Origin: Brevundimonas sp. | Lineage (GTDB): Bacteria > Pseudomonadota > Alphaproteobacteria > Caulobacterales > Caulobacteraceae | Assembly (NCBI RefSeq): GCF_036402095.1 | Contig: NZ_DASWTO010000055.1 | Coordinates: forward strand, 9,045 to 73,044 | Reading direction: 5' to 3' | DNA: 64,000 nt | Shown: piece by piece, positions 1 through 64,000 of the stretch | How the letters are laid out: each line of letters starts with the position of its first letter | Numbering within the stretch: position 1 is the first letter of the stretch | Notes under the pieces: model-generated | The model's input: the letters and a program-made list of their open reading frames with translations, nothing else | What the model was told of the DNA's origin: nothing | Databases searched by the model: none | Made by a program: the position numbers and the translations under genes

Positions 1-72
1 GAATCTCGTTTGGCCAACCGGCCCGAACCTGTAAGCTGTATTCGCAGATCAGAAACACTTTGCTGAGGCGAG

Positions 73-657
73 ATGCTTACTGTCTATGGAGATGTTCGCT
101 CCGGAAACTGTTTGAAGGTCAAGTGGTTGCTGGATCGACTCGGCCATGATTATCGCTGGGCCGAAACCGACGTCATGTCGGGCCGTACGCGGTCCACAGA
201 ATTCCTCGAGATGAATCCGGCCGGACAGGTTCCGGCGGTGCTGTTCGGGGACGGTCGGGCGCTGGCGCAGTCCAACGCCATCATCGGCTATCTCGGCGAG
301 GGCACGGCGTATGTGCCGGCCGATCCGTGGGACCGGGCGAAGATGTACGAGTGGCTGTTCTGGGAGCAGTACAGCCACGAACCCTATATCGCTGTCGTCC
401 GGTTCCAGCGGGCCTTCCTGGGCAAGCCGGCCTCCGAGATCGAGCCGCGGCTGATGGAGCGGGGTGAGGCGGCGCTGGCGCGGATGGAGGCGGCGCTGAC
501 GCAGGCGGACTGGCTGGTCGGGGACGGGCCGACGCTGGCCGATCTGGCGCTGGTCGCCTACACCCGGTGGGCGCACGAGGGCGGCTTCGACCTTGGGTCG
601 TTCCCGGCGATCCGGCGGTGGATCGGGCGGGTGGAGGCGGCGTTCGGCATAAGCTAA
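73..657 (+). CDS. glutathione S-transferase family protein
   Basis: 194-aa ORF with a GST-like N-terminal thioredoxin fold pattern (YGDVRSGNCLKV, EMNPAGQVPAV, QSNAIIGYL) and a helical C-terminal domain. The antisense and off-frame ORFs here are Arg/Pro-rich shadows. Confidence 0.85.
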   Translation: MLTVYGDVRSGNCLKVKWLLDRLGHDYRWAETDVMSGRTRSTEFLEMNPAGQVPAVLFGDGRALAQSNAIIGYLGEGTAYVPADPWDRAKMYEWLFWEQYSHEPYIAVVRFQRAFLGKPASEIEPRLMERGEAALARMEAALTQADWLVGDGPTLADLALVAYTRWAHEGGFDLGSFPAIRRWIGRVEAAFGIS

Positions 658-683
658 GCCTGCGGGGCGAATCCGGAGGCCGC

Positions 684-1358
684 ATGCGCGATCATCCCTG
701 CCAGCCTCTGACGGGCTATGAGTCCATGGACGACGCCCGGCGGCTGGCGAGGGCGACCGCCTTCCGCACGCTGATGGCCGGTCGCCGGACGGTGCGGGAA
801 TTCTCCGACCGGCCGGTCGAGCGGGCGGTGGTCGAGCAGGCGCTGCTGACGGCCGGATCGGCGCCGTCGGGAGCCAACCACCAGCCCTGGTTCTTCAGCG
901 TCATCGAAAGCCCTGAGGCCCGGGCCCGCATCCGCGCGGCGGCCGAGGCCGAGGAACGGGAATTCTACGCGACCAAGGCCCCGCAGGAGTGGCTGGATGC
1001 GCTGGCGCCGCTGGGCACCGACCCCGACAAGGGCTTCCTGGAGGTGGCGCCGGTGCTCATCGCCGTCTTCGGCCAGAAGCGCGGCGGGCCGAGGCCGGGT
1101 GACGACCGGAAGAACTACTACGTCACCGAGAGCGTCGGCATCGCGACCGGCTTTCTGATCGCGGCCCTGCATTCTGCCGGACTGGCGACCCTGACCCACA
1201 CCCCGGCCCCGATGAGTTTCCTCGGCGAGATCTGCGGCCGGCCAGCGGGGGAGAAGCCCTTCCTGTTGCTGGTTGCGGGGCATCCAGCCGAAGGTGCGAC
1301 CGTGCCGACCGCGGCGCTGGACAAGAAGCCGCTGGACGCCATCGCAGCGTGGATTTAA
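684..1358 (+). CDS. nitroreductase family protein (iodotyrosine-deiodinase-like subgroup, tentative)
   Basis: In-frame ATG at 684 (MRDHPCQ) within track ORF 567..1358. It carries the RRTVREF...SAPSGANHQPWFF motif typical of FMN nitroreductases. The first 39 codons of the track ORF look non-coding (G/R-rich). Confidence 0.75.
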   Translation: MRDHPCQPLTGYESMDDARRLARATAFRTLMAGRRTVREFSDRPVERAVVEQALLTAGSAPSGANHQPWFFSVIESPEARARIRAAAEAEEREFYATKAPQEWLDALAPLGTDPDKGFLEVAPVLIAVFGQKRGGPRPGDDRKNYYVTESVGIATGFLIAALHSAGLATLTHTPAPMSFLGEICGRPAGEKPFLLLVAGHPAEGATVPTAALDKKPLDAIAAWI

Positions 1359-1385
1359 CCGACGGCGTTCCTTTTGGAGTTCGCC

Positions 1386-2417
1386 ATGAAGCGCCTCGCC
1401 ATCGCCCTGTCCGCCCTGACGCTGGGCGTCGCCACCCTGTCGGTTCCCGCCCTGGTTTCCGCCTGGGGCAATACGGGCCACCGGCTGATCGGGGTCGCCG
1501 CCGTGCGTGGCCTGACGGATGAGCTGCCGGCCTTCCTGCGTACGCCGGGGGCCGCGGCCGAGGTCGGCGAGCTGGCGCGCGAGCCGGATCGCACCAAGGG
1601 TGGCGGCCAGCCGCACGACCGCGAGCGCGACACCGCGCACTTCATCGACATGGACGACGGCGGACGGGTGATCACTGCCGCCGGGCCGTCGATCGACGCC
1701 CTGCCGCGGCTGAAGTCGGAGTATGACGCGGCCCTGGTCGCGGCCGGACTCGACGTCGACGACGCCGGCTACCTGCCCTACGCCATCATGGACGGCTATC
1801 AGCAGCTGGTGCGCGACTTCGCCACCTGGCGGGTCTTGAACGCCGCCGAGGCGCGCGAGAGCGACCCCGGCAAGCGCGCCTGGTACCGCGAGGACCGGCT
1901 GCGGCGCGAGGCGCTGATCCTGCGCGACATGGGCTATCTGGGACATTACGTCGGCGACGGCAGCCAGCCGCACCATACGACGATCCACTACAACGGCTGG
2001 TCGCGGGACGTTCCGAACCCGGAGGGCTTCACCACCTCGCGGCAGACGCACGGCGCGTTCGAGGGGGCGTTCACGGCGCGGGTGGCGCGGCTGGACGCGG
2101 TCGAGGCGGCGATGGCGGCGCCCCGGCTGGACGGATTCGATCTGCGCGCGCGCGTGCCCGCCTATCTGAAGACCACGCTGGCCGAGGTGCTGCCGTTCTA
2201 TCAGCTGGAGAAGGCGGGCGGCTTCGGCGAGAGCGACGCGCGCGGCGGCGCCTTCGTGACGGCGCGGCTAGCGGCGGGGGCGGCCGAACTGCGCGACCTG
2301 TTCATTCTGGCGTGGCGGGACTCGGCGGACGACGAGATCGGCTGGCCCAAGGTCAAGGTGGCCGAGGTCGAGGCGGGGACGGCCGACCCGTGGCTGGCCA
2401 TGTACGGCGACGACTGA
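1386..2417 (+). CDS. S1/P1 nuclease family protein, secreted
   Basis: Signal peptide (MKRLAIALSALTLGVATLSVPALVSA) followed by WGNTGH. The metal-ligand-like motifs HFIDMDD and GDGSQPHH match S1/P1 nucleases. GGAG lies 6 nt upstream of the ATG at 1386. Confidence 0.75.
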   Translation: MKRLAIALSALTLGVATLSVPALVSAWGNTGHRLIGVAAVRGLTDELPAFLRTPGAAAEVGELAREPDRTKGGGQPHDRERDTAHFIDMDDGGRVITAAGPSIDALPRLKSEYDAALVAAGLDVDDAGYLPYAIMDGYQQLVRDFATWRVLNAAEARESDPGKRAWYREDRLRREALILRDMGYLGHYVGDGSQPHHTTIHYNGWSRDVPNPEGFTTSRQTHGAFEGAFTARVARLDAVEAAMAAPRLDGFDLRARVPAYLKTTLAEVLPFYQLEKAGGFGESDARGGAFVTARLAAGAAELRDLFILAWRDSADDEIGWPKVKVAEVEAGTADPWLAMYGDD

Positions 2418-2653
2418 TGACGGTCACGGATACATTGGGCGTTCAGGAGCTTTCCATCAGGGAGGCCTACCAATGCATGTTCCGCTTTCTCGACAGCTAC
2501 TGGGAGCGGGGTGGCAAGTCGGATGACCAGATCGCCATGCTTCTGGGCGGCATGGCGCTATCCTCCGATGGCATCACCATGGACCCGGCCATGATGTCGG
2601 ATTGGCTCGAGGCGGTACGCGCAGTCACGGGCAAGGGTCCGGCTCCCCTCTGA
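2417..2653 (+). CDS. hypothetical small protein (78 aa)
   Basis: TGATG stop/start overlap with the upstream gene at 2415-2419 and with the downstream gene at 2651-2655. The amino-acid composition is non-shadow-like. I recognised no family. Confidence 0.45.
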   Translation: MTVTDTLGVQELSIREAYQCMFRFLDSYWERGGKSDDQIAMLLGGMALSSDGITMDPAMMSDWLEAVRAVTGKGPAPL

Positions 2654-3426
2654 TGTCCGATCCTGCACCGCCCGTCATCATCCTCGACAAGCCGCAGCTG
2701 GCCGACAACATCGGCGCTGTGGCGCGGGTGATGGCCAATTTCGGCCTGTCCGAGCTGAGGCTGGTCGCCCCGCGCGACGGCTGGCCGCAGGACCGGGCCT
2801 GGGCCACGGCCTCGGGGGCCGACTGGGTGCTGGACGGGGTCAGGGTGTTCGACACGGTGGCCGAGGCCGTCGCCGACCTGAACACCGTATTCTCGACCAC
2901 GGCCCGCCCGCGCGAGACGCGGATGCCGGTGCGCACGCCGCGAGAGTCGATGCGGCTGCTCTACGACGACCGGGCCTCGGGGCTGACCGTCGGGCTGCTG
3001 TTCGGGGGCGAGCGGGCCGGGCTGGAGACCACAGACATCGCGCTGACGCAGGGGATCGTCACCATCCCGATCGACCCGAAGCACCATTCACTGAACCTGG
3101 CGCAGGCGGTGGCGATCAATGCCTATGAGTGGCGCACCCTGATCCTCGACGCGCCCCCTCCGCGGTTCCGGGAGGGCGATCCGCCGGCGTCCAACGAGCT
3201 GCTGGTCGGGATGTACGAGCATCTGGAGAAGGAGCTGGACGAGGGCGGCTTCTTCCATCCGCCGGAAAAGAAGCGGTCCATGAGCCAGAATCTGCGGGTG
3301 ATGCTGGGCCGGGCCGGGTTCTCGGAGCAGGAGGTGGCGACGTTCAGGGGCGTGATCCACGCGCTGGCCAAAGGGCGCGGCCGGGTGCTGGCCAAGCTGG
3401 CGGCGAAGAAGGCGGCTGAGAAGTAA
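2653..3426 (+). CDS. SpoU/TrmH-family RNA 2'-O-methyltransferase (TrmJ-like)
   Basis: The start region (VIILDKPQLADNIGAVARVMANFG...LRLV) and the later LLFGGERAGL and HSLNLAQAVAI motifs match SPOUT methyltransferases. The start is coupled to the upstream gene by TGATG. Confidence 0.8.
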   Translation: MSDPAPPVIILDKPQLADNIGAVARVMANFGLSELRLVAPRDGWPQDRAWATASGADWVLDGVRVFDTVAEAVADLNTVFSTTARPRETRMPVRTPRESMRLLYDDRASGLTVGLLFGGERAGLETTDIALTQGIVTIPIDPKHHSLNLAQAVAINAYEWRTLILDAPPPRFREGDPPASNELLVGMYEHLEKELDEGGFFHPPEKKRSMSQNLRVMLGRAGFSEQEVATFRGVIHALAKGRGRVLAKLAAKKAAEK

Positions 3427-3450
3427 CCCTCTCCCGCCGGGAGAGGGACG

Positions 3451-4176
3451 CTAGAGCTGCCCACAAAACTGCGGCACCACGTCGGTCGCCGGACCGTAGC
3501 GCGTCTCATCGAACAGGCGGCTGCCGAGCGACGGCTCAAGGTTGAGCTCGACCGTCCGGGCGCCGGCGTGGTTGGCGAGCTGGACGAAGCCGGCGGCGGG
3601 ATGGACGGCGCCTGAGGTGCCGATCGAGACGAACAGGTCGCAGCGGGCGAGGGCGGCCTCGATCCGGTCCATGTGCAGCGGAAATTCGCCAAACCAGACG
3701 ATGTGCGGGCGCAGGCGGCCGACGGGGTGGAAAGGCGAGGGCTCGACGGCGGCGAGGTCGACGGGCCAGTCGCAAACGCGGCCGGTGGCCGTGCACTGCG
3801 CCTTGAGCAGTTCGCCGTGCATGTGGATCAGTTCGAAGCCGGAGGCCGGCGGCGTCTCGGCATGGGCGCGGTCGTGCAGGTCGTCGACGTTCTGGGTGAC
3901 CAGCAGGAAATCGCCCTCCCAGCGGGCGGCGAGGTCGGCGAGGGCGTGGTGGGCGGTGTTCGGGTGAACATCCGCGAGCTGGCGGCGGCGGCGATTGTAG
4001 AAGTCCTGCACCAGGGCCGGGTCGCGGGCGAAGGCCTGGGGCGTCGCCACGTCCTCGACGCGATGGCCCATCCACAGGCCGTCGGCGGCCCGGAAGGTGG
4101 GCACGCCGGACTCGGCGGAGATACCGGAGCCGGTGAGGACGACGAGGTTTCGGTGCGCCATGCGGTTCCATAGCAT
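3451..4176 (-). CDS. cobB: NAD-dependent protein deacylase (Sir2 family)
   Basis: [22 protein letters not shown] and VTQNVDDLH sirtuin motifs. An alternative start at 4161 is possible. Confidence 0.9.
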
Positions 4177-4221
4177 CGGCGGTCTGTCCTAGAAGAGCGG
4201 CAACGCACCGGAGCCTCGCCC

Positions 4222-5328
4222 ATGAAAACCCGCGCCGCCGTCGCCTTTGAGGCCAAAAAGCCGCTGGAGATCGTCGAGCTCGATCTGGAGGGGCCGCGCG
4301 CCGGGGAGGTGCTGGTCGAGATCAAGGCGACGGGCATCTGCCACACCGACGCCTATACGCTGGACGGTCTGGACAGCGAGGGGATCTTCCCGTCGATCCT
4401 CGGGCACGAGGGCGCCGGTGTGGTGGTCGAGGTCGGGCCGGGGGTGACCTCGGTCGCGGTGGGGGACCATGTGATCCCGCTGTACACGCCCGAGTGCCGG
4501 CAATGTAAAAGCTGCCTGAGCCGCAAGACCAACCTGTGCACCGCCATCCGGGGCACGCAGGGCAAGGGGCTGATGCCCGACGGCACCTCGCGCTTCAGTT
4601 ACAAGGGGCAGGCGATCGCCCACTATATGGGCTGCTCGACCTTCTCGAATTTCACGGTCCTGCCGGAGATCGCGGTGGCGAAGATCCGCAAGGACGCGCC
4701 GTTCGACAAGGCCTGCTACGTCGGCTGCGGCGTCACCACGGGCGTGGGGGCGGTGGTCAATACGGCCCGGGTGGAGCCGGGGGCCAACTGCGTGGTGTTC
4801 GGCCTCGGCGGCATCGGGCTGAACGTCATCCAGGGGCTGAAGATGGTCGGGGCCGACATGATCGTCGGCGTGGACATCAATCCGTCGAAGGAATCGTGGG
4901 GCCGGCGCTTCGGCATGACCCATTTCGTCAATCCGAGGGACGTGCCGGACGTGGTGGCGCATCTGGTCGAGCTGACCGGGGGCGGGGCGGACTACACCTT
5001 CGACTGCACCGGCAACACCACGGTGATGCGCCAGGCGCTGGAGGCCTGTCACCGCGGTTGGGGCGAGAGCGTCATCATCGGCGTGGCCGAGGCGGGCAAG
5101 GAGATCGCCACGCGGCCGTTCCAGCTGGTCACCGGCCGGGTGTGGCGCGGCTCGGCCTTCGGCGGCGCGCGGGGACGCACCGATACGCCGAAGGTCGTCG
5201 ACTGGTATATGGACGGGAAGATCGAGATCGACCCGATGATCACCCACACCCTGCCGCTGGAGCGGATCAACGAGGCCTTCGACCTGATGCATGCGGGGGA
5301 GAGCATCCGCAGCGTGGTGGTGTTCTGA
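4222..5328 (+). CDS. adhC: S-(hydroxymethyl)glutathione dehydrogenase / class III alcohol dehydrogenase
   Basis: 368 aa. [20 protein letters not shown] and the structural-zinc Cys cluster ([15 protein letters not shown]) are typical of class III ADH. Confidence 0.92.
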
Positions 5329-5389
5329 CGACAGGCGTTCCGGGGGACGGCCCGCGTGCTCCCCGGACGACGATGGAGGGAGGCCTGAC

Positions 5390-5743
5390 ATGGGCAAATG
5401 GTATTCGCGTCCCGTTCTGTTCGTGGCCGACGTCCAGCGGGCGGCGGACTTCTACGTCGGCAAGCTCGGCTTCAGCGAAAAGTGGCGCTTCGCCGACGAG
5501 GTGGCGCAGGTCGATCGCGACGAGTGCGAGATCATCGTCAGCAGCCAGCGACCGGAGAAGACCGGCATGGGCATGCTGTTCATCGAATTGACCGCGGCCG
5601 ACTGGAAGGCCCTGCCCGACGCCTTCGCCCGGAACGACGTCGCGTTCACACGGGGGCGCTGGGGGTATCCGGTGCTGATCGTGGACGACCCCGACGGCAA
5701 CCAGCTGTTCTTCCCCGACCCGGAAGACCCCGGTGACATGTGA
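5390..5743 (+). CDS. VOC (glyoxalase/bleomycin-resistance) family protein
   Basis: In-frame ATG at 5390 (MGKWYSRPVLFVADVQRAADFYVGKLGF). Ends with the DPDGNQLFF motif typical of VOC folds. Confidence 0.7.
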   Translation: MGKWYSRPVLFVADVQRAADFYVGKLGFSEKWRFADEVAQVDRDECEIIVSSQRPEKTGMGMLFIELTAADWKALPDAFARNDVAFTRGRWGYPVLIVDDPDGNQLFFPDPEDPGDM

Positions 5744-5810
5744 CGGCCTTGCCTTCCCATGTCAGTTCGTTAAAGAAACGGACTGAGGATTCACCGGCAG
5801 GGAGGCCGCC

Positions 5811-6194
5811 ATGTTCACCCACATCACCGTCGGCGCGAACGACGTCGAGGCGTCGCGCAAATTCTATGACGCGGCCTTGGGCGCGCTGGGACTCGAGCCG
5901 GCGAGCGGGCCGGACCCGAAGGGGCGGTACTGGTGGCGGACGGCGCGCGGCGCCTTCGCCGTCGGCAAGCCCATCGACGGCGAGGCCGCCTGCCACGCCA
6001 ATGGCGGCACGATCGGCTTCGCGGCGAAGACCCCGGAGATGGTGCATGCCTTCCACGACGCGGGCGTGGCGGCCGGCGGGCGCTCGATCGAGGACCCGCC
6101 CGGGCTGCGCGAGGGCGCGTTCGGCAAGCTGTATCTGGCCTATCTGCGCGATCCGGACGGCAACAAGGTCTGCGCGCTGCACCGGATGGGATAG
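5811..6194 (+). CDS. VOC (glyoxalase) family protein
   Basis: 127 aa with the MFTHITVGANDVEASRKFYD and YLRDPDGNKV motifs. Confidence 0.75.
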   Translation: MFTHITVGANDVEASRKFYDAALGALGLEPASGPDPKGRYWWRTARGAFAVGKPIDGEAACHANGGTIGFAAKTPEMVHAFHDAGVAAGGRSIEDPPGLREGAFGKLYLAYLRDPDGNKVCALHRMG

Positions 6195-6282
6195 AGCACG
6201 GTTTCCACCGGAACCCCTCACCCTCCCACCGCTGCGCGGCGGACCCCTCCCTCTCCCTCCGGGAGAGGGGTAGGAGGCGGGC

Positions 6283-7116
6283 ATGGAAACCCTGAAGACC
6301 CACGCCGTCCACGGCGGAACGCTGCGCTATCTCAGGCACGACAGCCGGGCGACCGGCACGGCGATGACGCTGTCGGTGTTCGTTCCGCCGGGGGAGGGGC
6401 CGTTTCCGGTCCTGATCTGGCTGTCCGGACTGACCTGTACCGAGGATAATTTCACCACCAAGGCCGGGGCCTACGGGCCGGCGGCCGAGCACGGCCTGAT
6501 CGTCGTGGCGCCGGACACCTCGCCGCGCGGAGAGGGGGTGGCTGACGATCCGGCGTATGACCTCGGGCAGGGCGCCGGCTTCTATGTCGATGCGACGCAG
6601 GCGCCGTGGGCGCCGCATTTCTGCATGGAGCGATATGTCGTCGACGAGCTGATCGGCCTGGTCGACGCGGAGTTCCCGACCACGAGGGCACGGTCGATCT
6701 CGGGGCATTCGATGGGCGGGCATGGGGCGCTGACGCTGGCGCTCAGGCATCCGCATCTGTTCCGTTCGGTGTCGGCCTTCGCGCCGATCGCCTCACCGAC
6801 CCGCTGTCGGTGGGGGGAAAAGGCGTTCACGGCCTATCTGGGCGAGGACCGCGACGCGTGGGCTCAGCATGACGCGGCGCGCCTGATCGAGGCGGGGGTC
6901 GGGGCAGGCTGTTACGACGACATCCTGATCGACCAGGGCGACGCCGATCCGTTCCTGGCCGAACAGCTGAAGCCGGAGCTTCTGGCGGCGGCGGCGGAGG
7001 CGGCGGGGCAGGCGGTCACGCTGCGGATGCAGCCGGGGTACGACCACTCCTACTTCTTCATGGCCAGCTTCATCGCCGATCACGTGGCCTTCCATGCGGC
7101 GCGGCTTAAGGGCTGA
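6283..7116 (+). CDS. fghA: S-formylglutathione hydrolase (esterase D family)
   Basis: 277 aa. LIWLSGLTCTEDNF and the nucleophile elbow GHSMGGHGAL match esterase D. It clusters with adhC. Confidence 0.9.
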   Translation: METLKTHAVHGGTLRYLRHDSRATGTAMTLSVFVPPGEGPFPVLIWLSGLTCTEDNFTTKAGAYGPAAEHGLIVVAPDTSPRGEGVADDPAYDLGQGAGFYVDATQAPWAPHFCMERYVVDELIGLVDAEFPTTRARSISGHSMGGHGALTLALRHPHLFRSVSAFAPIASPTRCRWGEKAFTAYLGEDRDAWAQHDAARLIEAGVGAGCYDDILIDQGDADPFLAEQLKPELLAAAAEAAGQAVTLRMQPGYDHSYFFMASFIADHVAFHAARLKG

Positions 7117-7161
7117 GCCGAACGTGCTACGGTGGCGGCTCCACATGGGAGGAGGCCCGCC

Positions 7162-8140
7162 ATGTTCCGATCCGTCTTCGCCGCCGGCGCTTCGGCGCTT
7201 TTGCTGGCGGCCGCGCCCGCCGTGGCGCAGCAGCAGATGGTCGATCCCGACTTCCGGCCGACGGTAGAGCGGCCGGCGTATGCGGGGGGGGCAGGGGCCG
7301 GTCGTCGCGATCGACGAGGCGCACGCCAATTTCCATCGCATGGAGGGGCAGTACGCGCCTTTCGCGGCGCTGCTGAGGGCCGACGGCTACCGCGTACGGG
7401 CCGGAACGCTGGCGTTCGACGCCGGCGGGCTGGACGGCGTGGACGTGCTGGTGATCGCCAATGCGGGCGCGACCGGCGAGCGGCCGACGCCGCCGGCGTT
7501 CACGGAGGCCGAGGGTGCCGCGCTGGAGGCCTGGGTGCGGGACGGCGGCAGGCTGCTGCTGATCGCCGACCACACGCCATTCGGGGCCGCCGCCGAGGCG
7601 CTGGCGGCCCGGTTCGGGGTGAGGATGGGAACGGGCTACGCCTTCGCGATGCCTGACGAGCTCAATCTGACCACCACCCTGGTCTATCCGGCCGAGGCGT
7701 TGGGGGCTCATGCGATCCTGACGGGGCGGAGCGCCGACGAACGGGTCACGGGTGTGACGGCGTTCACCGGCCAGTCGCTGGAGGGACCGGCCGGGGCGAC
7801 GATGCTGCTGCGGATGCCGGCGGGCGCGCGCGAGTCTCGCGACCTGCCGACGCTGCAGGCCCTGGCCGGCCGGCTGGAACAGGCCGGCGAGACGGGAGCC
7901 GGCGCCGCAGAGGCCGTGGAGGAGCTGTCGGCGCCCGCGCTTCCGGCCCAGGGCTTGGCCTTCGACCATGGTCGGGGACGGGTCGTGGTGCTGGGCGAGG
8001 CCGGGATGCTGTCGGCGCAGCTGATCCGCTTTCCGCCGGAGAGCGGTCAGGCCGACCGCCGCTTCGGCATGAACGCGGCGCCGGGCAACGCGCGGTTCGG
8101 GTTGAACATATTGCACTGGCTGACCGGCCTGCTGCCCTGA
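7162..8140 (+). pseudogene. secreted hypothetical protein whose reading frame is split at a G8 homopolymer (frameshift or assembly error)
   Basis: The signal peptide MFRSVFAAGASALLLAAAPAVAQQ is in frame 1 (RBS GGGAGGAGG at 7147-7155). The protein-like body (GQGPVVAIDEAHANFH...) is in frame 2 from about 7280. The two frames join if one G is removed from GGGGGGGG at 7284-7291. Confidence 0.5.
7284..7291. repeat. G8 homopolymer tract at the frame junction
   Basis: Read directly from the sequence: tgcGGGGGGGGca. Confidence 0.95.
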
Positions 8141-8160
8141 AGCCGTGCTATGGGACGGCC

Positions 8161-8394
8161 ATGACCGACGTTTCCGACAAGTCTTACGACGCCCTGTTCG
8201 CGGCCCTCTGTGTCGAGCTCGGCTTCTGCCTGCATCCCAAGGGGGAGAAGCGGGTGCTGGCGGCCCTGCCGAACGGGCTGGACGCCGCGACGCGGGCGGT
8301 GTTCGAGGCCGAAGGCGTGGACTTCGTCTCGGCGTCCGGCGACCTGCGGCGGGCGGTTCGGGACTGCCTGAAGGCCAATCTGCCCGAGGCGTGA
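8161..8394 (+). CDS. hypothetical protein (77 aa)
   Basis: Balanced amino-acid composition with no competing plausible ORF. I recognised no family. Confidence 0.45.
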
Positions 8395-8485
8395 CCGGAA
8401 CGGAATTCGGCTGCCGGACTTGGGTTCAGCGGTTGGGCGCCTAGATGAGGGCTCCCCCGAAATCCCAGTCGAAGGAGCCTCCCCC

Positions 8486-9100
8486 ATGGCCTTTACGCTT
8501 CCGCCTCTCCCGTACGCCTATGACGCGCTGGAGCCGGCCATCGACAAGGAGACGATGACCTTCCACCACGACAAGCACCACCAGGCCTATGTCGACAAGC
8601 TGAACGAGGCCGTGGACGCCGACGCCTCGCTGCAGGGCAAGTCGCTGGAAGACCTGTTGGCCCATATCTCGAAGGCCCCGAAGGCCGTGCGCAATAACGG
8701 CGGCGGGCACTGGAACCACAGCCTGTTCTGGGAGCTGCTCGCGCCGCAGGACCAGACCGGCGAACCGTCGGCCGGACTGGCCGCCGCCATCGACCGCGAC
8801 CTGGGCGGGATGGACAAGTTCAAGGAGGCCTTCAACGCCGCGGGCGCCGGCCAGTTCGGCTCGGGCTGGGCCTGGCTGATCGTCCAGGACGGCAAGCTCA
8901 AGGTCACCTCCACGCCGAACCAGGACAATCCGCTGATGGATGTGGCGGATGAGCGGGGCGCAGTGGTGCTGGCCGCCGACGTCTGGGAGCACGCCTATTA
9001 CCTGAAGTACCAGAACCGCCGGGCGGATTACCTGAAGGCGTTCTGGTCCGTGGTGAACTGGAACAAGGCCAACGACCTGTTCGCGGCGGCGACGGCCTGA
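8486..9100 (+). CDS. sodA: superoxide dismutase, Mn-type signature
   Basis: [17 protein letters not shown] and [15 protein letters not shown] motifs. [13 protein letters not shown] and [10 protein letters not shown] resemble Mn-SOD rather than Fe-SOD. RBS GAAGGAG at 8471-8477. Confidence 0.9.
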
Positions 9101-9181
9101 GCCGAAAAGGCGCCCGGGGTGGTGGCGCCGGGCGCCATGGCTTCCCAGCTTGAGCGTAGCCAAGCCACCGCCGGAGTCGTC

Positions 9182-10114
9182 ATGACCTTCTATGCCCGCC
9201 TCGCCGTGACCAGCCTCATCCTCGCCGCCGTTCTCGGCGCCTGCTCCCCGCCCGCCGAGAAGGCCGTGACGCCAGCTGAAGCGCCGGCGGTCGATGCGAA
9301 CCCTGACGTTCATACCTTCCGTATCGGTGAGCTGCAGGCGGCCGCGCTTCGGGACGGCGAGCTGACCTTTCCGGCGGCGGACCGGGAGATGAGCCCGTGG
9401 AGCGACACCGCCGAAGTGTCGGCGCTGCTGACGACGTCCGGACAGGCGGAGGGCCAGATCCATCTGTCGATCCAGCCCTTGCTGGTGCGGGACGGCGACC
9501 GGGTGGTTCTGATCGACGCCGGCGCCGGCGGCCAGATGGGCACGGAGGGCAATCTGCTGGCCTCCTTGCGCGCCGCGGGCGTGGAGCCGGGACAGATCAC
9601 GGACGTGCTGATCTCGCACGCCCACGGCGACCACGTCGGCGGTCTCGCCGGCAAGGACGGCGCCCTGGCCTTCCCCAATGCGGTGATCAGGATGAGCGCG
9701 GCGGAGTGGGAGTACGCCAAGGCGGGCGCCGCCGAGGCGGGGGCGGGGCCGCTGCTGGCGGCCATCACGCCGAAGGTGGAGACGTTCGCGCCGGGTGCGC
9801 AGGTGACGCCCTCGATCCGGGCCGTGGCGCTGGAGGGACATACGCCGGGGCATAGCGGCTATGAGATCGTCTCCGGCCGGGATCGCCTGCTCTATATCGG
9901 CGACGCCCTGCACAGTTCGCTGGTGTCGGTGCAGCGGCCTGAGCTGGTCAACGCCTGGGACGGCGACAGCGCGGCCGCGATCCGCACCCGGCAGGGCCTG
10001 CTGGAGCGCGGGGCCTCGGGGAGCCTGCGCATCTATGGGGTCCACTTCCCGTTCCCCGGGCTCGGTGAGTTCCGGCGTCGCGACGACGGCTTCGTCTGGG
10101 GCCAGGAAGAATAG
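9182..10114 (+). CDS. MBL-fold metallo-hydrolase, lipoprotein signal
   Basis: Lipobox LGAC at the N-terminus. The ISHAHGDHVGG zinc motif and a later HTPGH are present. Confidence 0.8.
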   Translation: MTFYARLAVTSLILAAVLGACSPPAEKAVTPAEAPAVDANPDVHTFRIGELQAAALRDGELTFPAADREMSPWSDTAEVSALLTTSGQAEGQIHLSIQPLLVRDGDRVVLIDAGAGGQMGTEGNLLASLRAAGVEPGQITDVLISHAHGDHVGGLAGKDGALAFPNAVIRMSAAEWEYAKAGAAEAGAGPLLAAITPKVETFAPGAQVTPSIRAVALEGHTPGHSGYEIVSGRDRLLYIGDALHSSLVSVQRPELVNAWDGDSAAAIRTRQGLLERGASGSLRIYGVHFPFPGLGEFRRRDDGFVWGQEE

Positions 10115-10166
10115 GCGTCAGATTTTGACGCTTGCTTGGGGAACGTCGGTCGGCGACCCTCCGGGC

Positions 10167-10628
10167 ATGCATCCGGCCGCCTTCCTCATCGCCCTGATCG
10201 GAACATCCCAGGACTGCGGCGCAACCGACCTGCCGCACATCGACCAGGCCGCCTATGCGGTGGTGAACGGCATGATCGGGAGTACGGGGGACGACGGCGA
10301 ACCGGCATCCCGCTTCTTCGCGGAGCCGCTGGCCTCCGCTCTCGCGGACGAGCAGCGGCGGCGCGAGCGGGGCGAGGTCCCGAGATTGTCCCGCGAATGG
10401 CTGAGCGGAGGCGGCCGCATGGACGCGGTGACCGACGTCAGACTCTACAGTCTGAACCGCAGCGGGGTGGACGACATCGTCATGGGTCTGGGGTTCACAA
10501 ACGCCGAGGGCGAGACCGTCTATCGCCGACTGCATCTGGGATGCCACGATGGAGCGTGGCGGATCGACAGCATCTTCCTGCACCCGGAGGAGGCGTTCCT
10601 GAACGACCTTCTGGCCCGGGAGCCTTGA
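10167..10628 (+). CDS. hypothetical protein
   Basis: In-frame ATG at 10167 within track ORF 9861..10628. The upstream part of that ORF overlaps the MBL gene out of frame. The composition downstream of 10167 is protein-like. Confidence 0.45.
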   Translation: MHPAAFLIALIGTSQDCGATDLPHIDQAAYAVVNGMIGSTGDDGEPASRFFAEPLASALADEQRRRERGEVPRLSREWLSGGGRMDAVTDVRLYSLNRSGVDDIVMGLGFTNAEGETVYRRLHLGCHDGAWRIDSIFLHPEEAFLNDLLAREP

Positions 10629-10775
10629 CCTGACCGGCTTCTGTCGTCATAAGCCCCGCCTTCACGCCACCGGCTCGCCGCGTTGCGTGATCCACTACGG
10701 ACGATGCGTGGACCGCCGTTGAGATCGTCCCTCCAGTTGGGGAGGGACCGGGCCGCATCATATAGAGAGTGACTT

Positions 10776-11393
10776 ATGTCCAAGCGCCACAGCGCCAAGT
10801 ACAAGCTCGACCGGGCCATGGGTGAAAACCTCTGGGGCCGTTCGAAATCCCCGGTCAACAAGCGTTCCTACGGCCCCGGCCAGCACGGCCAGCGCCGCAA
10901 GTCGAAAGTCTCGGACTTCGGCCTGCAGCTGAAGGCCAAGCAGAAGCTGAAGGGCTACTACGCCAACATCACCGAGAAGCAGTTCGCCGCGACCTATGCG
11001 GAAGCCGCGCGCCGCAAGGGCAACAGCTCGGAGAACCTGATCGGCCTGCTGGAATCGCGTCTGGACGCCATCGTCTACCGCGCCAAATTCGTGCCGACCC
11101 CCTGGGCCGCGCGCCAGTTCGTCAACCACGGCCACGTGACCGTCGATGGCAAGAAGGTCGACATCGCCTCGTACCGGGTCAAGCCGGGCCAGGTCATCGA
11201 GGTCAAGGAAAAGTCCCGCTCGATGGCGCTGGTGCTGGAAGCCCAGCAGTCGTCGGAGCGCGATGTGCCCGACTACCTCGAGCTGGGCGACCGCGGTTTC
11301 TCGGTCCGCTACGTCCGCGTGCCGGAACTGGCCGACGTTCCGTTCCCGGTGAAGATGGAGCCGAACCTGGTCGTGGAATACTACTCCTCGTAA
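10776..11393 (+). CDS. rpsD: 30S ribosomal protein S4
   Basis: [22 protein letters not shown]...GPGQHGQRR plus an S4 RNA-binding domain. 205 aa. Confidence 0.97.
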
Positions 11394-11420
11394 GCGCTAC
11401 GCGACCACGACGCGAAATGA

Positions 11421-11448
11421 GGGCCCCGGAGCGATCCGGGGCCCTTTT
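11421..11448 (+). terminator. intrinsic terminator after rpsD
   Basis: GGGCCCCGGA-gcga-TCCGGGGCCC forms a perfect 10-bp stem and is followed by TTTT. Confidence 0.7.
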
Positions 11449-11530
11449 CGCATCGCCTGCGACGGGTTCCCCTCGCGGGCGAACAGGCGCACACTGGACG
11501 GGTTCAGGATTTCGGCGCGGGAGGCCGGGA

Positions 11531-11917
11531 ATGAAACGGATCGTCACGCTGGCCGGGACCGCCATGCTGGCCGCCGCCCTGCCGGGGTGCGCGCTGGTGG
11601 AGCGGTTCATGCCGGACGCCCCGATCGAAACCGCGGAGGCTCCGGGGCAGATCGAGCCCGTCCACGCCGCCGCCATCGTTCAGGACCAGGCGGTGTTCTG
11701 GGTCAGCTCGAACGGCTGCACGCAGAAGTCCGATCTGACGCCGGTGATCCGCCGCACCGGCGACGCCTCGGTGATCACCCTGCGCCGGATCAAGGAAGAT
11801 CGCTGCCTGCAGCCACGCGCCGAAGGCGTGGAGATGCGCTGGACGTTCCAGGAAATGGGACTGGCGCCGGGCAGCCGCGTCTCGGTCGAGAATCCCTACC
11901 AGCTGCCGCAGGGCTGA
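11531..11917 (+). CDS. hypothetical lipoprotein
   Basis: MKRIVTLAGTAMLAAALPGC lipobox at the in-frame ATG at 11531. Confidence 0.55.
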   Translation: MKRIVTLAGTAMLAAALPGCALVERFMPDAPIETAEAPGQIEPVHAAAIVQDQAVFWVSSNGCTQKSDLTPVIRRTGDASVITLRRIKEDRCLQPRAEGVEMRWTFQEMGLAPGSRVSVENPYQLPQG

Positions 11918-11923
11918 GGCCGC

Positions 11924-12352
11924 TCAGCGGACCTCGAAGGCCGGAAGCATATCGGACGGAATGCGGTGCGGGCGCATCGTGGCGGCGTCGACCAGCACCC
12001 ATTCCGAGACGCCCTGGGCGCACAGCCGCCCTTCTGCGTCCTCGATGCGGACATAACGGTTGAAGCGCGGGCCTTGGGGATCGCCGACCCAGGTGCGGGC
12101 TTTCACGCCCGTGGCGTCGGGGAGAAGGGGGCGGAAATAATCGATCTCATGCCGCACCGCGACCCAGGACCAGCGGGCGCGGGTTTCGGCGTCGAAGCGG
12201 GCGTTCCAGTGCGCCGTGCCGGCGTCCTGCAGCCAGCCGACATAGACGACATTGTTGACGTGGCCGTTGTCGTCGATGTGCTCGGGCCTGACCTCGAGGG
12301 GGACGACGAAGATTTCGCGGTCGGCCCGGGGCTCGAGCTGGGCCTTGGCCAT
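11924..12352 (-). CDS. acyl-CoA thioesterase (4HBT/YbgC-like hotdog fold)
   Basis: VRPEHIDDNGHVNNVVYVGW motif. 142 aa. Confidence 0.8.
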   Translation of the reverse strand: MAKAQLEPRADREIFVVPLEVRPEHIDDNGHVNNVVYVGWLQDAGTAHWNARFDAETRARWSWVAVRHEIDYFRPLLPDATGVKARTWVGDPQGPRFNRYVRIEDAEGRLCAQGVSEWVLVDAATMRPHRIPSDMLPAFEVR

Positions 12353-12708
12353 CAGGCGTCGGCGTCGCCGAGGGACACACCCTTGTCGGTCAACAGGGTC
12401 TGAAGCTCGCCGGCGTTGAACATCTCGCGGACAATGTCGGAACCGCCGACGAACTCGCCCTTGACGTAGAGCTGGGGGATGGTCGGCCAGTCGCTGAAGA
12501 TCTTGATGCCGTCGCGCAGGGCCTCGTCCTGCAGCACGTCCACGCCGACGAAGGGCGCGCCGACGTGATCGAGGATCTGAACCGCCAGCGAGGAGAAGCC
12601 ACAGCGCGGCGCGTCCGGCGTGCCCTTCATGAACAGCACGACGTCATGCTGTTTCACCGTATCGGCGATGAAGGTCTGGACGGGATTGGCGACGGCTTGA
12701 TCGGTCAC
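12352..12708 (-). CDS. grxD: Grx4-family monothiol glutaredoxin
   Basis: CGFS active site (GTPDAPRCGFS) and the WPTIPQLYVKGEFVGG motif. Confidence 0.92.
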   Translation of the reverse strand: MTDQAVANPVQTFIADTVKQHDVVLFMKGTPDAPRCGFSSLAVQILDHVGAPFVGVDVLQDEALRDGIKIFSDWPTIPQLYVKGEFVGGSDIVREMFNAGELQTLLTDKGVSLGDADA

Positions 12709-12791
12709 TGGAACTGGCCTTTCGGTGAAGGCCGTCAGCTAGGCGCCCGGGAGGGCGGGGTCAAGGCGCCGAAAGGTCTCAGGGCGACCGG

Positions 12792-13712
12792 TCAGGCCGC
12801 CTTGGCGCCCGCGACCCGGGCCATCTCGATCTGGGCGGCGAGGCCTGGCGGCATGTCGCGGTCGGGCACCATGGCCAGCATGTTCAGCCGCTCGAGGTCG
12901 CTGGCGCGGATCAGGACGCTGGACACGGCGGGGTCCGTCAGGGCGTAGGCCAGACAGATCGCCTCGGCCGGCCAGTTGTTGGTCCGGTGCAGGAAGGCGA
13001 AGGTGCCGGCATGGGCCAGCGGCCCCTCCTTCGGCCTGGAGCCGCCGCCGAAGCCGAAGAAGCTCTTCTTCGGCTGGTGCACGGCCGCCGCCTTCTTCGC
13101 GGTGTCGAGGCTTTCGGGGAAGTAGTCGTAGACGAAGATGGCCATGTCCGCCTCGCGGGCGGCGCGCAGGCGTGAGCGGATCTGCCACGGCGAGTTGACG
13201 TGGAACGGCGTGGTCAGGACGTCGAAGGCGCCGGTCGAGACGTAGGTATCCATCACCTCGCCCTCGCCGGAGATGCCCAGCAGACGAACCCGTCCGGTGG
13301 CGCGCAAGGCCTTGAGGGCGCCGAGCGTCGACTGCGGCAGTTCGTGTTCGGCGGGCTCGTCGAGGACCGCCAGGTCGAACCAGCCGAGACCGGAGATGCC
13401 GAGGGCCCGGTCGATGGCCGAGGTGATGCCCTCGGCCGAGAAGTCGCGATCCGATCCGCGGCGGCCATCGCCGGCCCCGAGGGTCAGGGCGACCTGGACC
13501 AGCTTGCGGTCGACGTGCTTCAGGGCCTGACCGAGAATCTCGGCCAGCACGGGATCGGCCGTTTCGAGCCGATAGCTGTTGATGCCGGCCTCCAGCGCCG
13601 AATAGATCAGTTCGCGGCCGGCCTCGGGGCCTTGGGCGATGTCGCGGGGGCCGAGGCTCAGCGTCAGCGCCGACACCGCCTGACCCGCCTGTCCAAAGGG
13701 ACGGTAGCGCAT
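12792..13712 (-). CDS. aldo/keto reductase-like oxidoreductase
   Basis: 306 aa with general AKR-like TIM-barrel sequence patterns (GINSYRLE..., LLGISGEG). The assignment is less certain than its neighbours. Confidence 0.6.
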   Translation of the reverse strand: MRYRPFGQAGQAVSALTLSLGPRDIAQGPEAGRELIYSALEAGINSYRLETADPVLAEILGQALKHVDRKLVQVALTLGAGDGRRGSDRDFSAEGITSAIDRALGISGLGWFDLAVLDEPAEHELPQSTLGALKALRATGRVRLLGISGEGEVMDTYVSTGAFDVLTTPFHVNSPWQIRSRLRAAREADMAIFVYDYFPESLDTAKKAAAVHQPKKSFFGFGGGSRPKEGPLAHAGTFAFLHRTNNWPAEAICLAYALTDPAVSSVLIRASDLERLNMLAMVPDRDMPPGLAAQIEMARVAGAKAA

Positions 13713-13715
13713 GGT

Positions 13716-13970
13716 TCAGTCTCCTGCCGGGGAGGGATTGGCCGGGGCCGAAGTCTCGAGCGCCAGCGCGTGCAGTTCGCCGCCCATCTTGCCCTTCAAC
13801 GCCGCATAGACGAGCTGGTGCTGGCGCACGCGCGGCAGGCCGGCGAAAGCCGGAGAGACAATGCGGGCGCGATAATGGTCGCCGTCGCCAGCCAGATCGT
13901 CGATGACGATCTCGGCGTCAGGAAAGGCTTCGGTCAGGCAGCCGCGAAGCTCTTCGACGGGCATGGGCAT
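13716..13970 (-). CDS. BolA family protein
   Basis: DGDHYRARIVSPAFAGLPRVRQHQLVY...HALAL is a BolA signature. Start chosen at the ATG at 13970. The track ORF begins at a GTG at 13997. Confidence 0.85.
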   Translation of the reverse strand: MPMPVEELRGCLTEAFPDAEIVIDDLAGDGDHYRARIVSPAFAGLPRVRQHQLVYAALKGKMGGELHALALETSAPANPSPAGD

Positions 13971-14030
13971 GGGGCGGGCGGTCTCTCTCGATTTCACCGG
14001 CCAGAATGCCGCGTAAACCTTAATGGCTGG

Positions 14031-14501
14031 CTACGGGCCCGCTGGGGACTGGCCGTCGTCGCCGACGAGCCCGTGGCGGCGGTAGAGCGCCATCTCGTCG
14101 GCGCTGATGAAGGCGAAGATGGCTGGACCGCTGTCGCGCCGCTGGACCAGGTAGACGAGGTCGAACGGGATGGTGACGGCGCTTCCGTCCGGCTTGAGAA
14201 AGTCGGCCCGGTAGAAGACCTGGACCCGGTCGTGGTTCTGGTACAGCGGCGAAACGTCGACCCGGTCCACCGTCATCCGGCGCGTACCCATGGCTTTGTA
14301 GAAGCCGTACATCCCGATCAGCATGTCGCCGAACGCCTGATCGCCCGTGGCGGCCGCATTGAGCGAGCCGTCCACGCCGAGGGCCAGCACGGTTTCGGCG
14401 AAGAAGCTCCGGATGAGATCCACCTCCACGTCCCCCTTCAGCGAGCGGGTGTAGGCGTCGGCATAGGACCGGAACCAGGCGTCGTAGTCGGGTGCGGTCA
14501 T
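14031..14501 (-). CDS. hypothetical protein
   Basis: 156 aa with balanced composition. I recognised no family. Confidence 0.5.
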   Translation of the reverse strand: MTAPDYDAWFRSYADAYTRSLKGDVEVDLIRSFFAETVLALGVDGSLNAAATGDQAFGDMLIGMYGFYKAMGTRRMTVDRVDVSPLYQNHDRVQVFYRADFLKPDGSAVTIPFDLVYLVQRRDSGPAIFAFISADEMALYRRHGLVGDDGQSPAGP

Positions 14502-14529
14502 CGCTCGCCTCCTCTGGGTAACCGGCGGT

Positions 14530-15048
14530 TCAGGCGGCGGTGCGCTCGAACAGGGTCACGGCCTCGCCCTTGTAGGTCGTCTCCACGTACGGCGTGTAGC
14601 CGGCCCGACGCGCCAAGGCGATCGAGGGGCCGTTGTCGGGCGAGATCATGCAGACTGTGCGCGGCGCGTTGAGGGCATCGTCGCACCAGGCCAGGGCGGC
14701 GGACAGGGCCTCGAAGGCCAGACCCCGGCCCTGGAAGCGGGGGTGGACGCCCCAGCCGAGTTCGGGCGCGTCGAAGGCGGGCTCGAGGACGCGGTGGAAG
14801 TCCAGCACGCCGACGCTGCCCACGTGCTCGCCGGTGTCCTTGAGGCGGATGGTCCAATTGCCGTGGCCCAGCGCCTCCCAGTGACCGATGTCCCGCAGCA
14901 GGCGGAACCAGACGTCCTCGCCGGTCAGGGGTTCGGGGAAGATGTGGCGGATGAAGGCCCGGTCGGCCCACAGGGCGCGCAGGTCGTCGTAGTCGGAGAC
15001 GGCGACCGGGGTCAGGGTCAGGCGTTCGGTGATCAGGGTGCTGGTCAT
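14530..15048 (-). CDS. GNAT family N-acetyltransferase
   Basis: The RimJ/RimL-like start ERLTLTP and the RFQGRGLAFEA acetyl-CoA site. It overlaps the upstream gene by 4 nt. Confidence 0.8.
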   Translation of the reverse strand: MTSTLITERLTLTPVAVSDYDDLRALWADRAFIRHIFPEPLTGEDVWFRLLRDIGHWEALGHGNWTIRLKDTGEHVGSVGVLDFHRVLEPAFDAPELGWGVHPRFQGRGLAFEALSAALAWCDDALNAPRTVCMISPDNGPSIALARRAGYTPYVETTYKGEAVTLFERTAA

Positions 15049-16043
15049 GAGGAGGCGAACAGGGCTCCGGCGCGTTCGATACGGGTCTGGCCGTCCGCGC
15101 CGGTGACGGCGTAGGTGAAGCCGGGCTGAAGCGCGAAGCCTCCGGCGCGGCCCTGTTTGTCGAGCGCCAGCAGGGCGACCTGGGAGTTGGCGACCTTTGC
15201 CCCGCGCAGCCGGGCCAGCCGCTCGATCACCCGGCGGCAGGCGGCGGCCGGATCCAGACCGGCGCGCATGGCCTCGACCACCGCGTGCGAGCCGGCGACA
15301 CGGAGGACGTCCTCGCCCACGCCCGTGGCGGTGGCCCCGCCGACCTCGTCATCGACATAGAGGCCGGCCCCGATGATCGGGCTGTCGCCGACCCGGCCGC
15401 GCAACTTGAAAGCCATGCCCGAGGTGGTGCAGGCGCCGGCCATATGATTGGCGGCGTCGATGGCGAGCAGGCCGATGGTGTCGTGGTTGCCCGGGCCGCC
15501 GGGCGTCGAGCGCCAGTCGGCGTTCTCGCTGTTGGGACGCGGGGCGTAGTCGGCGGTCTTCAGCCACTCGCGCCACGCCGCCTCGGCCCGCGGGGTCAGC
15601 AGGTTGCGGGTGTCGAAGCCCTGGTCGACGGCGAAGCGCCGGGCGCCCTCGCCGACCAGCATGGTGTGAGGCGTCTTCTCCATCACCCGCCGGGCCACGG
15701 AGACGGCGTGGACCACGTCTTCCAGCGCACAGACGGCGCCGATGTCGCCGGCCCAGGTCATGACGCAGGCGTCGAGGGTGACCCGTCCGTCGCGGTCGGG
15801 CAGGCCGCCCAGCCCGACGGAGGAATTGCTCTCGTCCGCTTCCGCCACCCGGCCGCCGGCCTCGACCATGTCGAGAGCCGAGCCGCCCGCGGCCCGCACG
15901 GCCATCCCCGCCGCGTTGGCGGCGGCGCCGAAGTCCCAGGTCGAGACCATGACGGCCGGGACAGCGTCTTGCGCCACCGCGGCTCCGGCGAGGGCGGCGG
16001 CAGGGGCGGCGCCCAGGACGGCCCGGCGCGAAGGCCCGCTCAC
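15045..16043 (-). CDS. asparaginase-2 family Ntn hydrolase (glycosylasparaginase / isoaspartyl peptidase-like), Tat-like signal
   Basis: The HDTIG...TTSG autoprocessing and active-site region (HDTIGLLAIDAANHMAGACTTSGMAFKLRGRVGDSPIIGAG). RRAVLGAAPAAALAGAAVA at the N-terminus. Confidence 0.85.
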   Translation of the reverse strand: MSGPSRRAVLGAAPAAALAGAAVAQDAVPAVMVSTWDFGAAANAAGMAVRAAGGSALDMVEAGGRVAEADESNSSVGLGGLPDRDGRVTLDACVMTWAGDIGAVCALEDVVHAVSVARRVMEKTPHTMLVGEGARRFAVDQGFDTRNLLTPRAEAAWREWLKTADYAPRPNSENADWRSTPGGPGNHDTIGLLAIDAANHMAGACTTSGMAFKLRGRVGDSPIIGAGLYVDDEVGGATATGVGEDVLRVAGSHAVVEAMRAGLDPAAACRRVIERLARLRGAKVANSQVALLALDKQGRAGGFALQPGFTYAVTGADGQTRIERAGALFASS

Positions 16044-16822
16044 ATCAGCCCCAGTTGCTTGAAGCTGGCGACGCCGTCGCGGCCGACGATCAGGTGATCG
16101 TGCACCGAGAGATCGAGCGCCCGGGCGGCCTCGATGACCTGGCGGGTCATCTCGATGTCGGGTCGGGACGGCGTGGGATCGCCGGACGGATGGTTGTGGA
16201 CGATGATCATCGACTTCGCCGACAGCTCCAGCGCCCGGCGCACCACCTCGCGCGGATAGACCGGGGCGTGGTCCACGGTGCCGCGATTCTGGATTTCGTC
16301 GAGGATCAGCTGGTTGCGGTTGTCGAGGTAGAGGACGCGGAACTGCTCGCGCGGCTCATGCTGGAGCGAGAGGCGGACGTAGGCCAGCAGGGCAGTCCAG
16401 GAGGAGATGACGGTGCGCTTGCCGGCCTCCTCGCGGGTCACGCGGCGGGCGACCTCATGCAGGGCGGCGAGGTCGAGGGCGGTTTCGGCCCCGATACCCC
16501 TGGTCCGCCCGCGCGTGTCCGCTGTCCTGACGGTCATCAGATCCTCGACCGAAGCGGCCAGCACCGCCGCCAGCGAGCCGAAGCGGGCCAGCAGGGCCTT
16601 GGCGATCGGTTTGACGTCGCCCTGCGGCTGGCTGCGGAACAGGAAGAGTTCGAGCAGTTCGTAGTCCGGGAGGTGATGCAGGCCGGCGCCGCGGGCGCGG
16701 TTGCGGAGACGCGCCCGATGGCCGGACAGCCCCGTCTCGACCCCGGCTCCGGTGCGGGCGATCGGCTTCGGGGGCGCGACGCGCTGTGACAGGGGAACAG
16801 GAAAGGGCAGCACGGCGGACAT
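16040..16822 (-). CDS. radC: RadC-family JAB-domain protein
   Basis: LPDYELLELFL plus the C-terminal JAMM motif (IIVHNHPSGDPTPSRPD). Start chosen at the ATG at 16822 (MSAVLPF). Confidence 0.85.
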   Translation of the reverse strand: MSAVLPFPVPLSQRVAPPKPIARTGAGVETGLSGHRARLRNRARGAGLHHLPDYELLELFLFRSQPQGDVKPIAKALLARFGSLAAVLAASVEDLMTVRTADTRGRTRGIGAETALDLAALHEVARRVTREEAGKRTVISSWTALLAYVRLSLQHEPREQFRVLYLDNRNQLILDEIQNRGTVDHAPVYPREVVRRALELSAKSMIIVHNHPSGDPTPSRPDIEMTRQVIEAARALDLSVHDHLIVGRDGVASFKQLGLM

Positions 16823-16887
16823 GGCGACCTCCAGCTCAGCGCCGGACCATGTCAGAACGTAAGAGGAACGTCCAGCGGTGCGAGACG

Positions 16888-17709
16888 CTAGAGTTTGGGG
16901 CGGAACAGCCCCGCCGGACTGGCGCTGAAGATCTCGACGCCGTCCTCGGTCACGCCGATGGTGTGTTCGCACTGGGCCGACAGGGACTTGTCCCGCGTGA
17001 CGGCCGTCCAGCCGTCGGACAGCACCTTCACGTGCGGCTTGCCCAGATTCACCATCGGCTCGACGGTGAAGAACATGCCGGTGCGGAGCGTGGCGCCCTC
17101 GCCGCGGCGGCCGTAGTGCAGGACGTTCGGGCTGTCGTGGAACAGTCGGCCGATGCCGTGGCCGCAGAAGTCGCGCACGACCGACATGCGGTTCGCCTCG
17201 ACGACCTGCTGGATGGCGTAGCCGATGTCGCCGAAGGTCGCGCCGGGCTTGATGACGGCGAGGCCGGCCTCCAGCGCGTCATAGGTGACGTCGATCAGCT
17301 TTTTGGCGCGCGCGTTGATCTGGCCGACCGCAAACATGCGGCTGGAGTCGCCGTGCCAGCCATCCACGATGACGGTGTGGTCGACGTTGACGATGTCGCC
17401 ATCCTTCAAGACCTTGTCGCCGGGAATGCCATGGCAGACGACATGGTTGATCGAGGTGCAGATGGTCTTCTCATAGCCCTTGTAGCCGAGGCAGGCCGGC
17501 AGGGCGCCGTGATCGAGGGTGAATTCGCGAATGCGGTCGTCGAGTTCGCCGGTGGTCACGCCGGGAACGACAAACGGCGTGATCATGTCGAGCGCCTCTG
17601 CGACCAGGCGACCGGCCTTGCGCATTCCCTCGAAGGCTTCGGCGTCGTGGACGCGGATTTCATGGGTGCGGACGAAGGCGTCGTCGTCCAGTTCCGGGGT
17701 CTCGTACAT
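16888..17709 (-). CDS. map: type I methionine aminopeptidase
   Basis: VCHGIP, DIVNVD, HGDSSRMF and GHGIG metal-site motifs. Start at the ATG at 17709 (MYETPEL). Confidence 0.93.
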   Translation of the reverse strand: MYETPELDDDAFVRTHEIRVHDAEAFEGMRKAGRLVAEALDMITPFVVPGVTTGELDDRIREFTLDHGALPACLGYKGYEKTICTSINHVVCHGIPGDKVLKDGDIVNVDHTVIVDGWHGDSSRMFAVGQINARAKKLIDVTYDALEAGLAVIKPGATFGDIGYAIQQVVEANRMSVVRDFCGHGIGRLFHDSPNVLHYGRRGEGATLRTGMFFTVEPMVNLGKPHVKVLSDGWTAVTRDKSLSAQCEHTIGVTEDGVEIFSASPAGLFRPKL

Positions 17710-17818
17710 CAGGCGGGGCTTTCGGGGCGTCTCGGTCGGCGCGTTCAGATGGCGATCATAGCACACAAGCTCAAGGCGTTACGATGACGGAGCGTCTCAG
17801 ACAGCCTAGCGTAGACCC

Positions 17819-18580
17819 ATGACCGAATCGCCGCCGACCGCCGCCGTGCTGATCATCGGCGACGAAGTACTGTCCGGCCGGACGCAGGACACCAACCTGA
17901 ACACCATCGCCCGGTTCCTGGCGGCGCTGGGGATCGAGCTGCTTGAGGCGCGGACGATCGGCGACCGAAAGGAGCAGATCGTCGAGTCGCTGAACGCCCT
18001 GAGGGCCGGTCATGACTATGTCTTCACCACCGGGGGCATCGGGCCGACCCATGACGACATCACGGCGGACGCCGTGGCGACGGCGTTCGGGGCAGCCCTG
18101 CCGGAACATCCGGAAGCCCTGGCCATCCTTGAGCGGCGCTATGGCGCGGAGTTCAACGCCCCGCGGCGGCGGATGGCGCGAATCCCGGAGGGCGGGACGC
18201 TGATCGCCAACCCCGTCACGGACGCGCCGGGGTTCCAGATCGGCAATGTCTTCGTCATGGCAGGCGTGCCGAAGATCATGACGGCCATGCTGGAGGACGT
18301 CGCGCCGCGGTTGAGGCGGGGCGCGGTGGTGCACGCGCGCACGGTGCGGGTGTCGGGCGTCGGGGAGGGCGCGGTCGCCGATATCCTGACGGCGGCGGCG
18401 CGCGCGAACCGCGACCTCAGCTTCGGCAGCTACCCGTTCGGGGCCGGGACGGTGGGCGAGATCGGAACCAATCTGGTGGTGCGCGGGCGCGACCTAGAGG
18501 CGGTCGACGAGGCCGTGGTCGCCCTGCTGGCTGAGCTGGAGATGGCCGGGATCGAGGCGGTCACCGTCCAGGCCCCATAG
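17819..18580 (+). CDS. CinA-like / MoCF-biosynthesis (molybdopterin-binding) domain protein
   Basis: AAVLIIGDEVLSGRTQDTNLN...TTGGIGPTHDDIT motif. Confidence 0.8.
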   Translation: MTESPPTAAVLIIGDEVLSGRTQDTNLNTIARFLAALGIELLEARTIGDRKEQIVESLNALRAGHDYVFTTGGIGPTHDDITADAVATAFGAALPEHPEALAILERRYGAEFNAPRRRMARIPEGGTLIANPVTDAPGFQIGNVFVMAGVPKIMTAMLEDVAPRLRRGAVVHARTVRVSGVGEGAVADILTAAARANRDLSFGSYPFGAGTVGEIGTNLVVRGRDLEAVDEAVVALLAELEMAGIEAVTVQAP

Positions 18581-18629
18581 ACCGGAGCGCGGACCTGCGC
18601 TTGTGTGGGTGGTCGGCGAGGGGGCTTTC

Positions 18630-18974
18630 ATGGACGCGAATTTCGAGGCGATGGTACGCTACCGGCGCGGCATGGACGTGCAGGCGCTGATGGATCAGCT
18701 GATCATCGAGGGTTGCGAGCCGAAGGCCGCCGAGGACGCCGTCATGCGCGTTCACAACCGGATCCGCAGCCGGGACCGCAAGCGGGGTTTCACCAACCTG
18801 ATGTTCGGTCTGCTGATCTTCGCGATCGGGACCGCGGCGTCCCTCTGGCTGATGATCGAGGGCGGCTTTCTGGTCTACACCTACGCCGCGGCGCTCGGAG
18901 GGGCGGGGATGTTCCTGACCGGCGCCGTCCAGATCTTCAGGGCCGGCAAGGACCGGGAGTTGGCGCGGCTCTAG
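18630..18974 (+). CDS. hypothetical membrane protein
   Basis: Two predicted TM helices (LMFGLLIFAIGTAASLWLMI and VYTYAAALGGAGMFLTGAV). In-frame ATG at 18630. Confidence 0.45.
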   Translation: MDANFEAMVRYRRGMDVQALMDQLIIEGCEPKAAEDAVMRVHNRIRSRDRKRGFTNLMFGLLIFAIGTAASLWLMIEGGFLVYTYAAALGGAGMFLTGAVQIFRAGKDRELARL

Positions 18975-18980
18975 ACCCGA

Positions 18981-20084
18981 TCAGCCGCCCGCCCGGCCGG
19001 TGAAGGCGTCGGCGAGAGCGTGGAACGCCGGGTTGGGCCGTCCGGCCGCGTCGAGCAGCAGCGGGCTTTCGTCAGAGCGGTTCTTGCCTTCCTCTCGGAC
19101 CAGCCAGCTGTCCACATCGCGCAGACCCCAGGTGGTGAAGGCGTAGCGCTGGCGTTCGGGCAGGCCCATGAAGGCTTCGGCCAGTTCGCCGACGCGGGCG
19201 ACCTGCTGGGCGCGGCGCTCGGGGGTGGAACGCAGGTCCGGCCGAACGCCGCCGTCGCGCCGCAGCGGGAAATCGAGCTCGGAGACGTGGATGGGCAGGC
19301 CCAGCGAGGCGGCGTCGCGCATGAAGGCGCTGATCCGGCCGGAGGGAATCTCGATGTTCAGGTGCGACTGGGTTCCGATCCCGCCGATCGGAGCGCCCAG
19401 ATTGAGCAGGCGCTCGACGAGCCGCAGGAAGGTCGCACCTTTGGCCGGTATGTTCTCGAGATTGTATTCGTTGAGGAACAGGACCGCGTCCGGGTCGGCG
19501 GCCTTGGCCTGCTCGAACGCGCGGACCATGTAGCCCTCCGTTCCCAGGGCCCGGCTCCAGTGGCAATCGCGCAGACCGTCGCCGTCTTCGGCCACCGGCT
19601 CGTTGACCACGTCCCAGCCGGCCATCTGTCCGCGATACCGGGCGACGAAGGCGGAGATGTAGCGGTCGTACTCGGCGGCGAAGCGGTTGCGGGGGACCGT
19701 CCGGTCGTCGAAGACCTCGGCGCCCTGCGAGTACCAGATCAGGGTGTGGCCGTGGACGCGCAGGCCGTTGTCGCCGGCGAAGGCCACGACCCGGTCCGAG
19801 GCGGAGAAGTCATGGGTGAAGCCGGCGCCGAGCGTGCGCTCCATCTTCTGCTCCCACTCGGGTGTCAGCTGGGAGCAGTGGCGCAGAACCTGCGCGACCC
19901 ATCCGGGCTGTTCGAGCTGCCAGGTCATGGCGGCGGCGCCGAACGGGAAGGGCGCGAGGGCTTTCAGGGGCGGGGCTGCGGCGCCGACGGAAGGCTGGGC
20001 GGTCGCGAAGCGGTCGCAGGCGGCCAGCGCTATGGGCGCAGCGAGGAGGGCGCGGCGATTGAGGTGGGGCGGGTCAGCCCGCAC
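18981..20084 (-). CDS. GH10 family endo-1,4-beta-xylanase, Tat/lipoprotein-like signal
   Basis: GHTLIWYSQ, the acid/base motif WDVVNEP and the nucleophile motif VSELD. The N-terminus is NRRALLAAPIALAAC. The GTG start at 20084 overlaps the fliJ 3' end by 11 nt. Confidence 0.85.
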   Translation of the reverse strand: MRADPPHLNRRALLAAPIALAACDRFATAQPSVGAAAPPLKALAPFPFGAAAMTWQLEQPGWVAQVLRHCSQLTPEWEQKMERTLGAGFTHDFSASDRVVAFAGDNGLRVHGHTLIWYSQGAEVFDDRTVPRNRFAAEYDRYISAFVARYRGQMAGWDVVNEPVAEDGDGLRDCHWSRALGTEGYMVRAFEQAKAADPDAVLFLNEYNLENIPAKGATFLRLVERLLNLGAPIGGIGTQSHLNIEIPSGRISAFMRDAASLGLPIHVSELDFPLRRDGGVRPDLRSTPERRAQQVARVGELAEAFMGLPERQRYAFTTWGLRDVDSWLVREEGKNRSDESPLLLDAAGRPNPAFHALADAFTGRAGG

Positions 20085-40274: not shown

Positions 40275-41977
40275 AGCCAGGTCTCGCCCTCGAAGCGATC
40301 GAGGACCTGGGTCAGCCGGTTTCGGGCATGCTCAATGTCGCGCGGGTCCTGGCGGTCCAGAACGCTTTCGAACTCGCGGATCTGGTCGGCGATGAAGGCC
40401 CGCTGGTCCCCGAGGGACTCCTCGTAACAGCGGTTGGCGCGGCTCATGGCCGCCTTGTTGGCGTCGCTGTCGCGCGGGTGCTGTTTGAGAGCGGCCAGGG
40501 CCAGGCGCCGCTTTTCGAAATCGGCGTCAGCCATGACGGCCTCATCGGCGATGACGAGCTCGCGCTTTTCCCCGGTCTTCGGGATGTGGACATCGACTTC
40601 GAGCAGGCCGTTGATGTCGTAGCTGAAACGGATTTCGATCTGCACGCTGCCCAGCGGGCCGGCCGGGATCGGCACCTCCAACTGGCCGAGGAGGATGTTG
40701 TCCGCCACGTTACGGGACTCACCCTGGTAGACCGGGATATTGACCATGCGCTGATTGGCGGCGGCGTTCTGGTAGTACTGGACCCGGCTGGCGGGAATGA
40801 CGGTGTTGCGCTCGATGATCGGGGAAAAGGCGATCCCCAGCGAGCGACCGGCGGCATCATGCTCGCTCGCGCCGACCCCCAGGCTGTAGGGGCAGACGTC
40901 GGTCATGACGACTTCCTTCAACGCCACGTCGCGGGCCTTCAAACCGGCCTGCACGGCGGCGCCCACGGCGACGGCCTCATCCGGGTTAACGGCGTTGGCG
41001 GGGAAGCGGCCGAACATGCGCGTGATGGCGCGGCGCACGATCGGCATCCGCGTTGACCCTCCGACGAGGATGATCTCGGACAGGTCCTCGGCCCGCAGAT
41101 TGGCGTCGCGCAGAGACCGAAGAACCGGGTCGCGCAGGCGGGTCAGCAGCCCTTGGCAGAGGGCCTCGAAATCATCGGCGGTCACTTGCCGTTCGAGGGC
41201 CTTGTCCTTCCAGATGACCGTCATGGTCGCCGAAGGATGCTCGCTCAGGGCCCGGCGCGCGCGTTCGGCGGCGGCCCGGATCCGCTCGCGCAACAGGGGA
41301 TCGGACCGATCCTTCTCCGGGACATCTTTTCCGGCTGTCCGGCGGAATTCCTCCGTCAGAACGTCGTTGAAGTCCTCTCCGCCGAGACGGTTGTCACCGG
41401 TCGAGGCGCGGACTTCGATGATGCCCTCGAAGATTTCCAGCACCGAGACGTCGAACGTCCCGCCGCCGAGGTCGAAGACGAGGAACCGGCTCGCGTCGCC
41501 CAGCTCGTGGATGCCGTAGGCGAGGGCCGCGGCGGTGGGTTCGTTCAGCAGGCGCTCGACTTTCAGCCCGGCGAGCTCGCCCGCGCGTCGGGTCGCCTTG
41601 CGCTGCTTGTCGTTGAAATAGGCGGGGACGGTGATGACGGCCTCGGTGACCGGTTCTCCGAGAAACGCCTCCGCATCCGCCTTGAGCCGGGCGAGCACCA
41701 GAGCCGAAAGCTCTTCGGCCGTGAAGCTCCTCTTGCCCAGCTTCGTGATCCGGCTTGAGCCCATGTAGCGCTTGAAGGCGGTGGCGGTCAGCTCGGGATG
41801 GGTTGATTGCCGCTCGCGAGCGGACAGGCCGACCATCAGCTCGCCGGAGGTTTCATCGAAACTGACCGCCGATGGCGTGAGGACATGGCCGAGGCTGTTC
41901 GGGATCAGCTCCGCCTTGCCGTCGCGAAAAATGCCGACCGCGCTGTTGGTCGTGCCCAGATCGATGCCGATAATCAC
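40271..41977 (-). CDS. Hsp70 family chaperone, short HscC-like form
   Basis: IGIDLGTTNS, VITVPAYFNDKQR, LLNEPTAAALAYG and VFDLGGGTFDVS motifs. It is about 568 aa from the GTG at 41977 and lacks a DnaK-like C-terminal tail. Confidence 0.88.
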   Translation of the reverse strand: MIIGIDLGTTNSAVGIFRDGKAELIPNSLGHVLTPSAVSFDETSGELMVGLSARERQSTHPELTATAFKRYMGSSRITKLGKRSFTAEELSALVLARLKADAEAFLGEPVTEAVITVPAYFNDKQRKATRRAGELAGLKVERLLNEPTAAALAYGIHELGDASRFLVFDLGGGTFDVSVLEIFEGIIEVRASTGDNRLGGEDFNDVLTEEFRRTAGKDVPEKDRSDPLLRERIRAAAERARRALSEHPSATMTVIWKDKALERQVTADDFEALCQGLLTRLRDPVLRSLRDANLRAEDLSEIILVGGSTRMPIVRRAITRMFGRFPANAVNPDEAVAVGAAVQAGLKARDVALKEVVMTDVCPYSLGVGASEHDAAGRSLGIAFSPIIERNTVIPASRVQYYQNAAANQRMVNIPVYQGESRNVADNILLGQLEVPIPAGPLGSVQIEIRFSYDINGLLEVDVHIPKTGEKRELVIADEAVMADADFEKRRLALAALKQHPRDSDANKAAMSRANRCYEESLGDQRAFIADQIREFESVLDRQDPRDIEHARNRLTQVLDRFEGETWL

Positions 41978-42067
41978 GCGTATCCCCCGAACGCCACTCG
42001 CTTTATTCCCTAGCTTGATGGGAAGACGGGTGGAAGTGCGCTGGCGACACGCTCTGTCATTGGGCGT

Positions 42068-42547
42068 ATGACGCCGCCGATGGAACGACCCTTCTGGCAA
42101 ACCAAGCGCCTTGAGCAGATGACGCGCGAGGAATGGGAAAGCCTGTGCGACGGCTGTGGTCTGTGTTGTCTCGTACGGTTTGAGGACGAGGACACGGGCG
42201 AGGTCGTGCCGACCCGCGTACATTGCAGGCTGTTCGATCCCGTGCGCTGCACCTGCTCAGACTACGCCAACCGGCGGGAGCATGTGCCTGACTGCATCAA
42301 GCTGACCCCCTGGAACATCGAGGCGCTCGAGTGGATGCCGAAGTCCTGCGCCTACCGTCGCATCCACGAGGGACGGCCCCTGGCCGACTGGCATCCGCTG
42401 GTGTCGGGCGATCCGGAGAGCGTGCATGAAGCCGGCGTATCGGTACGCGGGCAGACGGTTTCGGAACTGGCGCTGCGGGACCCCGAGGATGCGCTCGATT
42501 TCGAGGCGCCGGAATGGGCGGCCGAACGGGGCGGAAAGCCGCGCTAA
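42068..42547 (+). CDS. ycgN: YcgN-family (UPF0260) cysteine-cluster protein
   Basis: [26 protein letters not shown]...CRLFD...CTCSDY pattern. Confidence 0.85.
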
Positions 42548-42984
42548 CCGAAGTCTCGTTGTTCATCCGCACAATGCCGGGATCGCAACCTCCGCCCGCG
42601 AACGTGCAACGGGAGCAGGTCGAACGGCGCTGGCGGGGGGGCATGACGATCATGTCGGGAGCCCATCCAGGTGGCGGAGCTGTTGCGGGTGATCGCTGCA
42701 CGGCTGGGACAGCGGGCGGCGGACCGGGACGGCGCCACGGCGCCTGACCGTGACGCTGTGCTTACCTTTCGGGAATCTATAGTCGGATTGGCGAGATGAA
42801 ATTTCGCAAAATCAGTCACTTAGCGATTTCTCGAGTCAATGTTTCATCCTGAGAACGCTGTGGGCGCATAATGTGGGAACGTCGGAGAGACAGGTGAGCG
42901 TCCCCATCGCGTAGGGGAGGGGCGCGCCTGGGGCCGACCTGAGCTGAGCCCTCCCCGCGCGCGGGCGCCACACCGGAGATCACC

Positions 42985-44145
42985 ATGCTGAACTGGCGGC
43001 GCCCCTTCGGGGGGCGGCGGAGCGTCGTTGCGCCCGAGATCAAGGATAGCCGGGTCGGCCCCCTGATCGCCCTGACCAGCGCAGGGCGTCCGCGGTGGAC
43101 GCCGAGAGACTACGCCAACCTGGCGAACGAGGGCTTTGCCCGGAACGCCGTGGCCTACCGCTGCGTGCGAATGGTCGCCGAAGCCGCGGCGTCGACGCCC
43201 CTGACCGTCTTCATCGACGGGGCCAGACGCGACGATCATCCGCTGGCGAGATTGCTGGCGCAGCCAAACCCCGAGCAGTCGGGCACGGAATGGCTGGAGG
43301 CGCTGTACGGCGGCCTGCAAACGGCGGGAAACGCCTATGCCGAGGCCGTGGGGGAAGACGCGCCCGCAGAGCTTTGGGCGCTGCGGCCGGATCGGGTGAA
43401 GGTGGTCCCGGGGCGCGCGGGCTGGGCCGAAGCCTATGAGTATTCCGTCGACGGCCGCTCTCTGCGGATCGGTCGGCAGGCGGACGGCTGGATGCCGGTG
43501 ATGCAGCTGAAGCTGTTTCATCCGACAGACGATCACTACGGCTTTTCACCGCTCGAGGCGGCGGCGTCGGCGATCGACGTGCACAACGCATCCAGCGCGT
43601 GGAACAAGGCGTTGCTGGACAATGCGGCGCGGCCCAGCGGGGCGTTGGTCTACGGCTCCAAGGATGGTGAGCGGCTGTCGGCTGAGCAGTTCGAGACCCT
43701 CCGGTCACAGATCAACGAGAGCCACGCCGGCACAATCAACGCGGGGCGTCCGATGCTTCTCGAAGGGGGGCTCGACTGGAAGCCGATGAGCTGGACACCC
43801 GCCGACATGGATTTCATCGCCGGGAAGCACGCGGCGGCGCGCGAGATCGCCCTGGCCTTTGGCGTCGCGCCCCAACTGCTCGGCATCCCCGGCGACGCGA
43901 CCTACTCGAACTACCGCGAAGCCAACGCAGCCTTCTGGCGCGGCACAGTCGCGCCGCTCGCGAGAAAGACGGCTGCCGCGCTGACCGGATGGCTGGGCGG
44001 TCGGTTCCCGGGAGCAAGGATCGAGGCCGATCTGGACGGCGTGCCGGCGCTGCAGCCGGAGCGGGACGCGCTGTGGGCACGCCTGGAGGCGGCCAGCTTT
44101 CTGACGAACGAAGAGCGGCGGCGCATGGCTGGAGTAGGATTGTGA
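42985..44145 (+). CDS. HK97-family portal protein (GTA g3)
   Basis: 386 aa. YRCVRMVAEAAASTPL..., HPLARLLAQPNP and GIPGDATYSNYREA motifs. RBS GGAGA at 42975-42979. Confidence 0.92.
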   Translation: MLNWRRPFGGRRSVVAPEIKDSRVGPLIALTSAGRPRWTPRDYANLANEGFARNAVAYRCVRMVAEAAASTPLTVFIDGARRDDHPLARLLAQPNPEQSGTEWLEALYGGLQTAGNAYAEAVGEDAPAELWALRPDRVKVVPGRAGWAEAYEYSVDGRSLRIGRQADGWMPVMQLKLFHPTDDHYGFSPLEAAASAIDVHNASSAWNKALLDNAARPSGALVYGSKDGERLSAEQFETLRSQINESHAGTINAGRPMLLEGGLDWKPMSWTPADMDFIAGKHAAAREIALAFGVAPQLLGIPGDATYSNYREANAAFWRGTVAPLARKTAAALTGWLGGRFPGARIEADLDGVPALQPERDALWARLEAASFLTNEERRRMAGVGL

Positions 44146-44366
44146 TGGATATGCGGAAGGTTCCGGTCGCGGTCATCGCGGCGCTGGCGGTGCAGACCGC
44201 CGGGGCCTTGGTGTGGGCGGGCGGGGCCGCGGCCCGGATCGCCACCCTGGAGGACAGGGTGAGCGAGCATCGTCAGGTGGCGGAGCGGCTTGCGCGGCTG
44301 GAAGAGCAGAGCAAGGCCACGAGGGCCGCCGTCGAGCGGATGGAGACGAGGATGGAGCGGGGCTAG
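44145..44366 (+). CDS. small GTA protein (g3.5-like), one TM plus coiled coil
   Basis: TGATG coupling to the portal gene. 73 aa with a hydrophobic N-terminus and a charged helical tail. The position matches RcGTA g3.5. Confidence 0.5.
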   Translation: MDMRKVPVAVIAALAVQTAGALVWAGGAAARIATLEDRVSEHRQVAERLARLEEQSKATRAAVERMETRMERG

Positions 44367-44821
44367 CGCGACGGCCTCGGACGCGGCTCACGGTCGCAGT
44401 CATCGGCGGTCAGCCGGAAGGTCCCATAGTTGCGGCCGATGTTGGCGCCAAGCGGATCGGACGACCGGCTGATGAGGTCGAGGGTCATGACGCCGCCGGG
44501 CGTGAGTGCGCCCTGCCCGGCGTTGCCCCAGCCGTCGACGAAAGTGAAACGCAGCGTTCCATCACGACCCATGCGGGCGGGCTCGTCCTCAACGTGAAGG
44601 ATTTCCTGACTGTCGGGCATGGCGTTGGTGAAACTGATCAAGGTCTGACCGTTGCGCGCTGCGACCCGGGCCCGCATCGAGAAGTCGCCCAGGGCAAAGG
44701 TCTCGCGACCGGTGTCCGCGACCAGTGGCTCGACCAGACAATAGTCACCCGGAGCGATCGGCGGAACCGAGGCGCAGCCCGCCAAGCCTGTGACAATCAT
44801 GGAGACAGGGATGAGGCGCAT
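44363..44821 (-). CDS. hypothetical lipoprotein inserted antisense in the GTA cluster
   Basis: Lipobox MRLIPVSMIVTGLAG|C. It is the only protein-like ORF in the 453-bp g3.5/g4 gap. It shares CTAG with the g3.5 stop and CATG with the g4 start. I saw no obvious SD. Confidence 0.5.
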   Translation of the reverse strand: MRLIPVSMIVTGLAGCASVPPIAPGDYCLVEPLVADTGRETFALGDFSMRARVAARNGQTLISFTNAMPDSQEILHVEDEPARMGRDGTLRFTFVDGWGNAGQGALTPGGVMTLDLISRSSDPLGANIGRNYGTFRLTADDCDREPRPRPSR

Positions 44822-45302
44822 GGCCCAACGCTATCATGATGTGGCGTCGACCGAAGGAGCAGAGGGCCTGCGAATCGCCGGGTACGCCTCGCTATGGGGC
44901 GTGGCCGATCTCAACGGCGATGTCATCGCGAGGGGCAGCTTCGCGGCCAGCCTGGCCGCGGGCGGCGCGCAAGGGGTTCGGATGCTGCACCAGCACGAGG
45001 GACGGTCGCCGGTCGGCGTTTGGGATGAAATGTTCGAGGACGACCGCGGCCTGCGGGTGCGAGGTCGGATCATGGACTGGTCAGCCGAGGCCCGGTTCGC
45101 GCAGGCGCTGTCGCGGGCCGGAGCGCTGGACGGGTTATCGATCGGGTTCCGGAGTCAGCGTGCGCGGCGCGAGGGACGGCTGCGGATTCTGGTGGAAGTC
45201 GAGCTTTGGGAGGTGTCGCTGGTGACCTTTCCCATGCTGCCCGCGGCGCGCTTCAAAGTGAGGCCCACGACAGCAGAGGAGCGAGTCGCTGCCCGCCAGT
45301 AG
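44820..45302 (+). CDS. HK97-family prohead protease (GTA g4)
   Basis: IAGYASLWGVADLNGDVIARGSF..., HQHE and LDGLSIGF...WEVSLVTFP motifs. Confidence 0.85.
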   Translation: MAQRYHDVASTEGAEGLRIAGYASLWGVADLNGDVIARGSFAASLAAGGAQGVRMLHQHEGRSPVGVWDEMFEDDRGLRVRGRIMDWSAEARFAQALSRAGALDGLSIGFRSQRARREGRLRILVEVELWEVSLVTFPMLPAARFKVRPTTAEERVAARQ

Positions 45303-45306
45303 CGGC

Positions 45307-45705
45307 TCAGGGGCTTTGGCGGCCCGAAAGTCGCGCGATCTCGCTCTGCGGAACGACGCGCGCGACCTGGACATTGCAGGTCCGCAGGAGGGTCGCGTGA
45401 CTGCGGATGTCCAGGTGAGCCGGGTCACCGATGCAGACATCGGCGTTTTCCGGGCCGACCGGGCGCAGGCCGATGCTCACCTCACCGGACGGACCGAGGC
45501 AGGCGGCTGGGCCGGTCAACAGGAGGGCTTCACCACTGTCGACCCTGACATATGCGCCGGCGCCGGGATCCAGCTTGATCAGCCGGGCCTCGCCCGCCGA
45601 GAAGCAACGGCGGGCCCCTGAGGGCGCACCCGTCGGTGCTTCGCTCCCCACGGGAGCGCAGCCTGTGACGATGAGCAATGTCGCGAGTGTTCCAACCAGG
45701 CGCAT
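45307..45705 (-). CDS. hypothetical Cys-rich lipoprotein inserted antisense in the GTA cluster
   Basis: Lipobox LLIVTG|C and a strong SD (AAGGAG) 7 nt upstream of the ATG. It ends 4 nt from the g4 stop (convergent). Confidence 0.6.
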   Translation of the reverse strand: MRLVGTLATLLIVTGCAPVGSEAPTGAPSGARRCFSAGEARLIKLDPGAGAYVRVDSGEALLLTGPAACLGPSGEVSIGLRPVGPENADVCIGDPAHLDIRSHATLLRTCNVQVARVVPQSEIARLSGRQSP

Positions 45706-45781
45706 AGCCGCACTCCTTCAGGTTGAGTAACCGTCGAACTGTCACACGCCGCCGCGGCCGGGTCAACAGGACTGGCCCCCG

Positions 45782-46564
45782 TCATGACGGGAAGGCGCGA
45801 GCCTTCTTCGTGCTCAACGCTTTCGCGGCATGCGTGAGAGCGGTCCTGGCGGCGGGCTTTCGGAGGATCGCGCCGAGCCAGATCGCAGCGACGACCACGA
45901 AGATGAAGGAGACCCGAAACAGGATCACGGCGAGAAGCCCGGCGACCGCCACGGCAAGCCAGATTCCGGTCAGGAGCGACTTGAGTTGAGGGGTCGAATG
46001 GGGATCGAGCGGCTCGCGTAACATCGCATCCAGATCCGAGGCCGGATCTTCCTGCAAACGCTCCAGCGGCCCACGGTTGACGAGGGGACGGGTCCCCGGG
46101 CTCCCCTCGACGGGCTCACGATCCTGATGCTGATGGAGCGCCAGCAGGGGGCTCGGTTTCATGAGGGCGGCGGGATCGAAGGCGATGGACTCGCCCTGAT
46201 CGTTGAGGGTGAAGACCTGCTCGAACGGAGTCTGGGTGAAGTCGATCGCCCGGGTGTCCTGGCCATAGGCGTCGCCAGGGAGGGCGAGGAGTCGGCCGTT
46301 CCTGAGCTCGACCTGGAAGGCGATCGGATCGGGCAGACCGCCGACCATGGCGTGGACCGTCCCGAAGCGACCGGTGGCCCGCTCATCCGACAGGGGGCGG
46401 CGCGAGCTGACGATGACTTCGCTGAACAGGCCGGAGCCTGTGTTGCGGCGGGTGCCCGGCAGGCTTTCCTCGAACTGGCCGGCGAGGTCCGGCGCGACGT
46501 GGCGCAGGTCGTGAGCCATGGCGGCCATGACCTCGCGTTCGAGCCTGGTGAATCGGGGGCTCAT
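45782..46564 (-). CDS. hypothetical membrane protein inserted antisense in the GTA cluster
   Basis: About 260 aa from the ATG at 46564. A soluble N-terminal domain of about 200 aa is followed by two TM helices (LLTGIWLAVAVAGLLAVILF and FIFVVVAAIWLGAIL). Third codon positions are consistently G/C. The start is uncertain. Confidence 0.55.
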   Translation of the reverse strand: MSPRFTRLEREVMAAMAHDLRHVAPDLAGQFEESLPGTRRNTGSGLFSEVIVSSRRPLSDERATGRFGTVHAMVGGLPDPIAFQVELRNGRLLALPGDAYGQDTRAIDFTQTPFEQVFTLNDQGESIAFDPAALMKPSPLLALHQHQDREPVEGSPGTRPLVNRGPLERLQEDPASDLDAMLREPLDPHSTPQLKSLLTGIWLAVAVAGLLAVILFRVSFIFVVVAAIWLGAILRKPAARTALTHAAKALSTKKARAFPS

Positions 46565-46685
46565 CCGGCGACCGCGCCGAGCGCTGCCAGGCGAACGCTG
46601 CGGTGGCGCAACGAGATCTTCTGCAGGGGGCGGCTCACGCCCCGATCCTAACCGCATCCCGCGGTTCCTGAAACCTGGAGACACC

Positions 46686-47936
46686 ATGAAAGAGACCAAG
46701 ACGGCCTCGGGCACCCCCGAGGCGCGCGCCGCCATGCACGAGATGATGGCGGCGTTCGAGGCATTCAAAGGGGCGAATGACGCCCGGTTGGATGAAATCG
46801 AGCGCAAGTCCACCGCAGACACGCTGCTGGAGGAGAAGGTGGCGCGGATCGACCAGGCCGTGAGCAGCGCCCAGGCGCGGCTGGATCGTGTCGTGAGCGA
46901 GGGGCGACGTCCCGGCATCGGCGCTGATGCGACGGGCCGGTTCGCCGTGTCGCGGTCCGACTCCACATTCCATGGGGAGGAGAAGGCCGCGTTCGACGGG
47001 TACCTGAAGTCCGGCGCCTCGTTCGGCCTCGAGCTGAAGGCGGGACTGTCGACCGCGTCGAACTCGGCCGGCTATGTCGTGCCCGAACAGACCGAGCGAG
47101 CCATCGAGCGGCGGCTGATGGCCGGCTCGCCGATGCGCGAGATCGCGAGCGTGCGGACGGTCGGATCCGGGATGTTCAGAAAGCCGGTTTCGACTGCCGG
47201 GCTTGCCGCGGGCTGGGTCGCGGAAACGGCGGCGCGGCCGGAGACGGACCCGGCGACCCTGGCCTTGCTGGAGTTCCCGTCTGCCGATCTGTACGCCAGT
47301 CCCGCGGCCACGCAGAGCCTGCTCGACGACGCTCTGATCGACCTGGACGAATGGCTGGCTTCCGAGGTCGAGGATGCGTTCGCCGCGCAGGAGACCAGCG
47401 CCTTCGTGACCGGCGACGGCGTCAACAAGCCCAAGGGATTCCTCAGCTACGACATCGTCGCGGAGGCGAGCCATGAGTGGGGCAAGATCGGCTATGTGGC
47501 CTCGGGCGCCGCAGGGGCGTTCGCAGCGTCCAGCCCCACGGATCGTCTGATCGATCTGATCTATGCGCCGAAGGCCCGGTACCGGCCGAACGGGCGCTTC
47601 GTGATGAACCGCAGGACCGTGTCGGCGGTGCGAAAATTCAAGGATAGCGACGGAGCGTATGTCTGGCAGCCGGCGCAACGGCCGGGAGAAACCGCCAGCC
47701 TGCTGGGGTACGCCGTCACCGAGATCGAGACCATGCCCGACGTGGGGGCGGACGCGGCCGCGATCGCCTTCGGCGATTTCCAGCGCGGTTACCTGATCGT
47801 AGACCGCGCCGGCGTCCGCGTGCTGCGGGATCCGTACTCCGCCAAGCCCTACGTGCTCTTCTACACGACCAAGCGGGTCGGCGGCGGCGTGCAGAATTTC
47901 GACGCCATCAAGGTTCTGAAGTTCAGCGCAACCTAG
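46686..47936 (+). CDS. HK97-family major capsid protein (GTA g5)
   Basis: An N-terminal delta-domain coiled coil and then the capsid body (GYVVPEQ, FVTGDGVNKPKGFL, YVWQP, RVGGGVQNFDAIK). RBS GGAGA lies upstream of the ATG at 46686. Confidence 0.92.
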   Translation: MKETKTASGTPEARAAMHEMMAAFEAFKGANDARLDEIERKSTADTLLEEKVARIDQAVSSAQARLDRVVSEGRRPGIGADATGRFAVSRSDSTFHGEEKAAFDGYLKSGASFGLELKAGLSTASNSAGYVVPEQTERAIERRLMAGSPMREIASVRTVGSGMFRKPVSTAGLAAGWVAETAARPETDPATLALLEFPSADLYASPAATQSLLDDALIDLDEWLASEVEDAFAAQETSAFVTGDGVNKPKGFLSYDIVAEASHEWGKIGYVASGAAGAFAASSPTDRLIDLIYAPKARYRPNGRFVMNRRTVSAVRKFKDSDGAYVWQPAQRPGETASLLGYAVTEIETMPDVGADAAAIAFGDFQRGYLIVDRAGVRVLRDPYSAKPYVLFYTTKRVGGGVQNFDAIKVLKFSAT

Positions 47937-48082
47937 TCGCCAGCAGGCATGGCCGGGTGGGGGGCGAGAGATCGTCGCTCACCCAGGCTCCCCAGGTGAA
48001 GCCGGCGACGGCAGGAGTGGGTCGAGCGGGTGCTCGAGTTCGTGCGTCCTCCCAAGCCCCCATTGAGCAAAGCGAGACACAG

Positions 48083-48349
48083 ATGACCGCACCGGTGTCC
48101 CTCACCGAGGCGAAGCTGTTCCTGCGCGTCGACCACGACGCCGAGGACGCGCTGATACAAACCCTCATCGACGCGGCCCAGGAAAGGGTCGGGCAAGATG
48201 TGGGTCTGGTGCTGACGTCGACCTCGCCCGCGCCCTTGCGGCTCGCGATCCTGATGCTGGCCCTGCGCGCCTATGAGCGTGGCGAAAGCGAGATGCCGAT
48301 CCAGCCTGTAGAAGCCTGGATCGCACCTTATCGCGTGGTGCGGTTGTGA
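48083..48349 (+). CDS. head-tail connector protein (GTA g6)
   Basis: VSLTEAKLFLRVDHDAEDALIQTLIDAA is typical of gp6-like connectors. Confidence 0.75.
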   Translation: MTAPVSLTEAKLFLRVDHDAEDALIQTLIDAAQERVGQDVGLVLTSTSPAPLRLAILMLALRAYERGESEMPIQPVEAWIAPYRVVRL

Positions 48350-48639
48350 GGGTGTTGGCGGGCCTGTTCGAGGGACTGGAGAGTCAGACGCCCTACGGCG
48401 GGCGGGCGGTCCACTGGGAGCCCTTGGGATCTGCGTGGCTGAAGGTGGGGCCGCGACGGAGGCGCGAGAAGAACGAGCCGGGCGGCGCACGGATCGTCGA
48501 GATCATGACAGCCGAAGCCCGGGCCGATGCGCGTCTGCTTCCGGAGCGGGTGCTGAGGTTCGGCGGCGCCGACTGGCGGATCCGGTCGTCCGAGACAGTG
48601 GGCGGGGCGGCCATCCTGAATCTGGAGCGGACGACATGA
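48346..48639 (+). CDS. head-tail adaptor / head closure protein (GTA g7)
   Basis: GTGA coupling to g6. Size, position and the ...WA.v.p... pattern are consistent with a phage head-tail joining protein. Confidence 0.7.
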   Translation: MRVLAGLFEGLESQTPYGGRAVHWEPLGSAWLKVGPRRRREKNEPGGARIVEIMTAEARADARLLPERVLRFGGADWRIRSSETVGGAAILNLERTT

Positions 48640-49040
48640 GCCATGAACTGGCCCTGCAGAAGGCGCTGATCGCGCACCTCGCGGAAGACGCCGGAATTCG
48701 CGCAGTGCTGGGCGATCCGGCCCGCATCTGGGATGCCGCGCCGGACAGGCCGACCTTTCCTCACCTGCTGGTCGGGCGATCGGAAAGCCGGCCGGTGAGA
48801 GCGGACGGAGGTGGTGTCGAACATGCGCTGACGCTGACCGCCGTTTCGCGCTTCCGCGGCACGGAAGAAGCCAAGGCCATCTTGGCGGTGCTGCGACTGA
48901 CGCTGACAGATGCGGTCCTGGCGGCGGACGGCGTGCGCACGGTCAGCCTCAGGGTCACTTTCGCCGACGTCTATCCGGCGTCCGACGGGCTGAGGACATT
49001 CGCGGTGCTGCGTGTGCGCGCCGTAACTGAGGAGGACTGA
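48636..49040 (+). CDS. DUF3168-like tail completion protein (GTA g8)
   Basis: ATGA coupling to g7. LQKALIAHLAEDAGIRAVLGDPARIWD...FPHLLVG pattern. Confidence 0.72.
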   Translation: MSHELALQKALIAHLAEDAGIRAVLGDPARIWDAAPDRPTFPHLLVGRSESRPVRADGGGVEHALTLTAVSRFRGTEEAKAILAVLRLTLTDAVLAADGVRTVSLRVTFADVYPASDGLRTFAVLRVRAVTEED

Positions 49041-49041
49041 A

Positions 49042-49452
49042 ATGGCGGCGCAACGCGGCAAGGACATCCTGTTGAAGATCGAGGGCGCGCCGGGGGTCTT
49101 CACCACCGTCGCAGGCCTTCGGGCCCGGACCCTGTCCCTGAACGCCCGGACAGTGGACGCAACCGATGGCGACAGCGCCGGCCGGTGGCGCGAACTGCTG
49201 GACGGCGCAGGCGTGAAGTCGGCTGCCGTGGCCGGTCAGGGCATCTTCCGCGACGCGGCTTCGGACGCGCTGATCCGCGAGACCTTCTTTGACCAGACGG
49301 CGCGGACCTGGCGGTTGATCGTGCCCGATTTTGGCTCACTCGAAGGCCCGTTCCTGGTCGCCGCCCTCGAGTACGCCGGCGAGCACGAGGGAGAGGCGAC
49401 GTTCGCGATCAGCCTGGCCAGCGCCGGTGAACTGACGTTCGGCGCCGCGTGA
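49042..49452 (+). CDS. major tail protein, TP901-1 family (GTA g9)
   Basis: GKDILLKIEG...FTTVAGLR...L..N and a C-terminal ATF.ISL.SAGELTF. RBS GAGGAGG at 49029-49035. Confidence 0.85.
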   Translation: MAAQRGKDILLKIEGAPGVFTTVAGLRARTLSLNARTVDATDGDSAGRWRELLDGAGVKSAAVAGQGIFRDAASDALIRETFFDQTARTWRLIVPDFGSLEGPFLVAALEYAGEHEGEATFAISLASAGELTFGAA

Positions 49453-49745
49453 TGCACGCCAATGGTGCGAGAGGCGAGGTGGTCGCGATGTTGGCAGGGG
49501 CCGAGCGGCGACTTTGCCTGACCTTGGGCGCTCTGGCGGAGATGGAGACGGCGCTGGGTTGCGACGGGCTGCTCTCGCTCGCAGAACGGATGCGGGCGCT
49601 GTCGGCCAAGGATCTGACAGCGATCCTTGCAGCCCTGCTGAGAGGTGGCGGCGAGGACGCTCTGGCCAGCGAATTGGCCTACGCTCTGGTCGACCCCTGC
49701 GAGGCGGCTGAGGCGGTGGCCCACGCATTCGCCGCCGCGGCATGA
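49449..49745 (+). CDS. GTA tail assembly chaperone-like protein (g10)
   Basis: GE..A.LAG.ERRLCLTLGALAE.E is a pattern conserved in GTA g10. It is coupled at both ends. Confidence 0.72.
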   Translation: MMHANGARGEVVAMLAGAERRLCLTLGALAEMETALGCDGLLSLAERMRALSAKDLTAILAALLRGGGEDALASELAYALVDPCEAAEAVAHAFAAAA

Positions 49746-49918
49746 GGACGCCCTGGGCGTCAATGATGCGCGCGGCCGCGCATCTGGGCGTGGGTCCCGA
49801 GGCTTTCTGGCGGCTGTCGCTGAAGGAATGGCGAATGCTGACCGAGACCTCCTCGGCGCATGCGCCGCTGGGACGAAGCGAGTTCGAGCGAATGGCGGAG
49901 GCGTGGCCCGATGACTGA
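49742..49918 (+). CDS. small phage tail assembly chaperone-like protein (GTA g10.1), 58 aa
   Basis: Not in the supplied ORF track because it is under 60 aa. Translated by hand: MRTPWASMMRAAAHLGVGPEAFWRLSLKEWRMLTETSSAHAPLGRSEFERMAEAWPDD. ATGA overlap with g10 and an 8-nt overlap with g11. The P..FW.LSL.EW pattern matches the rcc01693-type family. Confidence 0.65.
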   Translation: MRTPWASMMRAAAHLGVGPEAFWRLSLKEWRMLTETSSAHAPLGRSEFERMAEAWPDD

Positions 49919-50438
49919 CGAGCCTGGAACAGGGGGCGTGGATTCCATGCCGCGGCGGGTGGCCGAGGCCGCGGCGGCGCTGGACGGGCTCCGGGAGCCT
50001 GCCGAGCGAGCGGCGGCGTCGATCGAGAGCGCCTTTGACCGGGCGGGCTCAAGCCTGACGCGATCCCTGGCTCGGGCCGCCGCCGACGGCGAAGTCTCGC
50101 TGGCGGAGCTGGCGCGCGCCGTGCTTGCCGCCGTCAACGCGGCAGCCGGCGGCCGGGCTGGAGGTTTGTCGGGCGCCATCGCCCAGGCGGCGGGTTCGAT
50201 CTTCGCCGGCGCCCGGGCGGAGGGCGGGCCGGTTGCGGCAGGCGGAGCGTACCTTGTCGGCGAGCGCGGACCGGAACTGTTTCGGCCAGGCAGTTCCGGT
50301 GTGATTGACCCGCCGGCCGCGGGGAGCGTGACGGTCAACGTCCTCATCGAGGGCGGGGCGGAGGCCTTGCTGAGATCGGAGGCGCAGATCGCACAGGCGC
50401 TGGCGCGGGCGGTCTCCCTCGGCGCACGTCGGCTCTAG
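49911..50438 (+). CDS. short tape measure protein (GTA g11)
   Basis: Ala/Gly-rich helical protein ending ...YLVGERGPELFRPG..G.I. The GERGPE motif is typical of tape measure C-termini. 175 aa from the ATG at 49911. Confidence 0.65.
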   Translation: MTDEPGTGGVDSMPRRVAEAAAALDGLREPAERAAASIESAFDRAGSSLTRSLARAAADGEVSLAELARAVLAAVNAAAGGRAGGLSGAIAQAAGSIFAGARAEGGPVAAGGAYLVGERGPELFRPGSSGVIDPPAAGSVTVNVLIEGGAEALLRSEAQIAQALARAVSLGARRL

Positions 50439-50495
50439 TCGGAGCGGCGAAGTCGCGCGCCCCGGCGCCGGGCTCAACATCCAGGAGATATTGTC

Positions 50496-51122
50496 ATGGC
50501 GTTTCACGAAGTGAGGCTGCCTGCCCGCCTGGCGTTCGGATCCACCGGCGGCGTCGAGCGGCGCACCGAGATCGTGACGCTGGGCTCGGGCTTCGAGCGG
50601 CGATCGACACCGTGGGCGCAAGGACGAAGGCGCTACCTGATCGGTGCGAACCTGAAGTCTCTCGACGACATGGCGACCTTGACCGCGTTCTTCGAGGCGC
50701 GTTGCGGACGGCTGTACGGGTTCCGGTTCAGGGATTTCGTGGACTTCAGATCCTGCGAGCCGAGCGGAACAATCACGCCTGTGGACCAGCCCCTGGGCCA
50801 TGGGGACGGGATGCGGAGGACGTTCGAGCTGAGTAAGCGATACGGCGAGGAAGACGCTGTGACGCGGCGAATCCACAAGCCCGTCGAAGGCACCGTCAGG
50901 CTCGCGGTCGACGGCGCTGAACTGGAAGGGCCGGCTTTCGAACTCGACCTGGCGACGGGCGTAGTCACTCTCGCCGTTGCGCCTGCCGCCGGTGCGGCGG
51001 TCACCGCCGGATACGAGTTCGACGTCCCAGTCCGCTTCGATGCCGACAGGGTGGACGTGACGCTTGAGAGTTTCGCGGCTGGCCGGATGGCTGCTGTGCC
51101 CCTGATCGAGGTGAGGGTCTGA
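50496..51122 (+). CDS. DUF2460 distal tail protein (GTA g12)
   Basis: MAFHEVRLP..LAFGS.GG.ERRTEIV.L.SG.E.R...W...RR.Y is the TIGR02217-type N-terminus. RBS AGGAGA. Confidence 0.85.
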   Translation: MAFHEVRLPARLAFGSTGGVERRTEIVTLGSGFERRSTPWAQGRRRYLIGANLKSLDDMATLTAFFEARCGRLYGFRFRDFVDFRSCEPSGTITPVDQPLGHGDGMRRTFELSKRYGEEDAVTRRIHKPVEGTVRLAVDGAELEGPAFELDLATGVVTLAVAPAAGAAVTAGYEFDVPVRFDADRVDVTLESFAAGRMAAVPLIEVRV

Positions 51123-51125
51123 AGC

Positions 51126-51779
51126 ATGCGCGACATACCGGTCGAACTGGCGACCCGCGTCGAGAGCGGGGCGTCCACCCTGTGCCATGCCTGGTTGCTG
51201 AGGAGGGCCGACGGCGTCGAGGCGGGTTTCACCGATCACGACCGAGATCTGAACGTCGGCGGCGTCCTTTGCCTGGCCGCCAGCGGATGGATGATCGGGG
51301 CGACGGAAAGCTCAGTCGGCCTCGCAGCGGGTTCGGCGGCCGTGGCCGGTGTCCTGGACGATGTTTCGATCCGGGAATCCGACATTGCGGCGGGCTTGTA
51401 CGATCGTGCGGAAGTCGCGCTGTGGCGAGTCGATTGGCGCCGTCCCGACCTGAAGGTTCGGCTGTGGCTCGCGGGGTTGGCGCGGATTCGCCGCGAGGGC
51501 GAGAGCTTCACCGCCGAGCTGGAAGGGCCGATGGCGTCCCTGGAACGCGTGGTTGGCCGAACCTACGGCCGTGACTGCGACGCCCAGTTCGGGGATGAAC
51601 GATGCAAGGTTGATCTGGGGGCCTTCCCCGGCGCGCAGTGTGACAAACGATGGGGCACCTGCGTCGGCGAGTTTGGAAACGGCGGCAACTTCCAGGGCTT
51701 TCCGGACATCCCGGGTGACGACTTCATTACGGCCGCACCGGTGCAGGGCGGACGCAATGACGGACGGAGCCGACGATGA
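51126..51779 (+). CDS. DUF2163 baseplate hub protein (GTA g13), apparently shortened
   Basis: TLCHAWLLRRADG...GFTDHDRDL and the C-terminal CDKRWGTC..F.N..NFQGFPDIPGDDF. It is 217 aa, against my recollection of about 290-300 aa for typical homologs. Confidence 0.78.
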   Translation: MRDIPVELATRVESGASTLCHAWLLRRADGVEAGFTDHDRDLNVGGVLCLAASGWMIGATESSVGLAAGSAAVAGVLDDVSIRESDIAAGLYDRAEVALWRVDWRRPDLKVRLWLAGLARIRREGESFTAELEGPMASLERVVGRTYGRDCDAQFGDERCKVDLGAFPGAQCDKRWGTCVGEFGNGGNFQGFPDIPGDDFITAAPVQGGRNDGRSRR

Positions 51780-52240
51780 GGGCGCGCTCGGTGGCTGCGG
51801 CGCGCGACTGGCTTGGTACGCCCTACCGGCATCAGGCCAGTTTGCAGGGTCAGGGCGCGGATTGTCTCGGCCTGGTGCGTGGCGTGTGGCGGGAGCTGTT
51901 CGGGGTCGAGCCGCAAGCCGCGCCGCCTTACCAGCCGGACTGGGCTGAGGTCGGAGGCGAGGAAACGCTGCTGCAGGCCGCGCGGCGCTGGATGACGGAG
52001 ATTCCCGTCGAGAGCGCATGCGCCGGCGACGTACTGCTGTTTCGCATGGCGTCCGGCAGTCCGGTCAAGCACTGCGCGATCATGAGCGAGGGTTCGATGG
52101 CTGCCCAATCCCAACCGCGCATGATCCACGCCTATTGGGGCCGGTCCGTGGTCGAGAGTTGGCTCGGATCATGGTGGCGGCGACGGGCGGTGGCGGCATT
52201 CGCCTGGCCGTCCCGCAAGATTGAGCGAAAGGTCGGCTGA
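51776..52240 (+). CDS. NlpC/P60 family cell-wall peptidase (GTA g14)
   Basis: WLGTPYRHQ....G.GADCLGLVRGVW includes the catalytic Cys motif, and there is a later HCAIM. ATGA coupling. Confidence 0.85.
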   Translation: MRARSVAAARDWLGTPYRHQASLQGQGADCLGLVRGVWRELFGVEPQAAPPYQPDWAEVGGEETLLQAARRWMTEIPVESACAGDVLLFRMASGSPVKHCAIMSEGSMAAQSQPRMIHAYWGRSVVESWLGSWWRRRAVAAFAWPSRKIERKVG

Positions 52241-55200
52241 TGGCGCAGGTTGTTCTGGGCGGCGTCGGCGGGGCGATCGGCGGAGGGGTCGGACGCGCCT
52301 TGGGCGCGACCATCGGCGGCATGCTCGACCAGGCGCTTGTCGCCGGACTGCAACCCGCGCGCCAGAAAGGCCCGCGGCTGGGTTCACTGGCTTTGCAGGG
52401 CACGGCGGAAGGCGCGCCGCTGGCTTGCGTGTTCGGGCGTGCGCGAGTCGCCGGGCAGGTGATCTGGGCCGCGAGCTTTCTGGAAGGACGCAACACCACG
52501 CCGGCAGGCAAGGGCGGCCCCCGTACTGTCGAATACGCCTACTCTCTGAGCTTCGCCGTCGCCTTGTGCGAAGGGCCCATCGACGGAATCGGCCGCATAT
52601 GGGCCGACGGGCAGCCCCTGGACCTCGCGGGCGTCACGATGCGACTGCATCACGGAACAGAAAGCCAGACGCCCGACCCCCTGATCGAGGCCATCGAAGC
52701 GGACGCCCCGGCCTATCGTGGCACGGCCTATGTCGTATTCGAGGATCTGCCGTTGGGGCCCTATGGCAACCGGTTGCCGCAGCTGGCTTTCGAGGTCTTC
52801 CGGCGCCCACGCGGTTCAGATCCACGACTGGAGGAACGGCTGGAAGGCGTCTGCCTCATCCCGGGCGCAGGAGAGTTCGTCCTTGCGACTGAGGTGGTGC
52901 TGCGGCGGGAGGGACTGACGCGAACCACGCCCGAGAATGTCCATGCCGGCGACGGACGGACCGATCTCGCCGTGTCCCTCGATCAGCTACAGGCCCAGGT
53001 TCCGAATCTGAAACGGGTGAGTCTGGTCATCGGGTGGTTCGGTGATGATCTCAGGGCCGGCCAGTGCAGGATTCGCCCGGGCGTGGAACGTGCTGACAAG
53101 CCGACCGAGCCCATGGCCTGGACTGTCGCCGGCCTGGCGCGCGCCGACGCCCACCTGATCTCACAGAGCGGAGGCGGACCGGCCTACGGCGGCACGCCTT
53201 CGGACCAGAGCGTGCGGCAAGCGGTCGCCGAACTGAAGGCGCGTGGTCTCGAGGTGACGCTCTATCCATTCGTGTTCATGGATGTGCCGCCGGGGAACAG
53301 CCTGCCAGATCCTTACGGAGGTCCGGAGCAGGCGCCCTATCCTTGGCGGGGGCGCGTCTGCGGCGGGGACGGACCCGCAGCGGATGCGGATATCGCGGCG
53401 ATCTTCGGCGCAGCGGACGACTGGGGATTGCGGCGACTGGCGCTGCATTATGCCGCGCTTGCGGCTGAAACCGGCGCGGACGGGTTGTTGATCGGCTCCG
53501 AGATGCGCGGCTTGGGCTGGACCCGCGACGCTGGGGGAGGATTCCCGGCGGTTGCGGCGTTTCGAGCCCTGGCGGCGGAATGCAGGGTGGTGGTCGGTCC
53601 AGGCGTAAAGCTCTCGTACGCCGCCGACTGGTCGGAATACGCCGGATGGCGCGACGGTGGCGACGTGGTGTTTCACCTCGACCCGCTGTGGGCGGATCCG
53701 AACATCGATTATGTCGGCGTGGACTGGTATCCGCCGCTCGGGGACTGGCGATCAGGTGCGGGCGGCCTGGACGGGCAAGCGTTTACAGGCCCGGATGATC
53801 CGGCCGGTCTGGCGGCGCAGGTCGCCGGCGGTGAAGGCTTCGACTGGTATTATGCCTCGGCGGCGGACCGGGCTGCCCAGGCGCGTACGCCGATCGTCGA
53901 CACGGCTTACGGAGAGGACTGGGTTTTCCGGGTCAAGGACCTGGCGGGCTGGTGGTCGCACGCACATCATGACCGCCCGGGTGGGGTTCGGACGCTTGAG
54001 CCCACGGCCTGGACGCCCGGCATGAAGCCGATCCGGCTGACGGAGTTCGGATGCCCCGCGGTCGACCGAGGCGCGAACGCGCCGAACCTTTTCCAGGATT
54101 CCAAGAGCGCCGAGAGCGGATTGCCACCATTCTCAACGGGGAGTCGGGACGACCGCATGCAGCGTCGGGCGCTTGAAGCCGTGCTGGGCCATTTCGCCGA
54201 ACCCGCCAACAATCCTGTTTCACCGATATACGGCGGTCCCATGCTCGAGAGCGCGGACGCCTGGTGTTGGGATGCGCGCCCGTGGCCGGCGTTTCCCGCC
54301 AGATCAGAAGTCTGGAGCGATGCGTCAGGGTGGCGCACGGGGCATTGGCTGAATGGTCGGTTGAGCGGTGAAACCCGTGACCTGATCCGTGAAATCCTGA
54401 AGCGCGGCGGCCTGTCCGAGACAGATTTCGAGATCGGGACGCCCCCGGGAGAGGTGCAGGGCTATGTCATTGACCGGCCGATGCGCACGCGTGACGCACT
54501 GGAGCCCTTGCTGGCGGGCCTCGGCATGGTCGCGGCGGAACGGGGAGGTCAGGTTGCCATCATCGGGAATGAATCGGCCGTACGTGTTCTGACTTCCCAG
54601 GCCCTGGCCCTTCCGGCGAGCGGCGCGAGCGTGCGGGCCGATCGGCAGCTCGAGGCCCGGCCCGGAGCGGCTCGCGTGAGGTTCATAGACGGGGCGTCGG
54701 ACTATCAGACCGGGGCGGCGATCGTCCGGACAGCGGGAGAGGGTGGCGGGGTCGACATTGACCTCCCAGCTGTCTGCCCGCGCGCTCTCGCCCAGGCTAC
54801 GGCGGCACGACTGCTCGAAACAGGCCGCGAAGATCGGCTCGTCGTCGCCTTGGGGCCCCTGGAGGCTTTGTCGCTGGAGCCCGGTGACGCTGTTCTCGTC
54901 GACGGGCATGGAGAATGGCGAACGGTCCGGGTGGACATGGACGAGATCCCCTCCGCCGTCCTCGAAAGGATGTCGAGGCTGCGGGTCGGTGAAGACGAAG
55001 GAACGCCGTCTTCAGGAGATGCCGCGACAACGATGGGCCCGCCGTTTCTTCGGATGATCGATCCGCCTCCGCTGCCTGGCGCCGAAGACGATCGACGACC
55101 GATCGCGGTGGTCGCCGCCGAGCCGTGGCGGCCGATGCGAGTGTTCGCCGGACCTGATGCGACGAGCCTGACTGTGCGAGGCGATGTGGAGGATCCCGTG

Positions 55201-55956
55201 ACCGTCGGCATCCTGGCTTCGCCGCTGGCTTCTGGGGTTCGGCACCGCTGGGACGAGCGAAACGCCCTGTACATCCGGGTCGAAGGACGAGCGCCGGAAA
55301 GTCTGTCGATCCCCGCGGTGCTGGCCGGCGGAAACACGCTGGCCGTGGAGACGGGGTCGGGCTGGGAGATCGTCCAGTACCGCGCCGCCGAACTCGTCGG
55401 CGCCGACCTCTGGCGTCTGACGGGCCTGTTGCGGGGACAGCAGGGCACAGAAGAGGCGACCGCAGCCGGTGCGGAGGCCGGGGCGATCGTCGTGTTCCTG
55501 GCGGCCACAATGCCGAGGATGGAATCGCCGTCGGCCGAACTCGGATTGCCTCTCGTCTGGCGAGCGGGGCCAGCCGGGGCGCCGGCCGGCGGTCCAGGCG
55601 CCAGCGAAACTGTCTTCACTCCGGCCGGGCGACATGACCGGCCGTGGAGCCCCGCCCATCTGCGTTGTGCTGTCCGCGGGGACGGCGGCTTCGATCTGAG
55701 CTGGCTGGGGCGCAGGCGCATTGACGGCGATCGCTGGGATGGAGAGCCTGCGACTTCCGATCCCTCGCGATACCGGATTGGCGTCCTCAGGGCCGGAGCC
55801 CTGGTTCGCGTGTTTGAAGTCGACACCGAGGCCGCGACTTACGCGGGAACCGACGCCGCCGAGGACTTTCCCGGCGGACTTGCCGGCGCGGAGGTGGTCG
55901 TGGCTCAATGGGGCGATCGTTACGGCTGGGGCGCCGAAGCCCGCGTCAGACCATGA
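52240..55956 (+). CDS. GTA host-specificity / tail fibre-baseplate protein (g15, TIM-barrel-like plus phage-tail domains)
   Basis: 1238 aa. The N-terminus MAQVVLGGVGGAIGG...GPRL..L.....EGAP...VFGR.RV.GQ.IWA is typical of g15 homologs. TGATG coupling to g14. Confidence 0.9.
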   Translation: MAQVVLGGVGGAIGGGVGRALGATIGGMLDQALVAGLQPARQKGPRLGSLALQGTAEGAPLACVFGRARVAGQVIWAASFLEGRNTTPAGKGGPRTVEYAYSLSFAVALCEGPIDGIGRIWADGQPLDLAGVTMRLHHGTESQTPDPLIEAIEADAPAYRGTAYVVFEDLPLGPYGNRLPQLAFEVFRRPRGSDPRLEERLEGVCLIPGAGEFVLATEVVLRREGLTRTTPENVHAGDGRTDLAVSLDQLQAQVPNLKRVSLVIGWFGDDLRAGQCRIRPGVERADKPTEPMAWTVAGLARADAHLISQSGGGPAYGGTPSDQSVRQAVAELKARGLEVTLYPFVFMDVPPGNSLPDPYGGPEQAPYPWRGRVCGGDGPAADADIAAIFGAADDWGLRRLALHYAALAAETGADGLLIGSEMRGLGWTRDAGGGFPAVAAFRALAAECRVVVGPGVKLSYAADWSEYAGWRDGGDVVFHLDPLWADPNIDYVGVDWYPPLGDWRSGAGGLDGQAFTGPDDPAGLAAQVAGGEGFDWYYASAADRAAQARTPIVDTAYGEDWVFRVKDLAGWWSHAHHDRPGGVRTLEPTAWTPGMKPIRLTEFGCPAVDRGANAPNLFQDSKSAESGLPPFSTGSRDDRMQRRALEAVLGHFAEPANNPVSPIYGGPMLESADAWCWDARPWPAFPARSEVWSDASGWRTGHWLNGRLSGETRDLIREILKRGGLSETDFEIGTPPGEVQGYVIDRPMRTRDALEPLLAGLGMVAAERGGQVAIIGNESAVRVLTSQALALPASGASVRADRQLEARPGAARVRFIDGASDYQTGAAIVRTAGEGGGVDIDLPAVCPRALAQATAARLLETGREDRLVVALGPLEALSLEPGDAVLVDGHGEWRTVRVDMDEIPSAVLERMSRLRVGEDEGTPSSGDAATTMGPPFLRMIDPPPLPGAEDDRRPIAVVAAEPWRPMRVFAGPDATSLTVRGDVEDPVTVGILASPLASGVRHRWDERNALYIRVEGRAPESLSIPAVLAGGNTLAVETGSGWEIVQYRAAELVGADLWRLTGLLRGQQGTEEATAAGAEAGAIVVFLAATMPRMESPSAELGLPLVWRAGPAGAPAGGPGASETVFTPAGRHDRPWSPAHLRCAVRGDGGFDLSWLGRRRIDGDRWDGEPATSDPSRYRIGVLRAGALVRVFEVDTEAATYAGTDAAEDFPGGLAGAEVVVAQWGDRYGWGAEARVRP

Positions 55957-56055
55957 GAGCTGATGTGGCGGCGATTTGGAGCGGGCGGCTTTGCGCTCCG
56001 GTACGAATGCCCTAACTGATCCATCAGACTTCATACGGCAGGAGCGGACTCGAAC

Positions 56056-56973
56056 GTGGCGGGCGATCCCTACAAGGAACTGGGCGTTTCGAGGGGCGCG
56101 AGCGCGGACGAGATCAAGAAGGCGTTCCGCAAACTCGCCAAGGAACTCCACCCCGACAAGAACCCGGGAAACAGGGACGCGGACGAACGCTTCAAGCGCG
56201 TGACGGCCGCATTCGATCTGCTGGGCGACGCGGAAAAAAGGGCCAGGTTCGACCGGGGCGAAATCGACGCTGACGGACGCGAGCAGTTTGCGGGTTTTGG
56301 GGGCGCGAGAGGAAGCCCCGGCGGGCATCCGTTCGGCCAGGGCGGGGGCCAGCGCGGCGGTTTCGAAAACATCGACCTGGACGAGCTGTTTGGCGGCATA
56401 TTCGGCGGCGGAGGCCGCGCCGGCGGACCGCGCGGCGGGTTCTCCGCTCGCGGCGCGGACGTCAAGGCGACTCTGGAGATCAGTCTCGAGGATTCCATCT
56501 CGGGTGCGACCCGGCGGATACAATTCTCGGACGGCCGTACGCTCGACGTAACCATTCCCAAGGGTGCGGCCGATGGCCAGACGATCCGGCTCCGGGGCCA
56601 AGGAGCGCCGGGCGCGTCCGGCCGGAGCGAAGCCGGGGATGCGTTGATAACGCTGAAGATAGCGCCCCACCCCCTCTTTCAGCGCGATGGCGCCGATCTG
56701 ACGATGGATCTGCCAGTGTCGCTGCCCGATGCCGTGCTGGGCGGTAAGGTCCCGGTGCGGACGCCCGAGGGCACGGTCAGCATGACCATTCCACCGGGGT
56801 CGAACTCGGGCAAGGTGCTGCGGCTGAAGGGGCGTGGCGCCTTCGTCGGCGGCAAGCGCGGCGACCTCCTGGCCAAGCTGATGATCCAGCTGCCGGACGG
56901 CGCCGATGAGGCTCTGACCAAACTGGCGCAGGACATGCGTGACCGCGGCGCCTATCGTCCGTGGCGCGACTGA
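56056..56973 (+). CDS. J-domain protein, CbpA-like (no zinc-finger domain)
   Basis: DPYKELGVSRGASADEIKKAFRKLAKELHPDKNPGN has a canonical HPD. It continues with a G-rich linker and DnaJ C-terminal domains. GTG start. Confidence 0.85.
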   Translation: MAGDPYKELGVSRGASADEIKKAFRKLAKELHPDKNPGNRDADERFKRVTAAFDLLGDAEKRARFDRGEIDADGREQFAGFGGARGSPGGHPFGQGGGQRGGFENIDLDELFGGIFGGGGRAGGPRGGFSARGADVKATLEISLEDSISGATRRIQFSDGRTLDVTIPKGAADGQTIRLRGQGAPGASGRSEAGDALITLKIAPHPLFQRDGADLTMDLPVSLPDAVLGGKVPVRTPEGTVSMTIPPGSNSGKVLRLKGRGAFVGGKRGDLLAKLMIQLPDGADEALTKLAQDMRDRGAYRPWRD

Positions 56974-58124
56974 TGCCCGGAAAACCAAACGCGAAGCCAG
57001 CGCGGCCCTGGTTCTCGTCAGGACCGACGGCGAAGCGGCCTGGCTGGTCCAGCCAGGCCATCCCGCATGAGCTGCTGGGCCGCGGCATTCGCGCGCCCGA
57101 GGTGGTGGAACGGTTCGCCCACGGACTGCGCCTGACCCGCGATCTCCTGCAAGTTCCGGCGGATTGGCGGCTGGTCTATGTACCCGGTTCCGACACCGGT
57201 GCGGTGGAGGCGGCGCTGTGGTCTATGCTCGGGGAGCGGCCGGTCCAGGTGCTCGCATTCGAGAATTTCGGTCAGGTCTGGGCCAGCGATCTTCGCGACC
57301 ACCTGAAGCTGGATCCTGAAATCCTTGGCGCCCCTTGGGGCGGATTCCCGGATGTGTCGAGGGTCGATCCGGCCAAGGACCTCGTCCTCCCCTGGAACGG
57401 GACGACATCAGGCGTAAGGGCGCCCGACGGCGACTGGATCGCGGCCGATCGCACCGGCCTCGTGATCTGCGACGCCACCTCCGCCGCCTTCGCCATGCCG
57501 CTGCCGTGGGACCGGCTGGACGTCGTCACCTTCAGCTTCCAGAAGGCACTCGGGGGCGAGGCAGGCCTGGGCGTGGCGGCCCTGTCGCCGGGCGCCGTGG
57601 CCCGGCTCGATCGCTACACGCCACCCCGTCCGATACCCAAGGTCCTGCGCCTGAGGAACGGCGACGGCTTCGACCCGACGCTGGCCGCGGGCTCGATGAT
57701 CAACACCTTCTCGGTCTGGACCATCGAGGACTGGATCGACGGCGTCGAATGGGGGCTGTCGATCGGCGGACTGCCGGCGTTGATCGCCCGCACCGACCGG
57801 AATGCGGCGGCCCTTGACGCCTGGGTCCGGCGCACGGACTGGATCGACTACCTCGCCCTCGACCCGGCGACGCGGTCGACGACGTCGGTTTGTCTCAAAT
57901 TCGTCGATCCGCGCGTGACGGTGCTGGACGAGCCGGCGCGGCAGGCGCTGGTCAAGCGGATGAAGGCGTTCCTGGAGGCTGAAGAGGCAGGCTTCGACAT
58001 CGAGAGCCATCGCAACGCTCCGGCGGGGCTGCGGGTCTGGTGCGGCTGCACGGTCGATACGGCCGATATCGAAGCCCTGACGCCGTGGCTCGAATGGGCC
58101 TTCGAGACGGCGCTGGCGGAATAA
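56973..58124 (+). CDS. serC: phosphoserine aminotransferase (alphaproteobacterial long form)
   Basis: KPARPWFSSGPTAKRPGW, DTGAVEAALWS, ICDATSAAFA and VVTFSFQKALGGE (PLP lysine). TGATG coupling to the upstream gene. Confidence 0.88.
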   Translation: MPGKPNAKPARPWFSSGPTAKRPGWSSQAIPHELLGRGIRAPEVVERFAHGLRLTRDLLQVPADWRLVYVPGSDTGAVEAALWSMLGERPVQVLAFENFGQVWASDLRDHLKLDPEILGAPWGGFPDVSRVDPAKDLVLPWNGTTSGVRAPDGDWIAADRTGLVICDATSAAFAMPLPWDRLDVVTFSFQKALGGEAGLGVAALSPGAVARLDRYTPPRPIPKVLRLRNGDGFDPTLAAGSMINTFSVWTIEDWIDGVEWGLSIGGLPALIARTDRNAAALDAWVRRTDWIDYLALDPATRSTTSVCLKFVDPRVTVLDEPARQALVKRMKAFLEAEEAGFDIESHRNAPAGLRVWCGCTVDTADIEALTPWLEWAFETALAE

Positions 58125-58207
58125 TCCGCCCCTTCGGGACGACACCGCCCGATTCCCCCGCTATAGGCTGCGCCCGCATTCCGAAGTCCCGGTAGCGGAG
58201 AAACGTC

Positions 58208-59503
58208 TTGGCGAACGTCGCGGTGGTCGGCGCCCAGTGGGGCGACGAAGGCAAGGGCAAGATCGTCGACTGGCTGTCGAACCGGGCGGACGTCGTCGTG
58301 CGCTTCCAGGGCGGCCACAACGCGGGCCACACCCTCGTCGTCGACGGCAAGGTCTACAAGCTGGCGCTGCTGCCCAGCGGTGTCGTGCAGGGCAAGCCCT
58401 CGATCATCGGCAACGGCGTGGTCGTCGATCCCTGGCACCTCGTCGGGGAGATCGAGAAGATCGTGGAACAGGGGATCGCCATCAGCCCCGAGGTGCTGAT
58501 CGTCGCGGACAACGCCTGTCTGATCCTGCCCATCCACCCCGCGCTGGACGTGGCGCGTGAAGCGGCGGCGAGCGCGCCCGGCGCCCGGATCGGCACGACC
58601 GGCCGGGGCATCGGTCCCGCCTACGAAGACAAGGTCGGGCGGCGCGCGATCCGCGTCTGCGACCTCGCCAGCGCCGAGGATCTGAAGGTCAAGATCGAGC
58701 GTCTGCGCGCGCACCACGATCCGCTCAGGGCGGGTCTCGGCCTCGAGCCGATCGATCCGGAGGCGCTGCTGCGGCAGCTGCTGGAGATCGCTCCGAAGAT
58801 CCTTCCCTACGTCCAGCCGGCCTGGCGCGTGCTCGACAAGGCGCGGCGCGACGGGAAACGCGTCCTGTTCGAAGGCGCGCAGGGCGCCTTCCTCGACGTG
58901 GACCATGGCACCTATCCCTATGTGACCAGCTCCAACACCGTGGCCGGCCAGGCGGCCGCGGGCGCAGGGATCGGCCCTCGCGGCGTCGGCTATGTGCTGG
59001 GCATCGTCAAGGCCTACACCACCCGCGTGGGCGAGGGGCCCTTCGCCTGCGAACTGAACGACGATGTCGGCCACCACCTGGCGACGGTCGGACGCGAGGT
59101 CGGCGTAAACACGGGCCGGGCGCGGCGTTGCGGCTGGTTCGACGCCGTTCTGGTGCGGCAGTCGGTAGCCATCAACGGCATCGACGGCATCGCCCTGACC
59201 AAGCTCGATGTGCTCGACGGCCTGAAGACGCTGAAGATCTGCACCGGCTACCGCATCGGCGGCGAGGTGCTGGACTATCTGCCGTCCAGCCTGAAGGACC
59301 AGGCCGCGGCGGAGCCTGTGTTCGAGGAGCTGGAAGGCTGGAGCGAAAGCACCGCCTCGGCCCGCAGCTTCAGGGACCTTAACGCCAACGCGATCAAGTA
59401 CGTCCGTCGTATCGAGGAGTTGATCGGCGCTCCCGTGGCCCTGTTGTCGACCAGTCCGGAACGGGATGACACCATCCTGATGCATGACCCGTTCCAGGGG
59501 TAG
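58208..59503 (+). CDS. purA: adenylosuccinate synthase
   Basis: [24 protein letters not shown] and [13 protein letters not shown] motifs. TTG start. Confidence 0.96.
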
Positions 59504-59623
59504 GGGACCGACGAACTCCAGTGTTCAACGGCTCTTAACCGGCCACGGTTAAGGATGGCGTCCCCACCCGGAGGGCGCGTCTTGTTTGCTGTCGATCGTC
59601 GCTTGCTGGCGAAGCTGGCTCCC

Positions 59624-60388
59624 ATGCTGAAACGCGTCCTGGTCGTCGACCCGAACCCTCATGCCGCGCGTCTGCTCACTGAGATCATCAAGGGAATGGG
59701 CGCTGGCGAGATCGTGGTCGAGCCCAGCGAGCCTCGCGCCATGAAGGCGGCCGCGGCGCTGGAGCCGGGCATCATCTTCACCGAGCGCAACGGCGACAAC
59801 CTCGACGGCGAATCCCTGGCGCGGGCGGTGAGGCGATCGAGTCTTGCCTGCCGGCGTGCGCCGATCATCATGGTCACCGCCGATGCCACGGCCAGCACCA
59901 TCATCGGCGCGCGCGACAGCGGCGTGCACGAATTCCTCCGCAAGCCGTTTACGAGCGCGGATCTGCTCAAGCGGGTCGAGAACGTGGCGCTCAAGCCTCG
60001 CGACTGGGTCGAGGCCGTCGGCTACGTCGGGCCGGACAGGAGACGCTTCAACTCCGGCGAGTTCACCGGCGACCGCAAGCGCCGGGCTGACAAGCCGGTC
60101 AATGGCGCGGCGGCAATGGCGGCGGCCAAGGATCAGGCCATGCGCATCCTCGCGGCCGCCCTCGATCAGTTCGACAACGATCCCATGCAGGCCGTACGGG
60201 CCGTGCGGGAACAGGCCGCGACGCTGAAGTCCCTGGCCATGAAGGCGTCGGATTCGCGGCTGGCGGTGGCCGTCGGCGCGCTGGAAGTCACCTTGGCGTC
60301 CGGGCCTCCGTGCAAGGCGACTTTGGCCGCGCCGATCGGATCGCTGCTGGCCATGTCGCCGCCGGAGCCGATGAAGCGGGCCGGCTAG
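59624..60388 (+). CDS. atypical response-regulator receiver protein (Glu at phosphoacceptor position) with C-terminal helical extension
   Basis: A CheY-like fold pattern is present (VLVVD..., IIMVTAD, LRKPF). The acidic pocket reads DP rather than DD, and the D57-equivalent is E (IIFTERNGDNLDG). Confidence 0.7.
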   Translation: MLKRVLVVDPNPHAARLLTEIIKGMGAGEIVVEPSEPRAMKAAAALEPGIIFTERNGDNLDGESLARAVRRSSLACRRAPIIMVTADATASTIIGARDSGVHEFLRKPFTSADLLKRVENVALKPRDWVEAVGYVGPDRRRFNSGEFTGDRKRRADKPVNGAAAMAAAKDQAMRILAAALDQFDNDPMQAVRAVREQAATLKSLAMKASDSRLAVAVGALEVTLASGPPCKATLAAPIGSLLAMSPPEPMKRAG

Positions 60389-60408
60389 GCCCGTCTCCTC
60401 TCCGCGGA

Positions 60409-61296
60409 TCAGGCGTCGACCAGGTTCCGCTCTTCGGCCGCGGCCCGCATGGCCTTCTGCAGCTTCTCGAAGGCGCGCACCTCGATCTGGCGCACGCGCT
60501 CGCGCGAGACGCCGTACTGGCCGGCCAACTCCTCGAGCGTGACCGGGTCGTCCTTCAGGCGGCGCTCGGTGAGGATGTGTTTCTCGCGGTCGGTCAGCTC
60601 CTGCATGGCCTCCTCGAGCAGACCCATGCGGATCGACTTCTCCTCGTCCTCGGCCAGCTGGGTCTCCTGCGAGACTGCGGTGTCGTCCGCCAGCCAGTCC
60701 TGCCACTCGCTTTCGCCATCGGCGCGCAGGGGCGCGTTCAGCGAGGCGTCGCCGCCGAGGCGGCGGTTCATGTTGGTGACCTCTTCCTCGGACACGCCCA
60801 GCTTGGTGGCGATGGCCGAGAGATGTTCCGGACGCAGGTCGCCTTCCTCGAAGGCCGAAATCTGGCTCTTGGCCTTGCGCAGGTTGAAGAACAGCTTCTT
60901 CTGCGCGGCCGTAGTGCCCATCTTCACGAGCGACCAGCTGCGCAGGATGTATTCCTGGATCGAGGCGCGAATCCACCACATGGCGTAGGTCGCCAGGCGG
61001 AATCCCTTGTCCGGATCGAATTTCTTGACGGCCTGCATCAGGCCGACGTTGCCCTCGGAGATCACCTCGCCGATCGGCAGGCCGTAGCCGCGATAGCCCA
61101 TGGCGATCTTGGCCACGAGACGCAAATGCGACGTCACAAGACGATGCGCGGCCTCGGGGTCCTGGTGCTCGGTCCAGCGCTTGGCGAGCATAAACTCCTC
61201 GTCCTTCGCGAGCATCGGAAACTTGCGAATTTCAGTGAGGTATCGCGACAGTCCCTGTTCAGGCGACATCACCGCGAGCGATCTGGCAGCAGTCAT
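60409..61296 (-). CDS. rpoH: RNA polymerase sigma-32 (heat-shock sigma factor)
   Basis: An RpoH-box-like segment (QKKLFFNLRK) and sigma-70 regions 2-4. The ATG at 61296 is preceded by GGAGGGA. Confidence 0.93.
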   Translation of the reverse strand: MTAARSLAVMSPEQGLSRYLTEIRKFPMLAKDEEFMLAKRWTEHQDPEAAHRLVTSHLRLVAKIAMGYRGYGLPIGEVISEGNVGLMQAVKKFDPDKGFRLATYAMWWIRASIQEYILRSWSLVKMGTTAAQKKLFFNLRKAKSQISAFEEGDLRPEHLSAIATKLGVSEEEVTNMNRRLGGDASLNAPLRADGESEWQDWLADDTAVSQETQLAEDEEKSIRMGLLEEAMQELTDREKHILTERRLKDDPVTLEELAGQYGVSRERVRQIEVRAFEKLQKAMRAAAEERNLVDA

Positions 61297-61379
61297 ATGG
61301 TCCCTCCGACCGAAAGTACGAGCGGGCTCCGCGGAGATGGCCACCGGATGTGCGCCGTCACCTCGCCCCTCAACCGGTG

Positions 61380-61410
61380 AGATAGGGTCGGGTTTCCGCA
61401 TTTGTCAGAG
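61380..61410 (-). promoter_or_regulatory. candidate sigma-32-type promoter upstream of rpoH
   Basis: On the minus strand it reads CTCTGACAAA-N13-CCCTATCT, which resembles the sigma-32 consensus (CTTGAAA ... CCCCATNT). This is a by-eye match only. Confidence 0.3.
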
Positions 61411-61520
61411 GCGGATCGTCACACGGAAGCGTGACCGTTGCCCCGGCGCCACTGCACCGAACGAGTGAGTGTATAGCGTAGAGTGCGTCTTTAATCAAGA
61501 CTGACTTCTTTTGCGGCGTT

Positions 61521-62519
61521 TCAGAGCGCCTGAAGCAGGCTTTCGAGCTCGCCCATGTCCCGGGGCGGCGCGGTCTCGAAACGCAGCGCGTCTCCCGTCA
61601 CAGGGTGCGCGAATCCCAACACCGCCGCGTGCAGCGCCTGACGCTTCAGTCCGGATTTGGCGATTGCGGCCTGGACGGCCGTGGCCGGGCTGCCCGTGCC
61701 GTAAACCGGATCACCCAGGATGGGCACCCCCTTTGACGCCAGATGCACGCGGATCTGGTGGGTCCGCCCGGTATGCAAGGTGCAGGCGACGCGGCCGGCC
61801 AGCGGGGCGCCGCCTGCCTTTGCCGGCAGCCCGAAGACCCTCTCGACGACGTAGTCGGTGACGGCGTTGCGGCCGCCGCTCCTGAGCACGGCCATCTTTT
61901 TCCGGTCCGACGACGATCGCCCGATCAGCGTCTCGATCCGGCCTTTGGCGGGGCTCGGCGCGCCCCGGGTCAGGGCGATGTAGGTGCGTTCGATGTCATG
62001 GGTGGCGAACAGCGCCGACAGGCCGGCATGGGCGCGATCTGACTTGGCGGCGACCATCACCCCCGAGGTGTCCTTGTCCAGCCGGTGCACGATTCCGGGC
62101 CGGGCCACGCCGCCGATCCCGGACAGCGAGGCCCCGCAATGGGCCAGCAGCGCGTTGACCAGAGTGCCGGTCTCGGAGCCGGGAGCGGGGTGCGCGGCCA
62201 TGCCGGCCGGCTTGTCGACGACGATCAGGTCGGCGTCCTCAAACAGCACCGTCAGCGGGATGGCCTCCGGCGCGGGCGTCGCAGAGATCACGGGCGGCAC
62301 GATGATCGTGTACAGCCCCGCCTGCACCCTGGCGGATCCGGTGGAGATGACTTCGCCGTCGCGGCGGATCGAGCCTTCGGTCAGCAGGGCCTGGATGCGC
62401 GCCCGCGACACACCCGGAAAGGCATCGGCCAGAGCCTTGTCGAGGCGGCCGCCGCCAGCTTCCAGCCGGGCTTCCAGCACAGTCGCGTCGTCGTCTTCGA
62501 TCAGGGGTTCGTCGGACAC
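61521..62519 (-). CDS. rluD: RluA/RluD-family 23S rRNA pseudouridine synthase
   Basis: An S4 domain plus the HRLDKDTSGVMV catalytic motif. Start taken at the GTG at 62519, which is uncertain. Confidence 0.86.
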   Translation of the reverse strand: MSDEPLIEDDDATVLEARLEAGGGRLDKALADAFPGVSRARIQALLTEGSIRRDGEVISTGSARVQAGLYTIIVPPVISATPAPEAIPLTVLFEDADLIVVDKPAGMAAHPAPGSETGTLVNALLAHCGASLSGIGGVARPGIVHRLDKDTSGVMVAAKSDRAHAGLSALFATHDIERTYIALTRGAPSPAKGRIETLIGRSSSDRKKMAVLRSGGRNAVTDYVVERVFGLPAKAGGAPLAGRVACTLHTGRTHQIRVHLASKGVPILGDPVYGTGSPATAVQAAIAKSGLKRQALHAAVLGFAHPVTGDALRFETAPPRDMGELESLLQAL

Positions 62520-62646
62520 CGGGCGCTCCACCGCCGGACGAGGCGGTCCGCGATCTAGCACGGGGTGCACGCGAACCGGCAAGCCGCAAGCTTGGCTGTC
62601 AGCCGCTTTTCCGTCATGGTGAACGGGGTTATCCGGGGGCGGGGCA

Positions 62647-63285
62647 ATGAAACGTTTGATCATCGCGGCGGCGGTCGGCGGCGCCGCCTTGGCTCTCGGC
62701 AGCTGCGAGACCATGAGCGCCGAGCAGTGCATGGCGGGGGACTGGTCGGGGCAGGGCTATGCTGACGGCCAGTCGGGCCTGACCATGAGCCGTCTGGACG
62801 AGCACGCCGAAGCCTGCGCCAAGCACGGCGTCACGCCCGACGCCGCCGCCTACGCCTCGGGTCGCCGCCAGGGCCTGCTGCAATACTGTACGCCTCACAG
62901 AGGGTTCGAGGTCGGGCGCAACGGCTCGGGCTACGCCGGCGTCTGTCCCGCTGATCTGGAAGCGGACTTCATGCCGGCCTACCGCGACGGGCAGCTCGTC
63001 CATGAGGTCGAGGCGGCGCTGGCAAGCGCCCGCAGCCGGGTCGACAGCCTCGGGGCCCGCCTTGAGGAGCTCGATGACAAGATCGCGGCGAAGCAGGCCG
63101 AGGCTCGCGCGGACGGCCTCACTGACGAGCAGCGCGAGGCCATCCGCAACCGCATTCAGGAAATCCGCCGCGAGCGCGCCGACACGGAGCGCGACTGGCG
63201 GCGTGCTCAGGATGAGGTCGACGACGCCGAGCGCGACGTCCGTGACGTGCGCTGGCGTTTCAGGGACCAATACGGCAGTTGGTGA
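62647..63285 (+). CDS. DUF2799-like lipoprotein with C-terminal coiled coil
   Basis: Lipobox ALGSC. The repeated pattern C..GDW...G..DG..G is present, and the tail is charged and helical. Confidence 0.6.
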   Translation: MKRLIIAAAVGGAALALGSCETMSAEQCMAGDWSGQGYADGQSGLTMSRLDEHAEACAKHGVTPDAAAYASGRRQGLLQYCTPHRGFEVGRNGSGYAGVCPADLEADFMPAYRDGQLVHEVEAALASARSRVDSLGARLEELDDKIAAKQAEARADGLTDEQREAIRNRIQEIRRERADTERDWRRAQDEVDDAERDVRDVRWRFRDQYGSW

Positions 63286-63289
63286 CGGC

Positions 63290-64000
63290 TCAGGCCGCCT
63301 TCTTCTCCAGCTTCTTCTCCCACTGGCCCAGCGAGGCCAGGCCGTTCATGCGGGCGCGGTGGTGGAAGGCCGCCTGACAGGCGACGGCGTTCTCGGCCTT
63401 GCCCGACCAGGCGCGCTGCGGCGAGGCCTGGAGCGCGCGGCCATAGGAGAAAGTCATCTTCCATGGGAAGCCGCCGATGCGGTTCATGGCGTCGAGGTGG
63501 GCGGTGGCCTGCTCATCGGTCTGGCCGCCCGAGAGATAGGCGATGCCCGGCACCGACGAGGGCACGGTCGCCTTCAAGGCGGCGATGGTGCGCTCGGCGA
63601 CCTCATGCACCTTGGCCTGGCGGACGCTGCCCTTGCCGGAAATGACCATGTTCGGCTTGAGGACGATGCCCTCCAGCGCCACGCGCTGCTCGTACAGTTC
63701 CTGGAACACCGTCTGCAGGGTCCAGCGCGTGACCTCGTCGCAGCGGGCGATGTCGTGAGAGCCGTCCATCAGCACCTCCGGCTCGACGATCGGTACGATC
63801 TGCTCCTGCTGGCAGATGCGGGCGTAACGGGCGAGGGCGTGGGCGTTGGATTTGACGCAGCCCCAGGTCGGGATGCCGTCGGCGATATCGATCACCGCGC
63901 GCCATTTGGCGAACCGCGCGCCGCGCTCGTAATGGGCGCGCAGGCGCTTCGACAAGCCGTCCAACCCCTTGGTCACCGTCTCCCCGGGGAAGCCCGCCAT
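63290..64000 (-). CDS. fba: class I fructose-bisphosphate aldolase (5' end outside the window)
   Basis: LEGIVLKPNMV (Schiff-base Lys region) and YLSGGQTDEQATAHLDAMN...FSYGRALQ motifs. The ORF runs off the window edge. Confidence 0.88.
   Translation of the reverse strand: MAGFPGETVTKGLDGLSKRLRAHYERGARFAKWRAVIDIADGIPTWGCVKSNAHALARYARICQQEQIVPIVEPEVLMDGSHDIARCDEVTRWTLQTVFQELYEQRVALEGIVLKPNMVISGKGSVRQAKVHEVAERTIAALKATVPSSVPGIAYLSGGQTDEQATAHLDAMNRIGGFPWKMTFSYGRALQASPQRAWSGKAENAVACQAAFHHRARMNGLASLGQWEKKLEKKAA

Follow-up and report, generated by a model that had tools for sequence, protein, structure and literature searches.

The window, meaning the whole 64-kb stretch of Brevundimonas DNA that was analysed, carries an RcGTA-type GTA cluster (g3 to g15), which was recognised by ordered Pfam matches along positions 42985-55956. 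The cluster encodes, in this order, the portal, g3.5, the prohead protease, the capsid, the connector, the tail tube, chaperones, the tape measure, a DUF2460 protein, the hub protein, a tail NlpC/P60 peptidase (51776-52240) and finally g15, with its GTA_TIM and Rcc01698_C domains. The region upstream of the portal is occupied by CxxCxxCC, Hsp70-like, J-domain and ABC-F genes, and the terminase genes g1 and g2 were not found directly upstream of the portal among the subset of window ORFs scanned with Pfam; an Rfam scan of positions 42000-48000 gave no match. Three minus-strand genes, here referred to as LpA, LpB and TMC, are located at two junctions of the head module. Orthologs of LpA are present at the same GTA position on two metagenome contigs, L001 and L002, with 83% and about 52% identity, respectively. 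The features of the region are:

42985..44145, plus strand: g3, portal (Pfam Phage_portal, E = 1e-85)
44145..44366, plus strand: g3.5-like small membrane/coiled-coil protein of 73 aa, kept in all related loci (PHROG matches 1e-6)
44363..44366, no strand: CTAG, overlapping stops of g3.5 (plus) and LpA (minus), with the same 4-nt overlap in L001 (646-649) and L002 (678-681)
44363..44821, minus strand: LpA, 152-aa lipoprotein-type gene antisense to the GTA operon, called from ORF and translation, GC profile, orthologs, dN/dS and AF2
44774..44821, minus strand: LpA signal peptide and lipobox, read from the sequence as MRLIPVSMIVTGLAG followed by C (Cys16, codon 44774-44776)
44801..44804, plus strand: GGAG, g4 ribosome-binding site inside the LpA signal-peptide codons (L002 equivalent AAGGAGG, 6 nt before the g4 ATG)
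44811..45302, plus strand: g4, prohead protease (Pfam Peptidase_S78, E = 1.7e-25), with an alternative start at 44820
44819..44822, no strand: CATG, head-to-head ATGs of LpA (minus) and of the second in-frame g4 ATG (plus), the same in L001 and L002
44828..44836, minus strand: TGATAGCGT, extended -10-like element and putative leaderless LpA promoter inside the first g4 codons, whose spacing puts the transcription start at the A of the LpA ATG
45307..45705, minus strand: LpB, second antisense lipoprotein-like gene of 132 aa, MRLVGTLATLLIVTG followed by C, with orthologs at the same place in 5 related loci
45782..46561, minus strand: TMC, antisense gene of 259 aa, membrane segment at the C-terminus, matched by tblastn in 29 related loci
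46687..47936, plus strand: g5, major capsid protein (Pfam Phage_capsid, E = 6e-88; start from frame plot and ATG)

A first-pass annotation had placed a 453-nt gap between g3.5 and g4 and a single protein-like reading frame in it, a minus-strand ORF of 152 codons (44363-44821). Both statements are borne out by the ORF and its translation. Of the reading frames in the gap, LpA alone shows a coding-type GC profile (GC1/2/3 of 0.65/0.54/0.80), while a plus-strand ORF that spans the gap (44213-44839) was rejected on its non-coding profile (0.82/0.59/0.62). The reading that LpA is itself spurious, either a frame left open by chance in a non-coding, high-GC spacer or the remnant of a decayed gene, draws on the many long false ORFs that high-GC genomes yield (117 ORFs of at least 40 aa overlap positions 38000-52000) and on the lack of a known domain match for LpA, but is opposed by the coding GC3 profile and by a frame that stays open in all orthologs, down to 46% identity. 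The substitutions are likewise those of a gene: the 67 differences between LpA and its closest ortholog are concentrated at third positions (12, 16 and 39 at codon positions 1, 2 and 3), and dN/dS stays below 0.5 (0.22 against L001, 0.42-0.45 for pairs with L002), compared with 0.11-0.16 for the flanking portal, g3.5 and protease N-terminus. Together with a family profile that retrieves 113 cluster representatives and a confident AF2 model, these observations effectively refute a spurious ORF, to which we give virtually no credence. LpA is a real protein-coding gene under purifying selection, and this selection at the protein level implies a function for the product itself and not for transcription alone.

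The more frequent use of T-ending codons, previously read as a hint of foreign origin, proved to be a marginal signal, T3 being 0.16 in LpA versus 0.07-0.09 in its immediate neighbours and 0.14 in the capsid gene and g15. The GC content (0.66), GC3 (0.80) and CAI-like index (0.68) of LpA are all inside the range of the cluster genes, and its C3>G3 pattern is that of other minus-strand genes, such as the Hsp70-like gene. On the basis of this host-like composition, recent foreign DNA was rejected as the source of LpA.

LpA is fitted between its neighbours with zero intergenic bases, and the predicted expression signals of each gene lie inside the other. At its 3' end the stop codon shares CTAG with that of g3.5, as had been described. 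At its 5' end, the described sharing of CATG stands for an in-frame ATG of g4 but not for the g4 start, since the ATG at 44811, 6 nt after GGAG, is the more likely start codon; the divergent overlap of LpA and g4 is then 11 nt instead of 2. The g4 Shine-Dalgarno sequence and start codons are all located within the first 21 nt of the LpA coding-strand complement. No Shine-Dalgarno sequence was found upstream of the LpA ATG, while the non-GTA homologs have ordinary SD leaders, and a consensus scan returned neither a sigma-70 promoter nor an intrinsic terminator near LpA. The arrangement TGNTANNNT-N6-ATG (TGnTAnnnT-N6-ATG) occurs once in the 64-kb window, where chance alone predicts 0.16 matches; the TGATAGCGT element falls in a block that does not vary among the three GTA-embedded copies, and CTGATAGCGT is invariant in the window, L001 and L002. 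LpA perhaps has its own leaderless promoter, a post hoc proposal based on 9 nt that also code for g4 residues. LpB and TMC lie upstream of LpA and on its strand, so that read-through from them is possible as well.

When the same junction was compared among related Brevundimonas, g3.5 and g4 were found to abut or overlap in 40 of 40 loci (species representatives), the g4 start codon commonly overlapping the g3.5 stop (ATGA/GTGA), and the g3.5 stop was separated from the first protease residue in the alignment by -10 to 101 nt, versus 453 nt in the window. LpA, which is absent from all 40, is therefore a rare insertion, and the earlier claim of a gene outside the canonical RcGTA layout is sustained by this synteny. 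Direct or inverted repeats flanking the insert were not found, so that it bears no transposon or integron signature. The LpA carriers fall in two different portal clades, and in the tree the three GTA-embedded copies group together (bootstrap 67/100). The shared CTAG and CATG and the invariant CTGATAGCGT suggest a single origin of LpA at g3.5/g4, followed by long retention. A recent transfer of the cassette between clades was rejected, as LpA shows no lower dS in the comparison of the window with L002 (about 1.0) than the flanks do (0.8-2.0).

This architecture could be read as mainly regulatory, with convergent transcription, or pairing of the LpA 5' end with the g4 ribosome-binding site, gating the protease and downstream head genes and so suppressing leaky particle assembly in non-induced cells. 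The position of the g4 Shine-Dalgarno sequence and starts within the 5' end of the antisense gene, the replacement of the ancestral g3.5/g4 translational coupling by this arrangement and the presence of the same design in three diverged copies are all consistent with such gating. It is nevertheless the amino-acid sequence of LpA that is under purifying selection, with protein motifs conserved family-wide, the relatives regulate the same cluster without LpA, and a regulatory effect could be a side effect; we regard a mainly regulatory role as decidedly unlikely.

The claim that all other junctions of the cluster are tight turned out to be false. Besides short gaps at g11/g12 (57 nt) and g5/g6 (20 nt) and the TGATG overlap of the portal and g3.5, the cluster has a gap of 1,384 nt between the g4 stop (45302) and the g5 start (46687), which holds LpB and TMC. 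The argument that LpA is unique thus fails, because the very next junction also carries antisense genes. In related loci the TMC matches (over most of the protein in 25 of the 29) are all on the minus strand between g4 and g5, and what the relatives hold at g4/g5 varies: most of the genes there are antisense, and several encode a signal peptide or a membrane segment. Throughout the genus Brevundimonas, this junction is a hotspot for antisense genes. LpA and LpB were considered as paralogs and rejected, their BLASTP similarity being confined to the signal peptide (E = 0.28); a search for a paralog of LpA elsewhere in the 64-kb window was negative. We also note that antisense genes with export or membrane signals recur in the head module, which could point to a GTA-linked role instead of that of a passenger.

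The lipoprotein signal that had been noted on the 152-aa product was recovered as MRLIPVSMIVTGLAG followed by C, with the lipobox LAGC behind an N-terminal signal peptide in agreement with the pattern [LVI][ASTVI][GAS]C; other copies have LVGC (L001), LSAC (L002) and LSGC (L045). The product is probably exported and lipid-anchored at Cys16. The AF2 model of LpA (pLDDT 92.5) is compact and all-beta with eight main strands, and a disulfide may form between C28 and C142; among 41 aligned family members, C142 is invariant and C28 occurs in 78%. The LpA family comprises 113 representatives at 50% clustering, mostly of about 150 aa, whose sampled N-termini carry signal peptides and whose motifs are MPDSxQxL, FxFxDGWGNxGxG and NIGRNYG. 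In at least 8 representatives an LprI domain (PF07007) above the Pfam cut-off is found N-terminal to the LpA-like domain, with 3 more slightly under it. The other LpA homologs that were looked up are next to housekeeping genes or in islands, none of them inside a GTA, and one has an Ivy-family gene two genes away.

Searches of LpA, LpB and TMC against Pfam, NCBIfam, PHROGs and PADLOC gave nothing at or above a curated cut-off; TMC has NCBIfam matches far below the cut-off only, and LpA and LpB have none. A Pfam scan of the 41 LpA family members up to E = 10, in which the HMMER filters discard most matches above about 0.1, returned only scattered single matches. A profile search of PDB sequences was negative, and Foldseek with the LpA model found nothing below E = 0.05 in PDB or BFVD, the best PDB matches being generic beta-barrels (nitrobindin, lipocalins, the fHbp barrel) with TM 0.38-0.41 and E of at least 0.2. 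No LpA relative was found in a scan of IMG/VR. The LpA family is one of uncharacterised small exported proteins, and is neither GTA- nor phage-specific.

A lipoprotein-type, exported product encoded in the head module would also fit a GTA-linked immunity or exclusion factor. From the outer membrane or the periplasm, it would protect non-producing kin, or producers before lysis, either by keeping GTAs or phages from adsorbing or by neutralising a cell-wall hydrolase, whether GTA-borne or associated with lysis, and it would be kept in the cluster for this reason. The genus-wide antisense signal-peptide and membrane genes at the next junction hint at such a functional tie, the cluster carries both the tail NlpC/P60 peptidase and the hub protein, the LprI fusions and the Ivy-family neighbour point to peptidoglycan-hydrolase biology, and the junction design has been kept across deep divergence. 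We nevertheless consider an exclusion factor unlikely: the clusters of 40 of 40 related species are apparently intact from portal to capsid and do not have LpA, whose absence counts against a GTA-essential partner because such a partner is expected to be widespread, all other family members looked up are outside GTAs with none in viral collections, LpA is not homologous to any known exclusion protein, Llp and Cor included, and the precedent CCNA_02873 acts independently of the GTA.

LpA is probably a moron-like envelope cargo gene, inserted antisense at g3.5/g4, self-expressed and serving the host, and we favour the view that it is an ordinary passenger gene. Its insertion would have broken the ancestral stop/start coupling of g3.5 and g4, the cassette then being squeezed to zero intergenic bases. 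LpA would be expressed independently, at times when the GTA operon is silent, and its product would serve the cell envelope instead of particle assembly. The likeliest molecular role would be that of a periplasmic binder or inhibitor of a peptidoglycan hydrolase, as suggested by the recurrent fusions of LprI to LpA-like domains, which mirror the LprI-MliC arrangement of M. tuberculosis LprI. Upon GTA induction, anti-terminated RNA polymerase would continue across the cassette and run into the transcription of LpA; in C. crescentus, GafZ anti-termination lets RNA polymerase bypass terminators within the GTA cluster (PMC11150451).

A more elaborate possibility, which we hold to be very unlikely, is that the head module contains a switch between producers and non-producers. 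In non-induced cells, a leaderless antisense transcript could give rise to an envelope lipoprotein that neutralises a cell-wall hydrolase (GTA-borne or associated with lysis) or blocks GTA entry, while the 5' end of the same transcript could mask the ribosome-binding site of the prohead protease, and anti-terminated RNA polymerase could override both. The presence/absence polymorphism across Brevundimonas clades could then be kept by recombination at the GTA locus, and the antisense export and membrane genes at g4/g5 could represent a variable "immunity island" of GTAs.

Their own genes being neither packaged nor spread by them, GTAs are usually seen as streamlined, vertically inherited operons. 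As the present locus shows, GTA head modules can take up and retain unrelated antisense genes, with g3.5/g4 as a rare additional insertion site beside the g4/g5 hotspot in Brevundimonas. The locus offers a compact natural system for the study of anti-terminated GTA transcription alongside antisense genes, and the uncharacterised exported domain family, often fused to LprI, is a candidate cell-wall hydrolase binder. If the cargo acted on GTA uptake or lysis, it would have a bearing on the separation of producers and recipients.

Among known systems, the superinfection-exclusion lipoproteins T5 Llp and phi80/N15 Cor, small proteins of phage-derived elements, had been proposed as analogs. This analogy found no support, as LpA has no Pfam, PHROG or PADLOC match, no significant fold match in BFVD and no relative in IMG/VR; LpA is moreover about twice as large as Llp and Cor, and its relatives are chromosomal and not viral. 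Phage morons, in the concept of Hendrix and Juhala, are exemplified by lambda bor and lom and HK97 gp15; their products are often membrane proteins or lipoproteins that are of use to the host or keep phages out, and their expression is regarded as independent of the late operon. The description of LpA as moron-like holds in so far as this extra gene separates two genes that are direct neighbours in 40 of 40 relatives, but not with respect to composition, which is not deviant. Classic morons have their own promoter and terminator in flanking spacers, often a deviant composition, and spread with the phage, whereas LpA has no spacers and a host-like composition, and the GTA does not propagate its own genes.

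With regard to the proposed hydrolase binding, the M. tuberculosis lysozyme inhibitor LprI is composed of an LprI domain and a C-terminal MliC domain, of which the LprI domain itself has no proven activity as an inhibitor (PMC7933661). Lysozyme inhibitors are usually small eight-stranded barrels, either periplasmic or lipoproteins, and in Neisseria ACP a disulfide links the first strand to the last (PMC5507604). MliC/PliC, ACP and LprI are small (100-150 aa), periplasmic or lipid-anchored eight-stranded beta proteins, and LpA, with eight main strands in its predicted model, may be of similar build. Homology to these proteins was not detected: in the Pfam scan up to E = 10, MliC (PF09864) was not matched by any of the 41 LpA family members, hhalign against E. 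coli MliC (sequence verified as 2F09) gave a probability of 0.5%, the MliC motifs SxSGAxY and YxxxTKG are absent from the LpA sequence and the family consensus, and MliC, PliC and ACP do not appear among the 50 Foldseek matches listed of the 683 with E <= 10.

A documented precedent is CCNA_02873 of C. crescentus, which is also an antisense gene within a Caulobacteraceae GTA cluster (Gozzi et al. 2022, PMC9632790). Its deletion alone explains the zeocin hypersensitivity seen upon deletion of the full GTA locus (PMC9632790). CCNA_02873 adjoins the major capsid gene by locus-tag order, its function serves the host, and the cluster is still produced around it. Unlike LpA, it is annotated as bleomycin resistance, is cytoplasmic and is located at or near g4/g5 instead of g3.5/g4, whereas LpA is exported, has zero-length intergenic junctions and is found in few lineages; Pfam gave no match at all for LpA, the bleomycin-resistance/glyoxalase family included. 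LpA is an add-on gene of a sort that a related species already exemplifies, and not a new type of system.

The window, which has an overall GC content of 68.8%, carries an RcGTA-type cluster on the + strand, running from the portal gene to g15, in which minus-strand genes are embedded. Its features are as follows:

42985-44145, + strand: portal gene (Phage_portal, 1e-85)
44145-44366, + strand: g3.5-like gene, 73 aa
44363-44821, minus strand: LpA, 152 aa, lipoprotein-type N-terminus MRLIPVSMIVTGLAG/C (the residue after the bar being C)
44811 or 44820 to 45302, + strand: prohead protease gene g4 (Peptidase_S78)
45307-45705, minus strand: LpB, 132 aa, lipoprotein-like, beginning MRLVGTLATLLIVTG/C (bar as for LpA)
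45782-46561, minus strand: TMC, 259 aa, with a membrane segment at the C-terminus
46687-47936, + strand: capsid gene g5 (Phage_capsid)
after the capsid gene, + strand: connector, tail completion, tail tube, two chaperones, tape measure, DUF2460, hub, NlpC/P60 and g15 (1,238 aa; domains GTA_TIM and Rcc01698_C)

LpB and TMC, both with coding profiles of frame-specific GC, lie within the 1,384-nt stretch that separates the g4 stop (45302) from the capsid start (46687), with the LpB stop 4 nt from that of g4. The g4/g5 junction is thus an exception to the first-pass annotation, according to which every junction other than g3.5/g4 was tight; at the remaining junctions the genes overlap or are no more than 57 nt apart. 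No Pfam, NCBIfam, PHROGs or PADLOC hit for LpB or TMC reached a curated cut-off. LpA and LpB were considered as possible relatives, and no relationship between the two was detectable. Terminase genes were not found upstream of the portal gene when window ORFs (part of all ORFs) were scanned with Pfam, and the cluster is separated from its packaging genes (region 36499-42984). Located there are, on the minus strand, genes for an ABC-F-type ATPase (36499-38583), a 628-aa N-terminal J-domain protein (38388-40274) and an Hsp70-like protein (40271-42223), and, on the + strand, a CxxCxxCC gene (42068-42547), followed by a 437-nt gap before the portal gene. Unrelated to LpA, the window also encodes a 1,192-aa RTX/serralysin-like protein (Peptidase_M10, HemolysinCabind repeats; 22070-25648) and two DUF2336 paralogs on opposite strands (27828-29045, +; 29701-30807, minus).

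The minus-strand LpA reading frame, its lipoprotein-type N-terminus and its overlaps with both neighbors were borne out by the sequence: its stop codon overlaps the g3.5 stop via CTAG, and its ATG overlaps an in-frame g4 ATG via CATG. The frame-specific GC of LpA (0.65/0.54/0.80) has the pattern of a minus-strand gene. The + strand ORF spanning the g3.5/g4 gap displays a non-coding GC profile and was rejected as a gene. T-ending codons, previously taken as a hint of foreign origin, proved a weak signal: T3 is 0.16, the rest of the cluster spans 0.07-0.14, neither GC3 nor a CAI-like index leaves the range of the cluster genes, and the C3>G3 pattern is common to other minus-strand genes. Third positions prefer C (about 0.50 vs 0.30) in the minus-strand LpA, LpB, TMC and Hsp70-like genes, and G over C in the + strand portal (G3 0.45, C3 0.38), g3.5, protease, capsid and g6 genes; g9, g12, g13 and g15 lack this latter preference.

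Three relatives of LpA were found among 5.8 billion proteins searched; their aligned parts are 83, 63 and 46% identical to it. On two metagenome contigs, L001 and L002 (identical to L049), the homolog is located antisense between the g3.5 and protease homologs, as in the window; both copies were cut short by the gene caller, and the full ORFs comprise 152 aa with lipoboxes. Differences between the window and L001 copies number 12, 16 and 39 at codon positions 1, 2 and 3. LpA is a real gene under purifying selection, less strict than that on the structural genes, since its dN/dS is 0.22 (window versus L001) and 0.42-0.45 in pairs with L002, where dS is near saturation, versus 0.11-0.16 for portal, g3.5 and the protease N-terminus.

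One genome per species was scanned with the protease, which returned 41 loci, mostly titled Brevundimonas and otherwise broader Caulobacteraceae, Caulobacterales or Alphaproteobacteria MAGs, with identities to the window of 72-87% for the protease and up to 93% for the portal. An LpA homolog was absent from all 41. The distance from the g3.5 stop to the first aligned protease residue was -10 to 101 nt in the 40 loci holding portal, g3.5 and protease, versus 453 nt in the window, and in many of them the first in-frame g4 start overlaps the g3.5 stop (ATGA or GTGA). Synteny therefore backs the moron-like reading insofar as it posits an extra gene between these neighbors, and LpA is a rare insertion in an ancestrally coupled g3.5/g4 junction. 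No repeats or target duplications were found flanking the insert.

The portal tree places the window together with L004, L028 and L015, and L042 in the group next to them; L028, L042 and L015, whose portals are ~93% identical to that of the window, are all without LpA. L002 falls in another clade with L013, L022, L016 and L008 (96% identity), again without LpA, and g3.5 displays the same two-clade split. The GTA-embedded copies point to a single insertion event, because the three form one group (bootstrap 67/100), overlap their neighbors identically at CTAG and CATG, carry an invariant CTGATAGCGT directly upstream of the LpA ATG, and show a dS between the two clades (~1.0) that is not below that of the flanks. 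We infer that this insertion would be old, and that recombination or loss later reshuffled its presence or absence. In Brevundimonas (window 44811-44880, L004-L044), the N-terminus of the prohead protease (first 20-45 residues, ahead of the conserved L.I.GYASLWG) is highly variable in length and sequence, and an N-terminal MA[QR]RY is common to the three LpA-bearing loci only.

No Shine-Dalgarno sequence was found upstream of the LpA ATG. A conserved TGATAGCGT on the minus strand (44828-44836) matches the extended -10 element (TGnTAnnnT), and its last T sits 7 nt ahead of the A of the ATG, the spacing expected of a leaderless mRNA; the LpA mRNA may be leaderless and would start from this putative element. 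TGNTANNNT-N6-ATG has a single match in the 64-kb window, at LpA, with 0.16 expected by chance. Ordinary SD leaders precede the non-GTA homologs on L003 and L045. A generic promoter/terminator scan of the LpA region returned nothing, and no Rfam family matched around LpA. The g4 ribosome-binding site GGAG (44801-44804; AAGGAGG in L002) lies within the LpA signal-peptide codons and, given also the position of the -10-like element, LpA and g4 therefore appear to carry each other's expression signals. LpA would be expressed on its own; it could also be transcribed by read-through from LpB and TMC, which lie upstream on the same strand.

When 1.84 billion cluster representatives were searched with a profile, 113 LpA-family members emerged (81 with E <= 1e-10), mostly of 140-160 aa, with signal peptides on the N-termini sampled and a lipobox-like N-terminus in about 11 of 73 single-domain-size members. 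The motifs MPDSxQxL, FxFxDGWGNxGxG and NIGRNYG are conserved; among 41 aligned members C142 is invariant and C28 occurs in 78%. LpA matched none of the models of Pfam, NCBIfam, PHROG and PADLOC. AlphaFold2 (41 sequences; pLDDT 92.5) predicts eight main beta strands, one helix and a short C-terminal helix, for which the Foldseek matches listed contained only generic barrels (best TM 0.38-0.41, E >= 0.2).

In at least eight representatives above the Pfam cut-off (P0060, P0064, P0076, P0080, P0091, P0098, P0102 and P0106), a signal peptide is followed by an LprI domain (PF07007) and then by an LpA-like domain, which is without a Pfam model; three more (P0062, P0081 and P0087) with the LprI and LpA-like architecture are just below it. 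These fusions parallel Mycobacterium tuberculosis LprI, composed of LprI and MliC (PMC7933661), although the MliC motifs are absent from LpA and hhalign of LpA against E. coli MliC gave 0.5% probability. The known inhibitors of lysozyme are eight-stranded barrels of small size, either periplasmic or lipid-anchored; in ACP a disulfide joins the first and last strands (PMC5507604). Together with an Ivy-family gene two genes away from one LpA homolog, the fusions and these features of known inhibitors are leads, rather than proof, that LpA may bind a peptidoglycan hydrolase.

The family is cellular and specific neither to GTAs nor to phages, as follows from the homolog contexts and from the lack of LpA relatives in IMG/VR. 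The 46% homolog (L003) is located between RsmE-like and cyclopropane-fatty-acid-synthase-like genes; others adjoin ABC ATPase, BamB-like, fumarase, amidase or DUF1993 genes, and some occur on lake-metagenome contigs, in islands where GC3 is low and small secreted proteins are encoded. A distant LpA-like domain forms the C-terminal half of secreted proteins of about 237 aa on lake-metagenome contigs (L052, L057, L060 and L063), whose genes form tandem arrays of paralogs inside low-GC3 (0.45-0.5) islands, with those of other small secreted and membrane proteins, on contigs that are high-GC3 outside the islands.

Throughout the genus, the g4/g5 junction is a variable hotspot: in the 34 related loci with a capsid gene found, g4 and g5 lie 15 to 3,085 nt apart, and only in about 6 of them is this gap no larger than roughly 115 nt. 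TMC gave tblastn matches in 29 loci (25 over most of the protein length) and LpB is present in 5 related loci. Other cargo is mostly on the minus strand (L004-L044, about locus position 6400-9500); examples are the secreted M20/M28 peptidase of L027 and L044, an XRE regulator accompanied by a membrane protein in L021, and several proteins, secreted or in the membrane, that have no Pfam match. Between portal and g3.5, which overlap by TGATG in the window, 108-464 nt were found in eight related loci (about 460 nt in L008 and L022; 108-211 nt in L012, L013, L017, L023, L025 and L036, that of L013 including a run of N).

The best explanation for LpA is a self-expressed envelope cargo gene, the leading guess for its role being that the protein binds or inhibits a cell-wall hydrolase in the periplasm; gating of GTA operon read-through is possible but secondary, and the proposed analogy with Llp/Cor exclusion found no support. 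The anti-terminator GafZ modifies the RNA polymerase that transcribes the C. crescentus GTA cluster, and this polymerase passes terminators inside the cluster (PMC11150451), which offers a reason why antisense units are tolerated. The case is ordinary in kind, and what deserves attention is the reciprocal embedding of LpA and g4 expression signals, the patchiness of LpA across clades and the LprI-associated, uncharacterised domain family. The head modules of Caulobacteraceae GTAs are already known to hold antisense cargo, from CCNA_02873 of the C. crescentus GTA locus, whose deletion by itself explains the zeocin hypersensitivity seen when the whole GTA locus is deleted (PMC9632790); new with LpA are the protein family, the rarer junction and the unusually compact fit.

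Follow-up and report, generated by a model that had tools for sequence, protein, structure and literature searches.

The protease-capsid junction of Brevundimonas gene transfer agents as a candidate cargo slot for envelope-protein genes

Within a window of 64,000 nucleotides of Brevundimonas sp. DNA (the whole stretch analysed here), two genes for predicted envelope proteins, memA and lipoB, lie between the protease (g4) and the capsid (g5) genes of a gene transfer agent (GTA) cluster, in antisense orientation to the GTA operon. A third one, lipoC, likewise occupies another gap, that between the g3.5 and protease genes; it was absent from the two-gene description given in the initial annotation. 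The reading favoured here, with moderate confidence, is that the g4-g5 junction is a long-lived cargo slot in the GTAs of Brevundimonas and other Caulobacteraceae, and that memA, lipoB and lipoC are accessory cargo resembling the morons of prophages. In that sense, they would be passengers of the cluster and not components of the particle; indeed, family, PDB and Foldseek searches revealed no similarity of their products to structural or lysis proteins.

The host cluster and the genes in its junctions

The element that hosts these genes is a head-tail cluster of the RcGTA type (Table 1), with collinear genes from g3 to g15 and, in the last of them, the TIM-barrel domain that is specific to GTAs. 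Pfam matches were obtained for the portal, the S78 protease, the HK97-type capsid, the connector, the gp17-like tail completion protein and the tail tube, as well as for GTA-gp10, DUF2460, the hub, NlpC/P60 and GTA_TIM (E 8.5e-128). As expected of a GTA, the cluster has no integrase or replication genes, occupies a fixed chromosomal neighbourhood and is conserved across a lineage. Upstream of it lie YcgN and Hsp70/J-protein genes, of which YcgN adjoins the portal gene in most relatives, and the terminase gene, adjacent to the cluster in locus L001, is not adjacent to it in the window.

Table 1. Features of the GTA cluster and of its two junctions (numbering of the window)
Feature	Position	Strand	Basis and remarks
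RcGTA-type head-tail cluster, g3 portal to g15	42985..55956	+	Pfam matches; host element of the cargo slots
lipoC, 152-aa predicted lipoprotein	44363..44821	-	ORF; lipobox LAG-C (GLAG-C); homologues
g4 prohead protease	44811..45302	+	Pfam Peptidase_S78, E 2e-25; left border of the slot
lipoB, 132-aa predicted lipoprotein	45307..45705	-	ORF; homologues; lipobox; invariant Cys
memA, 260 aa	45782..46564	-	Translation; homologues; conservation profile; AF2 models
Divergent memA-capsid spacer with conserved capsid leader	46565..46685		Alignment of 27 spacers
Two GC-rich stem-loops, just upstream of the capsid ribosome-binding site	46627..46666	+	GTA operon; capsid-side boundary of the slot
g5 major capsid protein	46686..47936	+	Pfam Phage_capsid, E 3e-88; right border of the slot

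What the initial annotation had read directly from the DNA of the protease-capsid junction was reproduced to the base, namely, the gap of 1383 bp, the two minus-strand genes that fill it, the convergent end of lipoB at 4 nt from the protease stop, its AAGGAG Shine-Dalgarno sequence (45713-45718, 7 nt upstream of the ATG) and the spacer of 121 bp across which memA and the capsid gene diverge. The reported G/C bias was also recovered, since the GC fractions at the three codon positions of memA (0.70/0.49/0.83) are like those of the neighbouring genes. The overall GC of memA, lipoB and lipoC (0.66-0.69) is close to that of the portal, protease and capsid genes (0.68-0.69), with similar values per codon position. 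At the other junction, the start of lipoC overlaps divergently that of the protease gene, whose probable start codon is preceded by GGAGAC at 44802-44807.

Conservation and predicted products

Hydropathy and the AF2 model agree on the soluble N-terminal domain and the two C-terminal transmembrane helices that had been proposed for MemA. The protein would consist of a cytoplasmic N-domain (residues ~1-140), a poorly conserved linker (~141-190), a two-helix membrane hairpin (~192-234) and a basic tail, with the hydrophobic stretch at residues 193-239 and the helices modelled at 192-216 and 220-234 in the full-length model; the soluble part that precedes the hairpin, of 190 residues, has no signal peptide. 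MemA would thus be an inner-membrane protein whose C-terminal hairpin anchor holds the conserved domain at the cytoplasmic face of the membrane. The lipoB product, also in agreement with the earlier description of a lipoprotein with several Cys residues, starts with the signal peptide MRLVGTLATLLIVTG, followed by Cys16 in the lipobox VTG-C (LIVTG-C), and both Gly15-Cys16 and four further Cys residues (34, 69, 91 and 110) are invariant in 35 sequences. In the lipoC product, the Cys follows the signal peptide MRLIPVSMIVTGLAG, and the two proteins, which are unrelated in sequence beyond the signal peptide, conform to the lipobox pattern of bacterial lipoproteins ([LVI][ASTVI][GAS]C). Both are probably periplasmic lipoproteins, the lipoB product probably being disulphide-bonded.

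Homologues of memA form 374 clusters, with 49-75% identity over the full length, and those of lipoB form 40 clusters, all of the Brevundimonas type, nearly all of 132 aa and 63-98% identical; on account of these clusters, both are taken as real genes and not as chance ORFs of GC-rich DNA. For lipoC, three other homologues were found (46-83% identity). Comparison of coding sequences with relatives indicates that memA and lipoB are under purifying selection, with dN/dS values of 0.14-0.22 for the N-domain of memA, 0.31-0.58 for its membrane part and 0.16-0.38 for mature lipoB, the values for the capsid being 0.07-0.09 (up to 0.14 in one locus).

As for their identity, none of the three products matched Pfam, NCBIfam, PHROGs or PADLOC, and a profile search with MemA and LipoB found no match among PDB sequences. 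The two ORFs, neither of whose products the initial annotation could assign to a family, are supported as real and conserved genes, and the envelope proteins that they encode belong to families not yet described. Neither the three proteins nor 42 stand-alone homologues of the MemA N-domain matched any anti-phage defence model of PADLOC, and the stand-alone homologues had no match in the family libraries either (20 of them in Pfam). The full-length AF2 model of MemA, based on a shallow alignment, was poor (pLDDT 64) and was therefore left out of the fold search, which was performed with the model of the N-domain (pLDDT 94.3, alignment of 67 diverse sequences). Foldseek found no neighbour for it in BFVD or in the PDB (best E 0.14, TM-scores of 0.31 at most). 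A glyoxalase/bleomycin-resistance identity was considered for MemA and found no support: there was no Pfam match and no Foldseek match in the PDB to the glyoxalase (beta-alpha-beta-beta-beta) fold.

Distribution of the genes and variability of the slot

Every copy of memA and lipoB that was found sits in a GTA slot: memA in 51 out of 51 loci of species-representative genomes and in 22 out of 22 IMG/VR loci, and lipoB in all nine contexts examined, invariably between the protease and capsid genes and in antisense orientation. For this reason, they are not ordinary housekeeping genes residing at unrelated loci, a possibility that the initial annotation had asked to be checked. Neither the membrane-anchored, full-length memA nor lipoB was seen outside the slot, and a search of 50,697 sequenced phage genomes returned no match for memA, for lipoB or for a stand-alone homologue of the N-domain. 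Taken together, these observations weigh to some extent against the moron-like reading, being easier to reconcile with vertical inheritance and loss than with cargo that moves, and the restriction to the slot leaves room for a GTA-specific role.

The two genes do not constitute the fixed cassette that was initially described, since memA alone, lipoB alone and empty junctions all occur in relatives. The four states (both genes, only memA, only lipoB, none) are found within the clade nearest to the window, and relatives whose capsids are 93-94% identical have an empty junction of 92-113 nt with apparently intact flanking genes; cargo is thus present or absent, as morons are, among close relatives that are otherwise syntenic. 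In a capsid-anchored sample of 73 loci, memA is present in 36, lipoB alone in one and neither of them in the other 36, eight of the 73 junctions being essentially empty (45-237 nt). The length of the slot in this sample goes from 45 nt to 3 kb, and the longest slot among all loci reaches ~4 kb. On a capsid tree of 117 loci, at least 14 changes are needed to explain the presence of memA. Most loci with memA lack lipoB, and lipoB occurs without memA in L004, L006, L007 and L176.

This independence bears on the reading of memA and lipoB as a lysis cassette (a spanin-like pair, or a holin-like protein with a lipoprotein partner) that would release the GTA particles. An inner-membrane protein gene does adjoin the gene for a Cys-containing lipoprotein within an element derived from a phage, and MemA ends, like class II holins, in a two-helix hairpin and a basic tail, but such a cassette is highly improbable: the two genes occur separately and are both missing from close relatives, they run against the late operon, a periplasmic domain is lacking in MemA, whose soluble part, devoid of signal peptide, precedes the hairpin, and no lysis family of PHROGs was matched. 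Class II holins are proteins of under about 150 aa that comprise little more than two membrane helices and a charged C-terminus, and they are encoded with lysis genes, whereas in MemA the hairpin and the tail come after a conserved soluble domain of 190 residues, with no endolysin encoded nearby. Topology, orientation and independent occurrence led to the rejection of the holin and spanin identities, the latter both for MemA as an i-spanin (it has a cytoplasmic N-domain and a C-terminal hairpin instead of an N-terminal anchor and a periplasmic coiled coil) and for the pair, which is neither obligate nor encoded in the sense of the late genes. Typical o-spanins, in addition, are smaller than the 117 residues of mature LipoB, which also counts against a cassette of this kind. 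So does the dependence of Caulobacter GTA lysis on LypABC, which is encoded elsewhere (PMC13236601).

Besides memA and lipoB, the slot holds more than 25 other cargo families, mostly of envelope proteins, and ~90% of the cargo genes are antisense. All the recurrent families of a first census showed a signal peptide or membrane helices, and memberless slots were found to contain cytoplasmic cargo too, for instance, a P-loop kinase-like and a HIT-like protein. For the second slot, two of the three other lipoC homologues could be placed, both antisense between g3.5 and the protease gene, and the third is on a contig of 973 bp where the flanking genes are not identifiable. Could these simply be ordinary cell-envelope genes, bearing no relation to phages or GTAs, that persist in a permissive intergenic site? 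The GTA of Caulobacter crescentus offers a precedent, since CCNA_02873, annotated as a glyoxalase/bleomycin-resistance gene, lies antisense between the capsid (gtaM) and protease (gtaN) genes (PMC9632790; PMC11150451 Supplementary Data 1) and its effect, tolerance to zeocin, does not depend on the GTA (PMC9632790). The host-like base composition of the cargo, the cytoplasmic proteins in memberless slots and the lack of matches in the phage genomes searched point in the same direction. Such an origin is nonetheless considered unlikely, because the families are found in this slot and in one bacterial lineage only, because envelope proteins are in strong excess among the cargo, as is typical of prophage accessory genes, and because N-domain homologues lie in prophage cargo regions.

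Transcription, role and known systems

The capsid-side boundary of the slot is formed by a leader with two stem-loops, pairing GGGGCG with CGCCCC (46627-46643) and AACCGC with GCGGTT (46650-46666). Such hairpins are present at -55 to -12 in 75 distinct loci, with a mean folding z-score of -2.3 (below -2 in 49 of the 75); other lineages carry unrelated palindromes at this position, and covariation within the main sequence type was not above that of shuffles. Since the empty slots keep the leader, the insertions lie between the protease stop and the hairpins. No sigma-70 consensus promoter and no intrinsic terminator were found in 42500-48200, nor was there a significant hairpin at the convergent lipoB-protease junction, or any CtrA box or Rfam match in the slot. 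These negative results count against the moron-like reading, under which the antisense genes would be expressed independently.

It had been proposed that genes running against the operon at this point amounted to a regulatory architecture of a new kind. This was not borne out: CCNA_02873 is antisense in exactly the same slot, in a C. crescentus cluster that is transcribed end to end by GafZ anti-terminated RNA polymerase, with ChIP signals of GafZ, RNA polymerase and NusA/G/E spreading over the whole of it (PMC11150451), and this placement together with anti-termination provides the antisense-in-operon arrangement with a precedent. As long as the GTA operon is off, the cargo genes would be transcribed under signals of their own. 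By extension from C. crescentus, activation of the GTA would then send an anti-terminated RNA polymerase through the slot against them, to reach the capsid gene via the conserved leader with its hairpins.

A more intimate relationship with the GTA may be envisaged for memA, as a dedicated factor (a membrane-tethered sensor or regulator of production, release or producer immunity), in which case transcriptional interference, due to the antisense arrangement, would keep memA and the capsid operon from being expressed together. The membrane-anchored form is exclusive to the slot in every locus, and 52 out of 54 slot members keep the architecture of N-domain plus membrane hairpin, even those with unrelated C-terminal sequences; the synonymous divergence of memA is similar to that of the capsid gene, which suggests co-inheritance; and Caulobacter provides a known case of a gene that faces head-on a processively anti-terminated operon. 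Moreover, a stand-alone homologue of the N-domain was found in this slot in a less closely related GTA (capsid 63% identical), which hints at a link to GTA biology older than the genus, and another one lies inside a phage tail module. Still, this is regarded as a less probable explanation, because memA is missing from about half of the Brevundimonas-type GTA loci, among them the relatives whose capsids are 93-94% identical, the stand-alone homologues from 80 soil-metagenome loci are surrounded by housekeeping genes, with no GTA genes or functional clue, and no regulatory domain was recognised by Pfam, NCBIfam or PADLOC. More speculative, and rather doubtful, is the proposal that MemA is a GTA-specific membrane-tethered protein of unseen fold, made only when the GTA is off because the operon runs head-on through its gene, that acts at the inner membrane as a switch or immunity factor, preventing the lysis that the GTA triggers or keeping GTA or phage DNA from being taken up, the slot being a dedicated site for collecting envelope-acting genes that help to keep the GTA under selection. 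Returning to the moron-like reading, an accessory role at the level of the envelope, such as blocking the entry of phage or GTA DNA or altering the cell surface, may be the most likely one by analogy.

The usual picture of a GTA is that of a streamlined and domesticated structural operon. Here, the protease-capsid junction appears as a variable cargo site across the genus, with dozens of small genes, mostly for envelope proteins, on the opposite strand. Should the cargo be of benefit to the host, this could be part of the reason why GTA clusters are retained, and if MemA acts on the entry or release of GTAs or phages, a new protein would join those that control gene transfer. The MemA family itself combines a confidently predicted fold that has no PDB or BFVD match with a membrane-anchored form seen nowhere else in genomes, and the natural strains that carry both genes, either of them or none are ready-made experimental material.

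Among known systems, the prophage morons (e.g., HK97 gp15, lambda bor and lom, and the cargo hotspots of P2-like phages) are extra genes within the late structural operon that are dispensable for particle assembly, and many of their products are small lipoproteins or membrane proteins that fit no known family. The slot cargo likewise is embedded in a structural operon, varies among syntenic relatives and encodes envelope proteins of no known family. It differs in that its host element is a non-mobile, vertically inherited GTA, in that its GC and codon bias match the host (unlike many recently acquired morons), in that no promoter or terminator was found, and in that memA is restricted to a single slot in a single lineage, with no movement from element to element. 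Phage superinfection-exclusion proteins of the envelope (e.g., T5 Llp, Cor, TP-J34 Ltp, P22 SieA and T4 Imm) are comparable in their location, in being encoded by a phage-derived element and, plausibly, in being expressed when that element is silent; the window proteins have no sequence or structural similarity to them, and an exclusion function would here be an analogy. With Rz/Rz1, the likeness lies in the adjoining genes for an inner-membrane protein and a Cys-containing lipoprotein, as opposed to the anchoring of MemA, the non-obligate pairing and the antisense orientation discussed above. Finally, CCNA_02873 shares with the window genes the slot, the antisense orientation, a 3' end converging on the protease gene and an RcGTA-type host in the same bacterial family. 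It is, however, a single gene for a cytoplasmic protein of 120 aa with an annotated family, whereas the window has two genes in that slot and a third in a second one, all for envelope proteins without Pfam match, and the model of the MemA N-domain has no glyoxalase-fold match. What had been noted in passing in Caulobacter as a single antisense gene would thus become a general feature of these GTAs.

The protease-capsid gap and its two antisense genes

In the window (GC 0.69), an RcGTA-type head-tail cluster lies on the plus strand, and the 1383 bp from its protease stop to its capsid start (hereafter the slot) contain exactly two minus-strand ORFs, memA and lipoB, the latter ending 4 nt from the protease stop. 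The initial annotation had described them as a two-gene antisense cassette, and every one of its figures for the gap and both ORFs (coordinates, lengths and spacings) was right. Both ORFs are genes. Their codon-position GC is like that of the adjacent genes (0.70/0.49/0.83 for memA, 0.71/0.59/0.77 for lipoB), and homologues form 374 clusters for memA (full length, 49-75% identity, the named members all being Brevundimonas) and 40 for lipoB (63-98% identity, almost all of 132 aa). In pairwise comparisons with relatives, dN/dS was 0.14-0.22 for the N-domain of memA, 0.31-0.58 for its membrane part and 0.16-0.38 for mature lipoB, as compared with 0.07-0.09 for the capsid (0.14 in one locus) and 0.10-0.19 for the protease; the synonymous divergence of memA N-domain and capsid was alike. 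The lipobox Gly-Cys of lipoB and four further Cys residues are invariant.

Features of the GTA cluster and its surroundings in the window
Feature	Position	Strand	Length	Remarks
Hsp70-like gene, then gene for a second protein	38388-42223	-	650 aa; 628 aa	second protein with N-terminal J-domain-like region and many membrane helices; pair directly upstream of YcgN and the GTA cluster
Stretch ahead of portal gene	42548-42984			YcgN, not a terminase, upstream of portal gene; possibly cluster promoter and leader
AT-rich stretch	~42760-42850			followed by GC-rich palindromic leader, ahead of portal gene
Portal	42985-44145	+
g3.5	44146-44366	+	73 aa
lipoC (lipoprotein)	44821->44363	-	152 aa	lipobox LAG|C; between g3.5 and protease
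S78 prohead protease	44811 (likely start)-45302	+
lipoB (lipoprotein)	45705->45307	-	132 aa	signal peptide MRLVGTLATLLIVTG|C; AAGGAG 7 nt 5' of ATG
memA (membrane protein)	46564->45782	-	260 aa	start 121 bp from capsid start
Two GC-rich stem-loops	46627-46666			directly 5' of capsid ribosome-binding site
HK97-type capsid	46686-47936	+
Connector, tail completion, tail tube, GTA-gp10, tape measure, DUF2460, hub, NlpC/P60		+		3' of capsid, in this order
g15		+	1238 aa	last of this series; GTA_TIM domain

The portal and capsid genes have nearly identical ribosome-binding contexts (CCGGAGATCACCATG at the portal gene). A terminase gene is missing beside the portal gene in the window (42068-42985 compared) and in most Brevundimonas loci, and adjoins it in one Caulobacteraceae genome (L001, 13107-14318), so the split of the cluster varies between species.

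Cargo of the slot

In 51 of 51 species-representative genomes and 22 of 22 IMG/VR contigs, the memA relative is flanked by capsid and protease and diverges from the capsid gene. All nine lipoB contexts that were examined place the gene in the slot, with or without memA. Both genes, with the same flanking genes, also occur in a Brevundimonas-type GTA locus labelled Roseibacterium beibuensis (GCA_025000125.1), a record that may be mislabelled or contaminated.

The contents of the slot vary widely. Its length ranges from 530 to 3994 bp in memA-anchored loci (69 distinct slots), in which further recurrent families comprise two secreted proteins (14 and 9 loci), a multi-pass membrane protein (8 loci), a FecR-domain protein (5 loci) and several small membrane proteins and lipoproteins, every recurrent credible family having a signal peptide or membrane helices. 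Relative to the GTA, about 90% of the cargo genes are antisense. A capsid-anchored sample, with no bias towards memA (73 loci with both flanking genes), contained memA in 36, lipoB alone in one and neither in 36. Eight of these junctions are essentially empty (45-237 nt), including those of relatives with capsids 93-94% identical to that of the window. Slots lacking memA hold other antisense cargo, cytoplasmic P-loop kinase-like and HIT-like proteins included, so the envelope theme is strong, though not absolute. That the slot would be no more than a permissive site for inert envelope genes such as memA and lipoB is, in our judgement, improbable.

On the capsid tree (117 distinct loci), a minimum of 14 changes is needed to account for memA presence, versus about 31 with shuffled labels, and each of the eight empty slots is an event of its own. 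Moreover, the nearest clade of the window holds all four states: memA with lipoB, either of the two by itself, and neither. This presence and absence among relatives implies that memA and lipoB do not form an obligate module and that the GTA cluster as such can do without them, and the fixed two-gene module of the initial annotation has to be abandoned. Their independent occurrence, together with the topology of the products and the orientation of the genes, also leads us to reject a spanin or holin lysis cassette, to which we give hardly any credence.

A second cargo slot is the g3.5-protease gap, usually zero in relatives and filled in the window by lipoC, whose start and the likely protease start form a divergent overlap of 11 nt. 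Only three other lipoC homologues were found: two could be placed, both antisense in the same position, and the third is on a 973-bp contig whose flanking genes are not identifiable. Outside the signal peptide, lipoC and lipoB showed no relationship. In another GTA (L001, 2694-3989), the interval from tape-measure to DUF2460 (g12) contains two antisense DUF805 membrane-protein genes, suggesting a third slot.

Searches of the slot and its surroundings for sigma-70 consensus promoters, intrinsic terminators, CtrA boxes and Rfam elements were negative, and the convergent lipoB-protease junction showed no unusual hairpin. The capsid leader, in turn, has hairpins comparable to those of the window in 75 distinct loci (L172, L175, L205 and L229 among them), with a mean folding z-score of -2.3 and values below -2 in 49 of the 75. 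Between lineages, unrelated palindromes stand in for each other at this position, and empty slots keep them; the hairpins are thus part of the GTA operon, which places the cargo between the protease stop and the hairpin leader. Covariation in the main sequence type was not above shuffles, and the hairpins could be either an RNA structure or a protein-binding site.

The memA family

In memA, a strongly conserved N-domain (approximately residues 1-140) is joined by a variable linker to two C-terminal membrane helices and a basic tail; the lack of a signal peptide and the positive C-terminus suggest that the N-domain faces the cytoplasm. The initial annotation could assign neither slot product to a family, and indeed memA, lipoB and lipoC matched nothing in Pfam, NCBIfam, PHROGs or PADLOC, nor did memA and lipoB profiles match PDB sequences. 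The AlphaFold2 model of the N-domain (pLDDT 94.3), from an alignment including stand-alone homologues, begins with two helices and continues with six or seven strands, and Foldseek found nothing similar in PDB (best E 0.14, TM <=0.31) or BFVD (best E 0.19).

Those stand-alone homologues, 115-125 aa long, were recovered in large numbers together with Brevundimonas-type memA when its profile was searched against 1.8 billion representative proteins, and resemble memA in the N-domain only, by way of the motifs LE...Q...R-x-N-T-G-x-G-F...LEG...T..DF. Some are in predicted proviruses (L062, 5001-5375; L063, 4983-5375; L066, 27-260): one is flanked by tail genes on a phage-like contig of 48 kb, one sits in a P2-like prophage, in a cargo island that encodes small membrane proteins and a lipoprotein, and one adjoins an integrase. 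Eighty soil-metagenome loci with stand-alone homologues had only housekeeping neighbours and no GTA genes, and memA, a stand-alone homologue and lipoB had zero matches in 50,697 sequenced phage genomes.

Within the slot, 52 of 54 memA members retain the membrane hairpin, even with unrelated C-terminal sequence. The other two (L064 and L065, 5001-5381) are a 126-aa stand-alone N-domain homologue that has no membrane helices; its gene, antisense, again separates capsid from protease, in a more distant GTA-like cluster (GC 0.64) whose capsid shows 63% identity. This homologue in a distant GTA, and the exclusivity of memA to the slot, would fit a GTA-specific regulator or immunity factor, yet half of the loci do without memA, and we regard this role as rather unlikely. 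Some slots also contain a reverse-layout paralogue, with N-terminal membrane helices and a C-terminal memA-like domain (L044, 3740-4435; L077, 4284-5776, there in tandem with a normal memA).

Proposed accessory cargo and the Caulobacter crescentus precedent

The best-supported reading, to which we incline without great confidence, is that memA and lipoB are moron-like accessory cargo. Such genes would be expressed independently as long as the GTA is off; once it is on, the anti-terminated operon would run over them. Their role would lie in the cell envelope. The leading guess is the exclusion of phage or GTA DNA, on the model of the membrane proteins and lipoproteins of prophages.

The window resembles the C. 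crescentus GTA in having an antisense gene in the capsid-protease slot. In the main cluster of that species, the plus-strand CCNA_02873 (120 aa, annotated as glyoxalase/bleomycin resistance) lies between the minus-strand capsid gtaM and protease gtaN, overlapping the protease 3' end (PMC11150451 Supplementary Data 1), and its deletion causes a GTA-independent zeocin hypersensitivity (PMC9632790). That cluster has a further antisense gene beside the portal gene, with a Vsr endonuclease annotation. Furthermore, Tran and Le reported that GafZ, a processive anti-terminator, spreads with RNA polymerase and NusA/G/E from a single promoter over the whole cluster (PMC11150451). An antisense gene in the slot and transcription against it are therefore already on record in the sister genus, and the regulatory layout that the initial annotation took for novel has a precedent (PMC11150451; PMC9632790); its observation stands, and its interpretation holds only in part. 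On the favoured reading, memA and lipoB belong to a known type, the antisense accessory cargo of a GTA or prophage structural operon. What is new is that the slot is a genus-wide hotspot with many cargo families, accompanied by a second slot, and that memA-family proteins contain a domain of unknown fold and are, in their membrane-anchored form, confined to the slot.
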